A stretch of DNA of 64,000 nucleotides, from assembly GCA_034435035.1 (NCBI GenBank), contig DAOTXW010000081.1, forward strand, positions 72,580-136,579. Direction: 5' to 3'. Positions 1 to 64,000 of this stretch are shown here, in pieces. Source of the DNA: Anaerolineae bacterium. GTDB lineage: Bacteria > Chloroflexota > Anaerolineae > Aggregatilineales > UBA3940. The stretch's first letter is position 1, and every line of letters begins with the position of its first letter. The notes below the pieces were generated by a model that saw nothing but the letters and a program-made list of their open reading frames with translations, was not told the origin of the DNA and did no database searches. The translations under genes and the position numbers were made by a program.

Positions 1-867
1 TATGACTATGTGCTGTGGTCCACCTACCCCCCGGCCGAGGCGCTTGGCAACCGCCGCAGCCCGATCCCGGTGCAGGCGTCATCGGGCATACCACGCGCGC
101 TGCGCGACCTGACGATCACCCTGCCCTTCAATGACTTTGAGCTGCTGGAGCGCACCTTCAGGGATCAGGGGCACACCATCGCCGCCATCATCGTCGAACC
201 CATCCTGGGCAACTGCGCCGGGATCGAACCGCAGCCGGGCTTCCTGGAGCACATCCGCCGCCTGTGCGATGAATACGGGGTGATCTTCATTCTTGATGAG
301 GTCAAGACCGGATTCCGGGTGGCGCGGGGCGGGGCTCAGGAGCTGTTTGGCATCCGCCCGGACCTGGCCACCTACGCCAAGTCGATGGGCGCTGGCTACC
401 CGGTTGCCGCGTTCGGCGGCAAGAAGGAGATCATGTCGATCATCGGCCGCGGCGTTTCGCACGCCGGCACCTATACCGGTAACTCGGTGGGCACAGCCGC
501 CGCGGAGAAGACCCTGGAGATCATCGCTAACACCGATGCGCTGGAGGTCGTCGCCGATCGCGGGCGACAGCTCCAGAAGGGCATCAGTGATATCCTGGAG
601 TCACTCAGCGTACCCTTCGTGTTTGCCGGCCATCCGAGTATGTTCGGCATCCTGTTCAGCGAGCGGCAGCCCCGGGAGTACCGGGACTGGGCCGCCAGCG
701 ACCATCACACCTACGATCAGCTGATGATGGCCCTGATCGCGCGCGGGGTGATGCCTGACCCGGACTCACGGGAGCCATGGTTCCTGTCATCGGTCCACTC
801 TGAAGAAGATGTGTCCTTCACACTCAACGCCTTCGAGGATGCAATGAAGGAAGTCCTGGGCCGATAG
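1..867 (+). CDS. Class-III PLP-dependent aminotransferase (glutamate-1-semialdehyde aminomutase-like), 5' end cut by window edge
   Basis: Frame is open from nt 1. Motifs AAIIVEPILGN and FILDEVKTGFR are present, as is the PLP-lysine context ATYAKSMGAGYPVAAFGG typical of class-III aminotransferases. Confidence 0.8.
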   Translation, partial: YDYVLWSTYPPAEALGNRRSPIPVQASSGIPRALRDLTITLPFNDFELLERTFRDQGHTIAAIIVEPILGNCAGIEPQPGFLEHIRRLCDEYGVIFILDEVKTGFRVARGGAQELFGIRPDLATYAKSMGAGYPVAAFGGKKEIMSIIGRGVSHAGTYTGNSVGTAAAEKTLEIIANTDALEVVADRGRQLQKGISDILESLSVPFVFAGHPSMFGILFSERQPREYRDWAASDHHTYDQLMMALIARGVMPDPDSREPWFLSSVHSEEDVSFTLNAFEDAMKEVLGR

Positions 868-919
868 ACCCGGAATGGATGGATGATCTCGCACGGTAAG
901 GAGGGTTAAATACCCGGAG

Positions 920-2017
920 ATGGCAGATTACGCTGTCCAGATGCAGGAAGTCAGCAAAGTGTTTGCCGGGCCTGGCGGTGAAGAAGTACGGGCCGTTGAC
1001 CGGGTTTCACTGGAGATCCACAACGGCGAGTTCTTCTCATTCCTGGGCCCATCCGGCTGCGGCAAAACCACCAGCCTGCGCATGATTGCAGGCTTTGAGA
1101 TGCCGACCGAAGGACAGATCATGATCCAGGGCAAGCCTATGGGGCATATCCCGCCCTTTAAGCGCCCGGTCAACACGGTCTTCCAGAACTATGCGCTCTG
1201 GCCACACATGACTGTCTTCCAGAACATCGCCTTCGGCCTGGAGATGAAGAAAGTTCACCGCGATGAGATCAGGCGCCGCGTGGGCGAAGCCCTGGAGCTG
1301 GTCCAGCTCAAGGGTTTTGACAACCGGAGGCCCAAGCAGCTGTCCGGCGGGCAGCAGCAGCGGGTGGCGCTCGCGCGGGCGCTGGTGCAGCGTCCTGCCG
1401 TCCTGCTGCTCGACGAGCCGCTGGGCGCGCTGGACCTCAAGCTGCGCAAGGCGATGCAGCTGGAGCTGAAACACATGCAGCAGCAGGTCGGAATCACGTT
1501 CATCTACGTGACACACGATCAGGAAGAGGCACTGACGATGTCCGATCGGCTGGCCGTCATGCATGGCGGACGTATCCAGCAGCTTGGTCATCCTGCTGAC
1601 ATCTACGAGCGTCCAACCAGCCGGTATGTGGCGGACTTCATCGGCGAGACGAACTTTTTGGAAGGTCAGATCACCGCTGTTGATGGGGCCTGGGCTCAGG
1701 TTCTGATCGATGATCAGCTGGCCCTGTCCGCCCCGGCTGTCGCCGGGCTGGTCAGCGGCGCCCATGTGACGGTGGCGCTGCGCCCGGAGAAGCTCAACGT
1801 TCTGGCAGAGCCGGACTCCACCCGCCAGTGCGTCCCCGGCCGCGTAGAAGAAGTGGTCTACATTGGCACGGATACCCGGTACATCGTCCGGCTGACCGGG
1901 CGGACACGGGTGGTCGTCCGCATGCAGAATCTCAATACGGGGACGACACCCTATGCGCACGACGCGGAGGTCCTGGTAGCCTGGGAACCCTCCAGTGCAC
2001 GCCTGCTCATAGAATGA
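920..2017 (+). CDS. ABC transporter ATP-binding protein, PotA/CysA type with C-terminal TOBE-like domain
   Basis: Walker [13 protein letters not shown] signature [15 protein letters not shown], Walker [13 protein letters not shown]-loop YVTHDQ. The block [20 protein letters not shown] is typical of polyamine/sulfate/iron importer ATPases. Confidence 0.85.
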
Positions 2018-2054
2018 CCCTCGCCAGCAGGAGGGACGTGACAACAAAACGACC

Positions 2055-2112
2055 GCGGGTGGCCGGGCTGTTCGTATTGTTCGTACCGGCCACCCGCTTT
2101 TCGTGTTTTCAG
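2055..2112 (+). terminator. Intrinsic terminator after the ABC ATPase gene
   Basis: Perfect 12-bp stem gcgggtggccgg (2055-2066) / ccggccacccgc (2086-2097), followed by ttttcgtgtttt. Confidence 0.75.
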
Positions 2113-2169
2113 GGGTGTCGCAGAATGTTACTTCGGTATATTATTATTAACGGATAAGCTGCATGGTGA

Positions 2170-2832
2170 GTGACTGCACCCGCATTCGAGATTCAGATGG
2201 GGAAAAACCTGATGCACACCTACCGACTCAATAAAGGCACTGATGTGCTTTTACTCACCAGTGCAGCTTTTGGTCTGCAGATCGAGTCAGGCATTAAAGG
2301 TTACCTGCGCCTTCCTCTGACTGCGCCTGAAGGGGACCTCACCACCGACTGCTGGCGCATCCTGCTGGAGCTGACCGGTAAGAACCGCGGACTCCTGCCA
2401 TTCGAGATCGCCGCGGATGTTGTTATTGGCCGCGGAATGGAAGGCGCTGACGCACCTGACCTCGACCTGACCGCGCTCGATGCGCTCGATCTGGGCGTCT
2501 CGCGCCGTCACGCGCTGCTGCGCCCTACTACCAATAACCTGTACCTGATCGATCTGGGCAGCACCAACGGCACCCTGATCAATGGCAGCGTGCTGGGACG
2601 CGGGGCGCATTCCCTGGCCCTGCACGATCACATCTCACTGGGCAAGCTGAATATGCGGGTGCGCTATCTGGAGGTCATCCGCGGACAGACTCCAGCCCTC
2701 GCGCCAGAAGAGATTCCGCCCACTCCGCTCACTTCGCCCCCCTCACCTCCGGCCGGTCCGCCGACCCACCGCCTGCTCAGCGATGACGAGGAATCTGAGG
2801 AGCCAGAATCGCCGCAGGCTACTGTACCGTAA
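2170..2832 (+). CDS. FHA domain-containing protein with Pro-rich acidic C-terminal tail
   Basis: FHA core VIGRG...GVSRRHALL...YLIDLGSTNGTLINGSVL...ISLG. The start is uncertain (GTG 2170 or ATG 2197). Confidence 0.8.
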   Translation: MTAPAFEIQMGKNLMHTYRLNKGTDVLLLTSAAFGLQIESGIKGYLRLPLTAPEGDLTTDCWRILLELTGKNRGLLPFEIAADVVIGRGMEGADAPDLDLTALDALDLGVSRRHALLRPTTNNLYLIDLGSTNGTLINGSVLGRGAHSLALHDHISLGKLNMRVRYLEVIRGQTPALAPEEIPPTPLTSPPSPPAGPPTHRLLSDDEESEEPESPQATVP

Positions 2833-3646
2833 TGGTGACGGGCTGAGCCAGAAGCTGCCAGTTGCCCCCTGCCCCATTGCAGGCTTCCACGCTGGAATAG
2901 CAGATGCTGAGCTGAAGACTGTAAGTTCCCGGTGTGCCAATAGCGAGGCCATCGCGCCAGTTCAACGTCTGACCCGGTGCCAGCTCCGACCCGGTCCAGC
3001 TGGCCTGGAACGCCACATTCTGCCCCGCACTGTTCATCAGAGCGGCACCCAGATAGCCAAACGGAAGGTTATCCGTCTGGCTCGGATTCGTGACCGAGAA
3101 ATTGAACCATACCCGCTGGTTGACTCCCACGACCGGATTTTCCACGGAGAAGGCCGCGTTGATCACCTGGCCGGCAGCCGGAGTCGGCGTGGGCGGCGGC
3201 GTAGGTGAACTGGTTGGCGCCCGGGTGGCGGTGGGGGGCGGCGGGTTGGTCGGCACAGTTGTGGGCTGGCCCGTCGGCGGTACGTCCGTGGGCGGGGCCG
3301 TGGGCGGCTCACCCTGCGTGGCCGTGGGCATGGCTACTGCCCCGGTCTGGGCTGGCAGGGTACTGACCGGAGTCGCGGTCGGGATCGACAGGGGAATCCC
3401 GGGCGTGGCCGTCGGTCTCTCCAGCTCCGGCGCCGACGGGCCGCGCATCACCAGGAAGTAGCCTGCCAGCACCAGCAGCACGGCGCCGCCCAGGACGACG
3501 ATCCCGGCGATCACAAACGGCAGCAGGGCAGCGACATCGGGGCGTTTAGCGTTCAAAACCCCCGCTCCTCGGAGCCCCTGCAGGCGAAGGGCCAGTCGGC
3601 GCAACACAAATTGAAGCACAGAGGGTCTGCGCCCCTGGCCCTGCAA
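2819..3646 (-). CDS. Single-pass membrane protein: N-terminal TM anchor, Pro/Thr-rich linker, C-terminal beta-rich domain
   Basis: TM segment LLPFVIAGIVVLGGAVLLVLAGYFLV. About 100 aa of P/T-rich low complexity (PTATPVSTLP...PPPPTATRAPTSSPTPPPTPTP). Then a ~110-aa domain (NAAFSVENP...TYSLQLSICY). Lies 18 nt downstream of the DnaB-like gene on the same strand. Confidence 0.6.
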   Translation of the reverse strand: MQGQGRRPSVLQFVLRRLALRLQGLRGAGVLNAKRPDVAALLPFVIAGIVVLGGAVLLVLAGYFLVMRGPSAPELERPTATPGIPLSIPTATPVSTLPAQTGAVAMPTATQGEPPTAPPTDVPPTGQPTTVPTNPPPPTATRAPTSSPTPPPTPTPAAGQVINAAFSVENPVVGVNQRVWFNFSVTNPSQTDNLPFGYLGAALMNSAGQNVAFQASWTGSELAPGQTLNWRDGLAIGTPGTYSLQLSICYSSVEACNGAGGNWQLLAQPVTITVQ

Positions 3647-3664
3647 CCAGGCAGGCAGTCGCCC

Positions 3665-4786
3665 TCATGCCTCGATGATCTTGTCATCGATCAGCTGCTG
3701 CTGGACAAGCTGCCCGCGCGGATCGAAGCAGAAGAACGGCGCGTGCAGGTGAAACTCCACATCGATCATGGCACGCCCGGCGCGGTTCTTCTCGATCGTG
3801 AACACCACCCACTCGCGGTACTGCCGCGCCTGGTAGGGGTTGAAGGCCACATGTTCCTTTGAGAGGATGTTGTACTTGTTGTTCATCAGGAGCGCGATAT
3901 CACATTCGTAATCCAGCGCCGAGCTACCCCGCAGGTGGAACAGATGCAGACGCTTGGCCTTGAGCCCCTCGCGGTCAGACGCGACGATCGAGAACACCGG
4001 GACATTGAGCGAGAGCGCAATATCCTTCAGGCCTTCGACCACAATAGTGATCTTGTCGTTCTCGTCCTGCGCGCGCTCCGGGTAGATGGCGATCTTCTGC
4101 AGGTAGTCAACGAACACCACCACATTGCCATTGGTGGCCTGTACCAGGCGCGTCACCATATCGCGAATCGCTGTCAGGGTGGTCACCGCCGGGCTGGCTT
4201 TCAGCAGAATCAGCCGGTCTGCATACTCGGTCATGCTTGCCAGCGCCGCCGAAGTGCGCTCATGCTCCCGCAGGATGCCCCGCAGCGAGCTGGTGGTCCC
4301 CTGGTTGCGAGCCAGATACATTCGGGCCCGCCGCGAGACGATGATGTCCTGCAGATCCTTCATCCGCACCCCATTCGCCGTATCCATCTGGGGTGGATCT
4401 ACACTCTCCAGACACAGCAGGCGATTCATCAGATGCGCCTCGGTATGCTCATAGGAGAGGTAGAAGGCATAGAGATTACCTGACTTGACCACGTTGCGGG
4501 CCATCTGGAGGGCCGTGATGGTCTTGCCGATTCCCTGCGCTCCGCCCAGCAGCACCAGCTCGCCGCGCTGAAGCCCGCCGCCAATCGCGGCGTCTAACGG
4601 ATCAAAACCGGTGGGAATCGGGATGAAAGTGCTCAAATCACCCTGGACCACCGCTTCATTGGCATCATTCAGGACCTGTGAAAGGGTACGCGGAATGGCG
4701 CCCCGGCTGCGATAGTAGTCGTCACTGGAATAGGCGTCGGACATATCTGGATATTCACCCCGGGCAAGTGTATCCTGTATTCGCAA
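3665..4786 (-). CDS. DnaB-helicase C-terminal (RecA-fold) domain ATPase lacking the DnaB N-terminal domain
   Basis: IPTGFDPLDAAIGGGLQRGELVLLGGAQGIGKT (Walker A), VVFVDYLQKI (Walker B / DnaB H2-like), LRGSSALDYECDIALLM. At 373 aa it is about 80-100 aa shorter than replicative DnaB. Alternative start is Met15 (MSDAYSS). Confidence 0.7.
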   Translation of the reverse strand: MRIQDTLARGEYPDMSDAYSSDDYYRSRGAIPRTLSQVLNDANEAVVQGDLSTFIPIPTGFDPLDAAIGGGLQRGELVLLGGAQGIGKTITALQMARNVVKSGNLYAFYLSYEHTEAHLMNRLLCLESVDPPQMDTANGVRMKDLQDIIVSRRARMYLARNQGTTSSLRGILREHERTSAALASMTEYADRLILLKASPAVTTLTAIRDMVTRLVQATNGNVVVFVDYLQKIAIYPERAQDENDKITIVVEGLKDIALSLNVPVFSIVASDREGLKAKRLHLFHLRGSSALDYECDIALLMNNKYNILSKEHVAFNPYQARQYREWVVFTIEKNRAGRAMIDVEFHLHAPFFCFDPRGQLVQQQLIDDKIIEA

Positions 4787-4837
4787 GGTTTATTCTAGCA
4801 GCGCGGTAGATTCAGAGCAATCGAGAGCGCGGCCCGG

Positions 4838-4870
4838 CAAAACGGGGGCCCCCTGTCAGAGGGGGCCCCC
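4838..4870 (-). terminator. Hairpin terminator downstream of the 4907..6256 gene
   Basis: gggggccccc (4844-4853), loop tgtcaga, gggggccccc (4861-4870). On the minus strand it is followed by gtttt, a short U tract. Confidence 0.5.
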
Positions 4871-4906
4871 TTCCTGAAGTGCGTCTGGAGCGGCGCTTTC
4901 AGACTC

Positions 4907-6256
4907 TCATTCAGCGGCCACGTCAGCCGCCGGGCCGGACGCCGCCGGCGCGGCCACGGCCGGCGGCACCGAGCGCGAGCGCAGATACAGGAACATCGCG
5001 CCCAGCCCAAACATCCCAACCAGCCCGGCGAGCGCCCAGCGCCCGATCAGCGGGATACCCAGCAGGAAACTGAGTATCAGCACACCGACCGCCAGCGGCC
5101 AGAACGTCCCGGTCTTCTGTTCACCGGAGGCAACCAGCCCATACAGGAAGCCGCCCACCAGCATGGCCATGATCAGCGGCGCGATCCAGCGCGTCGCCAG
5201 CCGGAAGACGGTCCATGTGCCGACGCTGATCAGCCCCAGCCCGCCGGCCAGACGGCTGCCTGCGCCCGCCAGCGGCAGGAACAGAAACACCAGGAAAAGC
5301 AGCACGAGCAGCGGCAGGAAGACATACACAACCGAATAGCCCAGCAGGCCGATGCCCAGGCTGGGCAGCGGTCGGCTGCGCAGCATCTGCAGCGAACCCT
5401 CAAAGAAAGCCGGGAATACGCGCTGCCCGATCAGCCCGACCCCCAGCAGCACCACAAAGCTGCCCAGCACATAGCCAGCATAGCGCAGGCCAGCCGGCAT
5501 GCCGCTGCTGCCCGCCTGCTCCTCACTGACAGAGATGATCTGTTCGCTGACTTCCCCTGCCACGGCTCCGCCGGGGATGCTGGCCGGCGCACTGGATTCG
5601 TAGCTCAGATCGCCGGCAACCTCGCCAGCGCTGCCAAAGGTCAACCCGCCCGGGATCGTTGAGATCGCCGGTATCGATGGGTCACCCATGAAGGCAGCCG
5701 GGTTCATCGGCACGGAATCGCCGGAACCTACGCTCACGGTGGCGCTGCCGGCGATCTGCCCGTTTATACGTATCGACTCACTGCCAGTGAGAACATCGCC
5801 ACCCACATCCGCCAGCACGATCTGCGCGGCACCGGCGTACACATTGCCGCCGGCGCTGCTGCCATCCCGCATCTCCAGCGCATAGCCGGCAGCGATGATA
5901 TCGTCCCCCACCACAGCGCCGTCCTCCAGAACCAGCGTCATGCCGGCGATGCGCGCATCGTCCTGCACTTCGCCGTTGATGATCAGCCACTGCCCGGCGA
6001 ACAGCAGATCGCCCGTGACCGTACCATTAAGCGTGAGGGATGAGCCAACCGCCACCAGATCGCCGTCAATGGTGGCATTGACGGTAATGTTCTGGCCGGC
6101 CACATACAGATCGTCAGCCACATCTTCGTCGATGAGGATGTTGTCACCGGTGATCGGCTCGGCAGCCAGCACAGCAGTGCCCGGCAGCAGGGCAACCAGA
6201 ATCACCAGCAGCAGGATGAGGGTGCGACGTACAGGGAGAGAAGGATGCCAAGTCAT
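4907..6256 (-). CDS. Membrane protein: signal/anchor, beta-helical bactofilin-like (polymer-forming) repeats, C-terminal multi-TM domain
   Basis: Start set at internal ATG (6256..6254, MTWHPSLPVRRTLILLLVILVALLPGTAVLAA). Repeats of G-D/N-hydrophobic pattern follow (VNATIDGDLVAVGSSLTLNGTVTGDLLFAGQWLIINGEVQDD...). The C-terminal ~200 aa are hydrophobic. The 183-aa upstream extension in the ORF track was rejected. Confidence 0.55.
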   Translation of the reverse strand: MTWHPSLPVRRTLILLLVILVALLPGTAVLAAEPITGDNILIDEDVADDLYVAGQNITVNATIDGDLVAVGSSLTLNGTVTGDLLFAGQWLIINGEVQDDARIAGMTLVLEDGAVVGDDIIAAGYALEMRDGSSAGGNVYAGAAQIVLADVGGDVLTGSESIRINGQIAGSATVSVGSGDSVPMNPAAFMGDPSIPAISTIPGGLTFGSAGEVAGDLSYESSAPASIPGGAVAGEVSEQIISVSEEQAGSSGMPAGLRYAGYVLGSFVVLLGVGLIGQRVFPAFFEGSLQMLRSRPLPSLGIGLLGYSVVYVFLPLLVLLFLVFLFLPLAGAGSRLAGGLGLISVGTWTVFRLATRWIAPLIMAMLVGGFLYGLVASGEQKTGTFWPLAVGVLILSFLLGIPLIGRWALAGLVGMFGLGAMFLYLRSRSVPPAVAAPAASGPAADVAAE

Positions 6257-6376
6257 GTCAGACCTTTCTACACACAGCGGGGCACGGAAAGGCAACTGCC
6301 ATCCTGATACCTGTACGCAGGCTCCCGGTGCAAGTTTCAGCCCGCCGCGCTGGCGCCGGCCTGAAAGCAGGCTATA

Positions 6377-7423
6377 ATGCCGCTGATGCGCAGGCTGCTG
6401 ATCGACCTCTGGCACTTGGTGTGGACTCCGGGCGGCGATCCCATCTACCGGCGTGAGATGGCCGGCTGGTCCTACCCTGGGCCATGGCGGAGTATCCAGC
6501 GCGGGTGCCTGCCCCTGATCGCCGTCCTGCTGGGGGGCAGTGTATGCCTGTGCAGCGGGTCGTGCGGGGTGACAGTCCTGCCATCGGCGCAGCCCCCGGC
6601 GCAGTGGCTCCTGCTGCCGCTGGCGCTGGGGGCCGGCCTGCTGGTCGGTGAATCCCTGCTGGGGGCGATCACCGGGCTGATCACGACCGCGCTGGCCGCG
6701 ACCACTGTCAGCGCGGAGATGGAGGCGCAGACCTATGGTCTGCTGCGGCTGACAGCCGTCAGCCCACGCCAGATCGTGCTGGCCAAGCTGGCAGCAGTCT
6801 TCCACCAGGTGCGCACGCCTGTGCTGGTGATGATGACCCTGCGGCTTCTTCTGCTGCTGCTGGGGCTGGTCACGGCGGCCGGGCTGACGCTGGTCGCCCT
6901 CCAGGACAGCGGCGGGGCAGCGAGCAGCCAGACGCCCCCGGCGGCTCTCCCGGTTGCCGTTCCGCCCCTTCCCGGCCTGACCGGGGCTCTGACCGCGCTG
7001 TATGTAGCGCTGGGTGTCCTGGCGCTGATGCTCATCGCGCTGTGGCTGGCGTACTATCTGCTGCGCCCCGCGCTGGACATCCTGCTCTTTGGCTCCCTGG
7101 GCATCTTCGCGTCATCGCTGGCCCGCACGCGTGCCAACGGACTGCTGACTGCCGCCGGTCTGCGGATCCTGCTGGGTGCCATTGCCTATGTGGCAGGGCA
7201 GGTGCTGTCCGCCTCCTTCTCGCTGATCAGCCTGCCGGTGTCACTGCTGCCCGGCTTCCCAACCTGGCTTGCGAGCAGCAACGCAGCCCCGGGGCTGCTG
7301 GGGATCGGCGCAGTCCTGATCGCGATCGCCATTCTGCTGGCGGTCGTGAGCGCGCAGATCGGGGCCTCTCTGTTTCTGGTGGGCGCCGCCATAGGCCGCG
7401 CACAGAGCCTCCCGTTCGGCTGA
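6377..7423 (+). CDS. ABC-2-type permease-like polytopic membrane protein (no cognate ATPase adjacent)
   Basis: Multi-TM protein. The motif TTVSAEMEAQTYGLLRLTAVSPRQIVLAKL resembles the E-x-E-x-G-T-x-E-x-L-x-x-x-P loop of ABC-2 permeases. Alternative start ATG 6386 lies just after a TATAAT (6373-6378). Confidence 0.5.
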   Translation: MPLMRRLLIDLWHLVWTPGGDPIYRREMAGWSYPGPWRSIQRGCLPLIAVLLGGSVCLCSGSCGVTVLPSAQPPAQWLLLPLALGAGLLVGESLLGAITGLITTALAATTVSAEMEAQTYGLLRLTAVSPRQIVLAKLAAVFHQVRTPVLVMMTLRLLLLLLGLVTAAGLTLVALQDSGGAASSQTPPAALPVAVPPLPGLTGALTALYVALGVLALMLIALWLAYYLLRPALDILLFGSLGIFASSLARTRANGLLTAAGLRILLGAIAYVAGQVLSASFSLISLPVSLLPGFPTWLASSNAAPGLLGIGAVLIAIAILLAVVSAQIGASLFLVGAAIGRAQSLPFG

Positions 7424-7450
7424 CCCTGCTGCCCGATCCCGGGGAACATC

Positions 7451-7474
7451 GAGGCCCGGCTCAGGCCGGGCCTC
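7451..7474. terminator. GC-rich hairpin between convergent genes (bidirectional terminator candidate)
   Basis: gaggcccggc (7451-7460), loop tcag, gccgggcctc (7465-7474). Perfect 10-bp stem, no clear U tract. Confidence 0.45.
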
Positions 7475-7500
7475 ATAGCTATCAAGTCTCGCTGGATCGA

Positions 7501-8544
7501 TTACGAATCCGACGAGGAATCGCCGGCGCTTTTCTGCTGCACACGCTCGCGCTCCCTGCGCCGCCGCTGGCGCAGACGGTCGCGCTCCAGTGCCCGCTCG
7601 CGGCGGCGCCTCTCAGAAAGGATCTCCTGATACTGCTGCTGGCGCTGCCGCCGGGTCAGCGGACGCTGGATGAACGGGATCTTGAAGTGCCCGGTGCGAT
7701 CCAGAACGATCAGCAGCCCGATCAGCACATAGACCATGGAAAGGAGGCGCGAGTAGCTCAAGGGCGACTCGGTGCCATCCGCCAGGAGAATCCGCGGCTG
7801 GTCAGGCCGCCAGATCTCGACGATGAAACGGCCAAAGCCTGCCATCACCAGATACGCCCCGGTCAGGATGCCCCGCTGGATACGCTCCTGGTTGCGACGG
7901 AAGATGAAATACAGCACGCCGAAGCTCAGGAAAAGCCAGAATGCCTCGTACAGCATGGTCGGATGAAAGCGGGTTTCGGCAGGCAGGCTGCGGAACTGCG
8001 GCAGCCGATTTTCCACTGATACCAGCATCCCAAACCATGTCGAGCCGGTCGGCGGGCCATACAGCTCCTGATTGATCAGGTTGCCGAAACGCCCGATGCC
8101 CTGGCCAACCAGCAGGCCAAGCAGCCCGGCGTCTGCCAGCAGCCACCCCGGCAGCTTGCGGGTGCGCGAATACAGGAGCAGCGCAATCAGTCCGCCGACC
8201 GCGCCGCCGAAGATGTTCATGCCGCCGGTGCGCGGGTTCAGAATCTCCAGCGGACGGGAGAGCGAATAAGCGTCGCTGCCGCCCAGCACCGCCTGGCCGA
8301 CATACCACAGCCTTGCGCCCAGCAGGCCCGCAATGAGTACCCACAGAAGCGCATCCCAGACGATCTCCGGATCCTGTCCTTCCATCTCGACATGCCGGGC
8401 GGCGATGAAAGCGCCGACAAAAATACCCACCGAGGCCAGGATGCCATACCAGTAAATCGGCAGGCTGCCGCCTGCGCTGGCGAACCACGGGATGCAGAAT
8501 GCAACTTCCTGCGGGGCGGAGCAGGTCACCAGTGCTTGCCACAT
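7501..8544 (-). CDS. lgt: Prolipoprotein diacylglyceryl transferase with Arg-rich C-terminal tail
   Basis: IYWYGILASVGIFVG, GGMNIFGGAVGGLIALLLY, canonical GQGIGRFGNLINQELYG, FHPTMLYEAFW. Start ATG 8544 is preceded by GAGGA 8 nt upstream; the track start GTG 8574 has no RBS. The tail is RRQRQQQYQEILSERRRRERALERDRLRQRRRRERER. Confidence 0.9.
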   Translation of the reverse strand: MWQALVTCSAPQEVAFCIPWFASAGGSLPIYWYGILASVGIFVGAFIAARHVEMEGQDPEIVWDALLWVLIAGLLGARLWYVGQAVLGGSDAYSLSRPLEILNPRTGGMNIFGGAVGGLIALLLYSRTRKLPGWLLADAGLLGLLVGQGIGRFGNLINQELYGPPTGSTWFGMLVSVENRLPQFRSLPAETRFHPTMLYEAFWLFLSFGVLYFIFRRNQERIQRGILTGAYLVMAGFGRFIVEIWRPDQPRILLADGTESPLSYSRLLSMVYVLIGLLIVLDRTGHFKIPFIQRPLTRRQRQQQYQEILSERRRRERALERDRLRQRRRRERERVQQKSAGDSSSDS

Positions 8545-8635
8545 AATTCGTATCCTCGCGCGTGAATCAACCACGTGCTCTGTGCTGCCAGAGCGTCAGA
8601 ATTATAGAGTCTTCAGGCGGTGTTTGCGAAAAAGC

Positions 8636-8674
8636 GCAGAGGGCGCCGGTAGGAGCGCCCTCTGTGCCGAATGC
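8636..8674 (-). terminator. Intrinsic terminator downstream of the sulfatase-like gene
   Basis: Stem cagagggcgc (8647-8656) / gcgccctctg (8665-8674). The minus-strand reading is followed by ctttttcg. Confidence 0.65.
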
Positions 8675-8685
8675 CCTGAGGGGGG

Positions 8686-10281
8686 CTATTCGAGATAGCC
8701 AAGCCCGCGCAGACGATCCAGCAGTTCAGGGTTGTGGCTGTAGTCGATCTCACGGCCCGCAGCGGTGCCATCGCGGTGCGCAGTGGCCATAACTGCGAAC
8801 TCTTCAAGCGCGTGCTCCAGCCTCAGCACCTCGTTCTCGTAGCCGGACGGGTTGTTCAGCAGGTTGGTAAGCTCCTCATAGTCATGCTGCACATCAAAGA
8901 ACTCGTCCGGCCGATCATCCACCGTCATCAGCTTGTGGCCGTCTGAGTAGATCGCGCGGCGCAACTTGCGGACCCGGAAGCGCTCAATCGCCTCCGGGTT
9001 GTTCATCGCCATCACATTCAGGAAGTTCAGCGGCGGGTACGCCTCTGACACGACAACCTCATCAGCGGGTTCCCTGCCACGCCCCTCGACCGCACGGGCC
9101 AGACTCAGATCATGAACGCTGTGCCCGAACGCCTCGTGCTCGATGCCCGCGGCCTCCAGGATGGTGTGGAAGATGCGCCGGGTGGAGACCTCGTGCTCCA
9201 CACGTACATTGGCCGGGAACATCTCGGGGTAATGCACCAGGAGCGGGACGCGCACCAGCTCGTTGTAGATCACGAAGGCGTGCCCCATGAAATCGTGCTC
9301 GCCGTGGCTCTCACCATGATCGGACACCACTACGACCATGGTATTCTCAAGCTGCCCGGAGCGCTTCAAGTAGCGGAACACCCGCTGCAGCTGACGATCC
9401 TGATAGGCTACTTCGGCGTCGTAGACATCGTTCAGGACGTGGCGCTGCAGGTCTGTCAGAGGCTCAATCATCGGCGCCACCCAGCGATACGATTCGACAT
9501 TGAAACGCTGCAGGAAGTCGCGGGCCTCGCGGTCGCGCTTCAGGTAAGGTACCCAGCGATCCAGTGCCTGTCGCGGCGGGTAGTAAGGCAGATGAGTCTC
9601 CATCATGTTGATGAAAATGAACAGCGGGCGCTCAGGGTACGTACCCACGTGGTAGTGCAGATAGTCCGTAACATCCTTGAGCGACTGGTGGGTATCGCCC
9701 TTGAACTTGCCCAGCCGTGTCCAGAATGGCACAAAGAGGGGCATCATGGCGAGCTTGAGCAGCAGAGGTGACTCGCCAAAGCGGCGCTCGATGGGGATGG
9801 AAACTTTCTGCAGCAGGTTGGTGAGCGAATGCTTGGCCCGTTTGAGCACCGAGGCATTCGGCCCGATAGTGGGAACATCCGGGAAGGTGCCGCTGTAGTT
9901 GTAGAAATGCTTAAACCCACGCCTCAGCCCATTGTCCAGCAGGCCAACCAGCGGATTGTTGCAGAAGCCAACCGTGTCATAGCCGTTGTGCGCCAGCATC
10001 TCCGCCAGGGTGGGCAGCGCTTCCGGGATGCTGGCAAAGGACTGGTTTGTCTGATGAACGGTAGGATACAGGCCGGTGAACATCGAAGAATGGGAGGGGA
10101 TGGTCCAGGGTGCGGTCGAGATGCCCCAGTCGAAAACGGTCGCGGTCTCGGCCAGGCGGCCCAGAGTGGGCGTCAGATCCTTGCCGTATCCATAAATGGA
10201 CATCCGCTCTGCGCGGTGCGTATCCAGGACCAGCAAGATGATATTGGGTTTACGTTTCGTCATGGCCCCCCCTGGCTGCAT
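8686..10281 (-). CDS. Sulfatase-family (alkaline-phosphatase superfamily) protein without the Cys/Ser-x-Pro-x-Arg formylglycine motif
   Basis: N-terminal KPNIILLVLDTHRAERM (metal-binding Asp region) and HGESHGEH-type motif SDHGESHGEHDFMGH. At the nucleophile position the sequence is PWTIPSHSSMFTG, i.e. T-x-P-x-H instead of C/S-x-P-x-R. No signal peptide is seen. Confidence 0.75.
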   Translation of the reverse strand: MQPGGAMTKRKPNIILLVLDTHRAERMSIYGYGKDLTPTLGRLAETATVFDWGISTAPWTIPSHSSMFTGLYPTVHQTNQSFASIPEALPTLAEMLAHNGYDTVGFCNNPLVGLLDNGLRRGFKHFYNYSGTFPDVPTIGPNASVLKRAKHSLTNLLQKVSIPIERRFGESPLLLKLAMMPLFVPFWTRLGKFKGDTHQSLKDVTDYLHYHVGTYPERPLFIFINMMETHLPYYPPRQALDRWVPYLKRDREARDFLQRFNVESYRWVAPMIEPLTDLQRHVLNDVYDAEVAYQDRQLQRVFRYLKRSGQLENTMVVVVSDHGESHGEHDFMGHAFVIYNELVRVPLLVHYPEMFPANVRVEHEVSTRRIFHTILEAAGIEHEAFGHSVHDLSLARAVEGRGREPADEVVVSEAYPPLNFLNVMAMNNPEAIERFRVRKLRRAIYSDGHKLMTVDDRPDEFFDVQHDYEELTNLLNNPSGYENEVLRLEHALEEFAVMATAHRDGTAAGREIDYSHNPELLDRLRGLGYLE

Positions 10282-10439
10282 AGCAACCTGCAGGTTTTAT
10301 TGTAGCGCATGACGGCCGCTTTGGCACCTGCCGGGAATGCAGCCCCGCCTGCACCAGCCCCCGGCAGCGCGGCGGGTTTGCATCCAGCACTGGCAGCGCC
10401 ACAGGCACCGCGGTATACTGGTGTTCAGCAAACTGAAAA

Positions 10440-10552
10440 CAACACAGGGGAGTCTGGGAGAGCCAGGCTGAGAGGATGCCCCCGGACGTGAGCGCGTCCG
10501 CCGGTATCGACCCTTGCAACCTGATCCGGATCATGCCGGCGGAGGGAGTGTG
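10440..10552 (+). promoter_or_regulatory. TPP (THI-box) riboswitch
   Basis: Conserved elements are present: cagggg...ggctgagag (ctgaga at 10468-10473) and cccttgcaacctgatccggatcatgccggcggaggga (10511-10547). A downstream helix cagccact (10570-10577) / agtggctg (10590-10597) covers the GGGGA/GTG start region of the next gene. Confidence 0.85.
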
Positions 10553-10590
10553 CGACCGATAAAGACTGACAGCCACTTCCTGCCCGGGGA

Positions 10591-11262
10591 GTGGCTGTTG
10601 CACTTATGGACAATCGAGCGATCGTGCTGGCAAACGGCGATATCGGCGACGCAGCGCTGATGCGGGCGCGGCTGGCTGGATGGGAGGATGCGCTGGTCAT
10701 CGGGGCCGATGCCGGCAGCCACTATGCAAGCCTGCTCGGCCTGCGGCTGGATGTGGCGATCGGGGATTTCGATTCGCTGGGCGCGGAAGGGCGTGCCGCG
10801 CTGGAAGCCCAGGGAGTCCGGACGGAAGCAGCCCCGGTTGAGAAGGACGAGACCGATCTGGAGCTGGCGCTGTTGTACGCCGCCGGCTGGGGCGCGATCC
10901 AGATTGTGATCCTGGGTGCCACCGGCGGCCGCATCGATATGAACCTCGCGAATATGCTGCTGCTGGCTCACCCGGAGCTGGCCGACATTCGCGTCGAACT
11001 GTGGCATGGGCGCCAGACCGCCTGGCTCATACGCCCGCCGGGCGGGGAAGTTCACGGGCAGGCCGGCGATACAGTCTCGCTGATCGCTATCGGTGGCAGG
11101 GCGGCAGACATGCGGACGGATAATTTCATTTACCCCCTGCATGGAGAAACGCTGCCCTTCGGCCCAGCGCGCGGCGTAAGCAACATCATGACCGCCCGGA
11201 CCGCGCGTATCATGTTCTCTGAAGGGCTGGTGCTGGCCGTCCACACCCCCGGACGGGCGTAG
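10591..11262 (+). CDS. thiN: Thiamine pyrophosphokinase
   Basis: AIVLANGD, GADAGSHY...VAIGDFDSL, EKDETDLELALLYA and a C-terminal TPK B1-binding-like domain. Start is GTG 10591 (inside the riboswitch expression-platform helix) or ATG 10606. Confidence 0.8.
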   Translation: MAVALMDNRAIVLANGDIGDAALMRARLAGWEDALVIGADAGSHYASLLGLRLDVAIGDFDSLGAEGRAALEAQGVRTEAAPVEKDETDLELALLYAAGWGAIQIVILGATGGRIDMNLANMLLLAHPELADIRVELWHGRQTAWLIRPPGGEVHGQAGDTVSLIAIGGRAADMRTDNFIYPLHGETLPFGPARGVSNIMTARTARIMFSEGLVLAVHTPGRA

Positions 11263-11276
11263 CGGAGCAAGATCGA

Positions 11277-12113
11277 ATGATCACCACGCCGCTGGCTAAC
11301 TCCAACACGACCGCAGGGCGTCTTGCCGACTGGACGCGCAGCCTTGCGCCTCCTGCTGCGCTGATTTTCCTGCTGCTGGCGGCCTGGCACAGTACGGCCC
11401 AGGTCAGTGGACTGCCTGCTTTCATCCTCCCCGGCCCCCGGCAAGTGATCGCGGCGGGGTGGGAGACCCGGGCGCTGCTGGCCGAGGCGATCGGGGTGAC
11501 TCTGCTGGAAACCGCGCTGGGGCTGACGATTGCGCTGGGGCTGGCCACGGCCATCGCGGCTGTGATGGATCTCTCCTCCCTGGTCAAGCGGGCGCTGTAT
11601 CCAATCCTGGTCGCCTCGCAGACGGTGCAGATCCTGGCTATCGCCCCGCTGCTGATCATCTGGTTTGGCTTTGGCCTTACGCCCAAAGTGATCGTGGTAG
11701 TGCTGGTCTGCTTCTTCCCAATGGCGGTCAGCACAGCCGATGGCCTTGCCTCCGCCGACCCGGACCTGATCGCGCTGCTGAGGGCGATGGGCGCTGGCCG
11801 GGGCCAGACATGGCGGCTGGTGCGGCTGCCGGCTGCCCTGCCGTCTTTCTTTTCCGGGCTGCGGGTGGCCGTCACCTACAGCGTGGTAGGAGCCACTATC
11901 GCCGAATGGGTGGGCGGCTCGGCAGGGCTGGGGTTGTACATGCTGCGCTCCAAGAACGCGCTGCAAACGGATCAGGTATTTGTCGGCATGGTCATTACTA
12001 CCGCACTGAGCATCGGGCTGTTCGTCCTGGTGGCGCTCATCGAGCGGGCTGCCCTGCCCTGGTACTACTCCGCTCAGCGGGTGGAACAGTGGGAAGAAAG
12101 CGGGATCTACTGA
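11277..12113 (+). CDS. thiX: ABC transporter permease (NitT/TauT-type, ThiX-like)
   Basis: Six-TM BPD-type permease with EAA-loop-like LLRAMGAGRGQTWRLVRLPAALP. Lies in an operon with a THI5/NMT1-like binding protein under a TPP riboswitch. Confidence 0.7.
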   Translation: MITTPLANSNTTAGRLADWTRSLAPPAALIFLLLAAWHSTAQVSGLPAFILPGPRQVIAAGWETRALLAEAIGVTLLETALGLTIALGLATAIAAVMDLSSLVKRALYPILVASQTVQILAIAPLLIIWFGFGLTPKVIVVVLVCFFPMAVSTADGLASADPDLIALLRAMGAGRGQTWRLVRLPAALPSFFSGLRVAVTYSVVGATIAEWVGGSAGLGLYMLRSKNALQTDQVFVGMVITTALSIGLFVLVALIERAALPWYYSAQRVEQWEESGIY

Positions 12114-12160
12114 GAGAAGGATACCGGCTCTGCCGGGCAGGATAAGCAGGAGGTGGAACA

Positions 12161-13162
12161 ATGCTTGAACTGAACACACACCGGATGCGGATGCTGGCGG
12201 CAGCAGCGCTGGTCAGCCTGACGCTGGTTGCCTGCGGCGCAGGTACCGCGCCCGCCGGGGAATTGACCCCGGTTACCCTGATGCTGGACTGGGTCCCCAA
12301 TGTGAACCATACGGGCATCTTCGTCGCGCAGACGCTTGGCTACTTCGAGGAAGCGGGGCTGGCAGTCGAGATCGTCCAGCCGGGCGAGGTCTACGCTGAG
12401 CAGGCCGTCGCCAGCGGCGCCGCCGACTTTGGCATCAGCTTTCAAGAACAGGTGACGCTGGCCCGTGCTGACGAGGTGCCGCTGGTCTCGGTGGCCGCGA
12501 TCATCCAGCATAACACGTCAGGCTTTGCGGCGCGGGCCGGCGAGGGCATCGCGACGCCGGCGGACTGGGGCGGCCTGCGCTATGGATCGTTCGGCAGCCC
12601 GTTCGAGGCGCCTACACTGCAGGCCCTGATGGCCTGCGCCGGCGGCGACTTCGGACAGTTGGAGATCGTCGAGACGGGTTTTGCCGACCCGCTGGCCCTT
12701 CTCAGCGAGAAGCAAATTGACCTGGCCTGGATCTTCTACGGCACGCAGGGCGTCGCCGCTGAGCAGCAGGGCATCGCCCTGGAAGTTGTGATGCTGGCGG
12801 ATTATGGAGACTGCATTCCCGACTACTACACGCCGGTGCTGATCACCAGCGAGGCAGTCATCGCGCAGAACCCGGAGCGGGTGCGGGCGTTCGTCGGCGC
12901 CGTGGCGCAGGGCTACGACTATGCCATCCGCAACCCGCAGGAGGCAGCGGCGATCCTGCTTGAGCAGACCCCCGAGTCGGGTGAGGCGCTGCTGGAGGCC
13001 AGCCAGGAATGGCTGTCACCCCGCTATCAGGCGGATGCGCCGCGCTGGGGCGAGCAGAAGCTGGAAGTGTGGCAGGCGTACTCTGAGTGGATGGCCGCGC
13101 AAGGACTGATCGCCGAGCCGATTGACGCGGCGGCTGCGTTCACCAACGAGTTTCTTCCGTGA
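12161..13162 (+). CDS. thiY: THI5/NMT1-like ABC substrate-binding lipoprotein (ThiY-like, HMP/thiamine-precursor binding)
   Basis: Lipobox LTLVAC in the signal peptide. LMLDWVPNVNHTGIFVAQTLGYFEEAGL is typical of the NMT1/THI5 family. Confidence 0.7.
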   Translation: MLELNTHRMRMLAAAALVSLTLVACGAGTAPAGELTPVTLMLDWVPNVNHTGIFVAQTLGYFEEAGLAVEIVQPGEVYAEQAVASGAADFGISFQEQVTLARADEVPLVSVAAIIQHNTSGFAARAGEGIATPADWGGLRYGSFGSPFEAPTLQALMACAGGDFGQLEIVETGFADPLALLSEKQIDLAWIFYGTQGVAAEQQGIALEVVMLADYGDCIPDYYTPVLITSEAVIAQNPERVRAFVGAVAQGYDYAIRNPQEAAAILLEQTPESGEALLEASQEWLSPRYQADAPRWGEQKLEVWQAYSEWMAAQGLIAEPIDAAAAFTNEFLP

Positions 13163-13932
13163 CGCCTGCCGCCGTGCCCAAGATCGAGCTGTGCGCCGTC
13201 AGCAAGGCATTTCACTCCGGCGGCGCCAGCGTGCTGGCACTGGAGGAGGTCTCGCTGACCGTCATGCCCGGCGAGTTTGTGACGGTGATCGGGCCCTCGG
13301 GCAGCGGCAAGAGCACCCTGTTCAACCTGATCGTCGGCCTGCTGGAACCTGACAGCGGCGAAATCTGCCTGGATGGCGAGGTATGCCGGGATCGGGTGGG
13401 GCGCATCGGCTACATGCCCCAGAAGGACCTGCTGCTGCCCTGGCGCACGGTGCTCGATAACGTCGTCCTGCCGCTGGAGCTGCGGGGAGCCTCACGCGCA
13501 GCAGCCCGCGAGCGCGCCCGCGAGCTGCTGCCGCTTTTCGGTCTGGAGGGCTTCGCTGGCGCCTACCCCGCCACACTATCCGGGGGGATGCGCCAGCGAG
13601 CCGCACTGCTGCGCACGATCCTGACAGAACGCGACACGCTGCTGCTCGATGAGCCGTTCGGGGCGCTGGACGCGCTGACCCGCCGCGATCTTCAGGATTG
13701 GCTGCTGAGCGTCTGGGGTCGCTTCGGGCAGACGATCGTCTTTGTGACGCATGATGTCGAGGAGGCCCTGTATCTGGGCGACCGGGTCATCGTGCTCAGC
13801 AGCCGACCAGGCCGGGTAGCGCGCACGCTGCAAGTCGATCTCCCGCATCCCCGCCGCCGCGGTATGATCGCCTGGACACGCTTCGGTGAGCAGATGACAG
13901 AGCTGCTGGATGCGCTCGGAATCGAGGTATGA
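13159..13932 (+). CDS. thiZ: ABC transporter ATP-binding protein (ThiZ-like)
   Basis: Walker A GPSGSGKST, signature LSGGMRQRAALLRTI, Walker B LLLDEPFGALD. GTGA overlap with the upstream gene (13159-13162). Confidence 0.75.
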   Translation: MTPAAVPKIELCAVSKAFHSGGASVLALEEVSLTVMPGEFVTVIGPSGSGKSTLFNLIVGLLEPDSGEICLDGEVCRDRVGRIGYMPQKDLLLPWRTVLDNVVLPLELRGASRAAARERARELLPLFGLEGFAGAYPATLSGGMRQRAALLRTILTERDTLLLDEPFGALDALTRRDLQDWLLSVWGRFGQTIVFVTHDVEEALYLGDRVIVLSSRPGRVARTLQVDLPHPRRRGMIAWTRFGEQMTELLDALGIEV

Positions 13933-13933
13933 C

Positions 13934-14407
13934 ATGAGCGGCGAATCCATCCTTGTCATCAAGAACGATCACACCGGACGCGAAGTCTGGCGATACGAGG
14001 GCATCGTGCTGGAACGCGGCCTGACTCACGTGACGCTGGAAGCATTCTTCAACCGTGAAGATCGGGATGATGGCTACGTGATCTGGCGGCGCGGCGACCG
14101 CTTCATCGAGCACTTTTACAGCGACCGCTGGTATAACATCTTTGAGGTACATGACGTGACCGACGACCGCATCAAGGGCTGGTACTGCAACCTGACCCGC
14201 CCGGCCCGCATCCGCGATGGCACGGTTGCCGCCGACGATCTGTCGCTGGATGTCTGGATCGATCCGGATGGACGCACGCTGATCATGGACGAGGATGAAT
14301 ACACGGCGCTGCCGCTGACTGCCGCGGAGCGGGAGGCGGTTCAGGATGCGCTCGCCGATCTGCTGGCGCAGGCGCAGGCCGGCAGCCCGCCCTTCGCCGC
14401 CGGCTGA
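13934..14407 (+). CDS. DUF402 domain protein (Ntdp/FomD-like nucleoside di/triphosphatase family)
   Basis: YSDRWYNIFEVHD...GWYCNLTRP...DLSLDVWIDPDG pattern. The ATG at 13934 lies 1 nt after the upstream stop. Confidence 0.65.
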   Translation: MSGESILVIKNDHTGREVWRYEGIVLERGLTHVTLEAFFNREDRDDGYVIWRRGDRFIEHFYSDRWYNIFEVHDVTDDRIKGWYCNLTRPARIRDGTVAADDLSLDVWIDPDGRTLIMDEDEYTALPLTAAEREAVQDALADLLAQAQAGSPPFAAG

Positions 14408-14501
14408 GCGCCCGGCCAGCGGGATGGCACAGGGGCAGGCACAGCTGTATCAGGGCACCGCCGGCCTGCCCCCGCTGACCGCCAGGGAAGCCCCGCCGAT
14501 G

Positions 14502-15104
14502 CTACGAGCGGGTTGCGGCGCGCTCAGCGCGGCGGATGCGCCAGCGCAGGAAGATCACAATCCCGATGGCTGCCACCAGCATGATCATGCCGGGCAGCAG
14601 GATCGCCAGCAGCGAGGTGACGGCGGACACCACATCCTCAATGGTGCTGACCACCGGGTTGCCAATGCCCGCAGTGGTCGCCGTCACCACCGGGCGGGCG
14701 GTCGTCTTGGCGGCATGCACGCCGCCGGCAACCAGCAGCCCCAGGATGATGGACAGCACCGGGCTGAGATCGGTCACCACATTGGCGCTGGCGGCGAACA
14801 GCACGGCCCCCGCCGCCGGCCTGATGAGGGTATTGATGATATCGTTCACCGTATCCAGCGCCGGGACCTTATCGACAAAAATCTCGATCAGCGTCAGGAC
14901 GATCAGCACGCCGATCACCCACCAGCTGGTCATGACATCAAACGGCTCATTCAGCTGGAATACCCCGATTTTGGCCGCTACCGACACAATCAGCAGCGGG
15001 ATATAGGCATTCAGCCCGGCGCTGGCCGAAAGCCCAAAAGCTGAGAATACCGACGCGACTCCTCCCATTCCAGTGCCTCCCATTCTGGCTGCGAGCACAA
15101 TCAT
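14502..15104 (-). CDS. DUF4126-like integral membrane protein
   Basis: FGLSASAGLNAYIPLLIVSVAAK...IEIFVDKVPALDTVNDIINTLIRPAAGAVL pattern. The start is ambiguous: ATG 15104 or 15068 (both with SD-like GAGG/GGGAGG), or the track start 15161. Confidence 0.55.
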   Translation of the reverse strand: MIVLAARMGGTGMGGVASVFSAFGLSASAGLNAYIPLLIVSVAAKIGVFQLNEPFDVMTSWWVIGVLIVLTLIEIFVDKVPALDTVNDIINTLIRPAAGAVLFAASANVVTDLSPVLSIILGLLVAGGVHAAKTTARPVVTATTAGIGNPVVSTIEDVVSAVTSLLAILLPGMIMLVAAIGIVIFLRWRIRRAERAATRS

Positions 15105-15266
15105 GCCCGCCTCTGCATGCCGGATCGCACACAGCACCCTATCTACCAAATAATAACGCAAAACACCTGTTCGTGGTTGCCGGGCGCGCCCGCTGCGCGC
15201 ATGGGCGGGGCGGAGGCGCCTCTCTGATTTCTCCGGTCTGACAGCCAGGCTGATGCAGGATGCAGC

Positions 15267-18227
15267 TCAGGGCTCCAGCAGCAGACCCTCCAGCAGGATG
15301 CGATCGTCAATGGCCGTGCCGCCGGCATCGACCACCGGCAGCCGGGTGTTGGTCGCCAGCAGGTACACGCCGATCTCAAGCTGATAGGAGCCGGGCGGGG
15401 CATCCGCATCCAGCGGTACAGCATACCGATCGCTGATGCGCTCACCAGGCGGCCAGGTGGAGGTAGGGTAGGTTCCCTGCACCGGCCAGGCATCGATCTG
15501 CCCGTGCACCCGGCCGTCGGGGCCCAGCAGATGCACGAAGACGGTATAGTCCTGATCCATCCGGGCCAGCCCCTGCCATGTCAGGGTGACCTCCACGATC
15601 TGGCCCGGCTGCAGCCTGCCGGCTTCAAAGCTGACAGCTTCCAGCAGCATCCGGTTGTCGAAGTTGGCGATGGCCTGGGCTGTGGCGCTTCCGGCCAGCG
15701 TGGTGCGGGCCAGCTCACAGCGATCGCGCAGCGGCTGGAGCCAGCCGCAGCGGAGCGGCCCACCTGCGATCTGCCAGATCACCACCGCGGGATCGCCCTC
15801 ACCGCGGGCAGCGGCCAACCGTGCCGGGCTGCCGGGCAGCTCGCCGCCCGAGACGGCATCTCCGGTCCACGCTGCCGCTACCTCGCGATCCAGCTCCGGG
15901 GTCCGCCAGCCCGCCGACAGCCGGATCACGCCGCCCTCCGGCGCACGCTCCGGGGCCTGCGTGAACAGCAGCACGCCGCCCGGCGCCGCGATGGACGACC
16001 GCCGGCCCCGGGACTCCAGCCGCCCGCCTGGCAGCACCACTTCCAGGGCGGCTGCCGTCGCCCACTCTGACCCATCTCTCAGCAGGATGCTGTCCGGCGA
16101 GAAAGGCGGCCCCAGCCCCACTTGCAGGCGGTAGCTGCCCGGGGGCAGCCACCCCGGCACGGGGATGGCCGTGAAGTCAGGGATGATCTCGCCGTCTTTC
16201 CATGCCACCGGCGGGTACCGCCCACTGACAGGGTAGGCTGGCTGTCCCTGCCAGACGACCTGCCCATCGGCATCAACCAGCCGCTGTCGCATGTGAACGT
16301 TATCGGTCAGGCCGGCAGCCCCCTGCCAGTAGAGGGTGACCCATGCATCCTCGCCGGCGAGGACCGGAGCGGCGGGCAGTTCAGCGCCCAGCAGAACGAT
16401 CCCGTTCTGCCATTCCGCCGGCGTGCCCGACAGGTCAGGGACGACCCGCAGCGGCGCAGCGCTCACTTCCACCAGCGGCCCCATTGCGCGCAGATGGTAG
16501 GTTCCCTCCAGCCCCGGCAGGAAGCGGGCCAGGTATACCGTCTGCCCGGCCGCCAGCCGCTCCCGCAGGTCAACCTGATACTCGGCCTCTGTGCCCAGCA
16601 CCACCACCTCGATATCCGGCCGCAGCCCCTCGATGCGGTGCAGGTATTCCAGGGGGGCCACCTTCTCGCTGTCAGCCAGAATCGCGGCGTCGGCATCCAG
16701 CGGCAGCGCCAGCACGCGCCGCCCCCACGCCTCCAGCGCCTGCTCGTCCGACCAGTCAAACGTGGGGCCGGTCGTCCACACTGCCTGCAGCGGCAGCCAT
16801 GCCAGAAGCGTCAGGGCCGCCGCCTGCAGCCACAACGAGAGCGCCTTCGGGCTGCGCCGTGACATCAGCTCGATCAGCACGCCCGCAGCATAGCCAATCC
16901 AGATCGCCTGCAGTAAAAACAGCGGGATCAGGAAGACTCCGATATCCGGTACCAGGTAGTTCAGGCCATAGAAGAAGTATGCGGCAAACGCCAGCGCCAT
17001 CACCAGCGCCGCCTGCCAGCGGCGTGCCGCCAGCAGAGCCAGCCCGCAAGCGGATGCAATCAGGCCCGGCCAGCCCATCTGCGCCAGCAGCAGCCGCGCC
17101 ACGATCCGCCAGCGTTCTGGATCATCCAGCCAGGCTCGCATCTGCAATGCGCCGCTGAAGCGGCTGCCGCTCACCCAGCCGATGAACTCATCGGGACGCA
17201 TCAGGCGTCCATCGTGCAAGGCCGGCCAGCGCAGCGGAATATACAGGTACACCAGCAGCCCGGCGATCAGAGCACCACCGGCCAGCGCCCACTGGCGCAG
17301 CGTCAGGCGCTGATGCGCCAGCGCCACGGCCACTGCCGGCAGCAGCAGCACCGTCGTGAGGTGGTTGGTGAGGCTCAGCCCGATCAGCCCACCCAGCAGG
17401 ATCACGCGCTGCGGGGAACTGCCGCCGGCGAGCAGGCTCAGGCTCAAGCCCAGAATGGCCGCTGCAAAGGCGTTGTGAAGCGCGTACACTTCGGCGATTA
17501 CCGCCTGGCTCCAGAAGATGGGGCTAAACGCAAAGGTCAGTGCCGCCAGGCCGGCGGGGATCGGTTCGATGCCCAGGATGCAGCGCAGAACCAGATACAG
17601 GGCAATCACGGCCGCTGCCGCGGCGGCAGCCGAGGTCGTGTTGACGGCCACTGCCGCGCTCCCCGGGATAGCCAGACTGAACAGCTTTCCGAGCAGGATG
17701 TACAGCGGGTAGCCGGTCGGGTGAGCCACGCCCAACACCGGGGCCGTTACCTGAAACTCGAAGGTATCCGCGCGGCCGATGGTGCGCTGGAGCGTGATCA
17801 GGTAGGCTGCCAGTGTCGTCGCGCCCACCAGCGCCGCCTCCCGGCGCGCCTGCCGATGAGAGAGCCAATCAGCAGGAGGCAGCGCCAGCGCCGCGCTCAG
17901 CGCCAGCGCTCCGCCGATCAGAATGGCGCCGCGCAGCGGGTTGACGGCATCGGGTGGGGCCAGCAGGTACGGCCAGATCAGGACAGCCGGCAGCAGCGAG
18001 GCGAGCGGCAGGTGGCGGCGGAGCAGTTCCACCAGTGCCCCCAAGACCGCTCCGGCAGCCGCTAACGCCAGCACCACTCCGGGTGCGCCCAGCCCGGCGA
18101 AGCGCAGCGGGGCAGCCTCATAGAGCAGGCGGGAAAGCCCGGCGGCCAGCGTGCCGCCGGCCAGCGCAGCGGCCAGAGTCTCACCAGCCCGGCGGAACCA
18201 GCTCGCAGCGCGGGCGCCAGGTTTCAT
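15267..18227 (-). CDS. DUF2723/TMEM260-like GT-C-fold membrane glycosyltransferase with an N-terminal TM extension and two copies of a C-terminal beta-rich module
   Basis: GRADTFEFQVTAPVLGVAHPTGYPLYILLGKLFS matches the DUF2723 signature (D/E..E/F...LGxAHPxGYPLY). More than 12 predicted TM segments. C-terminal modules occur around aa 640-740 and 875-986. ATGA overlap with the mrdA stop at 18224-18227. Confidence 0.75.
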   Translation of the reverse strand: MKPGARAASWFRRAGETLAAALAGGTLAAGLSRLLYEAAPLRFAGLGAPGVVLALAAAGAVLGALVELLRRHLPLASLLPAVLIWPYLLAPPDAVNPLRGAILIGGALALSAALALPPADWLSHRQARREAALVGATTLAAYLITLQRTIGRADTFEFQVTAPVLGVAHPTGYPLYILLGKLFSLAIPGSAAVAVNTTSAAAAAAAVIALYLVLRCILGIEPIPAGLAALTFAFSPIFWSQAVIAEVYALHNAFAAAILGLSLSLLAGGSSPQRVILLGGLIGLSLTNHLTTVLLLPAVAVALAHQRLTLRQWALAGGALIAGLLVYLYIPLRWPALHDGRLMRPDEFIGWVSGSRFSGALQMRAWLDDPERWRIVARLLLAQMGWPGLIASACGLALLAARRWQAALVMALAFAAYFFYGLNYLVPDIGVFLIPLFLLQAIWIGYAAGVLIELMSRRSPKALSLWLQAAALTLLAWLPLQAVWTTGPTFDWSDEQALEAWGRRVLALPLDADAAILADSEKVAPLEYLHRIEGLRPDIEVVVLGTEAEYQVDLRERLAAGQTVYLARFLPGLEGTYHLRAMGPLVEVSAAPLRVVPDLSGTPAEWQNGIVLLGAELPAAPVLAGEDAWVTLYWQGAAGLTDNVHMRQRLVDADGQVVWQGQPAYPVSGRYPPVAWKDGEIIPDFTAIPVPGWLPPGSYRLQVGLGPPFSPDSILLRDGSEWATAAALEVVLPGGRLESRGRRSSIAAPGGVLLFTQAPERAPEGGVIRLSAGWRTPELDREVAAAWTGDAVSGGELPGSPARLAAARGEGDPAVVIWQIAGGPLRCGWLQPLRDRCELARTTLAGSATAQAIANFDNRMLLEAVSFEAGRLQPGQIVEVTLTWQGLARMDQDYTVFVHLLGPDGRVHGQIDAWPVQGTYPTSTWPPGERISDRYAVPLDADAPPGSYQLEIGVYLLATNTRLPVVDAGGTAIDDRILLEGLLLEP

Positions 18228-20344
18228 GGGGCAGCTGTCGGCGTGGGCGCCGGCGTGGGGACTCCCGGTGTGCCGGTCAGCTGCAGTTGGAGCGCCCGCT
18301 CCGTCTTCAGCCGGAAATAGTCATCCATCACCGCTGCCACAATCGGCAGCGCCACCGTCGCCCCTTCCTGCCCGTTGTAGACAAAGGCGATCACCGATAT
18401 CTCCGGGTTGCTGAAGGGTGCGTAGCCCATATACCAGGCGTGCGCCGGCCAGGCGCCGGGGATGCATCGGTCGAGCGCCGCCGCGATGTTATCACAGTAC
18501 TCGGCAGTCCCCGTCTTACCCGCCACCGGCACGTATGGCAGGCGCTCCTGGTGGCCCAGCGCAGTGCCGCCTTCGATCAGCACAGCCTGGCGCATCCCTT
18601 CGCGCACCAGCGCCAGACTCTCGCTGAGGGTCTCCTCGTAGGGCCCGGTGTGATCCCGGTAAGTGGGCCAGTACTCCCGGATGGCTTCCCGCATGTCCCG
18701 GGTATCGGGTTCAAAGCCGCGGATAACCCGCCCGTTGGCATCGGCGATCTGCCGTACCAGGGTGGGGCGTACCATGATGCCATCGTTGATGATGGTATTC
18801 ATCACGTGAATCATCTGGAGGGGAGTGGTCAGGACATACCCCTGACCAAACGCCGAGTTGTAGGTATCGCCTGTTGACCAGTTCTCGCCCCAGGTACGGC
18901 GCTTCCACGAGGGGCCGGGGATGATGCCATCGATCTCGCCGGCGAGTTCCACCCCGGTCTCGGCGCCCAGACCGAAGATCTCCATCCAGTGGCCTAACCG
19001 CTCGATGCCGAGGCCAATGCCCTCGACTTCGCCCGCAAAGCCACCGCCGACTTTATAGAAGTACACATCGCATGACCAGGCGATGCCGCGGATCAGATCC
19101 ACTGCGCCATGCCCGCGATTGCGCCCCCGGTCGATCCAGCACACGAACGTTTGCGCCTGGCTCGGCTCGTTGGGATAGTACCGATTCTCGAGCTGGATCT
19201 TGCCGGGATCCTCAATGGCGTAATCGGGCGCCACCACATCCTCCTCCAGCACGGCGGTGGCGGTCAGAACCTTGAAGATCGAACCCGGAGGGTACAGTGA
19301 GCTGACGGCCTGATTGAACAGCGGCGCCTTGGGATCCTGCGAGACCTGCAGGTAGTAGGGGTAGTCGATGGCACGGGCGAAGCGCTGGTTATCATACGTC
19401 GGCCAGCTGACCATTGTCAGGATCTCGCCGGTACGCGGGTTCATGGCGATCACCACGCCGCGGTCGAAGCCGATGCGATCCTGCGGATACAGCTGGCGCA
19501 TCGTCTCCAGCGTGTCGATCAGATGCTCCTGCGCCAGCCGCTGCAGCTCGGCGTCAATCGTCAGCTGCACACTGTAGCCCGGCTGCGCCGGCGTCTCGGC
19601 CAGTGTGCGGCGTACCTCGCCGGCCACATCGCGCTCCACCACCCGGGAACCTGGCCGGCCAGCCAGGATGTCATTGAGCGTGAACTCCACGCCATCGTAG
19701 CCGATCCGATCCCGGTCGAGCACATAGCCCTGCGCCTCATACTCCTCCGCCAGCGACTCCGGGATCGGCCCCATGTAGCCGATGACCTGCGAGGTCAGCG
19801 CCCCGGTGGGGTAGTCGCGCACAGAAAGCCACTCGATGGAAACCCCGGGCAGCTTCTCGGCCATGATGATGCGAGCCGTTTCGTAATCGATATCCGGCTT
19901 GACCACCACCCCGCGGAACGGGGCGATGCCTTCCCCCTCGGCCACCATGGTCACCAGGCTGCGCTGGGGGATGCCGCGCTCGTCCACTGTATTCAGTTCG
20001 CCGCTGAGGGGGACGCCGATCAGGCTTGCCAGGTGCTCCAGCACAGCCATCGACTCCGCATCATCTGCGGGCAGCAGAGCCGGCGTGACAATGACGTTAG
20101 CGCTGGCCACATTGACGGCCAGCGGCATCCCAGTGCGATCGGTCAGAATGCCGCGGGTAGCCGGGATGCTGACCGTATCGAACCGGTTGTCCTCGGCCCG
20201 CAGCACATAGGTTTCCCGCTCGACAAACTGGATCTGATACAGTCGCACAATCAGGGCAGCAAATGAGAGCATCATCACGGCCTGGAAGATCACCAGGCGC
20301 CCTGTTTGCCGGGGCCGACGAGAAGGTTGCAGATACGATGACAT
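18224..20344 (-). CDS. mrdA: Penicillin-binding protein 2 (elongasome class-B transpeptidase)
   Basis: N-terminal anchor plus PBP dimerisation domain. Transpeptidase motifs SIFK (PPGSIFKVLTA), SCD and KTGTAE. Located after mreBCD. Confidence 0.9.
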   Translation of the reverse strand: MSSYLQPSRRPRQTGRLVIFQAVMMLSFAALIVRLYQIQFVERETYVLRAEDNRFDTVSIPATRGILTDRTGMPLAVNVASANVIVTPALLPADDAESMAVLEHLASLIGVPLSGELNTVDERGIPQRSLVTMVAEGEGIAPFRGVVVKPDIDYETARIIMAEKLPGVSIEWLSVRDYPTGALTSQVIGYMGPIPESLAEEYEAQGYVLDRDRIGYDGVEFTLNDILAGRPGSRVVERDVAGEVRRTLAETPAQPGYSVQLTIDAELQRLAQEHLIDTLETMRQLYPQDRIGFDRGVVIAMNPRTGEILTMVSWPTYDNQRFARAIDYPYYLQVSQDPKAPLFNQAVSSLYPPGSIFKVLTATAVLEEDVVAPDYAIEDPGKIQLENRYYPNEPSQAQTFVCWIDRGRNRGHGAVDLIRGIAWSCDVYFYKVGGGFAGEVEGIGLGIERLGHWMEIFGLGAETGVELAGEIDGIIPGPSWKRRTWGENWSTGDTYNSAFGQGYVLTTPLQMIHVMNTIINDGIMVRPTLVRQIADANGRVIRGFEPDTRDMREAIREYWPTYRDHTGPYEETLSESLALVREGMRQAVLIEGGTALGHQERLPYVPVAGKTGTAEYCDNIAAALDRCIPGAWPAHAWYMGYAPFSNPEISVIAFVYNGQEGATVALPIVAAVMDDYFRLKTERALQLQLTGTPGVPTPAPTPTAAP

Positions 20345-20415
20345 TAATCAGTTATCCGGCGCAGCGGGGTTCTGAGCCCGGCTGCCTGCGTGCTTCGCAG
20401 CGCCACCGCCAAGCA

Positions 20416-20919
20416 CTAGATCCTGACCTGCCGCGGGTGCAGCCTCGTATACGGACCGGTCAACAGCCGCACAGCCGGCAGAATCAACAGCAGATCGAAG
20501 GCCACCGAGGGCAGGGCCGTGTACCGGAGCGCCTCCCCCCAGGGGAGCGCCATGCCCATAGTAAACCGCAGCAGCAGCAGGTATGCCAGATGATATGCCA
20601 GTGCGCCAGCCGCGGTCAACAGCAGCGGCAGGGCGATATTCGTACGATATACCCCCGCTTCGGTCAGGCCCACCACATAAGCGATCGGGACCAGCGCAAG
20701 CGAAGATAGGCCAAGCGGCGCCCCGGACAGCAGATCAAGCAGCAGGCCGCCCACAAACGCCCAGACCATGCCTTCGCGATCGTGGTCAAGTGTGGCCCAC
20801 GCCAGCACCAGCACAACGATCAGATCCGGCTGCCCGCCGTAGACGCGCAGGTAAGGCAGGATGGTCGCCTGCACCAGGGCCGCTGCCAGCAGCAGCGGCA
20901 CGCCCAACTGAAGGCTCAC
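20416..20919 (-). CDS. mreD: Rod shape-determining protein MreD
   Basis: 167-aa five-TM protein immediately after mreC, with a GTGA overlap at 20916-20919. Confidence 0.75.
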   Translation of the reverse strand: MSLQLGVPLLLAAALVQATILPYLRVYGGQPDLIVVLVLAWATLDHDREGMVWAFVGGLLLDLLSGAPLGLSSLALVPIAYVVGLTEAGVYRTNIALPLLLTAAGALAYHLAYLLLLRFTMGMALPWGEALRYTALPSVAFDLLLILPAVRLLTGPYTRLHPRQVRI

Positions 20920-21782
20920 GGCACCTGCCCTCCCTGACCTTCGATATCCTGCTCAAAGATCGACAGATCAACCGGCTCGAAGCTGATGATGACGCTGACC
21001 AGCTCCAGCTGGTTGAAATCCACCGTGGGGCGAATTTCTGCATCCTGGAACAGCGCCGCAGGCTGCTTGCGTACACTGGAGACCTGCCCGATCACGATAT
21101 TAGCGGGAAAGGCTCCGCCCAGCCCTGATGTCAGGACAAGGTCACCGGGTTCTATCAGCGCCTCCTGCGGGATCAGCTCCATACGCAGGCTGCCCTGCAG
21201 CTGCCCCACCACAGTGCCCTCCGCGCGGGCATTCTGCAAACGGGCATTGACCAGGCTCCCCTGATCGATCACTAGACGCACCCAGGCGGCATTGGCCGCA
21301 GCATCCTCCACGCGACCCACCAGCCCCAGGTCGCTGATGACCGGGTTGCCTGGTGTGACGCCATCACGGGTTCCACGGTTGATGATGATCCAGCGGAGGT
21401 AGCTGCTGGTATCCCGGGCGATCACATCGGCTGTGACAAGCCCCTGATCGGGATTCTCGGCGGCGTAGCTGACCAGCCCGCTGAGCCGGTAATAATCGCG
21501 CTCGATCTCACGCAGACGGACGATCTCCACCTGCAGCCTGGCGACGGTCGCCTCCAGCTCGCGGCTCCGCGCCTGCAATGCGTCGTAATCCTCAGGCGGA
21601 GCGCTCAGGTCTCGCGCGGCCGTCGCCCCACCGGTCAGCAGACGGGCCAGCGGCGAGATGGGCGCCATCACCGCTGTGACCAGTGGGCGCAGCGGGCCCG
21701 CCTGAACGCCTGCGCTGACCAGCGCAAGCGCCACCAGGATCAGCACTCCCAGTGTCAGCAGACGGCTGTTCTGTCGCCTCAT
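20916..21782 (-). CDS. mreC: Rod shape-determining protein MreC
   Basis: N-terminal anchor, coiled coil (ELEATVARLQVEIVRLRE), then beta-barrel repeats with GNPVISDLGLVGRV and GDLVLTSGLGGAFPANIVIGQV. Confidence 0.9.
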   Translation of the reverse strand: MRRQNSRLLTLGVLILVALALVSAGVQAGPLRPLVTAVMAPISPLARLLTGGATAARDLSAPPEDYDALQARSRELEATVARLQVEIVRLREIERDYYRLSGLVSYAAENPDQGLVTADVIARDTSSYLRWIIINRGTRDGVTPGNPVISDLGLVGRVEDAAANAAWVRLVIDQGSLVNARLQNARAEGTVVGQLQGSLRMELIPQEALIEPGDLVLTSGLGGAFPANIVIGQVSSVRKQPAALFQDAEIRPTVDFNQLELVSVIISFEPVDLSIFEQDIEGQGGQVP

Positions 21783-21888
21783 CCCTCACCCGGCCCATAA
21801 ACCAAATGGGCGTGATCCCTGGGCATGGTGGCAGGAATCACCCCCTCGATGTCGGCGCTGTGGGATCCGGCGCGCGCTTGCGCCCGGA

Positions 21889-22950
21889 TCAGTGCTGAGT
21901 GCTGCCGCGCTCCAGCCCCACCAGCATACGCCTGAGATTATCATAGTCTTCCAGCACGCGGCCCGCACCCCGCGCCACACAGGTCATCGGATCTTCGGCC
22001 AGCCAGACCCGCATGTTGGTTTCTTCCGAGATGCGCTCCGCCAAGCCGGCCAGCAGCGATCCCCCGCCGGCCATACAGATGCCGGTTTCCATCAGGTCCG
22101 AGATCAGTTCTGGCGGGGTCTCATCCAGCGCTTCTTTGAGGGTATCCACGATCACCTGCACCGATCCGGACAGCGCCTCACGCAGCTCAATCGAGGAAAT
22201 ATCGATCGTCTCGGGCAGGCCGGTGATCAGGTTGCGCCCGCGCATCGTCACGCGCCGCTCCTCTGGCAGCGGGTAGGCGGACCCGGCATCCAGCTTCGCG
22301 CGCTCGGCCATACGCTCGCCGATCAGCAGATTATACTTGGTCCGCATGTACTGAATGATGTCCTCATCCATCTCATCGCCGGCCACGCGGATCGATCGGC
22401 TGATCACAATGCCACCCAGCGAGAAGATCGCCACCTCGGTCGTGCCGCCCCCGATATCCACGATCATGCTGCCATGGCTCTCAGTGATTGGCAGCCCGGC
22501 GCCGATGGCGGCAGCCATGGGTTCCTCGATCAGGAACGCCTCGCGTGCTCCGGCGGACATCGTTGCATCATAAACGGCCCGCTTCTCAACCTCGGTCACG
22601 CCGCTGGGGATGCCTACTACCACCCGCGGGCGCGGCACCGGGACGAGAGACTGCTCATGCGCTTTGCCGATGAAATACTCCAGCATGGCCTGCGTGATTT
22701 CGAATTCCGAGATCACCCCATCACGCAGGGGCCGGATGGCGATGATATTGGCGGGTGTGCGGCCCACCATCTGCCGCGCTTCAGCACCGATGGCCAGGGC
22801 CTTGCGGGTGCGCTTATCAATGGCCACCCAGGACGGCTCATTGATCATAATGCCGCGGCCCCGCACGTTGACCAGAGTGTTGGCTGTGCCCAGATCAATG
22901 CCGATATCCAGCGAAAAAAGGCCAAGCAGCCAATTCAGCGGGGTAAACAA
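21889..22950 (-). CDS. mreB: Rod shape-determining actin homolog MreB
   Basis: DIGIDLGTANTLV, EPMAAAIGAGLP and DIGGGTTEVA motifs. Start reassigned to TTG 22950..22948, which has AGGAG 8 nt upstream and a consensus promoter at 23008-23036 lying inside the longer track ORF. Confidence 0.9.
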   Translation of the reverse strand: MFTPLNWLLGLFSLDIGIDLGTANTLVNVRGRGIMINEPSWVAIDKRTRKALAIGAEARQMVGRTPANIIAIRPLRDGVISEFEITQAMLEYFIGKAHEQSLVPVPRPRVVVGIPSGVTEVEKRAVYDATMSAGAREAFLIEEPMAAAIGAGLPITESHGSMIVDIGGGTTEVAIFSLGGIVISRSIRVAGDEMDEDIIQYMRTKYNLLIGERMAERAKLDAGSAYPLPEERRVTMRGRNLITGLPETIDISSIELREALSGSVQVIVDTLKEALDETPPELISDLMETGICMAGGGSLLAGLAERISEETNMRVWLAEDPMTCVARGAGRVLEDYDNLRRMLVGLERGSTQH

Positions 22951-23007
22951 AAAGTGAGCTCCTGGGGTTATCTCCCTGAAAGGCTTGCCAGGGCATACCA
23001 GCGGCGG

Positions 23008-23036
23008 ATTATACCATTCGCCTACCTCACCTGCAA
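23008..23036 (-). promoter_or_regulatory. Sigma-A-type promoter of mreB
   Basis: Minus strand reads TTGCAG, 17 nt, TATAAT (-35 at 23036..23031, -10 at 23013..23008). Confidence 0.55.
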
Positions 23037-23244
23037 TCGACCGGCACCCGGGGGTGCATTTCAAGACAATGGATAATGGACGGCCAGGGAGCGCGTGATG
23101 GAGCCTCGCCCTTACCACCGGGCTGCGTCCGATCCCTCTCCGCGCAGCCTGGCAGCATTCTCGCCACGCCAGCGGAGACAGGCAAGGGTCGATGGGCCGG
23201 CCGCCCGCCTGACATGCACCCGTACCCGGTGAATACCAGGAGCC

Positions 23245-23273
23245 TTGACGGTGCCCTGCCCCGGATGTATGGT
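23245..23273 (+). promoter_or_regulatory. Sigma-A-type promoter candidate for the 23347 gene
   Basis: TTGACG (23245-23250), 17 nt, TATGGT (23268-23273). Confidence 0.4.
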
Positions 23274-23346
23274 TATGATGGCTGAGATACTTATGGTAGC
23301 GCCTCGCTGCCGGGAGGCCGGGGCATCTGATGGAGTGTAATAGATA

Positions 23347-24690
23347 ATGGCAGAGCGTTTTATTCAGTCGCTGGCAGACAATATGGCCGATGTGCTAACC
23401 ACCGCGGCGGTGATCGGAGGTCTGGTACTGCTGATTCTGTATCTGCGGGCGCGCCAGCGGCGCGTGGCACGGCTGCGCGCCGAGGTGCACGGCGCCGTAG
23501 CGCAACCCCCCCGTCTACGTGAGGTGCTGGGCAGGGTTGCCAACCTGACCACAGCCGAGATGGCGGCTGTCGGCACCGTGACGTTCGTGGACATTGCCTG
23601 GCAGTACAGCCTGGCTGATCCGCAGATCTGGGATCATTTCAGCGGTCCGGCGGCCGACCACATCATCGATGCCATCCAGAATCTTGACGTGCTGAGGGCC
23701 AGCCTCGGCGAGCGCTCACAGGCGGCAGCGAACCAGCTACTCGAGAGCCTCAAAGCGACCGAAGCCGCCCAGGTCTTCCATGATCTGGTGGAGAAGCTTC
23801 CGCTTGTGGAGAGCGCCGCCGCGTCAACGGCGGTGGCGGTGGAGGCGTCGGGGCATTCGATGGTCGATTCGCTGTCGGCGGCCAGCGCTGCCGTGGAAGG
23901 CAAGGCCCATGCGGCGGCGGGGGCGGTCGGCGCGACGGCTGGCGGCGGCCTGATCCAGCACCTGCCGCTGGTGACAATCGGGTTTGCGACCTACCGGGCG
24001 TGGCGCCGCAGCCAGCGCGGGACGGGGCTGGGCCGCAACATCGAGTTTACCGCCATTGAGGTGGCAACGCGGGCAGGCGGCGGGCTGATCGGCAGCCAGC
24101 TCGGCGGAGCAGCCGGCACCGCCATCGCCCCCGGGATCGGCACGCTGCTGGGCGGGGTGGCCGGGGCAGTGGCCGGGACGATCGGCGGAGTCCTGCTGGG
24201 TGAGGACATCAAGAAGCGGCACCTGCGCCAGGCGCAGCGTGCGTTTGAGGAATCGCTCGAGCAGCTCGGCCGGACATACCTGGAAGAGCCGGCTGCCTTC
24301 CAGCGGCTGACGGGTGTGTTCGTGCAGCATGAGCGCGCCTATGTCGAAAGTCTGCGCCAGACCCGGCGCCGCCTGCTCGCCTACGCGATGCCATGGCGCA
24401 TCGCCTGGCCGGATCAGAAGCTGATCCTGCTCCAGGAGACTGTGCGGCTGGCTGAAGATCGCCTGAGCAGCGTCCGTCAGGGCACCATCGACGCGATTGA
24501 CCGCCTCGACTATATGCGGGTGCGCGGCCAGAACCGGGAGCTTGGTGCGATCCTGTGGAGCAACCCGGCGCTGCGCGACCAGGTGGATCCGGATCCGGCC
24601 CTGGTACAGACTCTTGACCAGCAGCAGGCCCGCCTGCGCCGCGAGATCGCCCACATGGGTCTTTCGCTCTCAGAAAGCGCGGCGATGTGA
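23347..24690 (+). CDS. Hypothetical membrane protein with central glycine-zipper segment and helical C-terminal domain
   Basis: N-terminal TM VLTTAAVIGGLVLLILYL and Gly-zipper AGGGLIGSQLGGAAGTAIAPGIGTLLGGVAGAVAGTIGGVLLG. I recognise no family. The stop overlaps the tsaB GTG start (GTGA at 24687-24690). Confidence 0.55.
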   Translation: MAERFIQSLADNMADVLTTAAVIGGLVLLILYLRARQRRVARLRAEVHGAVAQPPRLREVLGRVANLTTAEMAAVGTVTFVDIAWQYSLADPQIWDHFSGPAADHIIDAIQNLDVLRASLGERSQAAANQLLESLKATEAAQVFHDLVEKLPLVESAAASTAVAVEASGHSMVDSLSAASAAVEGKAHAAAGAVGATAGGGLIQHLPLVTIGFATYRAWRRSQRGTGLGRNIEFTAIEVATRAGGGLIGSQLGGAAGTAIAPGIGTLLGGVAGAVAGTIGGVLLGEDIKKRHLRQAQRAFEESLEQLGRTYLEEPAAFQRLTGVFVQHERAYVESLRQTRRRLLAYAMPWRIAWPDQKLILLQETVRLAEDRLSSVRQGTIDAIDRLDYMRVRGQNRELGAILWSNPALRDQVDPDPALVQTLDQQQARLRREIAHMGLSLSESAAM

Positions 24691-25337
24691 TTCTGGCGCT
24701 TGACACAGCGACCCGGATGATCGGCCTGGCCCTGCATGATGGCCAGGAGGTGATCGCCGAGGAGGTATGGCGCACTGCCGGCCATCACACGGTAGAAGTC
24801 GCTCCGGCCCTGCGCCGCATGCTGGAGCGGGTGGGTACATCCATCGCCGATCTGCGGGCGGTCGCCGTTGCGCTGGGCCCCGGTTCGTATACCGGCCTGC
24901 GGATCGGCATGAGTCTGGCCAAGGGGCTGGCCCTGGGGGCTGTGCCTCCCCTGCCTTTGCTCGGCATCCCTACGCTGGATATCGTAGCGGCGGCACAGCC
25001 TCACCAGGTGGAGCGCCTGTGCGCAGTAGCGCAGGCGGGGCGCGGGCGCGTGAACGCGGGATTTTTCACCTGGCAGGGTGAGCGCTGGGTCGCCGCCGGG
25101 CCGCCGTTCATTGCCACGCTGGCCGAGCTGGCGGCACGGCTCGAGCCGCCGATACAGGTCAGCGGCGAGCTGGATCCGGCCGGCCGCGCTGCCCTGTCCA
25201 CCCCCGCAGGCGTGCTGCTGGCCGGGCCGGCTCTCTCCCTGCGGCGACCTGCTCTCCTCGCCGAACTGGCGGCTGCCCGGCTGGCCGCCGGCGAGGCAGA
25301 GGATCCGGCCCTGCTGACCCCTGTCTACATGCATTGA
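24687..25337 (+). CDS. tsaB: tRNA t6A37 threonylcarbamoyl transfer complex dimerisation subunit TsaB
   Basis: ILALDTAT...GLAL..., DLRAVAVALGPGSYTGLRIGMSLAKGLAL. Confidence 0.85.
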   Translation: MILALDTATRMIGLALHDGQEVIAEEVWRTAGHHTVEVAPALRRMLERVGTSIADLRAVAVALGPGSYTGLRIGMSLAKGLALGAVPPLPLLGIPTLDIVAAAQPHQVERLCAVAQAGRGRVNAGFFTWQGERWVAAGPPFIATLAELAARLEPPIQVSGELDPAGRAALSTPAGVLLAGPALSLRRPALLAELAAARLAAGEAEDPALLTPVYMH

Positions 25338-25349
25338 GAAAGCACGCTG

Positions 25350-25961
25350 ATGTCCGATCACCGGCTGCCTGTGATCCTGCGCCCGATGAGGATGGGCGAT
25401 ATTGACGAAGTCGTGGAGCTGGATCGCCTATCGTTCCCCACACCGTGGCCTGCCCGCACCTATCGCTACGAGCTGACGAACCCGGATCGCACGACGCTGG
25501 CCGTGCTGGAGCGCCCGGATGGGCTACCTTACCCGGTGAGCCGCCCGCTGGTCCGATGGCTGCGCCGCCTGACCCACCAGCCAGCCACGACCGGCAGGCT
25601 GGCGGGATATGTGGGTATGTGGCATATCGCCGATGAGGCACATGTCAGCACTATCGCCGTTCACCCCGACTGGCGCGGCCATAAGCTCGGCGAGCTGCTG
25701 CTGTGGAGCATGATCCGTCGGGCCGCCCAGCGGGGCGCTCACATGATTACTCTGGAGGTGCGTGTCACCAATATCGTCGCCCAGAACCTGTACCGCAAGT
25801 ACCACTTTGAGGTGATGGGGCGGCGTAAAGGTTACTATCGCGACAATGGCGAAGATGCATACATGATGGGCGTCACCAACATCGATGCTGACTACCGCGA
25901 GCAACTGATGAGCTACGGCCGGGCGCTGGCCAGTGTGCTGCGCGTGACCGACCGATTGTAG
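25350..25961 (+). CDS. rimI: GNAT acetyltransferase, ribosomal-protein-alanine N-acetyltransferase-like
   Basis: RPMRMGDIDEVVELDRLSFPTPW, IAVHPDWRGHKLGELLL, AQNLYRKYHF. Typical position after tsaB. Confidence 0.75.
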   Translation: MSDHRLPVILRPMRMGDIDEVVELDRLSFPTPWPARTYRYELTNPDRTTLAVLERPDGLPYPVSRPLVRWLRRLTHQPATTGRLAGYVGMWHIADEAHVSTIAVHPDWRGHKLGELLLWSMIRRAAQRGAHMITLEVRVTNIVAQNLYRKYHFEVMGRRKGYYRDNGEDAYMMGVTNIDADYREQLMSYGRALASVLRVTDRL

Positions 25962-25983
25962 CGCCATCCGCCGGGCTATCAGC

Positions 25984-26964
25984 CTATTCCGTCAACGCCG
26001 ATGCGGCCTCCTGCGCCGGCAGCGTCCTTTGCAGGTGCTGGCGATACCAGGCCACGGTATCGCGGATCGCCGTGCGATGCGGCGTAGTCGAGCCGCCGAA
26101 CGCGCGGACAAACTTGCTGTGATCCACAATATGCGGTTCTTCAAACTCGTACAGCATCTCGCTCATCTCACGCATAATCGGGATGAACAGCCCCATTGAC
26201 TTCACCAGCCAGGAAGGGGCCGGTGACGCACGGAAAGGCAGCCCGGCCTCCTCAAACACCAGCGCCAGGAACTCGCGCGTCGTTAGTGTTTCCGCGCTGG
26301 GCACGTGCCATACCTGACCCAGGGCTTCTTCATGCTCGCCCAGCGTTGCCACCGCCGCCCCGACATCGTGGATATAGGTATAGGTGTGCGGCACATCCAG
26401 GCTGCCCATGAGAGTCGGGGCTTTGCCCGCGACGATACGCCCGAAAATGAGCTCACCGCAGGCTGACTGCAGCACATGCGGCCCGTAGTAGTCGGAAGCG
26501 CGGGCGATGGCGACACGGACGCGCCCGCTGGCATGTGCCTCCATCAGCTCCTCAGACATCCGCGCCCGTGTGCGCCCTTTACGCCCGGTGGCAGCATGCG
26601 GCAGGGTTTCAGTCATCGGTCCGTGAACTGGACCGTACATGTAAACGTTCTCCAGCGAGATCAGGCGCGCCCCGCTGTCCACTGCTGCAGCCAGCACACC
26701 TGCCTGCAGCGGGGGGAAAAGCTCCGGCCAGCGTGTATAAGGGGCATTCAGGCAGTTGTAGATCACGGCGGCCCCGGAAGCGGCCTGCCGCGCAGCGGCG
26801 TGATCGGTCACATCGGCTGCCACCACCTCAACCCCGGCGGGGATGTGCGCCCGCCCGCTGCGGTTCACCATCCGCACACGCCGCCCACGGGCTACCAGCG
26901 CCTGCATCGTTGCCATGCCCAGCGGGCCTGTTCCAAACACAACATGCAGCTCACAGTCTGGCAT
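25984..26964 (-). CDS. NAD(P)-binding SDR / NmrA-epimerase family oxidoreductase
   Basis: N-terminal Rossmann motif VVFGTGPLGMATMQALVARG. AGGAGAG RBS lies before ATG 26964. Confidence 0.7.
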   Translation of the reverse strand: MPDCELHVVFGTGPLGMATMQALVARGRRVRMVNRSGRAHIPAGVEVVAADVTDHAAARQAASGAAVIYNCLNAPYTRWPELFPPLQAGVLAAAVDSGARLISLENVYMYGPVHGPMTETLPHAATGRKGRTRARMSEELMEAHASGRVRVAIARASDYYGPHVLQSACGELIFGRIVAGKAPTLMGSLDVPHTYTYIHDVGAAVATLGEHEEALGQVWHVPSAETLTTREFLALVFEEAGLPFRASPAPSWLVKSMGLFIPIMREMSEMLYEFEEPHIVDHSKFVRAFGGSTTPHRTAIRDTVAWYRQHLQRTLPAQEAASALTE

Positions 26965-27079
26965 TGCTCTCTCCTGTCAGTGATTCACCATCCGGCGCCT
27001 GCCGGTGCGGTCGCGCATTGAAGAAACCTGCCGATTTGCAGACGGACGAAAAACAGACCTGGATAGTCCGGCGGGAAGC

Positions 27080-27787
27080 TCAGGGGGCGATCCCCGCGGC
27101 GATCAGCAGATCGTCGATAACTACCCTGTACAGGGCATCTACATCGCCGGCAACGGGCTGTAGGTGTTCGAACAGCTCCAGCATGATCACCCCGTGCAGC
27201 CGTGTCCAGCCCAGCACCCCCAGATACAGTGCCAGCAGCGGCACCTCATAACCGCCGGAGGCTGCCAGCGCCTCCATGTGCGCCTCCAGCGGCGCAGGCA
27301 CACGATCAATAGTTCCCCTCCCCTCCACCCGATTGGCCAGCGCCTCGGCAATCAGCGTCACAATGATGGCAAAGCCGCGCGCCGCTGCCGGGACGGTCAC
27401 CTCGCCGGGTGCCACATAGCCGGGGATGGGATTGCCGTAGATCAGCGCGAAGTCCAGCGGGTGGCTCAGGGCCCAGTCGCGATAGGTGAGCAGAATCGCC
27501 CGCAGGCGTGCGGCCGCTGGCTCTCCTGCGTGCGCATCGCGCTCCGCCTCCAGTGCATCGGCGAGTGCATGGAAAGCGCTGGCCACCAGATCCGTGATCA
27601 GATCGTCGCGTGAAGGGTAGTAGCGATACAGCGCCGGCGCTGTTACCCCCATCGCGCGGGCGATGCTCCGGAGTGAGATAGCGGCTGTCCCCTCCCGGCT
27701 CATCTGAGCGCGGGCATGCTGCTTGATCTCCTCACGAGTGGCTTCATGCCGCTGCTCCCGCCGCGTCATTGTTTGCTGCCCGGTCAT
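27080..27787 (-). CDS. TetR family transcriptional regulator
   Basis: HTH region REEIKQHARAQMSREGTAAISLRSIARAMGVTAPALYRYYPSRDDL. Start moved to ATG 27787 (GGTGGAG RBS), which leaves the palindrome 27806-27826 upstream. Confidence 0.85.
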   Translation of the reverse strand: MTGQQTMTRREQRHEATREEIKQHARAQMSREGTAAISLRSIARAMGVTAPALYRYYPSRDDLITDLVASAFHALADALEAERDAHAGEPAAARLRAILLTYRDWALSHPLDFALIYGNPIPGYVAPGEVTVPAAARGFAIIVTLIAEALANRVEGRGTIDRVPAPLEAHMEALAASGGYEVPLLALYLGVLGWTRLHGVIMLELFEHLQPVAGDVDALYRVVIDDLLIAAGIAP

Positions 27788-27805
27788 TGTCACTCCACCG
27801 ATGCG

Positions 27806-27826
27806 ATAGTTAACATTGTTAACTAT
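27806..27826. promoter_or_regulatory. 21-bp palindromic operator candidate (TetR autoregulation / divergent control)
   Basis: atagttaacattgttaactat is a 10-1-10 inverted repeat that is perfect except for the centre base. It sits in the TetR / PGI-PMI divergent intergenic region. Confidence 0.55.
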
Positions 27827-27938
27827 AGTATACACTGTTATTTTTACGCGTCAAGACTCTGATCATGCAGAGGCTCCGGCTCCGTGACACACAGGCTGTG
27901 TTACAATCACTCCCAGGCTCCCAGACTGAGAGGTGCGT

Positions 27939-29006
27939 ATGTTCCTTGATGACATGGACTTCGCCGCAGTTGACGGGCAGAACATGCTTGGCCATATCGA
28001 CGCCCTGCCCGATCAACTGGCCGACGCATGGCGGGCGGCGCAAACCATGCCGCTGATCCCTGCCAGCGCATTGGAGCGCGTCGTGATAGTCGGTATGGGC
28101 GGCTCAGCGATCAGCGGCGATCTGCTGGCTGCGCTGGTCCAGGATACCTGCGTCCTGCCCCTGCAGGTTTTCCGTGAGTATTCACTTCCGCCTTATGCCG
28201 CAGGTCCCGGCACGCTGGTGATCGCGCTCAGCTTCTCCGGATCGACTGAAGAAACGCTCTCCGCCGCCGCCCAGGCCACAGAGCGCGGGGCGCGGCTGCT
28301 GGCGATCACCACTGGCGGGCCGCTGGCGGACCTGGCAGACCGGGCTGGCGGGGAGGTGTGGCCGATCGCCTATGACTCGCAGCCGCGGGCAGCGCTGGGC
28401 TGGCTGTACGGGCTGCTGCTGGGTGCGGCAGCTCGCCTGGGCCTGACGCCTCCGCTGGAGGCCGACATAGCGGAAGCCGTCGAACGGCTGCGGGACGACC
28501 GCGCGCGCTGGACAGCCGCTTCACCTACCAGCCGCAACCCTGCCAAGCGCGTTGCCGGGCAGATGATGGATTGCATCCCGGTGATCTGGGGGGCCGGGCT
28601 GCTGGCGCCGGTAGCCGCCCGCTGGAAGACCCAGCTCAACGAGAACGCCAAGACCGCGGCCTACGCCGAGCAGATGCCCGAGCTGAATCACAACGCCATA
28701 GTCGGCATCCTGACCCCGGAGGAACTGATGCGTCGCCACAAGTTCCAGATCGTTCAGCTTGTCTCCCGGGAGTATGACCATCCTCGCGTGGCGCTGCGCC
28801 ACCGGGCCACCGAGAGTCTGCTGCGCGAAGCCGGCATCATCGCTGAGGTCGTGCGCGCCCACGGACGCAGCCGGCTGGCTCAGCAGATGAACCTGATCCA
28901 GTTTGGCGACTACATCAGCTTCTTTCTGGCGATGGCCTACGGGGTGGACCCGACGCCTATTCCACCTATCCTGATGCTCAAAGACAGGCTGGCGGCGGCA
29001 GGCTGA
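27939..29006 (+). CDS. Bifunctional phosphoglucose/phosphomannose isomerase (SIS domains)
   Basis: VVIVGMGGSAISGDLL, ALSFSGSTEETL, and a C-terminal PGI/PMI-type domain (NENAKTAAYAEQMPELNHN). ATG 27939 has GAGAGG 5 nt upstream. Confidence 0.8.
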   Translation: MFLDDMDFAAVDGQNMLGHIDALPDQLADAWRAAQTMPLIPASALERVVIVGMGGSAISGDLLAALVQDTCVLPLQVFREYSLPPYAAGPGTLVIALSFSGSTEETLSAAAQATERGARLLAITTGGPLADLADRAGGEVWPIAYDSQPRAALGWLYGLLLGAAARLGLTPPLEADIAEAVERLRDDRARWTAASPTSRNPAKRVAGQMMDCIPVIWGAGLLAPVAARWKTQLNENAKTAAYAEQMPELNHNAIVGILTPEELMRRHKFQIVQLVSREYDHPRVALRHRATESLLREAGIIAEVVRAHGRSRLAQQMNLIQFGDYISFFLAMAYGVDPTPIPPILMLKDRLAAAG

Positions 29007-29737
29007 TGATGGAAGCTATCGCCGACAGACACGCGCAGCGCGGCGCGCCGAGCTACGTATGGCGGGCCGGGCAGGAGCGCCGGCTGGAAATGATCCACCG
29101 CTGGGCTGATACTGCCGGTGCGTGCATCCTGATTGATGGCTGCGGGGTAGGCGCTTACGCTGCCCGCCTGCTGGAGGATTCCCCGTGGGTGTTTGCCTTC
29201 GACATCGAGCTCCCGCGCGTGCGGGAAGCCCGCGCCGCGGTCCCCCTCGCGCATGTCGCCGCCGCCGAGTTTGTCCCCTACCCGGCAGATACCTTTGACC
29301 TGATCCTCTCCCATGAGGTGCTGGAGCACGTACAGGACGACCGCGCGGCACTGGCTGAGATGGCGCGGGTGCTGCGGCCCGGCGGCCGTGCGGTGATCTT
29401 CTGCCCTAACCGCTGGTATCCTTTCGAGACGCACGGCCACTACTGGCGCGGGCGCTACCACTTTGGCAATACACCCTTGATCAATTATCTGCCCGATCCG
29501 CTCCGTAACCGGCTGGCCCCCCATGTACGGGCCTACACGCGTCACGGCCTGCTGCGCCTGATCGACGGGCTGCCGCTGCGCGTCGCCTACCACACCCGCA
29601 TCTTTGGGGCCTATGACAACCTGATTACACGCTTCGGCGCGGTGGGGCGCCTGCTGCGAGCCGTGCTGCATGCCCTGGAAAAGTCGCCCGTGCGTGTGCT
29701 TGGGCTGTCCCACCTGCTGGTGCTGGAGAAGGTATGA
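29006..29737 (+). CDS. Class I SAM-dependent methyltransferase
   Basis: Motif I ILIDGCGVGAYA, then DLILSHEVLEHV and LRPGGRAVI. Its start overlaps the upstream stop (TGATG). Confidence 0.75.
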   Translation: MMEAIADRHAQRGAPSYVWRAGQERRLEMIHRWADTAGACILIDGCGVGAYAARLLEDSPWVFAFDIELPRVREARAAVPLAHVAAAEFVPYPADTFDLILSHEVLEHVQDDRAALAEMARVLRPGGRAVIFCPNRWYPFETHGHYWRGRYHFGNTPLINYLPDPLRNRLAPHVRAYTRHGLLRLIDGLPLRVAYHTRIFGAYDNLITRFGAVGRLLRAVLHALEKSPVRVLGLSHLLVLEKV

Positions 29738-30558
29738 TGGGCAGCCCCTACCCCCCGGTGCTTGATCTGCTGGAAACAGCGCGTGCAGCAGCCCGCGCCG
29801 CCGGGAATGTGATCCGGGAGCGCTACGATCAGCCGCGCCAGATCAGCGAGAAGGCGCCCCGTGATCTGGTGACCGATACCGATCATGCGGCGCAGGCGGC
29901 AGCCCTGGCCGTGATCCAGACCCGCCACCCCGATCACAGGGTGATGGCTGAGGAAGATCCCACCACCCACCTAGTTGAGGAGGGGCGCTGGCAGATCCCC
30001 GATGGAATGCTGTGGCTGGTCGATCCGCTCGATGGGACCACGAACTTCACTACGGGGCTGCCGATTTCCTGCGTGTCAGTAGGCGCGGCCTTTGACGGGC
30101 TGCCGCTGGCAGGAGCGATCTATGATCCCTACCGGGACGAGTTGTTCACTGCCGCCCTCGGACAGGGCGCCGCGCTCAACGGCCGCGCCCTGCCCGCGCT
30201 CACGCGAGTGCCATTGCAGCGGGCCATCATCAGCGCAGACTGGGCCCGCGCACCGCAGGTGCGCCACCGCGCACTCGAATGCATCCGGCTGCTGGCCCCG
30301 CACTGCCATACGGTGCGTGTGCTGGGATCGGCGGCGCTCAGCCTCGCCTACGTTGCCTGCGGACGCGCTCATCTGTACTTCAACTTTGGCCTCCAACCGT
30401 GGGATGTGGCCGCCGGGGCGGCCCTGATTCGCGAGACAGGCGGCGATCTGCGGCTGCCGAATGACAGTCCGTGGCAGCTCGGAGAACCCGCCCTGCTGAG
30501 CGCCCACCCGGCGATCCTGGATGAAGCGATTCCGCTTGTCAGCGGCCCGGCGGAATAG
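29734..30558 (+). CDS. Inositol monophosphatase family protein
   Basis: MAEEDP, WLVDPLDGTTNF and WDVAAGAALIRETGG motifs. ATGA overlap with the upstream gene. Confidence 0.85.
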   Translation: MMGSPYPPVLDLLETARAAARAAGNVIRERYDQPRQISEKAPRDLVTDTDHAAQAAALAVIQTRHPDHRVMAEEDPTTHLVEEGRWQIPDGMLWLVDPLDGTTNFTTGLPISCVSVGAAFDGLPLAGAIYDPYRDELFTAALGQGAALNGRALPALTRVPLQRAIISADWARAPQVRHRALECIRLLAPHCHTVRVLGSAALSLAYVACGRAHLYFNFGLQPWDVAAGAALIRETGGDLRLPNDSPWQLGEPALLSAHPAILDEAIPLVSGPAE

Positions 30559-30579
30559 TACACTTGTGCTAGCGAGTGA

Positions 30580-30610
30580 AAAGCCGCCCGCCGGGACGGC
30601 GGCTTTTCTG
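30580..30610 (+). terminator. Intrinsic terminator after the IMPase gene
   Basis: aagccgcc (30581-30588), loop, ggcggctttt, followed by ctg (T tract 30604-30607). Confidence 0.65.
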
Positions 30611-30687
30611 TGCATCGTGCTTCCACTACAATAAGGACAAGTCCATTGAGCATCTTCCGGCGTTTTCTGGCACCGCGGAGTAAGCAC

Positions 30688-31134
30688 ATGGGGTCGATCG
30701 AAGAACGCGCCAGGCTGGCTGCTGAACAGGTCATCGGTGATAGCAGCCTGACCGACGAGATGGACGATGCCGAAGCCTCGGCGCTGCTGGACTGGGCCGC
30801 GGGCCTGGCCCGGCAGGCCGCTGCCCAGACTCTGGAGCTGGATGATGCGGCGGCCAGCGAGATTCTGGCCGCGCGGATGCAGGATGTGCGCCGCCTGGTA
30901 CGCCGGATCAACCGGCTGATCGGGCTGCTGGGCGCCGATCCCTCAGACGAAGAGGTGGAAGAGGCGCTCCGCTCGGTGTTCGAGTCCGCCTCGGCGGTGC
31001 CCGGCCTGACGGTCCAGCTACCGATGGCGCTGGCCGACTCGGCACGCCTGATGCGTGGGCTGCCCGCCCCGGATGCGCTGGGCAGAATACTGTCCCATTT
31101 TACGGATTGGAGTGGTGATGGCGAAGCGACGTAG
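30688..31134 (+). CDS. Small acidic alpha-helical hypothetical protein
   Basis: ATG 30688 has GGAG 7 nt upstream. The 148-aa product is rich in A/E/D/L and I recognise no family. Its 3' end overlaps the PLD gene start by 17 nt. Confidence 0.5.
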   Translation: MGSIEERARLAAEQVIGDSSLTDEMDDAEASALLDWAAGLARQAAAQTLELDDAAASEILAARMQDVRRLVRRINRLIGLLGADPSDEEVEEALRSVFESASAVPGLTVQLPMALADSARLMRGLPAPDALGRILSHFTDWSGDGEAT

Positions 31135-32311
31135 CAGTTCTCGAAAAAGCTCAGCCGCCAACCAGCGCATGGTGCTGGTTTTCCTGGCTGTATTTGTCGT
31201 AGCTGCGCTCATCTATGGCATTGGACCGGCGCTGAACTCGATCGGCGACGCTGTGGGAGTTGATCTCGGTATGCCGGCACAAGAAGGCCTGCCGGATGCA
31301 ACGCAGGCGGCCGGGGATACCGGGACCACGACGGGCGGCAGTTACTACACCATCTACTTCACCGATCCAGTCATCCCCTTTGATGATGTGACCACAGGCG
31401 GGATCGAGGAGCACCTGATTGCGCTGATCGACGGCGCTCAGAGCAGCATCGACCTGGCGGTCTTCGAGTTCAACCTGCAGAACGTGGCCGATGCGTTGAT
31501 CGCCGCGCACAACCGGGGGGTGCAGGTCCGCATTGTGTATGACAATGAGCACACTGAAGAAGATCCCCAGATGGAGGAGATGATCCGCGCCGGCATCCCG
31601 GCCACGCCGGATAACCGCAGCGCGTTCATGCACAACAAGTTCTTCGTCTTCGACCAGCAGCTGGTGTGGCTTGGCTCGTGGAACGTGACCATCAATGATA
31701 CCTATCGCAACAACAACAACGCGATGGTGATCCGCTCCCAGCAGCTCGCACAGAACTACACTACCGAGTTCGAGGAGATGTTTGCCGGGGAGTTCGGCCC
31801 GCGCTCGCCTGCCAATACACCTAACCCGTCCTTTACCATCAACGGTATCCTGCTGGAGAATTTCTTCTCGCCCGAAGACGAGGTGATGCCGCATCTGGTT
31901 GATTTTGTGCGCCAGGCACAGACGAGCATTCACTTCATGGCGTTTTCTTACACCGACTACGATCTGGCCAGCGCCATGATGGACCGCGCCGCCGCCGGGG
32001 CGGAAGTATCCGGCATCTTCGAGGTGCGCGGAGCGGATACCGAATCCTCCGAGTGCAACACTCTGCTGGGCGCCGGTCTGGATGTGCGGCTGGATGGCAA
32101 CCCGCGCACCTTCCATCATAAAGTCATCATCATCGATGGAGCAGCCGTGGCGATTGGCTCCTTCAACTTCAGCAGCAATGCCTCCGAATCCAATGACGAG
32201 AACCTGCTGATCCTCTACGATCCGGCGGTCGCCGCCCAGTACGAGCAGGAGTTCGTCCGCCGCATGGCCGAGGCGCAGATGCCGGTTGGAGGCGTCTGCC
32301 AGGCCGATTAA
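31118..32311 (+). CDS. Membrane-anchored phospholipase D superfamily protein with two intact HKD motifs
   Basis: Basic N-terminus MAKRRSSSRKSS followed by TM MVLVFLAVFVVAALIYGIG. HKD-1 is FMHNKFFVFDQQLVWLGSWNVT and HKD-2 is FHHKVIIIDGAAVAIGSFNFS. Confidence 0.85.
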   Translation: MAKRRSSSRKSSAANQRMVLVFLAVFVVAALIYGIGPALNSIGDAVGVDLGMPAQEGLPDATQAAGDTGTTTGGSYYTIYFTDPVIPFDDVTTGGIEEHLIALIDGAQSSIDLAVFEFNLQNVADALIAAHNRGVQVRIVYDNEHTEEDPQMEEMIRAGIPATPDNRSAFMHNKFFVFDQQLVWLGSWNVTINDTYRNNNNAMVIRSQQLAQNYTTEFEEMFAGEFGPRSPANTPNPSFTINGILLENFFSPEDEVMPHLVDFVRQAQTSIHFMAFSYTDYDLASAMMDRAAAGAEVSGIFEVRGADTESSECNTLLGAGLDVRLDGNPRTFHHKVIIIDGAAVAIGSFNFSSNASESNDENLLILYDPAVAAQYEQEFVRRMAEAQMPVGGVCQAD

Positions 32312-32349
32312 GCGATCTTGAGCAGCAGTGTGCCAGGGAGAGAGTCAGC

Positions 32350-35040
32350 ATGCAAATCCGTTTTGTGGAAGCTCCTAACAATTTCTATATCGGCGCATCC
32401 GCCGATCCCCAGACCGGCGATATCTTCGAAGATCTGCCGATCTACTATGATGCCCGTCACCTGACCACACACGGGGTGATCCTGGGCATGACGGGCAGCG
32501 GCAAGACCGGCCTCGGCATCACCCTGATCGAGGAGGCGGTCATCGATAAGATCCCCACCATCATCATCGATCCCAAAGGGGATATCACCAATATCCTGCT
32601 GGCCTTCCCGGACCTGACCGCCGAGAACTTCCGCCCCTGGGTGCACCCCGAGACTCCCCAGTCGATCGACGAGGATGCCCGCCGGGCCGCGACTGTCTGG
32701 CGCGAGGGCCTTTCCGAGTGGGGCATCACGAACGACCGCATCCAGGAATTCCGCCGGGCCGCAAAGTTCAGCATCTACACCCCCGGCTCGGAAGCCGGCC
32801 TGCAGGTCAGCATTCTGCAGTCCTTCGCGGTTCCGCGCGAAGGGTGGGCCGGCAACGAGGAACAGCTGCGCGAGCGCATCACCGGCATGGTCACGGCGCT
32901 GCTGGCCCTGATCGGCATCGATGCGCAGCCCGTTGAGGATCGCGAGCATATCCTGCTGTCGAATATCTTTGAATACAACTGGCGGAACGGCGTGGATCTG
33001 TCGATGGAGCAGCTGATCCTCCAGGTGCAGCGCCCCCCGTTTACCAAGCTGGGCGTGTTTGATGTCGAGACGCTGTTCCCTGAGAAAGATCGCTTCAAGC
33101 TGGCTCAGAAGCTCAACAACATCATTGCCGCGCCCAACTTCCAGAACTGGATCAAGGGCGAGCCGCTGGACGTGGGCGCATTGCTGTCCACCGCTGAGGG
33201 CTACCCACGCACTACGATCTTCTACCTGGCTCACCTCAACGATGTTGAGCGCCAGTTCATCATCACCCTGCTGCTGCAGAGTGTGCTGGCCTGGATGCGC
33301 GCCCAGACCGGCTCCACCAGCCTGCGCGCCCTCATCTACATCGATGAGGTGTTCGGCATGTTCCCACCCTATCCGCGCAACCCGCCTACTAAAGAGCCTA
33401 TCATGCGGCTGCTCAAGCAGGCGCGTGCCTATGGCATCGGGATGCTGGTCGCCACGCAGAACCCCGCTGATCTGGACTATAAGGGCCTGTCCAACGCCGG
33501 GACGTGGTTCATCGGCAAGATGCAGACGGATAATGACAAGAATCGGGTGCTGGAGGGGCTGGACAGCGCCCGCGACGCCTCGTCCGGGCTGGATATCCGC
33601 GTCGTCGGCGATCAGCTCAACCGGCTCAGGCCGCGCCAGTTCATCCTGCATGATGTGCATGAGCAGAATACACCGATCCTGATGACGACCCGCTGGACCA
33701 TGTCATACCTGCGCGGCCCGCTGACCCGTGAAGAGGTCGCTCGCCTGATGCAGAACCAGCGGGCGGCAGCGCAGGCGGCAGCACCGCCGCCGGCTCATCC
33801 CAGCTACTTTGCGGCAGCCCCTGCGCCGGACAGCGGCCCGTTCAGCGCAGCCTCGCCCACCTACAGCGGCCGCGATCCCTCTGGCCCGGCCTTCCCCGGT
33901 GGCGGCGGCGGCGGCGAAGCCCCGCCGGTGTATGGCGCGCCCGCAGGCAGCCTGCCGCCCTCGGAGCGCCCTGCTCCGCCCGGCTTCTCAGCGGTCCAGC
34001 CTGTCATCCCCAGTGCGGTGCAGCAGTACTTCCTGCCCACCGAGTACGCCGTTGAACAGGCCATCAAGCACTGGGAACAGCGGATGGGTCAGCCGGCGAT
34101 CGACGTGCAGACGAATAAACGCCTGCTCTACCGTCCCTCCCTGCTGGCGCAGCTCCAGGTGCGCTTCAACCATACACCAACCAGCTCATCCGAGATACTC
34201 TGGTACGCCTTCGTGGTGCCCAACCTGCCCACCATGACCTACCTGGACTGGTCAGAATACCAGTCTGAACCCTTCGACCCGCGCTCGCTCGACCGCGAGC
34301 CCTTCGTCCGCCCCTACTACGGCGAAGTGCCGCAGTCGCTCAGCAAAGGCGCCGGCTTCAAGGAGCTGCAGGCCAGCCTGGTAGACTGGGTGTACAACAA
34401 TGCCCGGATGGTCGTCCTGCAGAACCCGACGCTCAAGATGACCAGCGCCCTGGGAGAAAGCCGCCGGGACTTCGTGGCCCGGGTTCGCCAGGCGGCCCGC
34501 GAAGCGCGCGACGCCGAACTGGACGCACTCACCGATAAATATCAGCGCAAGCTCCAGGCGCTGGAGGACCGCTACCAGACAAAGGCTATGCGCCTGGACT
34601 CCCATCGCGCTGAGGTCGAGGGACGCCGGCAGGAGGAACTGGTTACGGGCGCCGAAGCTGTCATGCGGCTGATGAAGGGCAGCGTCTACAACACCATCTC
34701 CAAGTCCAGCCGCCTGCGCCGCATGACCAGCCAGTCCGAAGATCGGCAGCAACTGATGGAACAGGAGCTGGCAGACATCACAGAACAGATGGAAACCTAC
34801 GAAAACGAACTCAGGGACCGGCTGGCCGAACTGGCAGAGAAGTGGAAAGACATTGCCAACCAGATCGTTGAAGTGCCCATCGCGCCGCTGAAGAAGGATA
34901 TCAGCTTCGTGCTGTTCGGGATCGGCTGGGTGCCGTACTGGGATGTGGTCGTCAATGGCAGCCCGCTGATTCTGCCTGCTTCGTCGTCCGGCCTGACACA
35001 GGCGCAGGATCCCGGCTCCGGCGGAGGCGGCTACTACTAA
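32350..35040 (+). CDS. HerA/FtsK-superfamily P-loop ATPase (DUF87/DUF853-like) with Pro/Gly-rich linker and ~370-aa coiled-coil C-terminal region
   Basis: HGVILGMTGSGKTGLGITLIEE...IIIDPKGDITN (Walker A plus the KGD motif typical of this clade), Walker B ALIYIDEVF, and VATQNPADLDYKGLSNAGTWFIGKMQTDNDK. Low complexity at about nt 33763-34030. Heptad-like C-terminal part. Confidence 0.7.
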   Translation: MQIRFVEAPNNFYIGASADPQTGDIFEDLPIYYDARHLTTHGVILGMTGSGKTGLGITLIEEAVIDKIPTIIIDPKGDITNILLAFPDLTAENFRPWVHPETPQSIDEDARRAATVWREGLSEWGITNDRIQEFRRAAKFSIYTPGSEAGLQVSILQSFAVPREGWAGNEEQLRERITGMVTALLALIGIDAQPVEDREHILLSNIFEYNWRNGVDLSMEQLILQVQRPPFTKLGVFDVETLFPEKDRFKLAQKLNNIIAAPNFQNWIKGEPLDVGALLSTAEGYPRTTIFYLAHLNDVERQFIITLLLQSVLAWMRAQTGSTSLRALIYIDEVFGMFPPYPRNPPTKEPIMRLLKQARAYGIGMLVATQNPADLDYKGLSNAGTWFIGKMQTDNDKNRVLEGLDSARDASSGLDIRVVGDQLNRLRPRQFILHDVHEQNTPILMTTRWTMSYLRGPLTREEVARLMQNQRAAAQAAAPPPAHPSYFAAAPAPDSGPFSAASPTYSGRDPSGPAFPGGGGGGEAPPVYGAPAGSLPPSERPAPPGFSAVQPVIPSAVQQYFLPTEYAVEQAIKHWEQRMGQPAIDVQTNKRLLYRPSLLAQLQVRFNHTPTSSSEILWYAFVVPNLPTMTYLDWSEYQSEPFDPRSLDREPFVRPYYGEVPQSLSKGAGFKELQASLVDWVYNNARMVVLQNPTLKMTSALGESRRDFVARVRQAAREARDAELDALTDKYQRKLQALEDRYQTKAMRLDSHRAEVEGRRQEELVTGAEAVMRLMKGSVYNTISKSSRLRRMTSQSEDRQQLMEQELADITEQMETYENELRDRLAELAEKWKDIANQIVEVPIAPLKKDISFVLFGIGWVPYWDVVVNGSPLILPASSSGLTQAQDPGSGGGGYY

Positions 35041-35065
35041 GCCGCTGAAGATCGTACTGCCATCG

Positions 35066-35099
35066 AGAGCTCCGGCCTGCATCAGCCGGGGCTCTTTTG
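35066..35099 (+). terminator. Intrinsic terminator after the ATPase gene
   Basis: gagctccgg (35067-35075) / ccggggctc (35086-35094), followed by ttttgc. Confidence 0.6.
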
Positions 35100-35233
35100 C
35101 ATCCACCGGCGTGCCGATTTCAGGCGCCGGGCGCGTTCCAAGCCGGGGCGCGATCGGCTGCGAGCCTGCTCACCGGGAGGGGGCGAGGATCCGCAGCATG
35201 GCCCTTCCAGCACGAAATGCACCCCGGCTGCAC

Positions 35234-35262
35234 TTGACATCCTCAGCGACTGGCGGCATAAT
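35234..35262 (+). promoter_or_regulatory. Consensus sigma-A promoter of the pheST leader
   Basis: TTGACA (35234-35239), 17 nt, CATAAT (35257-35262). Confidence 0.65.
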
Positions 35263-35269
35263 GAGCCTA

Positions 35270-35580
35270 ACTCAATATCTCTCGCACAGGCAGTGATGGA
35301 GACGGGTCTGCGGCGCGAAGGCGCCGCCAGGGAGATCGGGCCACAGACTGAAAGCCCGGTCAGGCCGCTGGCCGCAGGCGTTCCCTCCGGAGCCGACGGT
35401 TGAAAGGGCCAGCGCCCGAGTAGGTCGTTCCGGGTTGCCCGCCGTTACCGGGCGGCCAATCGCGCTCATCCGGGCGCTGCTGGCGCAGAGGGGGCATCCC
35501 GGGCGACCGGTTGCCCGGCAGGGTGGTACCGCGCGAGCACACCAGCTCCCGTCCCTGATAGGGGGACGGAGCTTTTTTGT
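35270..35580 (+). promoter_or_regulatory. T-box leader (tRNA-Phe sensing) with terminator/antiterminator
   Basis: T-box sequence agggtggtaccgcg at 35519-35533. Terminator agctcccgtccc / gggggacggagct (35544-35573) plus tttttt. Stem I candidate: GGAG (35298-35301) pairs with CTCC (35385-35388), and CTGCGGC (35308-35314) pairs with GCCGCAG (35371-35377). These helices flank an internal loop whose 3' side is gcgTTCc, with TTC at 35381-35383 (Phe codon). Confidence 0.85.
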
Positions 35581-35621
35581 TTGGCTCTCAGTCACAGCCA
35601 TTCAGGAGGAGGTAGCCGATC

Positions 35622-36647
35622 GTGATGCTGGACGCACTGACAGAGATCGAGAAATCTACGCTGGACCGCCTGAAGGCGGTGCAGGACAGCCAGTCGCTCT
35701 CCCAGCTGTATGGAGCCATTCTGGGCAAGAAGGGCGAGCTGACTGCTATCCTGCGATCGGTAGGACAGCTCCCGGCCGACCAGCGGCCCGCCGTCGGGCA
35801 GCGGGCTAACGAAGTGCGCCGAGCCCTGGAGGCGGCTTTCGCTGAGCGCGAGCAGACCATCCGCTCGCATGAGCTGACCGCCAGCCTGGAGCAGGGCGCC
35901 ATCGACGTGACCATGCCGGGGCGCCCCATCTCGCCGGGGCGCATGCATCCGGTCACACAGACCCTGCACGAGATCTTTGCGATCTGGGCCGAGATGGGCT
36001 TCCAGGTCTACCGCAGCCGCGAGGTGGAGGCGGACGATCTCAACTTCACTCTGCTGAATATGCCGCCGCATCACCCGGCGCGCGATATGTGGGCGACCTT
36101 CTACACCACGCAGGAGGGTGTGATCCTGCGCACTCACACTTCCCCCGGACAGATCCATGCCATGCGCGCGTTTGCGCCGGAGCCAATCCGGGTGATCCTG
36201 CCGGGCATGGTCTTCCGGTATGAGCAGGTCAGCGCCCGCAGTGAGTTTCAGTTTCATCAGGTTGAAGGGCTGGCGATCGGCCACAACATCCGCTTCACCG
36301 ATCTGAAAGGTACGATCGCCGCCTTCGGCCGCCGCTTCTACGGAACTGCACAGGTGCGCTACCGGTGCTCGCATTTCCCATTCACTGAGCCAAGCATGGA
36401 AGTCGATGTCGAGTGCATCCTGTGCGCCGGCAACGGCTGCCCCGTCTGCAAGCACACCGGCTGGCTGGAGATCGCCGGCTGCGGCATGGTACACCCGGTC
36501 GTGCTTAAGAACGGCGGCTATGACCCGGCCGAGTTCTCTGGATTCGCGTTCGGGTTTGGCGTAGAGCGCATGACCATGCTCAAGCATTCCATCGAGGAGA
36601 TCCGCTACTTCTGGGGAAATGATCTGCGGTTCCTGGAGCAATTCTGA
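35622..36647 (+). CDS. pheS: Phenylalanine--tRNA ligase alpha subunit
   Basis: Class II aaRS motifs (HPARDMWATFY, FRYE, GFAFGFGVERM). The start is GTG 35622 or ATG 35625, after AGGAGGAGG. Confidence 0.95.
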   Translation: MMLDALTEIEKSTLDRLKAVQDSQSLSQLYGAILGKKGELTAILRSVGQLPADQRPAVGQRANEVRRALEAAFAEREQTIRSHELTASLEQGAIDVTMPGRPISPGRMHPVTQTLHEIFAIWAEMGFQVYRSREVEADDLNFTLLNMPPHHPARDMWATFYTTQEGVILRTHTSPGQIHAMRAFAPEPIRVILPGMVFRYEQVSARSEFQFHQVEGLAIGHNIRFTDLKGTIAAFGRRFYGTAQVRYRCSHFPFTEPSMEVDVECILCAGNGCPVCKHTGWLEIAGCGMVHPVVLKNGGYDPAEFSGFAFGFGVERMTMLKHSIEEIRYFWGNDLRFLEQF

Positions 36648-36678
36648 TCGCCCCGCCCTGCCGACGGAGTATAGAACG

Positions 36679-39372
36679 ATGCGTGTTCCGCTTTCATGGC
36701 TCAAAGAGTATGTTGAGATTACCCTGCCGGTCGAGGAGCTGGCCGCGCGGCTGACCCTGGCCGGGCTGGAAGTTGGCAGCATTGAATACCTCGGCATCCC
36801 GGCTGAGGAGGTAGCCAGCGGCCACCGCGCCGTCCCAACGTCGAGCGATCACCTGGTCTGGGATCGCGAGAAGATCGTGGTGGCTCACATCCGGGAGGTC
36901 CGGGCCCATCCCAATGCCGACCGGCTTGTGCTCGCTATCGTCGATTCCGGGATCGGCGAGATGGAGACGGTGGTAACAGGAGCGCCCAACCTGTATCCGT
37001 ACCGTGATCAGGGGCCACTATCCCCGCCACTGGTTGCCCCCTATGCCCGGGAAGGCGCCGAAGTCATCGATGGGCACAGAGATGACGGCTCGCGGCTGAT
37101 CATCAAGCCGCGCAGCCTGCGTGGGATCGACAACCGCAGCATGGTCTGCTCAGCCAAGGAGCTGGGGCTGTCCGATGATCACGAGGGCATCCTGCTGCTG
37201 GAAACCGATGCCCCGCCCGGGACGCCCCTGCAGGATGTGCTGGGGGACGCAATCCTCGACATCGACATCACGCCCAACATGGCCCGCAACGCCTCCATTC
37301 TGGGCGTCGCCCGCGAGATCGCGGCGCTGACCGGCCAGCCGCTGCGCTATCCGCCGGATACCATCACCGCGGCTGGCCCGCCCATCGCCGGGCAGGTCCG
37401 CATCGAAATCCGCGAGCCTGACCTCAATCCGCGCTTCACCCTGGCGCTGATCAAGGGGGTGTCCATCGCCCCCTCGCCGGAGTGGATGCAGCGCAGGCTG
37501 CGGCTGGCCGGCATGCGTCCGATCAACAACATCGTCGATATCACCAACTACGTGATGCTGGAGATCGGCCAGCCGCTGCACGCCTTTGACTACGATGTGC
37601 TGGTCAAGCGCGCGGGTGGCAGCGCCCCAACCATCATCACCCGGCTGCCCGCGCCCGGCGAGACGCTGGTCACGCTGGACAGCGTCGTGCGCACCCTCGA
37701 TCCGTTTACGATTCTGGTAGCCGACACGGCTGGCGCGCTCAGCCTGGGCGGCATCATGGGCGGGGCCGAATCCGAGATCTATGATGCCGCTTCTTACCAG
37801 CTCGACGCTGCGGGAATCCCGCTGGCCGAAGACGAGCCACTTCAGCACGGTAAGACGGACGCCCGACCCGCCAGCACCGTAAACGTGCTGCTGGAGGCGG
37901 CCGCCTGGGATTTCATCTCCATCCGCCGCACCTTACAGGCACAGCGCGAGCGCGGCCGCGAGATCAGTTCAGAGGCAGGGGCCCGCTTCAGCCGCGGCGT
38001 TCACCCGGCCCTGGCGATGGTCGGCCTGCGCCGCGCCATTGAACTGATGCGCCAGATCGCCGGCGGCCAGATCGCTGACGGCGTACTGGACAGCTATCCA
38101 CGCCCGGCCCCCGCCGTAGTTGCGGATCTGAGCCTCCACGAGGTCGAGCGCATCATCGGCGTGCCAATCCCCTCCGACGAGGTGGCGCGCATCCTGCGCG
38201 GCCTGGAGTTCTCCGTGCAGCCCGGGGAGCCAGGAGTGCTGCGGGTGACTGTGCCTGAACACCGCCTTGACATCGGGCTGCGCCCCGGCGATCCGCACCA
38301 GGAGATCGGCGCCCTGGTCGCACAGGCCGATCTGATCGAGGAGATCGCCCGCATCTACGGATACGACCGGCTGCCGGAAACCCGGATCGCGGATGTCATG
38401 CCGCCGCTGCACAGCCCCGGCGACCTCCAGCACGAGGAGCGGGTCCGCGATGCGCTGGTGCGAGCCGGGCTGCAGGAGGTGATCACCTACCGGCTGACTC
38501 ATCCGGACCGTGAGGCCCTGCTCACCCCGCCCGGCCTGCCATCGGGCTGGCCCGATCTTCCCTATGTCACATTGGCCAACCCGATGTCGCAGGACAGGCT
38601 GGTCATGCGACATACCCTGCTGGCCTCGATGCTGGACATCGTGGCAGCCAATGCCCGCTGGCGCGACCGCCAGATGCTGTTCGAGATCGGGAGGGTGTAC
38701 CTGCCCATCGAGGGCGAGATGTTGCCCGATGAGCCGCACCATGTCTGCCTCGCGATGACCGGCCCCCGCCACCTGCCCACCTGGCAGGCAGGCCGCGCCG
38801 CCAGCGAGCTGATGGATTACTTCGACCTGAAAGGTGTTGTCGAAAGTCTTCTCAGCGCGGTGAAGGCGGCCAATGCCCGCTTCGAACCTGCCCAGCACAG
38901 CACCTTCTTCCCGGGCCGCGCCGCCAGCCTGACGGTGGCCGGGAAGATCGTAGGCACCCTGGGCGAGCTGCACCCGCTGGTGCGCAGGGCGTTCGGCCTG
39001 CCGGAGCAGCCGGTGCTGGTCGCCGAGCTTGACCTGGCAGGGCTGGCGGCGGACGGGCCGGCTCTGGGCCGCCTGCAGCCGGTGTCATCCTTCCCCGCCA
39101 TCTACCAGGACATCGCGGTGGTGGTGCCAGAGAGCGTCCCGGCCGCCGATCTGGAGGCCACAATCCGTGAGGCCGGGGGCGGGCTTCTGCGGGGGGTGCG
39201 CCTGTTCGATGTCTACCGGGGGGAGCAGATCGGCGCAGACAATAAGAGCCTGGCCTATTCCCTGACCTTCCAGGCAGATGACAAGACGCTGCGTGACCGC
39301 GACGCCGATGCGGTACGGGCGAAGATCGTTCGGGCGCTGACGAGCCGCTTCGGCGCGAAGCTGAGAGCTTGA
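36679..39372 (+). CDS. pheT: Phenylalanine--tRNA ligase beta subunit
   Basis: MRVPLSWLKEYVEI N-terminus, with tRNA-binding, B3/4, B5 and FDX-ACB regions in order. The start was moved from the track's 36619 to ATG 36679. Confidence 0.95.
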   Translation: MRVPLSWLKEYVEITLPVEELAARLTLAGLEVGSIEYLGIPAEEVASGHRAVPTSSDHLVWDREKIVVAHIREVRAHPNADRLVLAIVDSGIGEMETVVTGAPNLYPYRDQGPLSPPLVAPYAREGAEVIDGHRDDGSRLIIKPRSLRGIDNRSMVCSAKELGLSDDHEGILLLETDAPPGTPLQDVLGDAILDIDITPNMARNASILGVAREIAALTGQPLRYPPDTITAAGPPIAGQVRIEIREPDLNPRFTLALIKGVSIAPSPEWMQRRLRLAGMRPINNIVDITNYVMLEIGQPLHAFDYDVLVKRAGGSAPTIITRLPAPGETLVTLDSVVRTLDPFTILVADTAGALSLGGIMGGAESEIYDAASYQLDAAGIPLAEDEPLQHGKTDARPASTVNVLLEAAAWDFISIRRTLQAQRERGREISSEAGARFSRGVHPALAMVGLRRAIELMRQIAGGQIADGVLDSYPRPAPAVVADLSLHEVERIIGVPIPSDEVARILRGLEFSVQPGEPGVLRVTVPEHRLDIGLRPGDPHQEIGALVAQADLIEEIARIYGYDRLPETRIADVMPPLHSPGDLQHEERVRDALVRAGLQEVITYRLTHPDREALLTPPGLPSGWPDLPYVTLANPMSQDRLVMRHTLLASMLDIVAANARWRDRQMLFEIGRVYLPIEGEMLPDEPHHVCLAMTGPRHLPTWQAGRAASELMDYFDLKGVVESLLSAVKAANARFEPAQHSTFFPGRAASLTVAGKIVGTLGELHPLVRRAFGLPEQPVLVAELDLAGLAADGPALGRLQPVSSFPAIYQDIAVVVPESVPAADLEATIREAGGGLLRGVRLFDVYRGEQIGADNKSLAYSLTFQADDKTLRDRDADAVRAKIVRALTSRFGAKLRA

Positions 39373-39379
39373 ATCCTCG

Positions 39380-39422
39380 CCATAGACAGGGCGGAGCCGG
39401 GATGGCTCCGCCCTGTCTATGG
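39380..39422. terminator. 19-bp perfect hairpin between convergent pheT and ilvE
   Basis: ccatagacagggcggagcc (39380-39398), loop gggat, ggctccgccctgtctatgg (39404-39422). Confidence 0.6.
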
Positions 39423-39437
39423 CCTGAGGAAGCCCGG

Positions 39438-40391
39438 CTACCGGTGCGCCTGCGCCGCAATCCGTTCGTAGACGGGCATGGTCCAGTGGCGGTACTTGGG
39501 GTGCCGCCCGGTCACCACACTGAAGTAGATGTCACGCAGCTCCGAAACCACCGGGCCCATGTGCCCATCGCCCAGCGCACGATGATCGACGGAGACGATC
39601 GCGGCAATCTGCACCCCGGTCCCGCAGAAGAACGCTTCATCAGCCACATAGACTTCTGACCGGTCAATGCTGCGCTCGACCACTTCCAGCCCCATCTCGT
39701 CTCGCAGCAGCTGCATCACCGTCCGGCGTGTAATGCCTTCCAGCACGTTATCAGTCACCGGCGGGGTGATCGCCACCCCATTGCGGATCATGAAGAAGTT
39801 CGCAGCACTCCCCTCCGCCACGTGCCCATCCTGGTTCAGAACCAGCGCTTCCGAAAAGCCGGAACGGTAAGCATCGGTCTTAATCAGCGCCGAGTTGATA
39901 TACGAGCCGGTCAGCTTACCACGCGCCGGGATGCTGTTATCGTCCACCCGCCGCCAGGAAGAAAACGTAACGCTGCACCCTTCCTCGTTGTCCACATAGC
40001 GGCCAAAGGGCAGTGAGAACATGGTCACTGCGGGATTCAGGTCATGCAGACGCACCCCGATCAGGCTGTCCCGGATGTAAACCAGTGGACGGATGTAGAC
40101 GTTGGTCTGCCAGCCCTCCATTCGCAGCAGATCCAGCAGGATCGCCCACAGGCGCTCCGGCGTATAGTCCAGCTCGAAGTTCAGCAGCCTGGCGGAGTTG
40201 AGGAAACGTGTGAAGTGATCCAGCGGGCGAAAGACAAATAGCTGTTCGTCGTCGTCATTCCAGTACCCCCGGATACCTCCGAAGGCACCTGTCCCATAAT
40301 TAAATGTGTGGTTCATCACGCTGACGGTGGCCTGCTCAAACGGCACGATCTGTCCTTCAAAGTAGGCGTATCTTGGAAGCTGCCCGGACAC
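39438..40391 (-). CDS. ilvE: Branched-chain amino acid aminotransferase
   Basis: YFEGQIVPFEQATVSVMNHTFNYGTGAFGGIRGYW, and LEGITRRTVMQL late in the protein. Start reassigned to GTG 40391..40389 (AGGAGGG 4 nt upstream). The promoter lies inside the longer track ORF. Confidence 0.9.
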   Translation of the reverse strand: MSGQLPRYAYFEGQIVPFEQATVSVMNHTFNYGTGAFGGIRGYWNDDDEQLFVFRPLDHFTRFLNSARLLNFELDYTPERLWAILLDLLRMEGWQTNVYIRPLVYIRDSLIGVRLHDLNPAVTMFSLPFGRYVDNEEGCSVTFSSWRRVDDNSIPARGKLTGSYINSALIKTDAYRSGFSEALVLNQDGHVAEGSAANFFMIRNGVAITPPVTDNVLEGITRRTVMQLLRDEMGLEVVERSIDRSEVYVADEAFFCGTGVQIAAIVSVDHRALGDGHMGPVVSELRDIYFSVVTGRHPKYRHWTMPVYERIAAQAHR

Positions 40392-40497
40392 TGTACCCTC
40401 CTGAGAGAACCAGCGGCGTTCAAGCGGGCGGTCTTGCGGATCGCCCTTGCGGCAAACATCATGCGGAGCCGGGCCAAGCTGATGGCTCCACAACCTG

Positions 40498-40526
40498 TTT
40501 ATAGCATCGCTGACCGGGGGCTGCAA
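40498..40526 (-). promoter_or_regulatory. Sigma-A-type promoter of ilvE
   Basis: Minus strand reads TTGCAG (40526..40521), 17 nt, TATAAA (40503..40498). Confidence 0.5.
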
Positions 40527-40569
40527 ATCACGCGGGTTTGTGCCCGGATGCACCAAAGGGCTGTGCCTG

Positions 40570-40617
40570 AGCACAAAAACAGCAGGCCCCTGCATCATTT
40601 AGTTTGCAGGGGCCTGC
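40570..40617 (-). terminator. Intrinsic terminator after the SPFH gene
   Basis: Minus strand reads gcaggcccctgca, loop, tgcaggggcctgc, followed by tgtttttgtg (+ coordinates 40582-40617 for the stem, 40573-40581 for the T tract). Confidence 0.75.
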
Positions 40618-40628
40618 GGCTGCAGGGC

Positions 40629-41708
40629 TCAGGGCGTGCCGCCTGAGTCAGGTGGCGGCAGCGGCGTGCTGGTCGGCTCCGCGCCGGCCTGGTTCAGAAG
40701 GTCCTGCAGGCTGAACAGGTAAGGGCTGTTGCTGGGCACGATGATGAGACGGACATTATCGCCCAGCTCATTAATGTACTGGTACTGGATCAGATTCGGG
40801 TTAGTCGCCAGGATCTCGTTAATCAACGCCAGCGCCTCGGCCTGTGCCTCGGCCTGCAGAACGGTGGCTTCCGCCTGGCCTTCTGCCGCGATCACCACCG
40901 AATCGGCGCGGCCCTGCGCCTCGACGCGAGCCTGTTCCGCCTCCTGCTGGGCCTGCTGCACCCGGAAAGCTGCCTGCTGAGCCTGCTGCTCGGCGATCTG
41001 CTTCTGCTCGATGGCCTCAGTAAATTGCTCGGAGAACGAGATGTCGCGGATCAGCACATCGGTCAGCAGGAAACCTTCTCTTGCCAGCTCACCGCGCAGA
41101 GCATCCGCGATCTGCCCTTCCAGGGCTGCCCGCCCTCCGCTGTAGATCTCTTCGGCGCCATAGTTATTGACAGCGTTTCGAACCTCGGAGCGCGTCTGTG
41201 CAACGATGAAGCCATCGACATAGGTACTGCGCCAGTTGCGATGCACCTGGTTGACCTGGGCCGGGTCGAGCTTGAAGATCACAGTGATGTCCAGGTTGAT
41301 CTGCTGGCCGTCCCGGGTGATCGCGCGTACCGCCGGGCGTACTCCGGTGCTCTGAACTGCCTCCACACCGCCGATCATGTCTACGCTTTGCTGGCCTACG
41401 TTGTAGATGATCACCTGATCCACAAACGGCACCACCCACTTCAAGCCCGGCTGCAGCGGCTCGCGCAGAGCAGCGTCTCCGCTGGCGGTTTGCCGGAAGA
41501 CCACCCCGACCTCGTTCGGCTGCACCAGCACCAGGCCGGCATTGACCGGCACAGTCACCAGGACGCCGATCACGCCGATCACCACCAGAATCACCCCCAG
41601 CCGCACCGGCCGCCCGCGGGACGCATTCAGTCCCGCCAGCACGAGCCCGGCCAGGAGCGCCAGCACAAACAGACTGGTCAGGAATGTCAGCAATGCTGTG
41701 ATGCCCAT
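40629..41708 (-). CDS. SPFH/Band-7 (prohibitin/HflC-like) membrane protein
   Basis: N-terminal TM, SPFH core (VVPFVDQVIIYNVGQQSVDM...), and an A/Q/E-rich coiled coil (QQAQQAAFRVQQAQQEAEQARVEAQGRA). Confidence 0.85.
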   Translation of the reverse strand: MGITALLTFLTSLFVLALLAGLVLAGLNASRGRPVRLGVILVVIGVIGVLVTVPVNAGLVLVQPNEVGVVFRQTASGDAALREPLQPGLKWVVPFVDQVIIYNVGQQSVDMIGGVEAVQSTGVRPAVRAITRDGQQINLDITVIFKLDPAQVNQVHRNWRSTYVDGFIVAQTRSEVRNAVNNYGAEEIYSGGRAALEGQIADALRGELAREGFLLTDVLIRDISFSEQFTEAIEQKQIAEQQAQQAAFRVQQAQQEAEQARVEAQGRADSVVIAAEGQAEATVLQAEAQAEALALINEILATNPNLIQYQYINELGDNVRLIIVPSNSPYLFSLQDLLNQAGAEPTSTPLPPPDSGGTP

Positions 41709-41839
41709 CCGATAAGGCTCCTTGATAATCGCCGCCGGATCAACGATACGATAGTATTATAGCCGAATAACGGCTGCCACGCGCACCCCGTTTTGCGGGG
41801 GGCCGGGCGGAAATCCGCAGAGGGTTCATCAAACTGACC

Positions 41840-42643
41840 ATGGCGCCTGACCTGGGCCGCATCGGCCCCTATTATCTGCGCTCCTACACCCTGCTGCTCG
41901 ATCTGGCTATTCTGCTGGGGCTGGCCCTGCTCGCCTGGCATGGCCGGCGGGCCGGCGAGCGTCCTGCTGACTGGGTGGATGCCGGCCTGAGCGCGCTTGC
42001 AGCCGGGGTCCTCGGCGGCCGCCTGGGCCACGTCATGATCTATCGTGACTATTTTGCCGAACACCCCGATCGCATTCTGCAGGTATGGCGCGGCGGCCTG
42101 GACTGGCACGGCGCGATACTGGCCGGGCTGATCGGGCTGGCGATCGGCTGCCGGTGGCGCCGGCTGCGTTTCCGTGCCGTGGCCGATGCGCTGGCGCTGG
42201 CGCTGCCGCTGGGCGCACTGCTTACCTACACTGGCTGCCTGATGGGCAGCTGCGGCCACGGGCGCGAGGTGGCCTCGCTGGCCCAGTATCCTGCCCCACT
42301 GGTGCTGGAGCTGCCTGATCTTTACGGCGTGCGCGCCCCGCGCCTGGCCAGCCAGCTCTACGGGCTTGCCTGGAGCGCCGTGATCCTCGCCCTGTCGCTG
42401 GCGCAGGCCCGCCGCGAGGGCCGCCCCGGCGTGCGTCTGTGGATCGCCCTTGCCCTTCTATCAGCCGGCGCCTTTGCTGTGGGCTTCACCCGCGGCGACT
42501 CGATCCCGATGCTGGGCGCGCTGCGCCTTGACCAGGTGCTGGATCTGGCAATGGCCGCGGTCGCTCTGGCGGGCCTGCTGCTTGCCGGGCGCCGCACCCC
42601 CACGTATACCCTCTATGGGCCTGCTGGATTCGTACGCAGATAA
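41840..42643 (+). CDS. Divergent Lgt-family (prolipoprotein diacylglyceryl transferase-like) membrane protein
   Basis: YYLRSYTLLLDLAILLG, GVLGGRLGHVMIY and VWRGGLDWHGAILAGLIGL resemble Lgt. The canonical GR-x-GN-x-x-N-x-E-x-x-G block is replaced by TGCLMGSCGHGREV. Confidence 0.6.
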   Translation: MAPDLGRIGPYYLRSYTLLLDLAILLGLALLAWHGRRAGERPADWVDAGLSALAAGVLGGRLGHVMIYRDYFAEHPDRILQVWRGGLDWHGAILAGLIGLAIGCRWRRLRFRAVADALALALPLGALLTYTGCLMGSCGHGREVASLAQYPAPLVLELPDLYGVRAPRLASQLYGLAWSAVILALSLAQARREGRPGVRLWIALALLSAGAFAVGFTRGDSIPMLGALRLDQVLDLAMAAVALAGLLLAGRRTPTYTLYGPAGFVRR

Positions 42644-42654
42644 AGGAGTAACCG

Positions 42655-43545
42655 ATGCAGTTTCAGCTCGGCATGGCGCAGATCAACACCACCCTGGGTG
42701 ATGTGCAGGCCAATCTCGATCGCCATATGACGGCCATCGAAGAAGCACAGGCACGCGGCGTTGATCTTCTCTGCTTCCCGGAACTGTCGCTCACTGGCTA
42801 CAACCTGCAGGACCTCAGTCATGTAGTGGCAGCCCGCCCGCATCCGGATCATCCGCTGTTCCGGCCACTGTTCAAGGCCAGCCGCTCGCTCGATCTGCTG
42901 GTGGGTTTTGTGGACGAAGATCGCCGCCACCGCTTCTACATCGCAGCGGCGTATCTCAGCCGCGGCGAGCTGATCCATGTCCACCACAAGTGCTACCTGC
43001 CCACCTACAGTCTGTTCGACGAGGGGCGGCATTTTGCGTTTGGCGACCACCCCCGTGCCTTTGACACCCGCTTCGGGCGGGTTGCTGTGCTGATCTGCGA
43101 AGATTTCTGGCATGCCAGCCTGCCGTACCTGATGTGGGCCGACGGCGCCGATATCCTGCTGCTGACTTCGGCCAGCCCGGGGCGCGGCCTGGGCGCCAGC
43201 GACCGCCTTGACAGCGCCCGCTGGGTCGAGCGCGTCACCCAGGCGTATGCCAGCCTTTTCACCAGCTTCGTCGCCCACACCAATCGCGTAGGTTTTGAGG
43301 ACGGCTTCAACTTCTGGGGCGGATCGATGGTCTATGATCCCGATGGCGAGCTGCTGGCGCAGGCCCCTTATTTTGAGGAACATCTGCTGACTGCCATCCT
43401 GGACACCAACCAGCTACGCCGCACCCGCGCTCGCCTGCCCCTGCTGCGCGACGAGCGCCCCCGCTTCACCTGGCGCGTGCTGCAGCGCATCCTTGCGGAG
43501 CGCAGTGACGATCCGTTCGCAGAGGGAGACCCGAATGGGCGCTAA
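42655..43545 (+). CDS. Carbon-nitrogen hydrolase (nitrilase superfamily), probable glutaminase subunit for NAD synthetase
   Basis: Catalytic triad contexts FPELSLTGY (Glu), HHKCYLPT (Lys) and VLICEDFWH (Cys). Overlaps nadE by 11 nt. Confidence 0.8.
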
Positions 43546-44374
43546 TCGCTTGCTTGAGCGTATGGTGATCAACCCCGACCTCGCCCGGCTGATCCTGGTC
43601 CATTTCATTCGCGCCGAGATCGGTCGCATCGGCCAGAAGCGGGCGGTCGTCGGCCTGTCCGGCGGCGTCGATTCGGCGCTGGTGGCGTTTCTGCTAGCAG
43701 AAGCGCTTGGGCCGGAGCAGGTAATGGGAGTCCGGATGCCATACCGCACCTCGTCGCCAGCCAGCCTGGAGCATGCGCAACTGGTCATCGAGGCCCTCGG
43801 CATCCGCCACGAAACCGTCGAGATCACGCCGATGGTCGAGCCGCTGCTGGCGCGCTTCCCGGATATCACACCAGTGCGCGCCGGAAACATCATGGCCCGG
43901 CAGCGCATGATCATTCTCTACGACCGTTCGGCTGCCTTCGAGGCGCTGGTTGTGGGCACCAGCAACAAGACCGAGGCGCTGCTGGGGTACACTACCCTGT
44001 TTGGCGACAACGCCGCCGCCTTGCACCCGATCGGCGATCTGTACAAGAACCAGGTGCGCCAGCTGGCCCGCGCGCTCGGCGTGCCCGCCCCAATCATCGA
44101 AAAAGCGCCCTCCGCCGACCTGTGGGCCGGGCAGACCGATGAAGGCGAGCTGGGCTACAGCTATGATGAGGTCGATCAGCTGCTGTACCTGCTGGTTGAC
44201 CGCCGCTACAGCCTGGAGGAGGCCATCGCGGAGGGATTCGACGAGGCTTTTGTGGAGAAGGTCTGGGGCGCTGTCCAGCGGACTCAGTACAAGCGCCATC
44301 TGCCCATCATCCCCAAGCTCTCTCAGCGCACTATTGGCTATGACTTCCTCTATCTGCGCGACTGGGGAACGTAG
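43535..44374 (+). CDS. nadE: NAD+ synthetase (PP-loop ATP pyrophosphatase domain only)
   Basis: [16 protein letters not shown] (SGGxDS), [20 protein letters not shown]. The start was moved to ATG 43535. Confidence 0.9.
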
Positions 44375-44414
44375 CTGCTACACGGATCAGGGTGATGCTG
44401 CCTGCATCAGCCGC

Positions 44415-44443
44415 TTGCAAATCCAGGGCAGGCAGATTATAGT
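44415..44443 (+). promoter_or_regulatory. Sigma-A-type promoter ~210 nt upstream of glmU
   Basis: TTGCAA (44415-44420), 17 nt, TATAGT (44438-44443). Confidence 0.5.
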
Positions 44444-44651
44444 CTGTTCCCAGTTCGACCAGAGTGCATCCGATCTCGCTCTGCGGGAAACGGCTTCAGC
44501 CGGTTGTGGTTTGTGAGCCAATCAGAAGAGCCCCCCAGTCTTATCGCCCTGAGCACAGCCTGTCACCGGCGCAGCCGCGAGGATAAGCTTCCCGCGGCAT
44601 GCTGTCGTTACACCGATCGCGCTCTCTCCCCATATTCATCCGGAGGCGCAC

Positions 44652-46013
44652 ATGGCGCTTGACGTGGTGATCCTGGCTGCCGGCCAGGGCACGCGAATGA
44701 AGTCGGCTCTGCCCAAGGTGCTGCATCCCCTGGGCGGGCAGCCGCTGGTGCTGTACAGTGTGAAGGCCGCCTCCGCCCTCACCGATCAGCCCCCCGTCCT
44801 GGTGATCGGGCACGGCGCGGAGCAGGTGCGCGCTGCCGTGGGCGAGGCTGCCCGGTATGTCCTGCAGCCTGAACAGCTGGGCACTGGCCATGCTGTGCTG
44901 CAGGCACGTGATCTGCTGCATGGGCGCTCCAGCCGGGTAATCGTCACCTACGCCGATATGCCCCTCCTGAGAGCAGAGACCCTCCAGGCGCTGGCCGCCG
45001 CCCAGCAGGCTCACACCGGTCCTTTCAGCCTGATCACTCTGACCAGCCGCGACTCGCGCGGCTTTGGCCGCATCGTCCGGGCTGCCGATGGAAGCGTGCA
45101 GGCAATCGTCGAGGAGAGCGCCGCCACCCCGGAGCAACTGGCGATCGATGAGCTGAATGTCGGCATTTACTGCTTTGAGGGCGCCTGGCTCTGGGATCAT
45201 CTGCCGCGCATCCCGCTGAACGCCCGCGGCGAGTACTTCCTGACCGATCTGGTAGAGATAGCGGTGAGCGAAGGCCAGCGCATAAACGCCGTGCCCCTCC
45301 ACGATCCGGTGGAGGCGCTGGGGATCAACACACGCGTGCATCTGGCCGAAGCAGAAGCAGCGCTGCGCGATCGGGTGAACCAGGGCCTGATGCTGTCCGG
45401 CGTCACGATCCTCGACCCGGCCACGACTTACATTCACCCCACGGTACGCGTGGGTCTCGACACGGTGATCCTTCCGCATACCTGCCTGTGGGGCGGCACC
45501 GTGATCGGCGAGTCATGCGTGATCGGCCCCGGCGCGGTGATTCAGGACTCCGTTGTAGGCAACCGCTGCCGGATCACGGCTTCTGTCGTCGAATCGGCCA
45601 CTGTCGAGGACGACGTGGAGATCGGCCCGTTCGGCCACCTCCGCCGGGGCGCACACCTGGAAGCCGGTGTGCACATGGGCAATTTTGGCGAGGTCAAGAA
45701 CAGCCGTCTGCGGCGCGGCGTGAAGATGGGACATTTCAGCTATGTTGGCGATGCCGACATCGGCGAGGAAACGAATATTGGCGCAGGCACCATCACCTGC
45801 AATTATGACGGCGCACGGAAGCACCGCACGGTGACCGGGAGGGGGGTCTTCATCGGCAGCGACACCATGCTGGTGGCTCCGGTGACGCTGGGAGATGGTG
45901 CCCGCACCGGGGCAGGTTCGGTCGTCACCCACGACGTGCCGGCCAATACTCTGGTGGTCGGGATGCCTGCCCGCCCACGCCCCGCGCAGGCTTCTCAGGG
46001 TGAGGAAAAATAA
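44652..46013 (+). CDS. glmU: Bifunctional UDP-N-acetylglucosamine pyrophosphorylase / glucosamine-1-phosphate N-acetyltransferase
   Basis: VVILAAGQGTRMKSALPKVLHPLGGQPLV N-terminus and C-terminal left-handed beta-helix hexapeptide repeats. Confidence 0.95.
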   Translation: MALDVVILAAGQGTRMKSALPKVLHPLGGQPLVLYSVKAASALTDQPPVLVIGHGAEQVRAAVGEAARYVLQPEQLGTGHAVLQARDLLHGRSSRVIVTYADMPLLRAETLQALAAAQQAHTGPFSLITLTSRDSRGFGRIVRAADGSVQAIVEESAATPEQLAIDELNVGIYCFEGAWLWDHLPRIPLNARGEYFLTDLVEIAVSEGQRINAVPLHDPVEALGINTRVHLAEAEAALRDRVNQGLMLSGVTILDPATTYIHPTVRVGLDTVILPHTCLWGGTVIGESCVIGPGAVIQDSVVGNRCRITASVVESATVEDDVEIGPFGHLRRGAHLEAGVHMGNFGEVKNSRLRRGVKMGHFSYVGDADIGEETNIGAGTITCNYDGARKHRTVTGRGVFIGSDTMLVAPVTLGDGARTGAGSVVTHDVPANTLVVGMPARPRPAQASQGEEK

Positions 46014-46016
46014 CTC

Positions 46017-47366
46017 GTGGATCCTGTGTTCAGTGGCCTGATACTCCTGCTGGTACTCCTGTTCAGCGCGTTTCTGACGGCAGCACGCACAGCACTGGGA
46101 AGCGCCCGCCGACAGGTCCTGCGCGAGCGCGCTGAAAAAGGCGATGCAGCCGCCCAGCGTGCAGCCGCCGTCGCCGAGGACTCGAGCCGTGTGATCGGCA
46201 CCTTCCATCTGGCGATCGTGCTGGCGCACTTTCTGCTCGCGGGCCTGGTGATCGGGATCTTTCTCCCGCCGCTGGCAGGCGCACTGTCGGCGCAGCTGCC
46301 GCTGCACCCGGTGGCCGCCCTGCTGATCAGCTATCTTCTGGTTATCCTGCCGGCCGCGCTGATCGTCTACGTCCTCACCGATCTCCTGCCCGACATGCTG
46401 GTGCACCGCGACGCGGAGAATGCTGCGATCCTGCTGGCCGGCCCGGCCCGGTTTGTCATCTGGCTTATGTGGCCGCTGGTCAGCATCCTGGTGGCGATCC
46501 GCCGCCTCGTTGCATCGACCCTCGGCGACGATCAAGAACCTGGCACCGTGACGGAAGAGGAAATCATGACCCTCGTCGATGCCGGCGAGGAGGAAGGCTC
46601 CATCCAGCTGGGAGAGAAGGAGATGATCTACTCCATCTTCCAGTTGAATGACACCGTAGCCCGTGAGATCATGGTACCGCGCATTGACATCGTAGCGCTG
46701 GATGTCAACACGCCGCTTGAACGGGCACGCGAGGTGATCATCGGCGCGGGGCATTCACGCATCCCCCTCTATGAGGAATCACTTGACCGCGTGATCGGCC
46801 TCGTGTACGCAAAGGACCTGCTCTCTGTCTGGCACCGCGGCGAGCCGCTGCAGAACCTGCGCAGCCTGCTGCGACCGGCCCTCTTTATCCCCGAATCCAA
46901 GCGGGTTCCCGATCTGCTGCATGAGCTGCGCAACGCCAAAGTGCACATGGCGATTGTGATCGACGAGTACGGCGGCACAGCCGGCCTGGTAACCCTGGAA
47001 GATATTGTTGAGGAGATCGTGGGGGAGATCTTTGATGAGTACGACTCAAGCGCCGAAGAACCCTACCAGATGGTAAGCCCTGATGAGTATATCGTCGATG
47101 CCCGAATGAACCTGGATGACTTCAACGACCTGCTGGATGTCACGCTCTCCGATGAAATGGGGGACACTCTGGGCGGGTTCATCTACGGAGAGCTGGGCAA
47201 AGTCCCTCAGGAGGGCGAGGTCGTAACAGCCGGTTCCCTGCGCCTGGAAGTCATCAGCGTGCATGACCGGCGCATCCGCAAGGTGCGCGTCAGACGCACG
47301 GGCAGCCCGGCAGAACCGGCCAGCAGTCAGGAGGAGGCTCCTCATGCAAACCCCCGGGAGCATTGA
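46017..47366 (+). CDS. CNNM/TlyC-family protein (DUF21, CBS pair, CorC_HlyC domains)
   Basis: Four N-terminal TM segments. CBS region AREIMVPRIDIVAL...HSRIPLY...VHMAIVIDEYGGTAGLVTLEDIVEEIVGEI. C-terminal transporter-associated domain. Confidence 0.85.
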   Translation: MDPVFSGLILLLVLLFSAFLTAARTALGSARRQVLRERAEKGDAAAQRAAAVAEDSSRVIGTFHLAIVLAHFLLAGLVIGIFLPPLAGALSAQLPLHPVAALLISYLLVILPAALIVYVLTDLLPDMLVHRDAENAAILLAGPARFVIWLMWPLVSILVAIRRLVASTLGDDQEPGTVTEEEIMTLVDAGEEEGSIQLGEKEMIYSIFQLNDTVAREIMVPRIDIVALDVNTPLERAREVIIGAGHSRIPLYEESLDRVIGLVYAKDLLSVWHRGEPLQNLRSLLRPALFIPESKRVPDLLHELRNAKVHMAIVIDEYGGTAGLVTLEDIVEEIVGEIFDEYDSSAEEPYQMVSPDEYIVDARMNLDDFNDLLDVTLSDEMGDTLGGFIYGELGKVPQEGEVVTAGSLRLEVISVHDRRIRKVRVRRTGSPAEPASSQEEAPHANPREH

Positions 47367-47769
47367 TCGGGCAGTGCTGGCAGACACGGCGCGCCAGGCC
47401 CGCCACCGTGCTTATGCCCCGTATTCAGGTTATCAGGTCGGCGCGGCCCTGCTGGCCGCCAATGGGACGATCTACAGCGGCTGCAATGTGGAAAATGCTG
47501 CCTACCCGGCGTGCATCTGCGCCGAGCGCGTGGCGATCACCCGCGCCATTGCCGACGGCTGCCGCGACTTCGTCGCCATCGCGGTAGCGACGGACAATGG
47601 CGGAGCCCCCTGCGGGACATGCCGCCAGGTCATGTTCGAGTTTGCGCCCGATCTGGTGGTCATCCTGGCTGATACGTCAGCTATCGTCGCCGAGTACCTC
47701 CTCTCCGATCTGCTGCCAAACGGTTTCGGCCCCCATCATCTGAGCGGCCCGAGAATCCCTGCGAGTTAG
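47344..47769 (+). CDS. cdd: Cytidine deaminase
   Basis: YAPYSGYQVGAALL, zinc motifs CAERVAI and PCGTCRQVM. ATG 47344 overlaps the upstream gene end. Confidence 0.9.
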   Translation: MQTPGSIDRAVLADTARQARHRAYAPYSGYQVGAALLAANGTIYSGCNVENAAYPACICAERVAITRAIADGCRDFVAIAVATDNGGAPCGTCRQVMFEFAPDLVVILADTSAIVAEYLLSDLLPNGFGPHHLSGPRIPAS

Positions 47770-47777
47770 GGGCGGCG

Positions 47778-48551
47778 GTGCCGATCTCCCAGGTTTTCCG
47801 CACCGAGGCGATCATCCTGCGCCGCCATGATCTCGGCGAGACCGATCGCATTCTGACCCTGTTCACCCGCGATCACGGCAAGATCCGGGCCGTCGCCAAG
47901 GGCGTCCGCAAGCCGGCGGGGCACAAAACCGGCCATGTCGAGCTTTTCATGCGCACCGATATGTTGCTGGCCCGCGGACGTTCGCTGGATGTGGTCACCC
48001 AGGCGCAGATGATCGACGCCTACCTGCCCCTGCGTGAAGACCTGGTGCGGACCACCTATGCCCTGCACATCGTGGAGCTGCTGGACGCCTTCACCGAGGA
48101 GCACGACGAGAGCCGTCTGCTGTATGGGCTGCTCAGGGATGCGCTGGGCTGGCTGTGCACCACCGGCGACCTGCGTCGCACCGCCCGCTATTATGAGCTG
48201 CGCCTGCTGGACCTGGCTGGCTACCGCCCCGGGCTGTTCACCTGCGTTATCTGCGGAGATACGATCCAGCCGCAGGACCAGTACTACAGCGCGGCTGATG
48301 GCGGCGTGGTGTGCCCTCGCTGCGCGCACAACCGCCCTCGCCTGCGGGCGCTCTCCCTGCGCGCCCTGAAAGTGCTGCGCTATCTCCAGACTCGTTCCTT
48401 TGATGCTGTCGAGCAGCTGACACTGGGGGAGGCAGTCCAGAATGAATGCGAGCGCCTGCTGCATGAAGCTCTGGCCTTCTACCTGGAAAGACGCCTGAGG
48501 TCCGCCGCGTTCCTGGAGCGACTGCGCCGCGAAACACCCCCCGGACCGTGA
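47778..48551 (+). CDS. recO: DNA repair protein RecO
   Basis: EAIILRRHDLGETDRILTLFTRDHGKIRAVAKGVRK OB-fold N-terminus and the Cys4 zinc motif CVICGD...VVCPRC. Confidence 0.9.
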   Translation: MPISQVFRTEAIILRRHDLGETDRILTLFTRDHGKIRAVAKGVRKPAGHKTGHVELFMRTDMLLARGRSLDVVTQAQMIDAYLPLREDLVRTTYALHIVELLDAFTEEHDESRLLYGLLRDALGWLCTTGDLRRTARYYELRLLDLAGYRPGLFTCVICGDTIQPQDQYYSAADGGVVCPRCAHNRPRLRALSLRALKVLRYLQTRSFDAVEQLTLGEAVQNECERLLHEALAFYLERRLRSAAFLERLRRETPPGP

Positions 48552-48557
48552 AACACA

Positions 48558-48584
48558 GCGGGCCTCCTGATGCAGGAGGCCCGC
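48558..48584. terminator. Hairpin between convergent recO and the response-regulator operon
   Basis: gcgggcctcct (48558-48568), loop gatgc, aggaggcccgc (48574-48584). No strong U tract. Confidence 0.45.
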
Positions 48585-48601
48585 TGACAGGGACGCCGTG
48601 T

Positions 48602-49600
48602 TTATTCGGCAGCCGGACCGCCGGCAGCCGGACCGCCGGCAGCCGTCTCCGGTCGGGGCGGTTCTGCCGCGGCGGCAGGCGCAGCCGGTGACGCGGTGGA
48701 TGCCGCCGTCGGCTGCTCGCCCGCAGGAGCAGCGGCCGCCTCTGGCCGGCTGGCCGCCGCGATCTTCACATCCTCCGGTAGCGCCACCAGCGAGCGCAGC
48801 GCCTCCGGGGGGATGCGAACCAGCCGGAACTGCATCAGGGGTATTTCCTGGCTGTTATGGGTCATGTGGCCCCGCGCAACTTCAGCCGGATCATAGAAGC
48901 GTTCAATGTGCTTGCGGAACCGGGTGGGCAGCTCCTGCTCGACTTTAGTAGCGGCCTCCTGCTTGAGGCCGATCAGGAAGTGATCGTCCCGCGGGTGACC
49001 GATGAACGACCCCGATGGATCGACCTGATGCAGCAGATCGCCGATCATTTTGGCAGCGCTGCGGATCACCTGATTGGCTGAGACCGGCCCGTATTTCTCG
49101 CTGAAGGCGGCGAAGTGATCGATCTGCACATCCACAAACACGTTGTCCGGGTTGCCCAGAATCCCGGGGAGGCGCTCTTTGATCAGGGTCATATTGGGCA
49201 GGCTGGTGCGCGGATCCACCAGCGGAGTCCCGCCCATGCGGATGATGATGTTATGCACCCGCAGCCGCAGCTCCTCGACATCGAAGGGCTTGGTGACATA
49301 ATCATCAGCGCCCAGGCTCAGTCCATCCAGCCGATCACGGCGTTCATCCTTCTGTGTCAGAAAGATGATCGGGATCAACCGGGTGCGCTCCTCTGAGCGC
49401 AGCCGACGGCAGATTTCGTAGCCGTCCATGTCTGGCAGCATAATGTCCAGGATGATTACTTCTGGCTGCTGTTCCAGTGCCATCTCGATCGCACTGGCCC
49501 CCGTCAGCGCACTAACCACCTCGTAGCCGACCATCTCAAAATAGCGGCGCAGCAGGTCAGACGTGATGACCTCATCCTCAACAACCAGCAGTTTATTCAT
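48602..49600 (-). CDS. Response regulator: intact REC domain, degenerate GGDEF domain, Ala/Pro-rich tail
   Basis: REC motifs: VVEDE, ILDIMLPDMDG, FLTQ, VTKPF. GGDEF-like region: DPRTSLPNMTL, VQIDHFAAFSEKYG. At the GGDEF position the sequence is GHPRDDHF. Confidence 0.8.
   Translation of the reverse strand: MNKLLVVEDEVITSDLLRRYFEMVGYEVVSALTGASAIEMALEQQPEVIILDIMLPDMDGYEICRRLRSEERTRLIPIIFLTQKDERRDRLDGLSLGADDYVTKPFDVEELRLRVHNIIIRMGGTPLVDPRTSLPNMTLIKERLPGILGNPDNVFVDVQIDHFAAFSEKYGPVSANQVIRSAAKMIGDLLHQVDPSGSFIGHPRDDHFLIGLKQEAATKVEQELPTRFRKHIERFYDPAEVARGHMTHNSQEIPLMQFRLVRIPPEALRSLVALPEDVKIAAASRPEAAAAPAGEQPTAASTASPAAPAAAAEPPRPETAAGGPAAGGPAAE
48608..48645. repeat. 15-bp tandem repeat (about 2.5 copies) inside the response-regulator 3' end
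   Basis: ggcagccggaccgcc occurs twice (48608-48622, 48623-37), followed by a partial copy ggcagccg. On the minus strand it encodes AAGGPAAGGPAAE. Confidence 0.85.
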
Positions 49601-49637
49601 GCGGGCTTCCTTACTGACGATCTCTGTGGAAGGTCGC

Positions 49638-50831
49638 TTACAACTGGCGGGCCAGGTTCAGCACCGCCCGCGAGAAAAGAGAATCCGGGCGCGACATGAC
49701 CAGCGGCATTCCCTCGCTCAAGGCATTAACCTGCGCCGGCTCATAGGGAATATCAGCGGTGATCGGGTAGTTGATGGCCTGCATCACCGCTTCGTGCGTC
49801 ACGCCGCTGGGTCGTGTCCGGTTAATTACCACATGATGGACAGCCGGCAGCTTGAGGTCCAGAATGGCACGCAACGTATCAGGCGCATTGATCAGATCAG
49901 CGGGATCATCGCCCACCACCAGCACCAGGTGCGCAGCATATCTCAAGGCCCCAACGGTCATATCGTCCAGCGAGGCTGGCAGGTCCACGACCATCCGGCG
50001 GAATCCTTCGGACAGGACTCCGCATATATATTTGAGCATTTCGCTGCTCATCTGACTGCGGGTGGGGCCCAGGGGCGCAGCCAGTACGGCGATACCGGCA
50101 GCATGGTCCAGCATCAACGCACTACCAATCGTCCGCTTGTCGGGCAGGGCGCTCAGGTCGGCCAGATCGACCCACGTGCTGCGCGGCGGCACCATTCTGA
50201 GCTGCACGGCAACCTGACCGGCCTGCTGGTGGAGATCGATCACGCAGGAGCGCCCAAACTGCATCAAGCCAAGCCCCAGGTTGACCGCCAGCGTGGTCGC
50301 GCCAGCGCCTCCCGCCAGCCCCATGACCGCTACCAGCGGCAGGCCGCCTGGGGGGGATGACATTCCCGGAGCCGGTGGGGCGCCGACCCCCGGCGCTGCG
50401 CCCGGGGTGCTGGGCTTTGCCGGCAGGGGCGGCGGCGGCTCCAGGGGGGCCGGCGTGGTGCGGGCTCCGGTACGAAGCAGGTCCTCGACATGCCGGGTCA
50501 GATCATCGCGCGTCACCGGCTTGGTGACGAAGTCATCGGCGCCAGCATCATGCGCCTGTTCACGATGCTCACGCTGTGAGAGGGCCGTCAGGATGAGCAG
50601 GGGAATGTCCATCGTGCGTGGATCTTCGCGCAGGGTACGGCACACTTCGTACCCGCTGATCTCAGGCATCATGACATCGACAATCGCCGCATCCGGCTGC
50701 TCCTGGCGGGCAATCTCAATGCCTTCACGACCGTTGCTGGCCAGGATGGTCTGGTGCCCCGCCCGCTTCAGCATCAGGCTCATCATCTGAAGCAGACTTT
50801 GATCGTCATCGATGACCAGGATACGGGCCAT
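49638..50831 (-). CDS. Response regulator: REC domain, Pro-rich linker, CpaE/MinD/ParA-like domain with both Walker-A lysines missing
   Basis: REC motifs: VIDDD, IVDVMMPEISG, ILTAL, VTKPV. The ParA-like part reads VAVMGLAGGAGATTLAVNLG where KGGxGKTT is expected. ATG 50831 has an AAGG RBS. Confidence 0.75.
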   Translation of the reverse strand: MARILVIDDDQSLLQMMSLMLKRAGHQTILASNGREGIEIARQEQPDAAIVDVMMPEISGYEVCRTLREDPRTMDIPLLILTALSQREHREQAHDAGADDFVTKPVTRDDLTRHVEDLLRTGARTTPAPLEPPPPLPAKPSTPGAAPGVGAPPAPGMSSPPGGLPLVAVMGLAGGAGATTLAVNLGLGLMQFGRSCVIDLHQQAGQVAVQLRMVPPRSTWVDLADLSALPDKRTIGSALMLDHAAGIAVLAAPLGPTRSQMSSEMLKYICGVLSEGFRRMVVDLPASLDDMTVGALRYAAHLVLVVGDDPADLINAPDTLRAILDLKLPAVHHVVINRTRPSGVTHEAVMQAINYPITADIPYEPAQVNALSEGMPLVMSRPDSLFSRAVLNLARQL

Positions 50832-50948
50832 GTTCTTACCTTTCCCGGGTTGAGCACAGGCCATGACAGGCTGGTGCACAGCAGTTGCTATCGTCCCTAT
50901 TGTACGCAGATTATGTCAAGGAGCAATCCGGGGCGGCCCCTGAGCAGG

Positions 50949-50976
50949 TTGTGGAATATTCAGCAGACGCTATACT
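50949..50976 (+). promoter_or_regulatory. Promoter candidate for the STAS gene
   Basis: TTGTGG (50949-50954), 16 nt, TATACT (50971-50976). Confidence 0.35.
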
Positions 50977-51016
50977 TGGGACATCCGATTTCCATCCCTG
51001 GCCCCGGAGCCTACCG

Positions 51017-51364
51017 ATGAGCGTGACGATTGCCGAAGAAACTCTCGAGGGCGGGCTGCATAAGGTGTCGCTGGCCGGAACGCTGGATGCCCCCGGCACC
51101 ATGAGCATTGAGGAGGACTTCAAAGCCCGGCTGATCGCCATCGGCGGTCGGGTGCTGGTCGATCTATCCGGCGTCGAATACATGTCGAGCTACGGCCTGC
51201 GGATGTTCCTGGTCAGTGCTAAGGCCCTGCACACGGCTGGCGGTGAACTGTGCCTGGCAGCCCCGAACCGCACGGTGATGCAGATCATCCAGATGGCCGG
51301 CTACGACACGATGTTTCCCGTCTACGAAACCATTGAGGAGGCTCTGCTGTATCTCGGCCAGTGA
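51017..51364 (+). CDS. STAS-domain protein (anti-sigma-factor antagonist family)
   Basis: VLVDLSGVEYMSSYGLRMFLVSAKAL...MQIIQMAGYDTMFPVYETIEEAL. Ser in the YMSSYG context sits at the usual phosphorylatable position. Confidence 0.8.
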   Translation: MSVTIAEETLEGGLHKVSLAGTLDAPGTMSIEEDFKARLIAIGGRVLVDLSGVEYMSSYGLRMFLVSAKALHTAGGELCLAAPNRTVMQIIQMAGYDTMFPVYETIEEALLYLGQ

Positions 51365-51394
51365 TGCCTGGCATGCCCTCTGACTGGCGTCGTT

Positions 51395-51592
51395 TCAGGT
51401 AGTAGACGCCTGATCGTCAGCAGCCAGCGCCGCCTCCTGCGCGCGATGCTGGCCGCATCTCCCTTCCGCCGGGACAAACATCGCTGCCGTGCGCCGGAGG
51501 GCCGCCTGTACTTTCAGCCGCCGAAACAACTCAAAGCCGTCAAAGCCCGGCCGATTCAGATGCGATCCGAAGGGCCGGAGTCTGCACGGCAC
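51395..51592 (-). pseudogene. Decayed remnant of a response-regulator receiver domain
   Basis: The translation HLNRPGFDGFELFRRLKVQAALRRTAAMFVPAEG...AQEAALAADD aligns with the REC pattern DLxMPGMDGFELLRRLK...PVIMLTAEG...ALELGADD. The acceptor Asp is replaced by His and the N-terminal half is missing or frameshifted. Confidence 0.45.
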
Positions 51593-51709
51593 ACCCGGTC
51601 AGTCTGATCCCTCAGGGAGTCGATCGCCAGACGCGGCGCCCCTGCCAGCCGCCTGAGACTCGCCGCTGGCGACACGATCCGCCACAGGGCCTGGCGCGGA
51701 GATGATCCC

Positions 51710-52522
51710 GTGAAGCTTAAGTGGCCGCAGGCCCGCCATTTGATTATCTCTCCTCATCTGGACGATGGAGTCCTGAGCTGCGGCGGGTTAATATGGGAGC
51801 AAGCAGCGCGCGGGGAAAGCATCGCGGTCGTGACGCTGTGCGCTGCCAGCCCGCCTCGGTCGCTGCCCCTCTCACCGATCGCCGCCGAACTGCATGCACG
51901 CTGGCAGGCAGCGCTGCCACCCGGCAGCGGCTTCTCGGATCTGCTGGCTGTGCGCCGCGCCGAAGACATCCGATCCCTGTCTATGCTACATCCCGCCATC
52001 GAAGCGGCCCATATGCCGCTGCTGGACTGCATCTACCGCCACCACCCGGCCACCGGAGAGCCCCTGTATCCGCATGAAGCCGATATCTTTGGGCCAGTTC
52101 ACCCGGCTGATCCGGCCCGCACTCTGCTGGAGACGCTGGCCCCGCCTCCGCCGGACAGGTGGGTCTACTGCCCGCTGGCCATAGGGAATCATGTAGATCA
52201 TCAGCTGGCACGCTGGGCCGTGGAAGGCTGGGGAATCCCACCGGGGCAGTTGTTCTACTATGAAGACTACCCCTACGCCGACGACCCCGCGGCTCTGTCG
52301 GCCATCATCGACCGCCAAGCGGGCTGGATACCCCGGACGATCGCCCTGTCGCCGGCTGCTCTGGACGCCAAGATAGCCGCTGTGGCGCAGCACGTCTCCC
52401 AGATCGAGACTTTCTGGGCCAGCGTGGAGGTCATGTCAGATCGACTGCGGGCCTTCGCCACCCGGGTCGGCGGCGAGCGGCTCTGGGTAGCGGCCGGTCA
52501 ACCAGCGGATCTCACAGACTAA
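51710..52522 (+). CDS. PIG-L/LmbE-family N-acetylglucosaminyl deacetylase
   Basis: LIISPHLDDGVLSCGGLI (PHxDD motif) and a later HVDH motif (IGNHVDHQLA). Confidence 0.8.
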   Translation: MKLKWPQARHLIISPHLDDGVLSCGGLIWEQAARGESIAVVTLCAASPPRSLPLSPIAAELHARWQAALPPGSGFSDLLAVRRAEDIRSLSMLHPAIEAAHMPLLDCIYRHHPATGEPLYPHEADIFGPVHPADPARTLLETLAPPPPDRWVYCPLAIGNHVDHQLARWAVEGWGIPPGQLFYYEDYPYADDPAALSAIIDRQAGWIPRTIALSPAALDAKIAAVAQHVSQIETFWASVEVMSDRLRAFATRVGGERLWVAAGQPADLTD

Positions 52523-52597
52523 GATGCCAGCGAGAAGCAGGCCCATCCAGCAGGGTCCGCCAGCGGTTCGCTTTCGGGCCATCCCGCGCTGCGGCCC

Positions 52598-52924
52598 CTA
52601 GATCTGCTCAAAGCGCTCCACCGGCAAGACAAACACCGTCGCCCCGCCGATGGGGACTTCCGTATACGTCACCCCCATAGCGATTGGCTCGGTCGGGTCG
52701 AGGTGGATCGGGTGCAGACGCATTCGCCGCTGGCAGGTGCGGCGCAGAATCGCCATCACCCGGTTGATCTCATCATCCTGGGCGGCACAGAACAGCGTCG
52801 AATTACCCTGGCGAAAGAAACCGCCCGTGGAGGCGATCCGGGTCACGCGGAAGCCCGCATCCGTCAGTTCCTTCATGGTTGTGTCGGCATCAATGTCCTG
52901 AACAATGGCTAACACGAGCTTCAT
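52598..52924 (-). CDS. darA: PII-like cyclic-di-AMP receptor (DUF970, DarA/PstA family)
   Basis: MKLVLAIVQDIDADTTMKELTDAGFRVTRIASTGGFFRQGNSTL...GGATVFVLPVERFEQI matches the YaaQ/DarA pattern. Length is 108 aa. Confidence 0.75.
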   Translation of the reverse strand: MKLVLAIVQDIDADTTMKELTDAGFRVTRIASTGGFFRQGNSTLFCAAQDDEINRVMAILRRTCQRRMRLHPIHLDPTEPIAMGVTYTEVPIGGATVFVLPVERFEQI

Positions 52925-53094
52925 GATCGGTTTTCCCCCTGCCGCCCTGTGATCTATCCCTGATTATAGGCAATTTGCCACCTGTGAGAAGGGTGGATTT
53001 CTTGTTGGGGCAGGTGTACGCACCGCCCCTCCCGACGAGCAAGCTCGCAGCCGATCTGGCCCCGAGATCGGAACGCCCCCCTGTGAGACCACGG

Positions 53095-53123
53095 TTGACG
53101 GCTCCCAGCAGGGTCGCTAGAAT
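53095..53123 (+). promoter_or_regulatory. Sigma-A-type promoter of the sulfurtransferase-sufE pair
   Basis: TTGACG (53095-53100), 17 nt, TAGAAT (53118-53123). Confidence 0.55.
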
Positions 53124-53147
53124 CCGGTAAATTAACAGACATTTATC

Positions 53148-53168
53148 TTCTATATATTCTATATATTC
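53148..53168 (+). repeat. AT-rich direct repeat in the 5' UTR
   Basis: ttctatata (53148-53156), ttctatata (53157-53165), ttc. It lies directly before RBS AGGAGAG (53169-53175). Confidence 0.8.
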
Positions 53169-53182
53169 AGGAGAGTCCGCCC

Positions 53183-54043
<861 letters not shown>

Positions 54044-54051
54044 ACATTCCC

Positions 54052-54489
54052 ATGGTGGACTATCCGGCCGGCCTGCGCCAGATTCTTGAGGACTTCGCTG
54101 GCATCAGCGATCGGAATGAGCGGGCAGAACTGCTCATCCACTACAGCGACCGGTTCCAGCCGGTCCCTTCCTCCATCGCGACACGCCCATTCGGGGAGGA
54201 GCACCGGGTGCAGGCCTGCGAATCGGATGCCTATGTATGGGCCAGCCCGCAGCCTGACGGCACGCTCAAGTTCTATTTCGCTGTAGAGAACCCGCAGGGG
54301 CTGTCGGCCAGGGCGCTGGCGGCGATCCTGGACGAAGCGCTGTCCGGTGCGCCGCTGCCGCAGGTGGCCGCTGTCTCACCGGAGATCGTTTTCACCCTGT
54401 TCGGGCGCGACATCTCGATGGGCAAGGGCGCCGGGCTGACCAGTATGGTCAGTCTGGTAACCGCGCTGGCCCGCCAGCAGATGCCTTAA
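54052..54489 (+). CDS. sufE: SufE-like sulfur acceptor protein
   Basis: DRNERAELLIHYSDRF, the active Cys context VQACESDAYVW, and DGTLKFYFAVENPQGL. The start was moved to ATG 54052. Confidence 0.75.
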   Translation: MVDYPAGLRQILEDFAGISDRNERAELLIHYSDRFQPVPSSIATRPFGEEHRVQACESDAYVWASPQPDGTLKFYFAVENPQGLSARALAAILDEALSGAPLPQVAAVSPEIVFTLFGRDISMGKGAGLTSMVSLVTALARQQMP

Positions 54490-54494
54490 GCACA

Positions 54495-57400
54495 CTACGG
54501 CGCGAAGGGGATCTCCACAAAGTCGCCGCCGGGCGGGTTGACTACAGTCAGGCGGATTGAAGTCTGTGGATCATAGATACCGATGCGCAGCGTGTAAGGG
54601 CCGGGCGGCGCATCGGCTGGTAGCGTGATGTCGTGCGTCTGCGCAATGAAGTCACCTGCTCGCCAGCCTGTTGAGGGCGCCCCCAGCCCGTCGCTCTGGG
54701 CCAGCATGGCGCTGTTTCCATCCAGCAGGTGCAGGAAGATACGCAGCGGAACGGGCGTCGGCCCGTCGGCTATCCAGGTCGTCAGCAGCGTGAAAGACTG
54801 GCCCGGCCCCCCGACTCCGAACGCCTCCACCCCGAGGAGCGTGGCAGCCGCGCTCGTCTGGCCGGGCAGCGCAAAACCGTATTCCTGCCCCCCGCTGTCC
54901 CTGGACGGCAGATCGCCGGCGCTGACGCGGTAGCGCGTGTAACTGCTGTGGGCAGCCTCCGGCATGATGCCCCAGCCGGGCATCTGCGCAGCCAGCGCCG
55001 GATGCAGCCCGGCAAAGGCCGGGATCGCCAGCTCCGCCGCGCCATCGAAACTGGCAGCAGGCACCAGCAGCGCGGTGTGCGGGTCAAAGAAGCTCAGCGA
55101 TCGCGCATAAACGTCATCATTCATCATCAGCAGCAGCGTGCCGGGATCCATCAGATACGGGGTGACGCCCCCCACGGCGACCGGAGGACGGTCCGGGCGG
55201 GCGTCGAGATCGGCAGCCAGCGGCACATAGTCCGATTGGTACCAGAAACGCACGGCGGGATCCGCAGGCCAGAGCGTGAAGTAGTGCAGAGCAGTGTTCT
55301 GCAGCTGGTGCACCAGACCCAGCGCCGCCACCAGCCCCACCGAGATCGCCAGCCGCAGATGCCCGGACTGTCGCAGCGCTCCCATCAGGCTGTCCACGGC
55401 GATGGCCGGGAAAATATAGGCGATTCCGAGCAGACCGATGGTGCGCGAGGGGTTCAGCGCTCGCTGGGTCACCAGTGTCGGGACGAGCATCGCCGCCAGC
55501 CAGATCAGCGCCAGCGCATAACCCTCCCGGCGCGGGCTGCCCCGCTGGAAAAGCCCGCCCAGGGCGATCAGCAGCCCGATGTAGAACAGCGCCGCCAGAA
55601 TCAGCGTCGGGAAGACGGGCAATGCCGCATTATTCACATCGATCCCCGGGTCGCCCCGGACGGTGAACATCCCCATCACGGGCAGCACATTGGCCAGCGC
55701 CGGGCCCGGATCGCCGGCCCGCAGGGCCTCCAGCGGCGCATCCACCGCCGCCGCCCTGGCAGCGGCCTGCGGGTCGGCCCAGGATCGCGCCAGTGGGATG
55801 CACAGGATCGCCGCCAGCAGGAAGCTGGCAGCCAGCCCGGGCCATTTGCCTGCCAGCCGGTCGCGCTGCAGCAGAGCCGCGGCTGCCACCCACAGCAGCA
55901 GGATGAGCGGCAGCATCAACGCCGCCGGATAGGTGTGCAGCGCCAGTGCCAGCATCGCCCCGGCGGCAGCGTAGAGCCAGGGCGGGGGCCGCCGGCTGTC
56001 CAGCAGCCGCGCAAACAGATAGGCGGCCAGCAGGGCCATGACCGGTGCGCTGCCGGTCCGTTCCCCCAGGCGCGAGAACGTCAGCGCCCAGTAAGAAGTC
56101 GTGATGCCGGCAGCGGCCATCAGAGCGGCCGGCCTGCCAAACAGCCGCCGCGTCAGGCTGAAGGTAGCCGCCACCCCGATCATGCCCAGCGCCAGCGCGG
56201 GCAGCCGCGACCCCAGGATATTCGTGCCGATCAGCCGGAAAGTCGCCGCGACCAGGATCTGGTACAGCGCCTCGCGCCCCCCGCCATACGGGTACAGCGC
56301 CCGGAGTTCTCCCCGGTAGATCATCTCGGCGTTGTACCAGTCGAAGACCTCATCATGGCTCACTCCCGGCGGCGATGCGCTGAAATGCGCGCTCCGCAGG
56401 GCGAAAGCGCCTACCAGCAGCGCCGTGACAGCCGCCCATTCCCAGCCGCTCAGCCGCCTGGCCCGCCTTCGAGATACCGCAGGCTCCGGAGGCCGGTGCA
56501 GCGCCCAGCCCGCGGCCGCGGCCAGCGACGCCGCCCACAACCAGGCCAGCGCGATCAGCCAGCCGCCGTCAGGCCCGATCACACGGGTGGCGTGCGCGTC
56601 CTCCGGGCTGGCGGCGTAGACCCAGAAGAAGTCCACTCCGTCGATCCGCACCACGAGCTGGGGAGGCTGCCCACTGAGCTCGTCCCAGCGCGGGCGCCAC
56701 TCATGCTGCTCCAGCTCCCGCTGGAACGCCGACAGATTGAACACGTAGTATTCGGAATCCCGGCGCAGGTCGCGCACCACTTCGCCGGCGAAAAAATCTC
56801 CCAGATAGATGTTCAGCGGCCAGCCAGCCCCGACTGTCAGCCGTCGGGGTTGCGGCTGCTGGTTCAGGTAATCGATGACGTAGTTCGCGCCCTCCGTCTC
56901 ACCCACCAGCTCGATCACCGTCACCGCCACCCGGTTGCCCCCCACCAGCGCGTTGTGATGGGCGCTGAAGTTCGGCGCGTAGTTCAGGGCAGTGGCTGCC
57001 TGCAGCAGCAGGGCAGCAGCCATCATACCGGCTGGGGTCAGGCGAGCGAGTCTCCCCCCGGCGGGCAGCCGCGACTGCAGCAGCGATGCCAGGCTGGCGG
57101 CGCCGGCAGCCGCCAGCACCTCCAGCATGACATGGGTGGGCAGCAGATAGCGATCAAACTGCTTGGCCCCGATGCTCATCTGCACTGTGAAGAAGAAGGC
57201 GTATGCCGCCAGCAGCCAGAAGATCAGCGGCGGCAGCGGTGGCTTGAAGCGGCGCGGGACGAACAGATACAGGCCTGCTGCCGCCGCGCTTAACGTCAGC
57301 GTGACGGCCGTCATGTTGAACAGCAGCGTGGCCGGGTAAAAAAGGATCGGCGGGCGCTGGCCGGCGTAATACTGGCCGGCGAAGAAACGCGCCAGCCCAT

Positions 57401-58250
57401 GCCCCCGGGCAACATGCTCGCCCGCCCCGCTGACGATGCTCTGCAGCACCAGGCCGGGCTGCACCCACATCGCCGGCCACAGCGCCAGCGGCAGCGCAGC
57501 CATGCCGATCCACTGGAGCAGCGGCAGGACGATCGCCCGGGCGGCCACGCCTGCCAGCCAGCGAGCGCGCCCCTGCGCGCGATCAGTCCATTCCGCCCGA
57601 ACCCGGACACTGGCCGCGGCCAGCAGCGTCAGACCGGCAAAGGGCAGCAGGAACAGGGAAGGCACCTTCGTCAGGATCGCCAGCCCACCAACCAGACCAG
57701 ACAGCAGCAGGTCACCCCGCTGCCGGCTGTGAGCATGGTTCAGGATCAGCAGCCCGGAACACAGCATCAGCGATGCGGCCAGCGCATCCACATGCAGCAC
57801 GCGCCCCTGCGCAGCATAGAAGGGTGAGAAGGCCATCAGCCCGCCGGCCGTCAGTCCCAGCGGCCACCCGCCGAGCCGCACCAGCAGCCGGGTATTGAGG
57901 ACGATCAGGCCGGCGATCACCAGTGCCAGACCCAGGATTGAGGCGCTGATCTCGCGCCCGGTTCGAGTGGCATCCGGTCGGGCTGCCCAGTCAAACAGAG
58001 CGCCGGCCGCTGTCCCTCGTGTGGCCTCGAACAGCGCCAGCGAGCCACCTCCAATGGCCATCACGGTGAATCCGGGGTGGCGCGACTGGTAGGTGCTGGC
58101 CCAGTCCTGCCCGGCGACGGCCTCCACGAAGGCACGGCTGCGGCGGTGCCACTGGCGTGGACGCTCCACCGGCTGGTAGGCGCGAATCAGAAAGGCGATC
58201 AGGTACAGTGCGATCAGCGCCAGGGCAGAGACGCGGCGAGAGCGGATCAT
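54495..58250 (-). CDS. 1251-aa two-module polytopic membrane protein: an N-terminal module paralogous to the 58247..60049 product, fused to an ArnT/PMT-like GT-C module with a C-terminal beta-rich module
   Basis: aa 1 to ~585 are collinear with the neighbouring 600-aa protein (e.g. YQSRHPGFTVMAIGG vs YQSRHPGVTGMVIGG, GGLMAFSPFYAAQGRVLHVDAL vs GGLMAFSPFYLAQGRVFHLDAL). The junction is near nt 56480 (GWALHRPPEPAVSRRRARR). Module 2 has the first-loop motif SPPGVSHDEVFDWYN. The C-terminal module spans 54495-54803. Confidence 0.7.
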   Translation of the reverse strand: MIRSRRVSALALIALYLIAFLIRAYQPVERPRQWHRRSRAFVEAVAGQDWASTYQSRHPGFTVMAIGGGSLALFEATRGTAAGALFDWAARPDATRTGREISASILGLALVIAGLIVLNTRLLVRLGGWPLGLTAGGLMAFSPFYAAQGRVLHVDALAASLMLCSGLLILNHAHSRQRGDLLLSGLVGGLAILTKVPSLFLLPFAGLTLLAAASVRVRAEWTDRAQGRARWLAGVAARAIVLPLLQWIGMAALPLALWPAMWVQPGLVLQSIVSGAGEHVARGHGLARFFAGQYYAGQRPPILFYPATLLFNMTAVTLTLSAAAAGLYLFVPRRFKPPLPPLIFWLLAAYAFFFTVQMSIGAKQFDRYLLPTHVMLEVLAAAGAASLASLLQSRLPAGGRLARLTPAGMMAAALLLQAATALNYAPNFSAHHNALVGGNRVAVTVIELVGETEGANYVIDYLNQQPQPRRLTVGAGWPLNIYLGDFFAGEVVRDLRRDSEYYVFNLSAFQRELEQHEWRPRWDELSGQPPQLVVRIDGVDFFWVYAASPEDAHATRVIGPDGGWLIALAWLWAASLAAAAGWALHRPPEPAVSRRRARRLSGWEWAAVTALLVGAFALRSAHFSASPPGVSHDEVFDWYNAEMIYRGELRALYPYGGGREALYQILVAATFRLIGTNILGSRLPALALGMIGVAATFSLTRRLFGRPAALMAAAGITTSYWALTFSRLGERTGSAPVMALLAAYLFARLLDSRRPPPWLYAAAGAMLALALHTYPAALMLPLILLLWVAAAALLQRDRLAGKWPGLAASFLLAAILCIPLARSWADPQAAARAAAVDAPLEALRAGDPGPALANVLPVMGMFTVRGDPGIDVNNAALPVFPTLILAALFYIGLLIALGGLFQRGSPRREGYALALIWLAAMLVPTLVTQRALNPSRTIGLLGIAYIFPAIAVDSLMGALRQSGHLRLAISVGLVAALGLVHQLQNTALHYFTLWPADPAVRFWYQSDYVPLAADLDARPDRPPVAVGGVTPYLMDPGTLLLMMNDDVYARSLSFFDPHTALLVPAASFDGAAELAIPAFAGLHPALAAQMPGWGIMPEAAHSSYTRYRVSAGDLPSRDSGGQEYGFALPGQTSAAATLLGVEAFGVGGPGQSFTLLTTWIADGPTPVPLRIFLHLLDGNSAMLAQSDGLGAPSTGWRAGDFIAQTHDITLPADAPPGPYTLRIGIYDPQTSIRLTVVNPPGGDFVEIPFAP

Positions 58251-60049
58251 GCCGGCTCCTGTTCAGGGGTTCTGGATGCCCACCAGCTGGCCGCCGCGAC
58301 AGCCGCGATCCATGCCCAGGCCAGGATGATGAGCAGCGGGCCACCCCGGTTGATCACGATGGTCTCCTGATCGGCAGGCGGCGGGCTGGCATACAGCCAC
58401 GCCTGCTCCACCCCGTCGAACGCCACCACCAGCGCTGGCGGGCGATCCAGATAGCGCCGGTCGATCTGCTCTGGCTGGCGCTGCACCGCAGAGAGGTTGA
58501 AGGCATAGAAGTCCACTACCTCCGGGCCGGTTGTGACAGCGCCGCCGAAGTACTGGTTGAGCGACTCGTCCAGCGGGGCCACCACGCCGACGCGAAGGGC
58601 CTCCGGGTCTGGCTGCCGATTCAGATAAGCGGCGATGTCTGCCACTCCCTCATTCTGGCCCATCAGTTCCACCACACCCCGCGCCCCGCGCCCCCCGCCC
58701 AGCAGGGCATTGTAGTGCGATCCATAGTAGGGAGCATAGGGCAGAACGGCGGCCATCTGCAGAGCCACGACCAGCCCGCAGATGACGGCCATGGCCCGAT
58801 CGGCAGGCCAGCGCACCCTCCGGGCGATCATCGCAGCGAACTCGACGGCGCCGGCGGCGGCGATGACCTCCAGGGGCAGGTAGCCGGGCAGGATGTAGCG
58901 GTCGCTCTGCTTGGCCCCCAGCATCATCTGCAGCGTGAAGAAGAAGACGTAAGCCGCCAGCAGCCAGAAGGCCCGCCCGCTCAGCGACGCTCCGCCCCGC
59001 CGCCACCCATACCGGATCGCCCCCACCACCCCCAGACTCAGCGTCACAAACGACATCTTGAACAGCAGGATCGTTGGGTAGAGCAGCGGGCTGGGGCGGG
59101 CGCCCTGTACGATCTGCCCGGCGAAGAAGCGCCCGCCGGGATGCGGGCGCAGCAGGTGGATCAGCGCTCCGTAATACATGTTGCCGAGCGCCGTGACAGG
59201 TTCCACCCACATAACGGGCCAGAGGGCATGCGGGAGGGCAGCCATCAGCCCCCACAGCAGGCCCGGACGCACCACCCCCCGCCAGCCCAGCCCCGCCAGC
59301 CACCGCGCTCGCCTGCCGCTGTGCCTCCCCCACCCCGCCCGCACCTCCGGCAGCACCCCCACCCCCAGCACCAGCCCCACATACGGCAGCAGAAACACGC
59401 TCGGACTTTTCGTCAGCAGCGCCAGACCCCCCAGCACCCCCGACCCCGCCAGCCACCCCGGCACACGCCTCCCCCCGCTGCCTTCCTCCACATGCACCAG
59501 CAGCATCAGCCCTGACGCCAGCATCAGCGACGCCACCAGCGCATCCAGGTGAAACACCCGCCCCTGCGCCAGATAGAACGGCGAGAACGCCATCAGCCCG
59601 CCGCTCACCACCCCCACCCACCGGCCTCCCAGCTTCCCCACCAGCCATGCATTCAGCACAATCAGCCCCGCCACCACCACCGACAGCCCCAGCACCCCCG
59701 CCGCGATCCGACGCCCCCGCTCCGTCGCCCCCGGCGCCGCCCCCCACTCAAATACCCACCCCCACCTCGTCCCTGCCACCGCATCATACGCCCGCAGACT
59801 CAACCCCCCGATCACCATCCCCGTCACCCCGGGATGCCGCGACTGGTACGTCTCCCCCCACTCCCTCCTCTCCACCGCTTCCATGAATAACTCCGACCGC
59901 TCGTACCACTGCGGCGGCCGCGACACCGGCCGGTACCCCCTCACCACCAGACTCACCCCGAACACTACCCCCAGCATCACCCCATACACCAGACGGCCCC
60001 GACGAATGGCAGAACCCCCGGCAGGCATAGAGGCCGATAAGATTGTCAT
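58247..60049 (-). CDS. 600-aa polytopic membrane protein (GT-C-like module, no C-terminal beta-rich module)
   Basis: More than 10 hydrophobic segments. Paralog of the N-module of the downstream gene. ATGA overlaps at both ends (58247-58250, 60046-60049). Confidence 0.65.
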   Translation of the reverse strand: MTILSASMPAGGSAIRRGRLVYGVMLGVVFGVSLVVRGYRPVSRPPQWYERSELFMEAVERREWGETYQSRHPGVTGMVIGGLSLRAYDAVAGTRWGWVFEWGAAPGATERGRRIAAGVLGLSVVVAGLIVLNAWLVGKLGGRWVGVVSGGLMAFSPFYLAQGRVFHLDALVASLMLASGLMLLVHVEEGSGGRRVPGWLAGSGVLGGLALLTKSPSVFLLPYVGLVLGVGVLPEVRAGWGRHSGRRARWLAGLGWRGVVRPGLLWGLMAALPHALWPVMWVEPVTALGNMYYGALIHLLRPHPGGRFFAGQIVQGARPSPLLYPTILLFKMSFVTLSLGVVGAIRYGWRRGGASLSGRAFWLLAAYVFFFTLQMMLGAKQSDRYILPGYLPLEVIAAAGAVEFAAMIARRVRWPADRAMAVICGLVVALQMAAVLPYAPYYGSHYNALLGGGRGARGVVELMGQNEGVADIAAYLNRQPDPEALRVGVVAPLDESLNQYFGGAVTTGPEVVDFYAFNLSAVQRQPEQIDRRYLDRPPALVVAFDGVEQAWLYASPPPADQETIVINRGGPLLIILAWAWIAAVAAASWWASRTPEQEPA

Positions 60050-62274
60050 GGTTCCACCACCCGAATTGTGTTCAGCGCCAGCCAGTTGTCGATGATGTGC
60101 CCATCTTCAGCTACGATGTTTAACCGCTCCCCGCTGCGATCGGAGAACCAGCCCAGCTCAAGCGTGTAGATCCCCGGCGGCATGTTATCCGGCAGCTGGA
60201 TGCGCCTCCGGTCAACGATCACCTGCCCGGGGATCCAATCCGTCGTCGAGGCGTCCGGTTCCCCCGGGTTGCCATCATTGCCGGCCCACTGCCTGTCCCA
60301 TCCCTGCGTGATGTGCAGAAAGACCTTGTAGGACTCATCCTGCGGCGGATCGAGCGCCTGCCAGTACAGCTTGACCGTCGTTCGCTTGCCAGCCCGTACT
60401 ACCCGCGGCTCGATGGTGTAGCCCACCAGCGCAAAATGGCCATCCCAGTTGATGAATGTCTGGTTCGGGTAGTCGGCCTCCGGATTGTCCGGTATCCGCA
60501 CCCGGCCAAACACCAGCGCATCGTCACCCTCCTCGCCGACCGGCAGCCGGGTCCCATCGCTATCATACAACCCGATCTCGACGGCAAATCGATCAGGAGA
60601 GTAAGCTGTGCCCGGCAGGTAGATGCGGTAGGTCTCGGTGAAGATGTGCCCCGGCCGCCACCAGTGCGAGGGGTAGTTGCCCAGGCCGGTGTATGTGTCC
60701 CGCTGCGCGACCATCGCGCCATCCGGGTTCACCAGGTGGATGAACACTGAGTAGGGGCGGTCGGTGGGCCGCAAGATTTCCCAGGTGACGGTCACACTAA
60801 CCGGCTCGCCCGGGCGGACCGTTTCCGGTTCGGCACGCACCGCCAGGATGCGGGCAGCGTCTCCGACCTCTATGTTCAGCGAATCGGGCGGCGCTGCCTC
60901 ATGGCCGGGCAGCGCGTAGGCCGGGATCAGGTACCCGATCAGCGCGGCCAGCGCACAGGCAACCATCCCGGCGCAGACCGCCCCCGCCGCGGCCGGCTGC
61001 CAGCGGATCGGCAGCGCGCCGGGCAGACCGGCTGCCACCAGCACGGCAAAGGCGGGCAGACCGGGGAAGAAGAAGCGCCCCATCGCCCCGGCCGGGCTGA
61101 CGGTGATATAGGCATACAATACAGCAAAGTTGATCATCATCGCTGCGGCCAGCACCGCCAGCGCGCGCCGCCGGGGCGCGTCGAAATCCCCGCGGGCAGC
61201 GCGGATCGCCAGACCCACCAGTCCAGCCCCACACAGCGCGGCACTGGCGATATAGAAGGACGCCGGGACCGGAATCTGCCCGTAGCCAAAGCGTGCCCAC
61301 AGGCTTGTCCAGGCATATACCAGTTCGCGCCCGGCCAATTGCACCCCGGCCACCGGGTCGCGGAAGCCCCAGATCTCCGTCAGCCGGAAGAAGCCGGTTG
61401 GCTCCCCATACAGGATCGTGTTGCGGACGTACCACCAACCAGCGATGACAGCAGTGGCACCTGCGATGATCCCCACGGCGCGCAGCAGGGCTCCCCGGCG
61501 GCTGCGCCAGCCCGGCGCGGAGTCGGCAGGCAGCGGGGCCAGTGCCAGCGCCAGCCCGATGACCGCCAGCATAGCCACCAGGTTAAACTTCACCAGCGCC
61601 GCCGCGCCGGACAGCGTCCCCAGCAGCACCGCCCGCCTCTGCGTCAGGCCAGCCTGAACCACCTGCACACAGACCAGCGCGAGCGCCGCGCCCATCAGCC
61701 CGGCGGGCACATCGTTGTTGACCGCCCCGCCCAGATAGAGGAACATCGGGTTGAACGCCACCAGGCCGCCCGCTGCCAGTTCCACCGCCGGCCGGTCGGG
61801 AGCCAGCAACCGCGCCGTGAGCGCGGTCAGCGCGACAGCCCCCGCCCCCCACAGCACGGTGACCCAGCGGGCCAGATGGGCCGCCAGCGCGGCATCCCGG
61901 TAAGGCCAGGCTTCATCCGGCCCGTGCAGGTAGAGGTTCTTGTTATCGGTCCCAACCTCCCAGTTTCGATATGACCACTGCGGGTTGGTCGGCGGTTCAG
62001 CCAGCGGGTCGGCCGGGCGCGCCCAGAAGCTCAGCAGAGCAGCGGTCGCGTAATAGAGGGGCGGATGATGCGCCTGTGCGTTGCCCGCATCGCCGGACTG
62101 GACCGGCAGCCGTCTATAATCAGCCAGGTAGCGCACATAGCGGTAGTGCCGCAGCTCATCGGTTGCCTCATGGATCGGGTTGGCGATGCTGTAGGCCGCC
62201 GCCAGAATAACGTAAGCCAGCGCCAGCAGCGTGGGCAGCGGATCCGATCGCAGGGAGCGGAACAGGTGCATCAT
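60046..62274 (-). CDS. 742-aa ArnT/PMT-like GT-C membrane glycosyltransferase with two tandem C-terminal beta-rich modules
   Basis: First-loop motif PIHEATDELRHYRYVRYL and about 11 TM segments. C-terminal modules lie at roughly 60391-60810 and 60046-60390. Confidence 0.7.
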   Translation of the reverse strand: MMHLFRSLRSDPLPTLLALAYVILAAAYSIANPIHEATDELRHYRYVRYLADYRRLPVQSGDAGNAQAHHPPLYYATAALLSFWARPADPLAEPPTNPQWSYRNWEVGTDNKNLYLHGPDEAWPYRDAALAAHLARWVTVLWGAGAVALTALTARLLAPDRPAVELAAGGLVAFNPMFLYLGGAVNNDVPAGLMGAALALVCVQVVQAGLTQRRAVLLGTLSGAAALVKFNLVAMLAVIGLALALAPLPADSAPGWRSRRGALLRAVGIIAGATAVIAGWWYVRNTILYGEPTGFFRLTEIWGFRDPVAGVQLAGRELVYAWTSLWARFGYGQIPVPASFYIASAALCGAGLVGLAIRAARGDFDAPRRRALAVLAAAMMINFAVLYAYITVSPAGAMGRFFFPGLPAFAVLVAAGLPGALPIRWQPAAAGAVCAGMVACALAALIGYLIPAYALPGHEAAPPDSLNIEVGDAARILAVRAEPETVRPGEPVSVTVTWEILRPTDRPYSVFIHLVNPDGAMVAQRDTYTGLGNYPSHWWRPGHIFTETYRIYLPGTAYSPDRFAVEIGLYDSDGTRLPVGEEGDDALVFGRVRIPDNPEADYPNQTFINWDGHFALVGYTIEPRVVRAGKRTTVKLYWQALDPPQDESYKVFLHITQGWDRQWAGNDGNPGEPDASTTDWIPGQVIVDRRRIQLPDNMPPGIYTLELGWFSDRSGERLNIVAEDGHIIDNWLALNTIRVVEP

Positions 62275-64000
62275 GGGCGGGCGATCGTGATCTCAGCCAG
62301 GGTGATGCCATCCCCCAGCGGGCTGCCATCCGGAGCGATCACCGGCAGCCGGGCCAGAGTATCGGCGTCATACATCCCGATCCGCAGCGTGTACTGCCCC
62401 GGGGCGGCATCCGGCGGGATGGGGATCGGCCACTCATCCCAGTCGAAGTACCCCGGCAGCCAGTCATAGGTACGGTGCAGCGCATCGCCCGGTGGGCCAT
62501 CCAGCTGGGCGACCGGCTCCCCTGCCGGCGGCAGCAGGTGTGCATAGACGATGAAGTTGGCATCAGTCTCCCTCAGGGCCGACCAGTACAGCGTCAGCGC
62601 CAGTGTCTCGCCGGGAACGACAACCGCTGAGGGTAGATCATAGCCTTTGAAGATCACTGCCTCGCCCAGAAAGACATGCATCGGGTGCTGCTGGATCGGC
62701 GGCACGTGAAACACATAGCGCTCCGGCCCCTGCCATCCCCGATCCCACGGGCGGGTCAGATCGAGCACAGTTTCAACTTCGCTCAGAAACGCCCGGCTGT
62801 CATTTTCCGGGGCAAAGTAGCCGCCCCGGTAGATGTTCCGATAGTCCGCGACCAGATACTCTACCCCGGCACGGGCGAAGTCTTCCAGGCTGCGTTCATA
62901 GACCGAATCGATCTCTTCGACTACATAAATGCGCGTGCTGGGGAAACCGCCAAAGTTGCGATCAAACTCCACGTGATCCTTCTCGACCGCGATGTGCGTC
63001 CCTTCCGGCGTGCTGGCGATGAACCAGTCGGCGGTCAGGGCGCGGGTATCCGGCAGCATCATTTCGCTGCCTGCCCGCCAGTTCGCACCGATCCAGGGAA
63101 GAGTCAGCGCCAGCGCCGCCGCCAGCGTGAGCACAGGCCGCTGTCCGATCAGCAGGCCGAGCGCCAGCCCCCACAGGAGCGCAAACGCCAGCACCGCCAC
63201 GTAGCGATCCTGCACCCGGTTGGTCTGGAACAGCCCCAGCAGCACCACCGTGCTGACCATCACCGCCGTCAGCAGCCCGATCAGCGCCCACCGGATTCCC
63301 GGCAGGCGATCTCGCCGCCGGCCCAGCGCACCCAGCGGGATGGCGATCAGCGTGCCCCACAGATTCAATGGGCCGATCTGAGCCAGCAGCCCGTGCCACC
63401 CGCTCCGCAGCGAGACAAACGCCACGATCGACTCGCGCTCATACAGCTGCCGGCCGTGGAAGCGCATCAGGAAACCCGCCACCACCGACTCGCGGTCCAG
63501 CACCAGCAGGATCCCGCCCACCGCGGCCGCGGCCAGCGCGCCCAGCGCTGCCGCCCGCCAGAGAGACCGGCGCGGCGCCCAGGCCGCCAGCAGGAAGGCC
63601 GGCAGCAGCAGCAGCGGCAGCATCGTGTATTTGTTGTACACAGCAACGGCCCCGGCGAGGGCCGCCAGCAGCAGCGGGGTGCGCCGTCCGGCGCGCAGCG
63701 CATAGGCGCAGCCCAGCAGACACAGCATCCCCAGCAGCCATGACAGGTTATCCGTCTTGAGTGTCTTGGCAAAGGTAACTGCATCGGGCTGGGCCGCCAG
63801 GAAGGTCATCGCTGCCAGGCCAGCAGCGCGGCTGTGCAGCCACCTCCCAGCCTGGTAGGTGGCAGCCAGCAGCAGCAACCCGATCCATACATTCGACACG
63901 CGCCCAAAGAAGAAATAGACCGGCTGGTCCACTTGGCCGGGAGTGACCAGGTTGAGCAGGATGTGCTGCCCGGTGAGCAGGATAATGCGGGGGCGCGAGT
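62271..64000 (-). CDS. ArnT/PMT_2-like GT-C membrane glycosyltransferase with C-terminal beta-rich module; 5' end beyond window
   Basis: The frame stays open upstream of the track's GTG 63932 to nt 64000 (…RPRIILLTGQHILLNLVTPGQVDQPVYFFFGR…). The hydrophobic core is typical of the family. C-terminal module at 62271-62612. ATGA overlap with the next gene. Confidence 0.7.
   Translation of the reverse strand, partial: SRPRIILLTGQHILLNLVTPGQVDQPVYFFFGRVSNVWIGLLLLAATYQAGRWLHSRAAGLAAMTFLAAQPDAVTFAKTLKTDNLSWLLGMLCLLGCAYALRAGRRTPLLLAALAGAVAVYNKYTMLPLLLLPAFLLAAWAPRRSLWRAAALGALAAAAVGGILLVLDRESVVAGFLMRFHGRQLYERESIVAFVSLRSGWHGLLAQIGPLNLWGTLIAIPLGALGRRRDRLPGIRWALIGLLTAVMVSTVVLLGLFQTNRVQDRYVAVLAFALLWGLALGLLIGQRPVLTLAAALALTLPWIGANWRAGSEMMLPDTRALTADWFIASTPEGTHIAVEKDHVEFDRNFGGFPSTRIYVVEEIDSVYERSLEDFARAGVEYLVADYRNIYRGGYFAPENDSRAFLSEVETVLDLTRPWDRGWQGPERYVFHVPPIQQHPMHVFLGEAVIFKGYDLPSAVVVPGETLALTLYWSALRETDANFIVYAHLLPPAGEPVAQLDGPPGDALHRTYDWLPGYFDWDEWPIPIPPDAAPGQYTLRIGMYDADTLARLPVIAPDGSPLGDGITLAEITIARP

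Follow-up and report, generated by a model that had tools for sequence, protein, structure and literature searches.

A previously unnamed β-sandwich domain family at the C-termini of Chloroflexota GT-C glycosyltransferases, with a possible role in glycan recognition

GT-C glycosyltransferases of the Chloroflexota carry at their C-termini a module of about 130 residues, which occurs across the phylum in 1–4 tandem copies on enzymes of several unrelated core families and which, by sequence comparison, constitutes a previously unnamed domain family. We propose that it represents a family of extracytoplasmic accessory domains, similar to carbohydrate-binding modules (CBMs), that may bind an envelope glycan common to these enzymes. 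We regard this reading, in which both the binding and the glycan nature of the ligand are deduced from the likeness of the fold to known domains, from the pattern of conservation and by analogy, as moderately probable. On the outer side of the membrane, GT-C enzymes assemble envelope glycans or add decorations to them, and to our knowledge their recognition of polymeric acceptors is understood in only a few cases (Emb, AftD). The Chloroflexota themselves are a little studied, environmentally dominant phylum.

The module came to notice in the 64,000-nucleotide stretch of DNA analysed here (the window), where six copies lie at the C-termini of four genes. The host proteins, and a related protein encoded among them, belong to the GT-C glycosyltransferase superfamily:

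54495..58250, minus strand: P1, 1251 aa, two fused GT-C cores and one module
58247..60049, minus strand: P2, 600 aa, a PMT_2/PMT GT-C core without the module
60046..62274, minus strand: P3, 742 aa, an ArnT/PMT-like GT-C core and two modules
62271..64000, minus strand: P4, a PMT_2-like GT-C core and one module, its 5' end cut by the window edge
15267..18227, minus strand: P5, 986 aa, a TMEM260-like (DUF2723) GT-C core and two modules

Pfam matches above the cut-off were obtained for P1 (PMT_2, 63 bits), P2 (PMT_2, 33.4 bits; PMT, 26.8 bits) and P5 (TMEM260-like, 98 bits), and P3 and P4 score 21.4 bits, just under it. In a structure search the model of the P3 core resembles ArnT (5f15/5ezm), Pmt1-2 (6p25) and AftB (9dlh); its orthologues bear PF13231/PF02366, and E36, D39 and E40, which follow TM1, are invariant. 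Residues 1–570 of P1 form a P2-like core (48% identity to P2), with a second PMT_2 core at residues 666–818. The P4 reading frame stays open up to 63998, and an identical gene in GCA_964451875.1 encodes 652 aa. P5 closes a mreB-mreC-mreD-pbp2 gene string, overlapping pbp2 by 4 bp, and this linkage to mreBCD-pbp2 is kept in 4/4 orthologous loci. Apart from the N-terminal core of P1 with P2, the five cores have no mutual similarity detectable by phmmer, which bears out the proposal of the initial annotation that the module ends otherwise dissimilar GT-C enzymes.

The individual copies, with their scores against the module profile and their E-values in leave-one-out searches, are as follows:

54498..54887, minus strand: P1c, P1 residues 1122–1251, single terminal copy; 133 bits; E 5e-21
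60049..60462, minus strand: P3b, P3 residues 605–742, terminal copy; 177 bits; E 5e-26
60493..60879, minus strand: P3a, P3 residues 466–594, internal copy; 155 bits; E 1e-26
62274..62681, minus strand: P4c, C-terminal 136 residues of P4, terminal copy; 164 bits; E 2.5e-29
15270..15674, minus strand: P5b, P5 residues 852–986, terminal copy; 169 bits; E 4e-35
16035..16418, minus strand: P5a, P5 residues 604–731, internal-type copy; 143 bits; E 8e-16
15675..16034, minus strand: stretch between P5a and P5b, P5 residues 732–851, module-sized

All peptide strings first quoted for the six copies are present, and leave-one-out profiles recover every copy at E ~1e-16 to 1e-35. Run against all 699 ORFs from the six-frame translation of the window, the profile scored the known copies at 133–177 bits and the runner-up ORF at 6 bits (E 0.29), and no seventh copy was found among these ORFs. 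P2 likewise gave no match, as had been noted for the 600-aa protein. The positions originally assigned do contain the strings; the genes, however, lie on the minus strand, where the ORFs read through, and the plus-strand translation of the same positions is full of stops. The length originally put at about 100 aa also needs revision, since the copies span 128–138 residues and the motif G..h.hTh.W..L lies upstream of the coordinates then given.

Measured at 20 signature positions, P5b is fully canonical (20/20), followed by P4c (16/20), P1c and P3b (15/20 each) and P5a (11/20). With residue numbers following P4c, P5a has R46, R48 and P61 in place of F46, H48 and D61, and its alignment is gapped at R111/L112. 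P3a, which begins 15 residues past the last TM helix, retains F46, H48, Q59, D61 and R111. Residues 732–851 of P5 give no significant match to the module profile; they sit where three-copy TMEM260-like relatives carry their second copy, and in two P5 orthologues (L002 and L003) the first strands are matched at no better than E 0.2–1.9. This stretch is probably a degenerate relic of the module.

The search for a named family followed the course that the initial annotation had suggested, and its failure to assign one stands. Against Pfam-A, neither the six copies nor 126 homologues scanned singly gave a match at or above the gathering score, the top match on the six copies being MalQ_N at 18.2 bits against a cut-off of 24.1. 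Sub-threshold echoes among the 126 homologues (NPCBM_assoc 15, MG2 7, ML 5, RbmA-like_FnIII 3, Wzt_C 2) all involve β-sandwich families and fall mostly over the 'PPGxYxLxxG' strand. NCBIfam had nothing on the module, and a 126-sequence profile found nothing among PDB sequences at E <= 10. Membership of Wzt_C (PF14524) is not supported: the window copies do not match it, the two homologues with a sub-threshold match reach only E >= 0.013, and the hosts are GT-C enzymes rather than ABC nucleotide-binding domains.

An exhaustive profile search returned 29,587 cluster representatives (clusters at 50% identity) at E <= 1e-3, of which 19,739 also pass E <= 1e-10; all matches with a named organism are from Chloroflexota. 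The best 150 of the 29,587, a sample skewed to multi-copy, high-scoring proteins, have 2–4 tandem copies, with the array at the C-terminal end in 149. Among 48 full-length representatives the host cores are PMT_2 (33), PMT (11), TMEM260-like (7), PTPS_related (6) and YfhO (2). The conserved signature (YxVFxHL, AQxD, PTxxWxPGE, D, PPGxYxLxxGxY, RLPV), together with the exclusive C-terminal context on GT-C enzymes, is specific to this family.

Terminal and internal copies differ in what they conserve. In terminal copies F46, H48, Q59, D61, P64, T71, E78, D82 and R111 are conserved at 91–100%, and these positions are relaxed in internal ones: the terminal and internal frequencies are.98 and.33 for F46,.97 and.49 for Q59, 1.0 and.64 for D61,.99 and.74 for T71,.91 and.50 for E78,.99 and.67 for D82, and 1.0 and.41 for R111, with H48 at.92 in terminal copies. 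The fold-core residues W33, W74, G95 and Y97 are equally conserved in both. Across different proteins, terminal copies share 46% identity, as against 34.6% between a terminal copy and the internal copy of its own protein, and identity is 48.8% within one core type and 44.9% between core types. P3 runs counter to this pattern: Q59 and E78 are missing from its terminal copy, and more of the polar set survives in its internal copy, so that activity can be assigned to terminal copies only as a statistical rule, not an absolute one.

An AlphaFold2 model of P4c predicts a 9-strand β-sandwich (pLDDT 96.3, pTM 0.88), as had been anticipated, and on this model the module falls into the Ig-like (E-set type) β-sandwich fold class. 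In the model of full-length P3 (pLDDT 95.3, pTM 0.92) both copies come after the last TM helix. Structure comparison by Foldseek, also suggested at the outset with CBMs in mind, returned only β-sandwiches. The best matches are the carbohydrate-binding domains (CBDs) of Wzt (6o14, 8dky, 2r5o; TM 0.57–0.64, E 1e-4 to 2e-3, 13–14% identity), a fold-level resemblance in which non-carbohydrate sandwiches (NPC2/ML, RhoGDI, macroglobulin, arrestin) also share. Further neighbours include the porphyran-binding CBM 8wae, Ig-like domains of GH2/GH3 and macroglobulin domains.

As to the side of the membrane, judged here by crude hydropathy, charge and analogy, the module tails are net acidic (in P3, 25 KR against 42 DE) and the N-termini basic. 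The acidic tails fit the positive-inside rule and the periplasmic or lumenal placement of the C-terminal domains of ArnT, PMT, Emb and PglB, from which we infer that the module is extracytoplasmic.

Several known systems offer points of comparison: 1) The C-terminal CBM of the mycobacterial Emb proteins (EmbC/EmbA/EmbB), along with the CBMs of AftD, is by analogy the closest functional and architectural counterpart. Like the module, the Emb CBM is a β-rich soluble domain that follows the last TM helix in a polyprenyl-phosphate-dependent GT-C, on the side of the membrane where the module too would lie; in EmbC it binds the acceptor arabinan, and mutation of its conserved Trp residues abolishes activity (PMC3044687). 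In Pfam, however, the module does not match the Emb C-terminal family even at E <= 10, and Emb and AftD are not among its top 50 Foldseek matches. The EmbC domain, moreover, consists of two differing subdomains and is actinobacterial, whereas the module forms tandem repeats of one unit in Chloroflexota. 2) The Wzt CBD, which recognises the O-antigen terminus (PMC11127046), is likewise a C-terminal β-sandwich of ~140 aa on a membrane machine handling polyprenyl-linked glycans, but it lies in the cytoplasm, and its fusion partner is an ABC nucleotide-binding domain instead of a GT-C. 3) GT136 (ORF12 of three-component pentofuranose systems), likened here by its description, is an ArnT-like GT-C with an uncharacterised, β-rich periplasmic domain C-terminal to its final TM helix, and decorates polysaccharide in the periplasm (PMC11127046); this case is proteobacterial and single-domain. 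4) E-set and early Ig-like families (NPCBM_assoc/NEW3, MG2, ML, GH2 Ig-like) have the fold class in common with the module and give weak, recurrent sequence echoes, but none reaches the gathering score on the window copies and they lack its signature.

On the reading that we favour, the module is appended directly past the last TM helix, or past a short linker domain, of a polyprenyl-phosphate-dependent GT-C, and would sit outside the cytoplasm, adjoining the enzyme's catalytic face. The terminal copy carries a near-invariant, polar and aromatic putative site (F46, H48, Q59, D61, T71, W74, E78, D82, Y104, R111), which may bind an envelope glycan, be it the acceptor or the product under extension, and thereby hold the enzyme on its polymer or position it there, much as the EmbC C-terminal CBM does on arabinan. 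Internal copies, in which this site is relaxed, would serve mainly as spacers or weaker auxiliary binders. Since the same site occurs on cores without detectable sequence similarity, the ligand is likelier to be a shared envelope polymer than an enzyme-specific feature. A bolder version, which we hold to be unlikely, would make the terminal copy a phylum-specific targeting domain that recruits many GT-C enzymes to one common Chloroflexota envelope polymer, possibly peptidoglycan or a wall-linked polysaccharide, with the P5 lineage as an integral, co-transcribed component of the MreBCD-PBP2 elongation apparatus.

The principal alternative to glycan binding, one to which we assign a rather low probability, is that the module acts as a passive, rigid Ig-like stalk or spacer, which sets the enzyme-wall geometry or stabilises the periplasmic face without any ligand. 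The tandem arrays of 2–4 copies, the retention of only the fold-core residues in internal copies, and the similarity of a tandem pair to generic scaffolds (RbmA FnIII pairs, transglutaminase barrels, arrestin) would all suit such a role, for which there is precedent in a β-sandwich DUF proposed to serve CAZymes as a membrane-bound spacer (PMC11216935). It would leave unexplained, however, both the 97–100% conservation of Q59, D61, P64, T71, D82 and R111 in the terminal copy across unrelated cores and the greater likeness of terminal copies across proteins than of copies inside one protein; the single copies of P1 and P4 would also make a poor stalk. The module might instead form an intramolecular or protein-protein interface, with the terminal copy folded back on the catalytic face to cover or regulate the acceptor site, or else serving in oligomerisation or as a dock for a common partner such as elongasome components. 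The pTM of the full-length P3 model, which implies a fixed arrangement of sandwich and core, the linkage of P5 to mreBCD-pbp2 in all four loci, taken as co-transcription, and the translational coupling of the four cluster genes, which suggests complexes, point in this direction. We nonetheless find an interface quite doubtful: an identical site on cores without detectable similarity argues against a core-specific contact, the gene neighbourhoods reveal no obvious partner protein, and a composition of H, Q, D, T, E, D and R with F, W and Y would be more typical of sugar or metal sites than of a protein contact.

A shared ligand need not be a glycan, and a common site on different cores would equally be accounted for if the module were a lipid- or isoprenoid-binding sandwich of the ML/NPC2 or RhoGDI type, handling the polyprenyl-phosphate carrier common to GT-C enzymes. 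NPC2, Der f 2 and RhoGDI are indeed among the top Foldseek matches (TM 0.47–0.60), beside the sub-threshold ML matches in 5/126 members. Yet most of the residues conserved specifically in this family are polar or charged, not of the kind that would line a hydrophobic cavity, the conserved terminal copy is the one furthest from the membrane along the chain in tandem arrays, and in GT-C cores, ArnT 5f15 for example, the carrier binds inside the membrane domain; carrier handling thus appears very improbable. Slighter still is the chance that the module already belongs to a named family that the libraries used lack or miss: homologues named at source are labelled just GT39, ArnT-like, DUF2142 or hypothetical, their precomputed Pfam matches are confined to the N-terminal core, and literature searches gave no description of the module.

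The analysis defines a very large family, of about 20,000–30,000 clusters at 50% identity, that is unannotated in every sequence library queried, and a family name would improve the annotation of thousands of proteins now termed 'GT39' or 'hypothetical'. If the proposed glycan-binding role is correct, the module identifies the side on which many GT-C enzymes of the Chloroflexota meet their acceptor, and the terminal copy, a soluble 130-aa domain with a near-invariant putative site, would provide a cheap handle on the envelope polymer of the phylum. That a P5-type enzyme keeps its place downstream of pbp2 in the mre operon suggests that wall elongation and glycosylation may be connected, and, should the terminal copy prove to be a targeting domain for a common polymer, it would point to a large, uncharacterised extracytoplasmic wall glycosylation system coupled to cell elongation.

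The motifs quoted in the initial annotation for six copies of a C-terminal module of GT-C glycosyltransferases were all recovered, each inside a long minus-strand open reading frame; a plus-strand reading of its coordinates was rejected, as the translations are stop-ridden and the genes lie on the other strand. The six copies, named after their host proteins (P1, P3, P4 and P5) with a suffix letter for the copy, and with the number of signature positions matched, are:

54498-54887, minus strand: copy P1c, 15/20 positions
60049-60462, minus strand: copy P3b, 15/20 positions
60493-60879, minus strand: copy P3a, 14/20 positions
62274-62681, minus strand: copy P4c, 16/20 positions
15270-15674, minus strand: copy P5b, 20/20 positions
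16035-16418, minus strand: copy P5a, 11/20 positions

Each copy spans 128-138 aa, more than the approximately 100 aa originally proposed, because the first motif of that proposal lay upstream of its own coordinates. Conservation holds in a proper multiple alignment: pairwise identity among the six copies is 22-37% in a clean alignment, seven columns of which do not vary, W33, W74 and G77 among them (P4c numbering, here and below), and leave-one-out hidden Markov models (HMMs) built on five copies detect the sixth with E-values from 8e-16 to 4e-35. When the module HMM was run against the 699 six-frame open reading frames of the window, the six copies scored 133-177 bits and the next best frame 6 bits; hence there is no seventh copy among these frames, and the 600-aa protein P2 lacks the module, as had been remarked. 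The original observation is thus confirmed and its interpretation supported, once strand, size and gene models are corrected; the binding function remains putative.

The two copies of P5 are separated by a further stretch of module size:

15675-16034, minus strand: P5 residues 732-851

Its position matches that of the second copy in three-copy TMEM260-like relatives, and a faint 'GGVIRLSAGW' first-strand motif is the only remnant. It obtained no score with any HMM, including a richer one and one specific to second copies, and is probably a decayed copy or relic of the module.

The window comes from a member of the Anaerolineae (phylum Chloroflexota) and encodes the following GT-C proteins:

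54495-58250, minus strand: P1, 1251 aa, PMT_2/PMT by Pfam
58247-60049, minus strand: P2, 600 aa, PMT_2/PMT by Pfam, without the module
60046-62274, minus strand: P3, 742 aa, just under the Pfam cut-offs
62271 to the window edge, minus strand: P4, just under the Pfam cut-offs, its gene cut by the window end (652 aa in the identical gene of GCA_964451875.1)
15267-18227, minus strand: P5, 986 aa, TMEM260-like (formerly DUF2723) by Pfam

The annotations of P3 orthologues read GT39, ArnT-like or phospholipid-carrier-dependent glycosyltransferase, and the full-length model of P3 (pLDDT 95.3, pTM 0.92) matches ArnT, Pmt1-Pmt2 and AftB. The GT-C cores do not detect one another with phmmer, save for residues 1-570 of P1 and P2 (48% identity), which bears out the earlier view that the module links DUF2723-type and ArnT/PMT-type enzymes that otherwise differ. 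In P1 this P2-like part is followed by a second PMT_2 core (666-818) and one module; P1 is therefore a fusion of these three elements, and the topology is consistent with this, because the final transmembrane (TM) helix of the P2-like part would bring the chain back to the cytoplasm. P4, P3, P2 and P1 are consecutive genes (54495-64000, minus strand), together holding five GT-C cores, and the 4-bp overlap at each junction makes their co-translation very probable. The annotated genes next to this cluster include neither a donor-sugar synthase (polyprenyl-phosphate sugar synthase) nor a flippase. A signalling cluster (48602-51364) lies just upstream of the GT-C operon region, where a deacetylase is also encoded:

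48602-49600, minus strand: response regulator with a GGDEF domain
49638-50879, minus strand: response regulator fused to a ParA/MinD/BcsQ-like ATPase
50885-51364, plus strand: STAS-domain protein
51710-52522, plus strand: PIG-L family deacetylase

Elsewhere, the 64-kb window carries two paralogous genes for the prolipoprotein diacylglyceryl transferase Lgt (7501-8574, minus; 41840-42643, plus) and three well-supported, high-GC3 reading frames with no Pfam match at E <= 0.01 (4907-6805, minus, 632 aa; 23347-24690, plus, 447 aa; 2819-3646, minus, 275 aa). An 896-aa protein (32350-35040, plus) has a HerA/FtsK-type P-loop near its N-terminus (residues ~25-87) as its sole match, the remainder being unannotated.

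The module profile was searched exhaustively against 1.84 billion cluster representatives and matched 29,587 of them at E <= 1e-3 and 19,739 at E <= 1e-10. Among the best 150 of the 29,587, three copies per protein are the rule (136 proteins, with four copies in 8 and two in 6); the array reaches the C-terminus in 149, and 145 have no TM helix after the first copy. The cores of 48 full-length representatives comprise PMT_2 (33), PMT (11), TMEM260-like (7), PTPS_related (6), YfhO (2) and DUF6056 (1), and in none of the 48 does Pfam match the module itself. Chloroflexota account for every source name and for each of the 22 genuine loci from a genome scan with a single module copy, with Anaerolineae, Ardenticatenia, Promineifilaceae and Chloroflexia represented. 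The sole locus from outside (L024, 2768-3430, Burkholderiales) was rejected as a chance match, antisense in a FlgD-like flagellar hook gene. Three apparently free-standing proteins (P0014, P0020 and P0047, on contigs of 0.39-1.5 Mb) are probably split gene calls, since all lie directly behind GT-C gene fragments. Short module-only proteins occur directly behind PMT_2 or TMEM260-like gene fragments at three genome loci:

L025, 4001-4633: module-only protein
L026, 4001-4702: module-only protein
L027, 4001-4441: module-only protein

These lie on long metagenome contigs with names of the 'contig_NNNNN' style, and are probably frameshift-split gene calls instead of free-standing domains.

The initial annotation could not assign the module to a named domain family, and this stands: no Pfam-A or NCBIfam model reaches threshold on the six copies, and among PDB sequences the six-copy profile had no match below E 0.37 and a profile of 126 sequences none at E <= 10. 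The expected β-sandwich is recovered: with 126 homologues as input, AlphaFold2 models P4c as a confident nine-stranded sandwich (pLDDT 96.3). Foldseek searches of the PDB with this model returned sandwiches only, at 8-17% identity, led by the carbohydrate-binding domains of the O-antigen protein Wzt (6o14, 8dky, 2r5o; TM 0.57-0.64) and followed by NPC2/ML, RhoGDI, a porphyran-binding carbohydrate-binding module (CBM), GH2/GH3 Ig-like domains and macroglobulin domains; for the tandem pair of P3, the resemblance is to RbmA FnIII pairs and transglutaminase barrels. Run singly against Pfam, the 126 family members gave matches below threshold only, to NPCBM_assoc (15), MG2 (7), DUF4625 (5), ML (5), RbmA-like (3) and Wzt_C (2). 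The predicted sandwich, the sandwich-only structural matches and these scattered Ig-like echoes place the module within the Ig-like/E-set fold class, of which it is a divergent and unnamed member. That a GT-C enzyme can bear a CBM-like β-sandwich tail is, as a concept, already known. No description of the module was found in the literature searched, and its sequence family, size, terminal/internal differentiation and, among nameable members, restriction to Chloroflexota are undescribed in the available sources.

This differentiation emerged from 367 copies taken from profile-search representatives. The fold-core residues W33, W74, G95 and Y97 are equally conserved in terminal copies and in the internal copies preceding them, whereas a polar and aromatic set is near-invariant in the C-terminal copy only (fraction in terminal copies, then in internal copies):

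F46:.98,.33
H48:.92, R in internal copies
Q59:.97,.49
D61: 1.0,.64
P64: 1.0,.71
T71:.99,.74
E78:.91,.50
D82:.99,.67
Y104:.98,.67
R111: 1.0,.41

Terminal copies share 46% identity across different proteins, but 34.6% with internal copies of the protein they belong to. Having the same core type raises terminal-copy identity only slightly (48.8% versus 44.9% for different types), and the nearest neighbour has the same core type in 26 of 47 cases, with 13.6 expected. The conservation asymmetry, the likeness across proteins and the small effect of core type mark the terminal copy as a distinct and strongly constrained subtype, largely independent of the attached catalytic core. P3 is an exception, its internal copy retaining more of the polar site.

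The module tails have a net excess of acidic residues and come after the final TM helix, which, in view of how ArnT, PMT and Emb are known to be oriented in the membrane, would place the module outside the cytoplasm. We favour, with modest confidence, a CBM-like accessory domain, the terminal copy of which would bind an envelope glycan, either acceptor or product; the domain would hold or orient the GT-C enzyme on its polymer, and the internal copies may be spacers or weaker binders. The closest precedents are the C-terminal CBM of EmbC, where the arabinan acceptor is bound and Trp residues are required for activity (PMC3044687), together with the CBM of Wzt and GT136 with its β-rich periplasmic tail (PMC11127046).

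A passive stalk or spacer, for which DUF1735 offers a comparison (PMC11216935), might suit the arrays and the internal copies, but is on the whole unlikely beside the near-invariant site of the terminal copy. An intramolecular lid or protein-protein interface is a decidedly doubtful alternative: unrelated cores carry the same invariant site, which makes a core-specific interface less plausible than a ligand shared by these enzymes. The NPC2/ML and RhoGDI matches might recall a lipid binder for the polyprenyl carrier, a very improbable reading. That the libraries searched have missed an already-named family is also very unlikely.

The genomic setting of P5 may indicate where this enzyme works. 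P5 is the fifth and last gene of an mreB-mreC-mreD-pbp2 string (15267-23118, minus strand), which it follows with a 4-bp overlap with pbp2:

21889-23118, minus strand: mreB
20916-21782, minus strand: mreC
20416-20919, minus strand: mreD
18224-20344, minus strand: pbp2

The slot behind pbp2 is usually occupied by rodA. In each of the four other Chloroflexota loci with enough flank (L002, L003, L004 and L026), the gene immediately upstream of the P5 orthologue likewise encodes PBP2; minCDE and an FtsW/RodA gene come after the pair in L026. This recurrent adjacency to pbp2 suggests that at least P5 may act on the wall during elongation.
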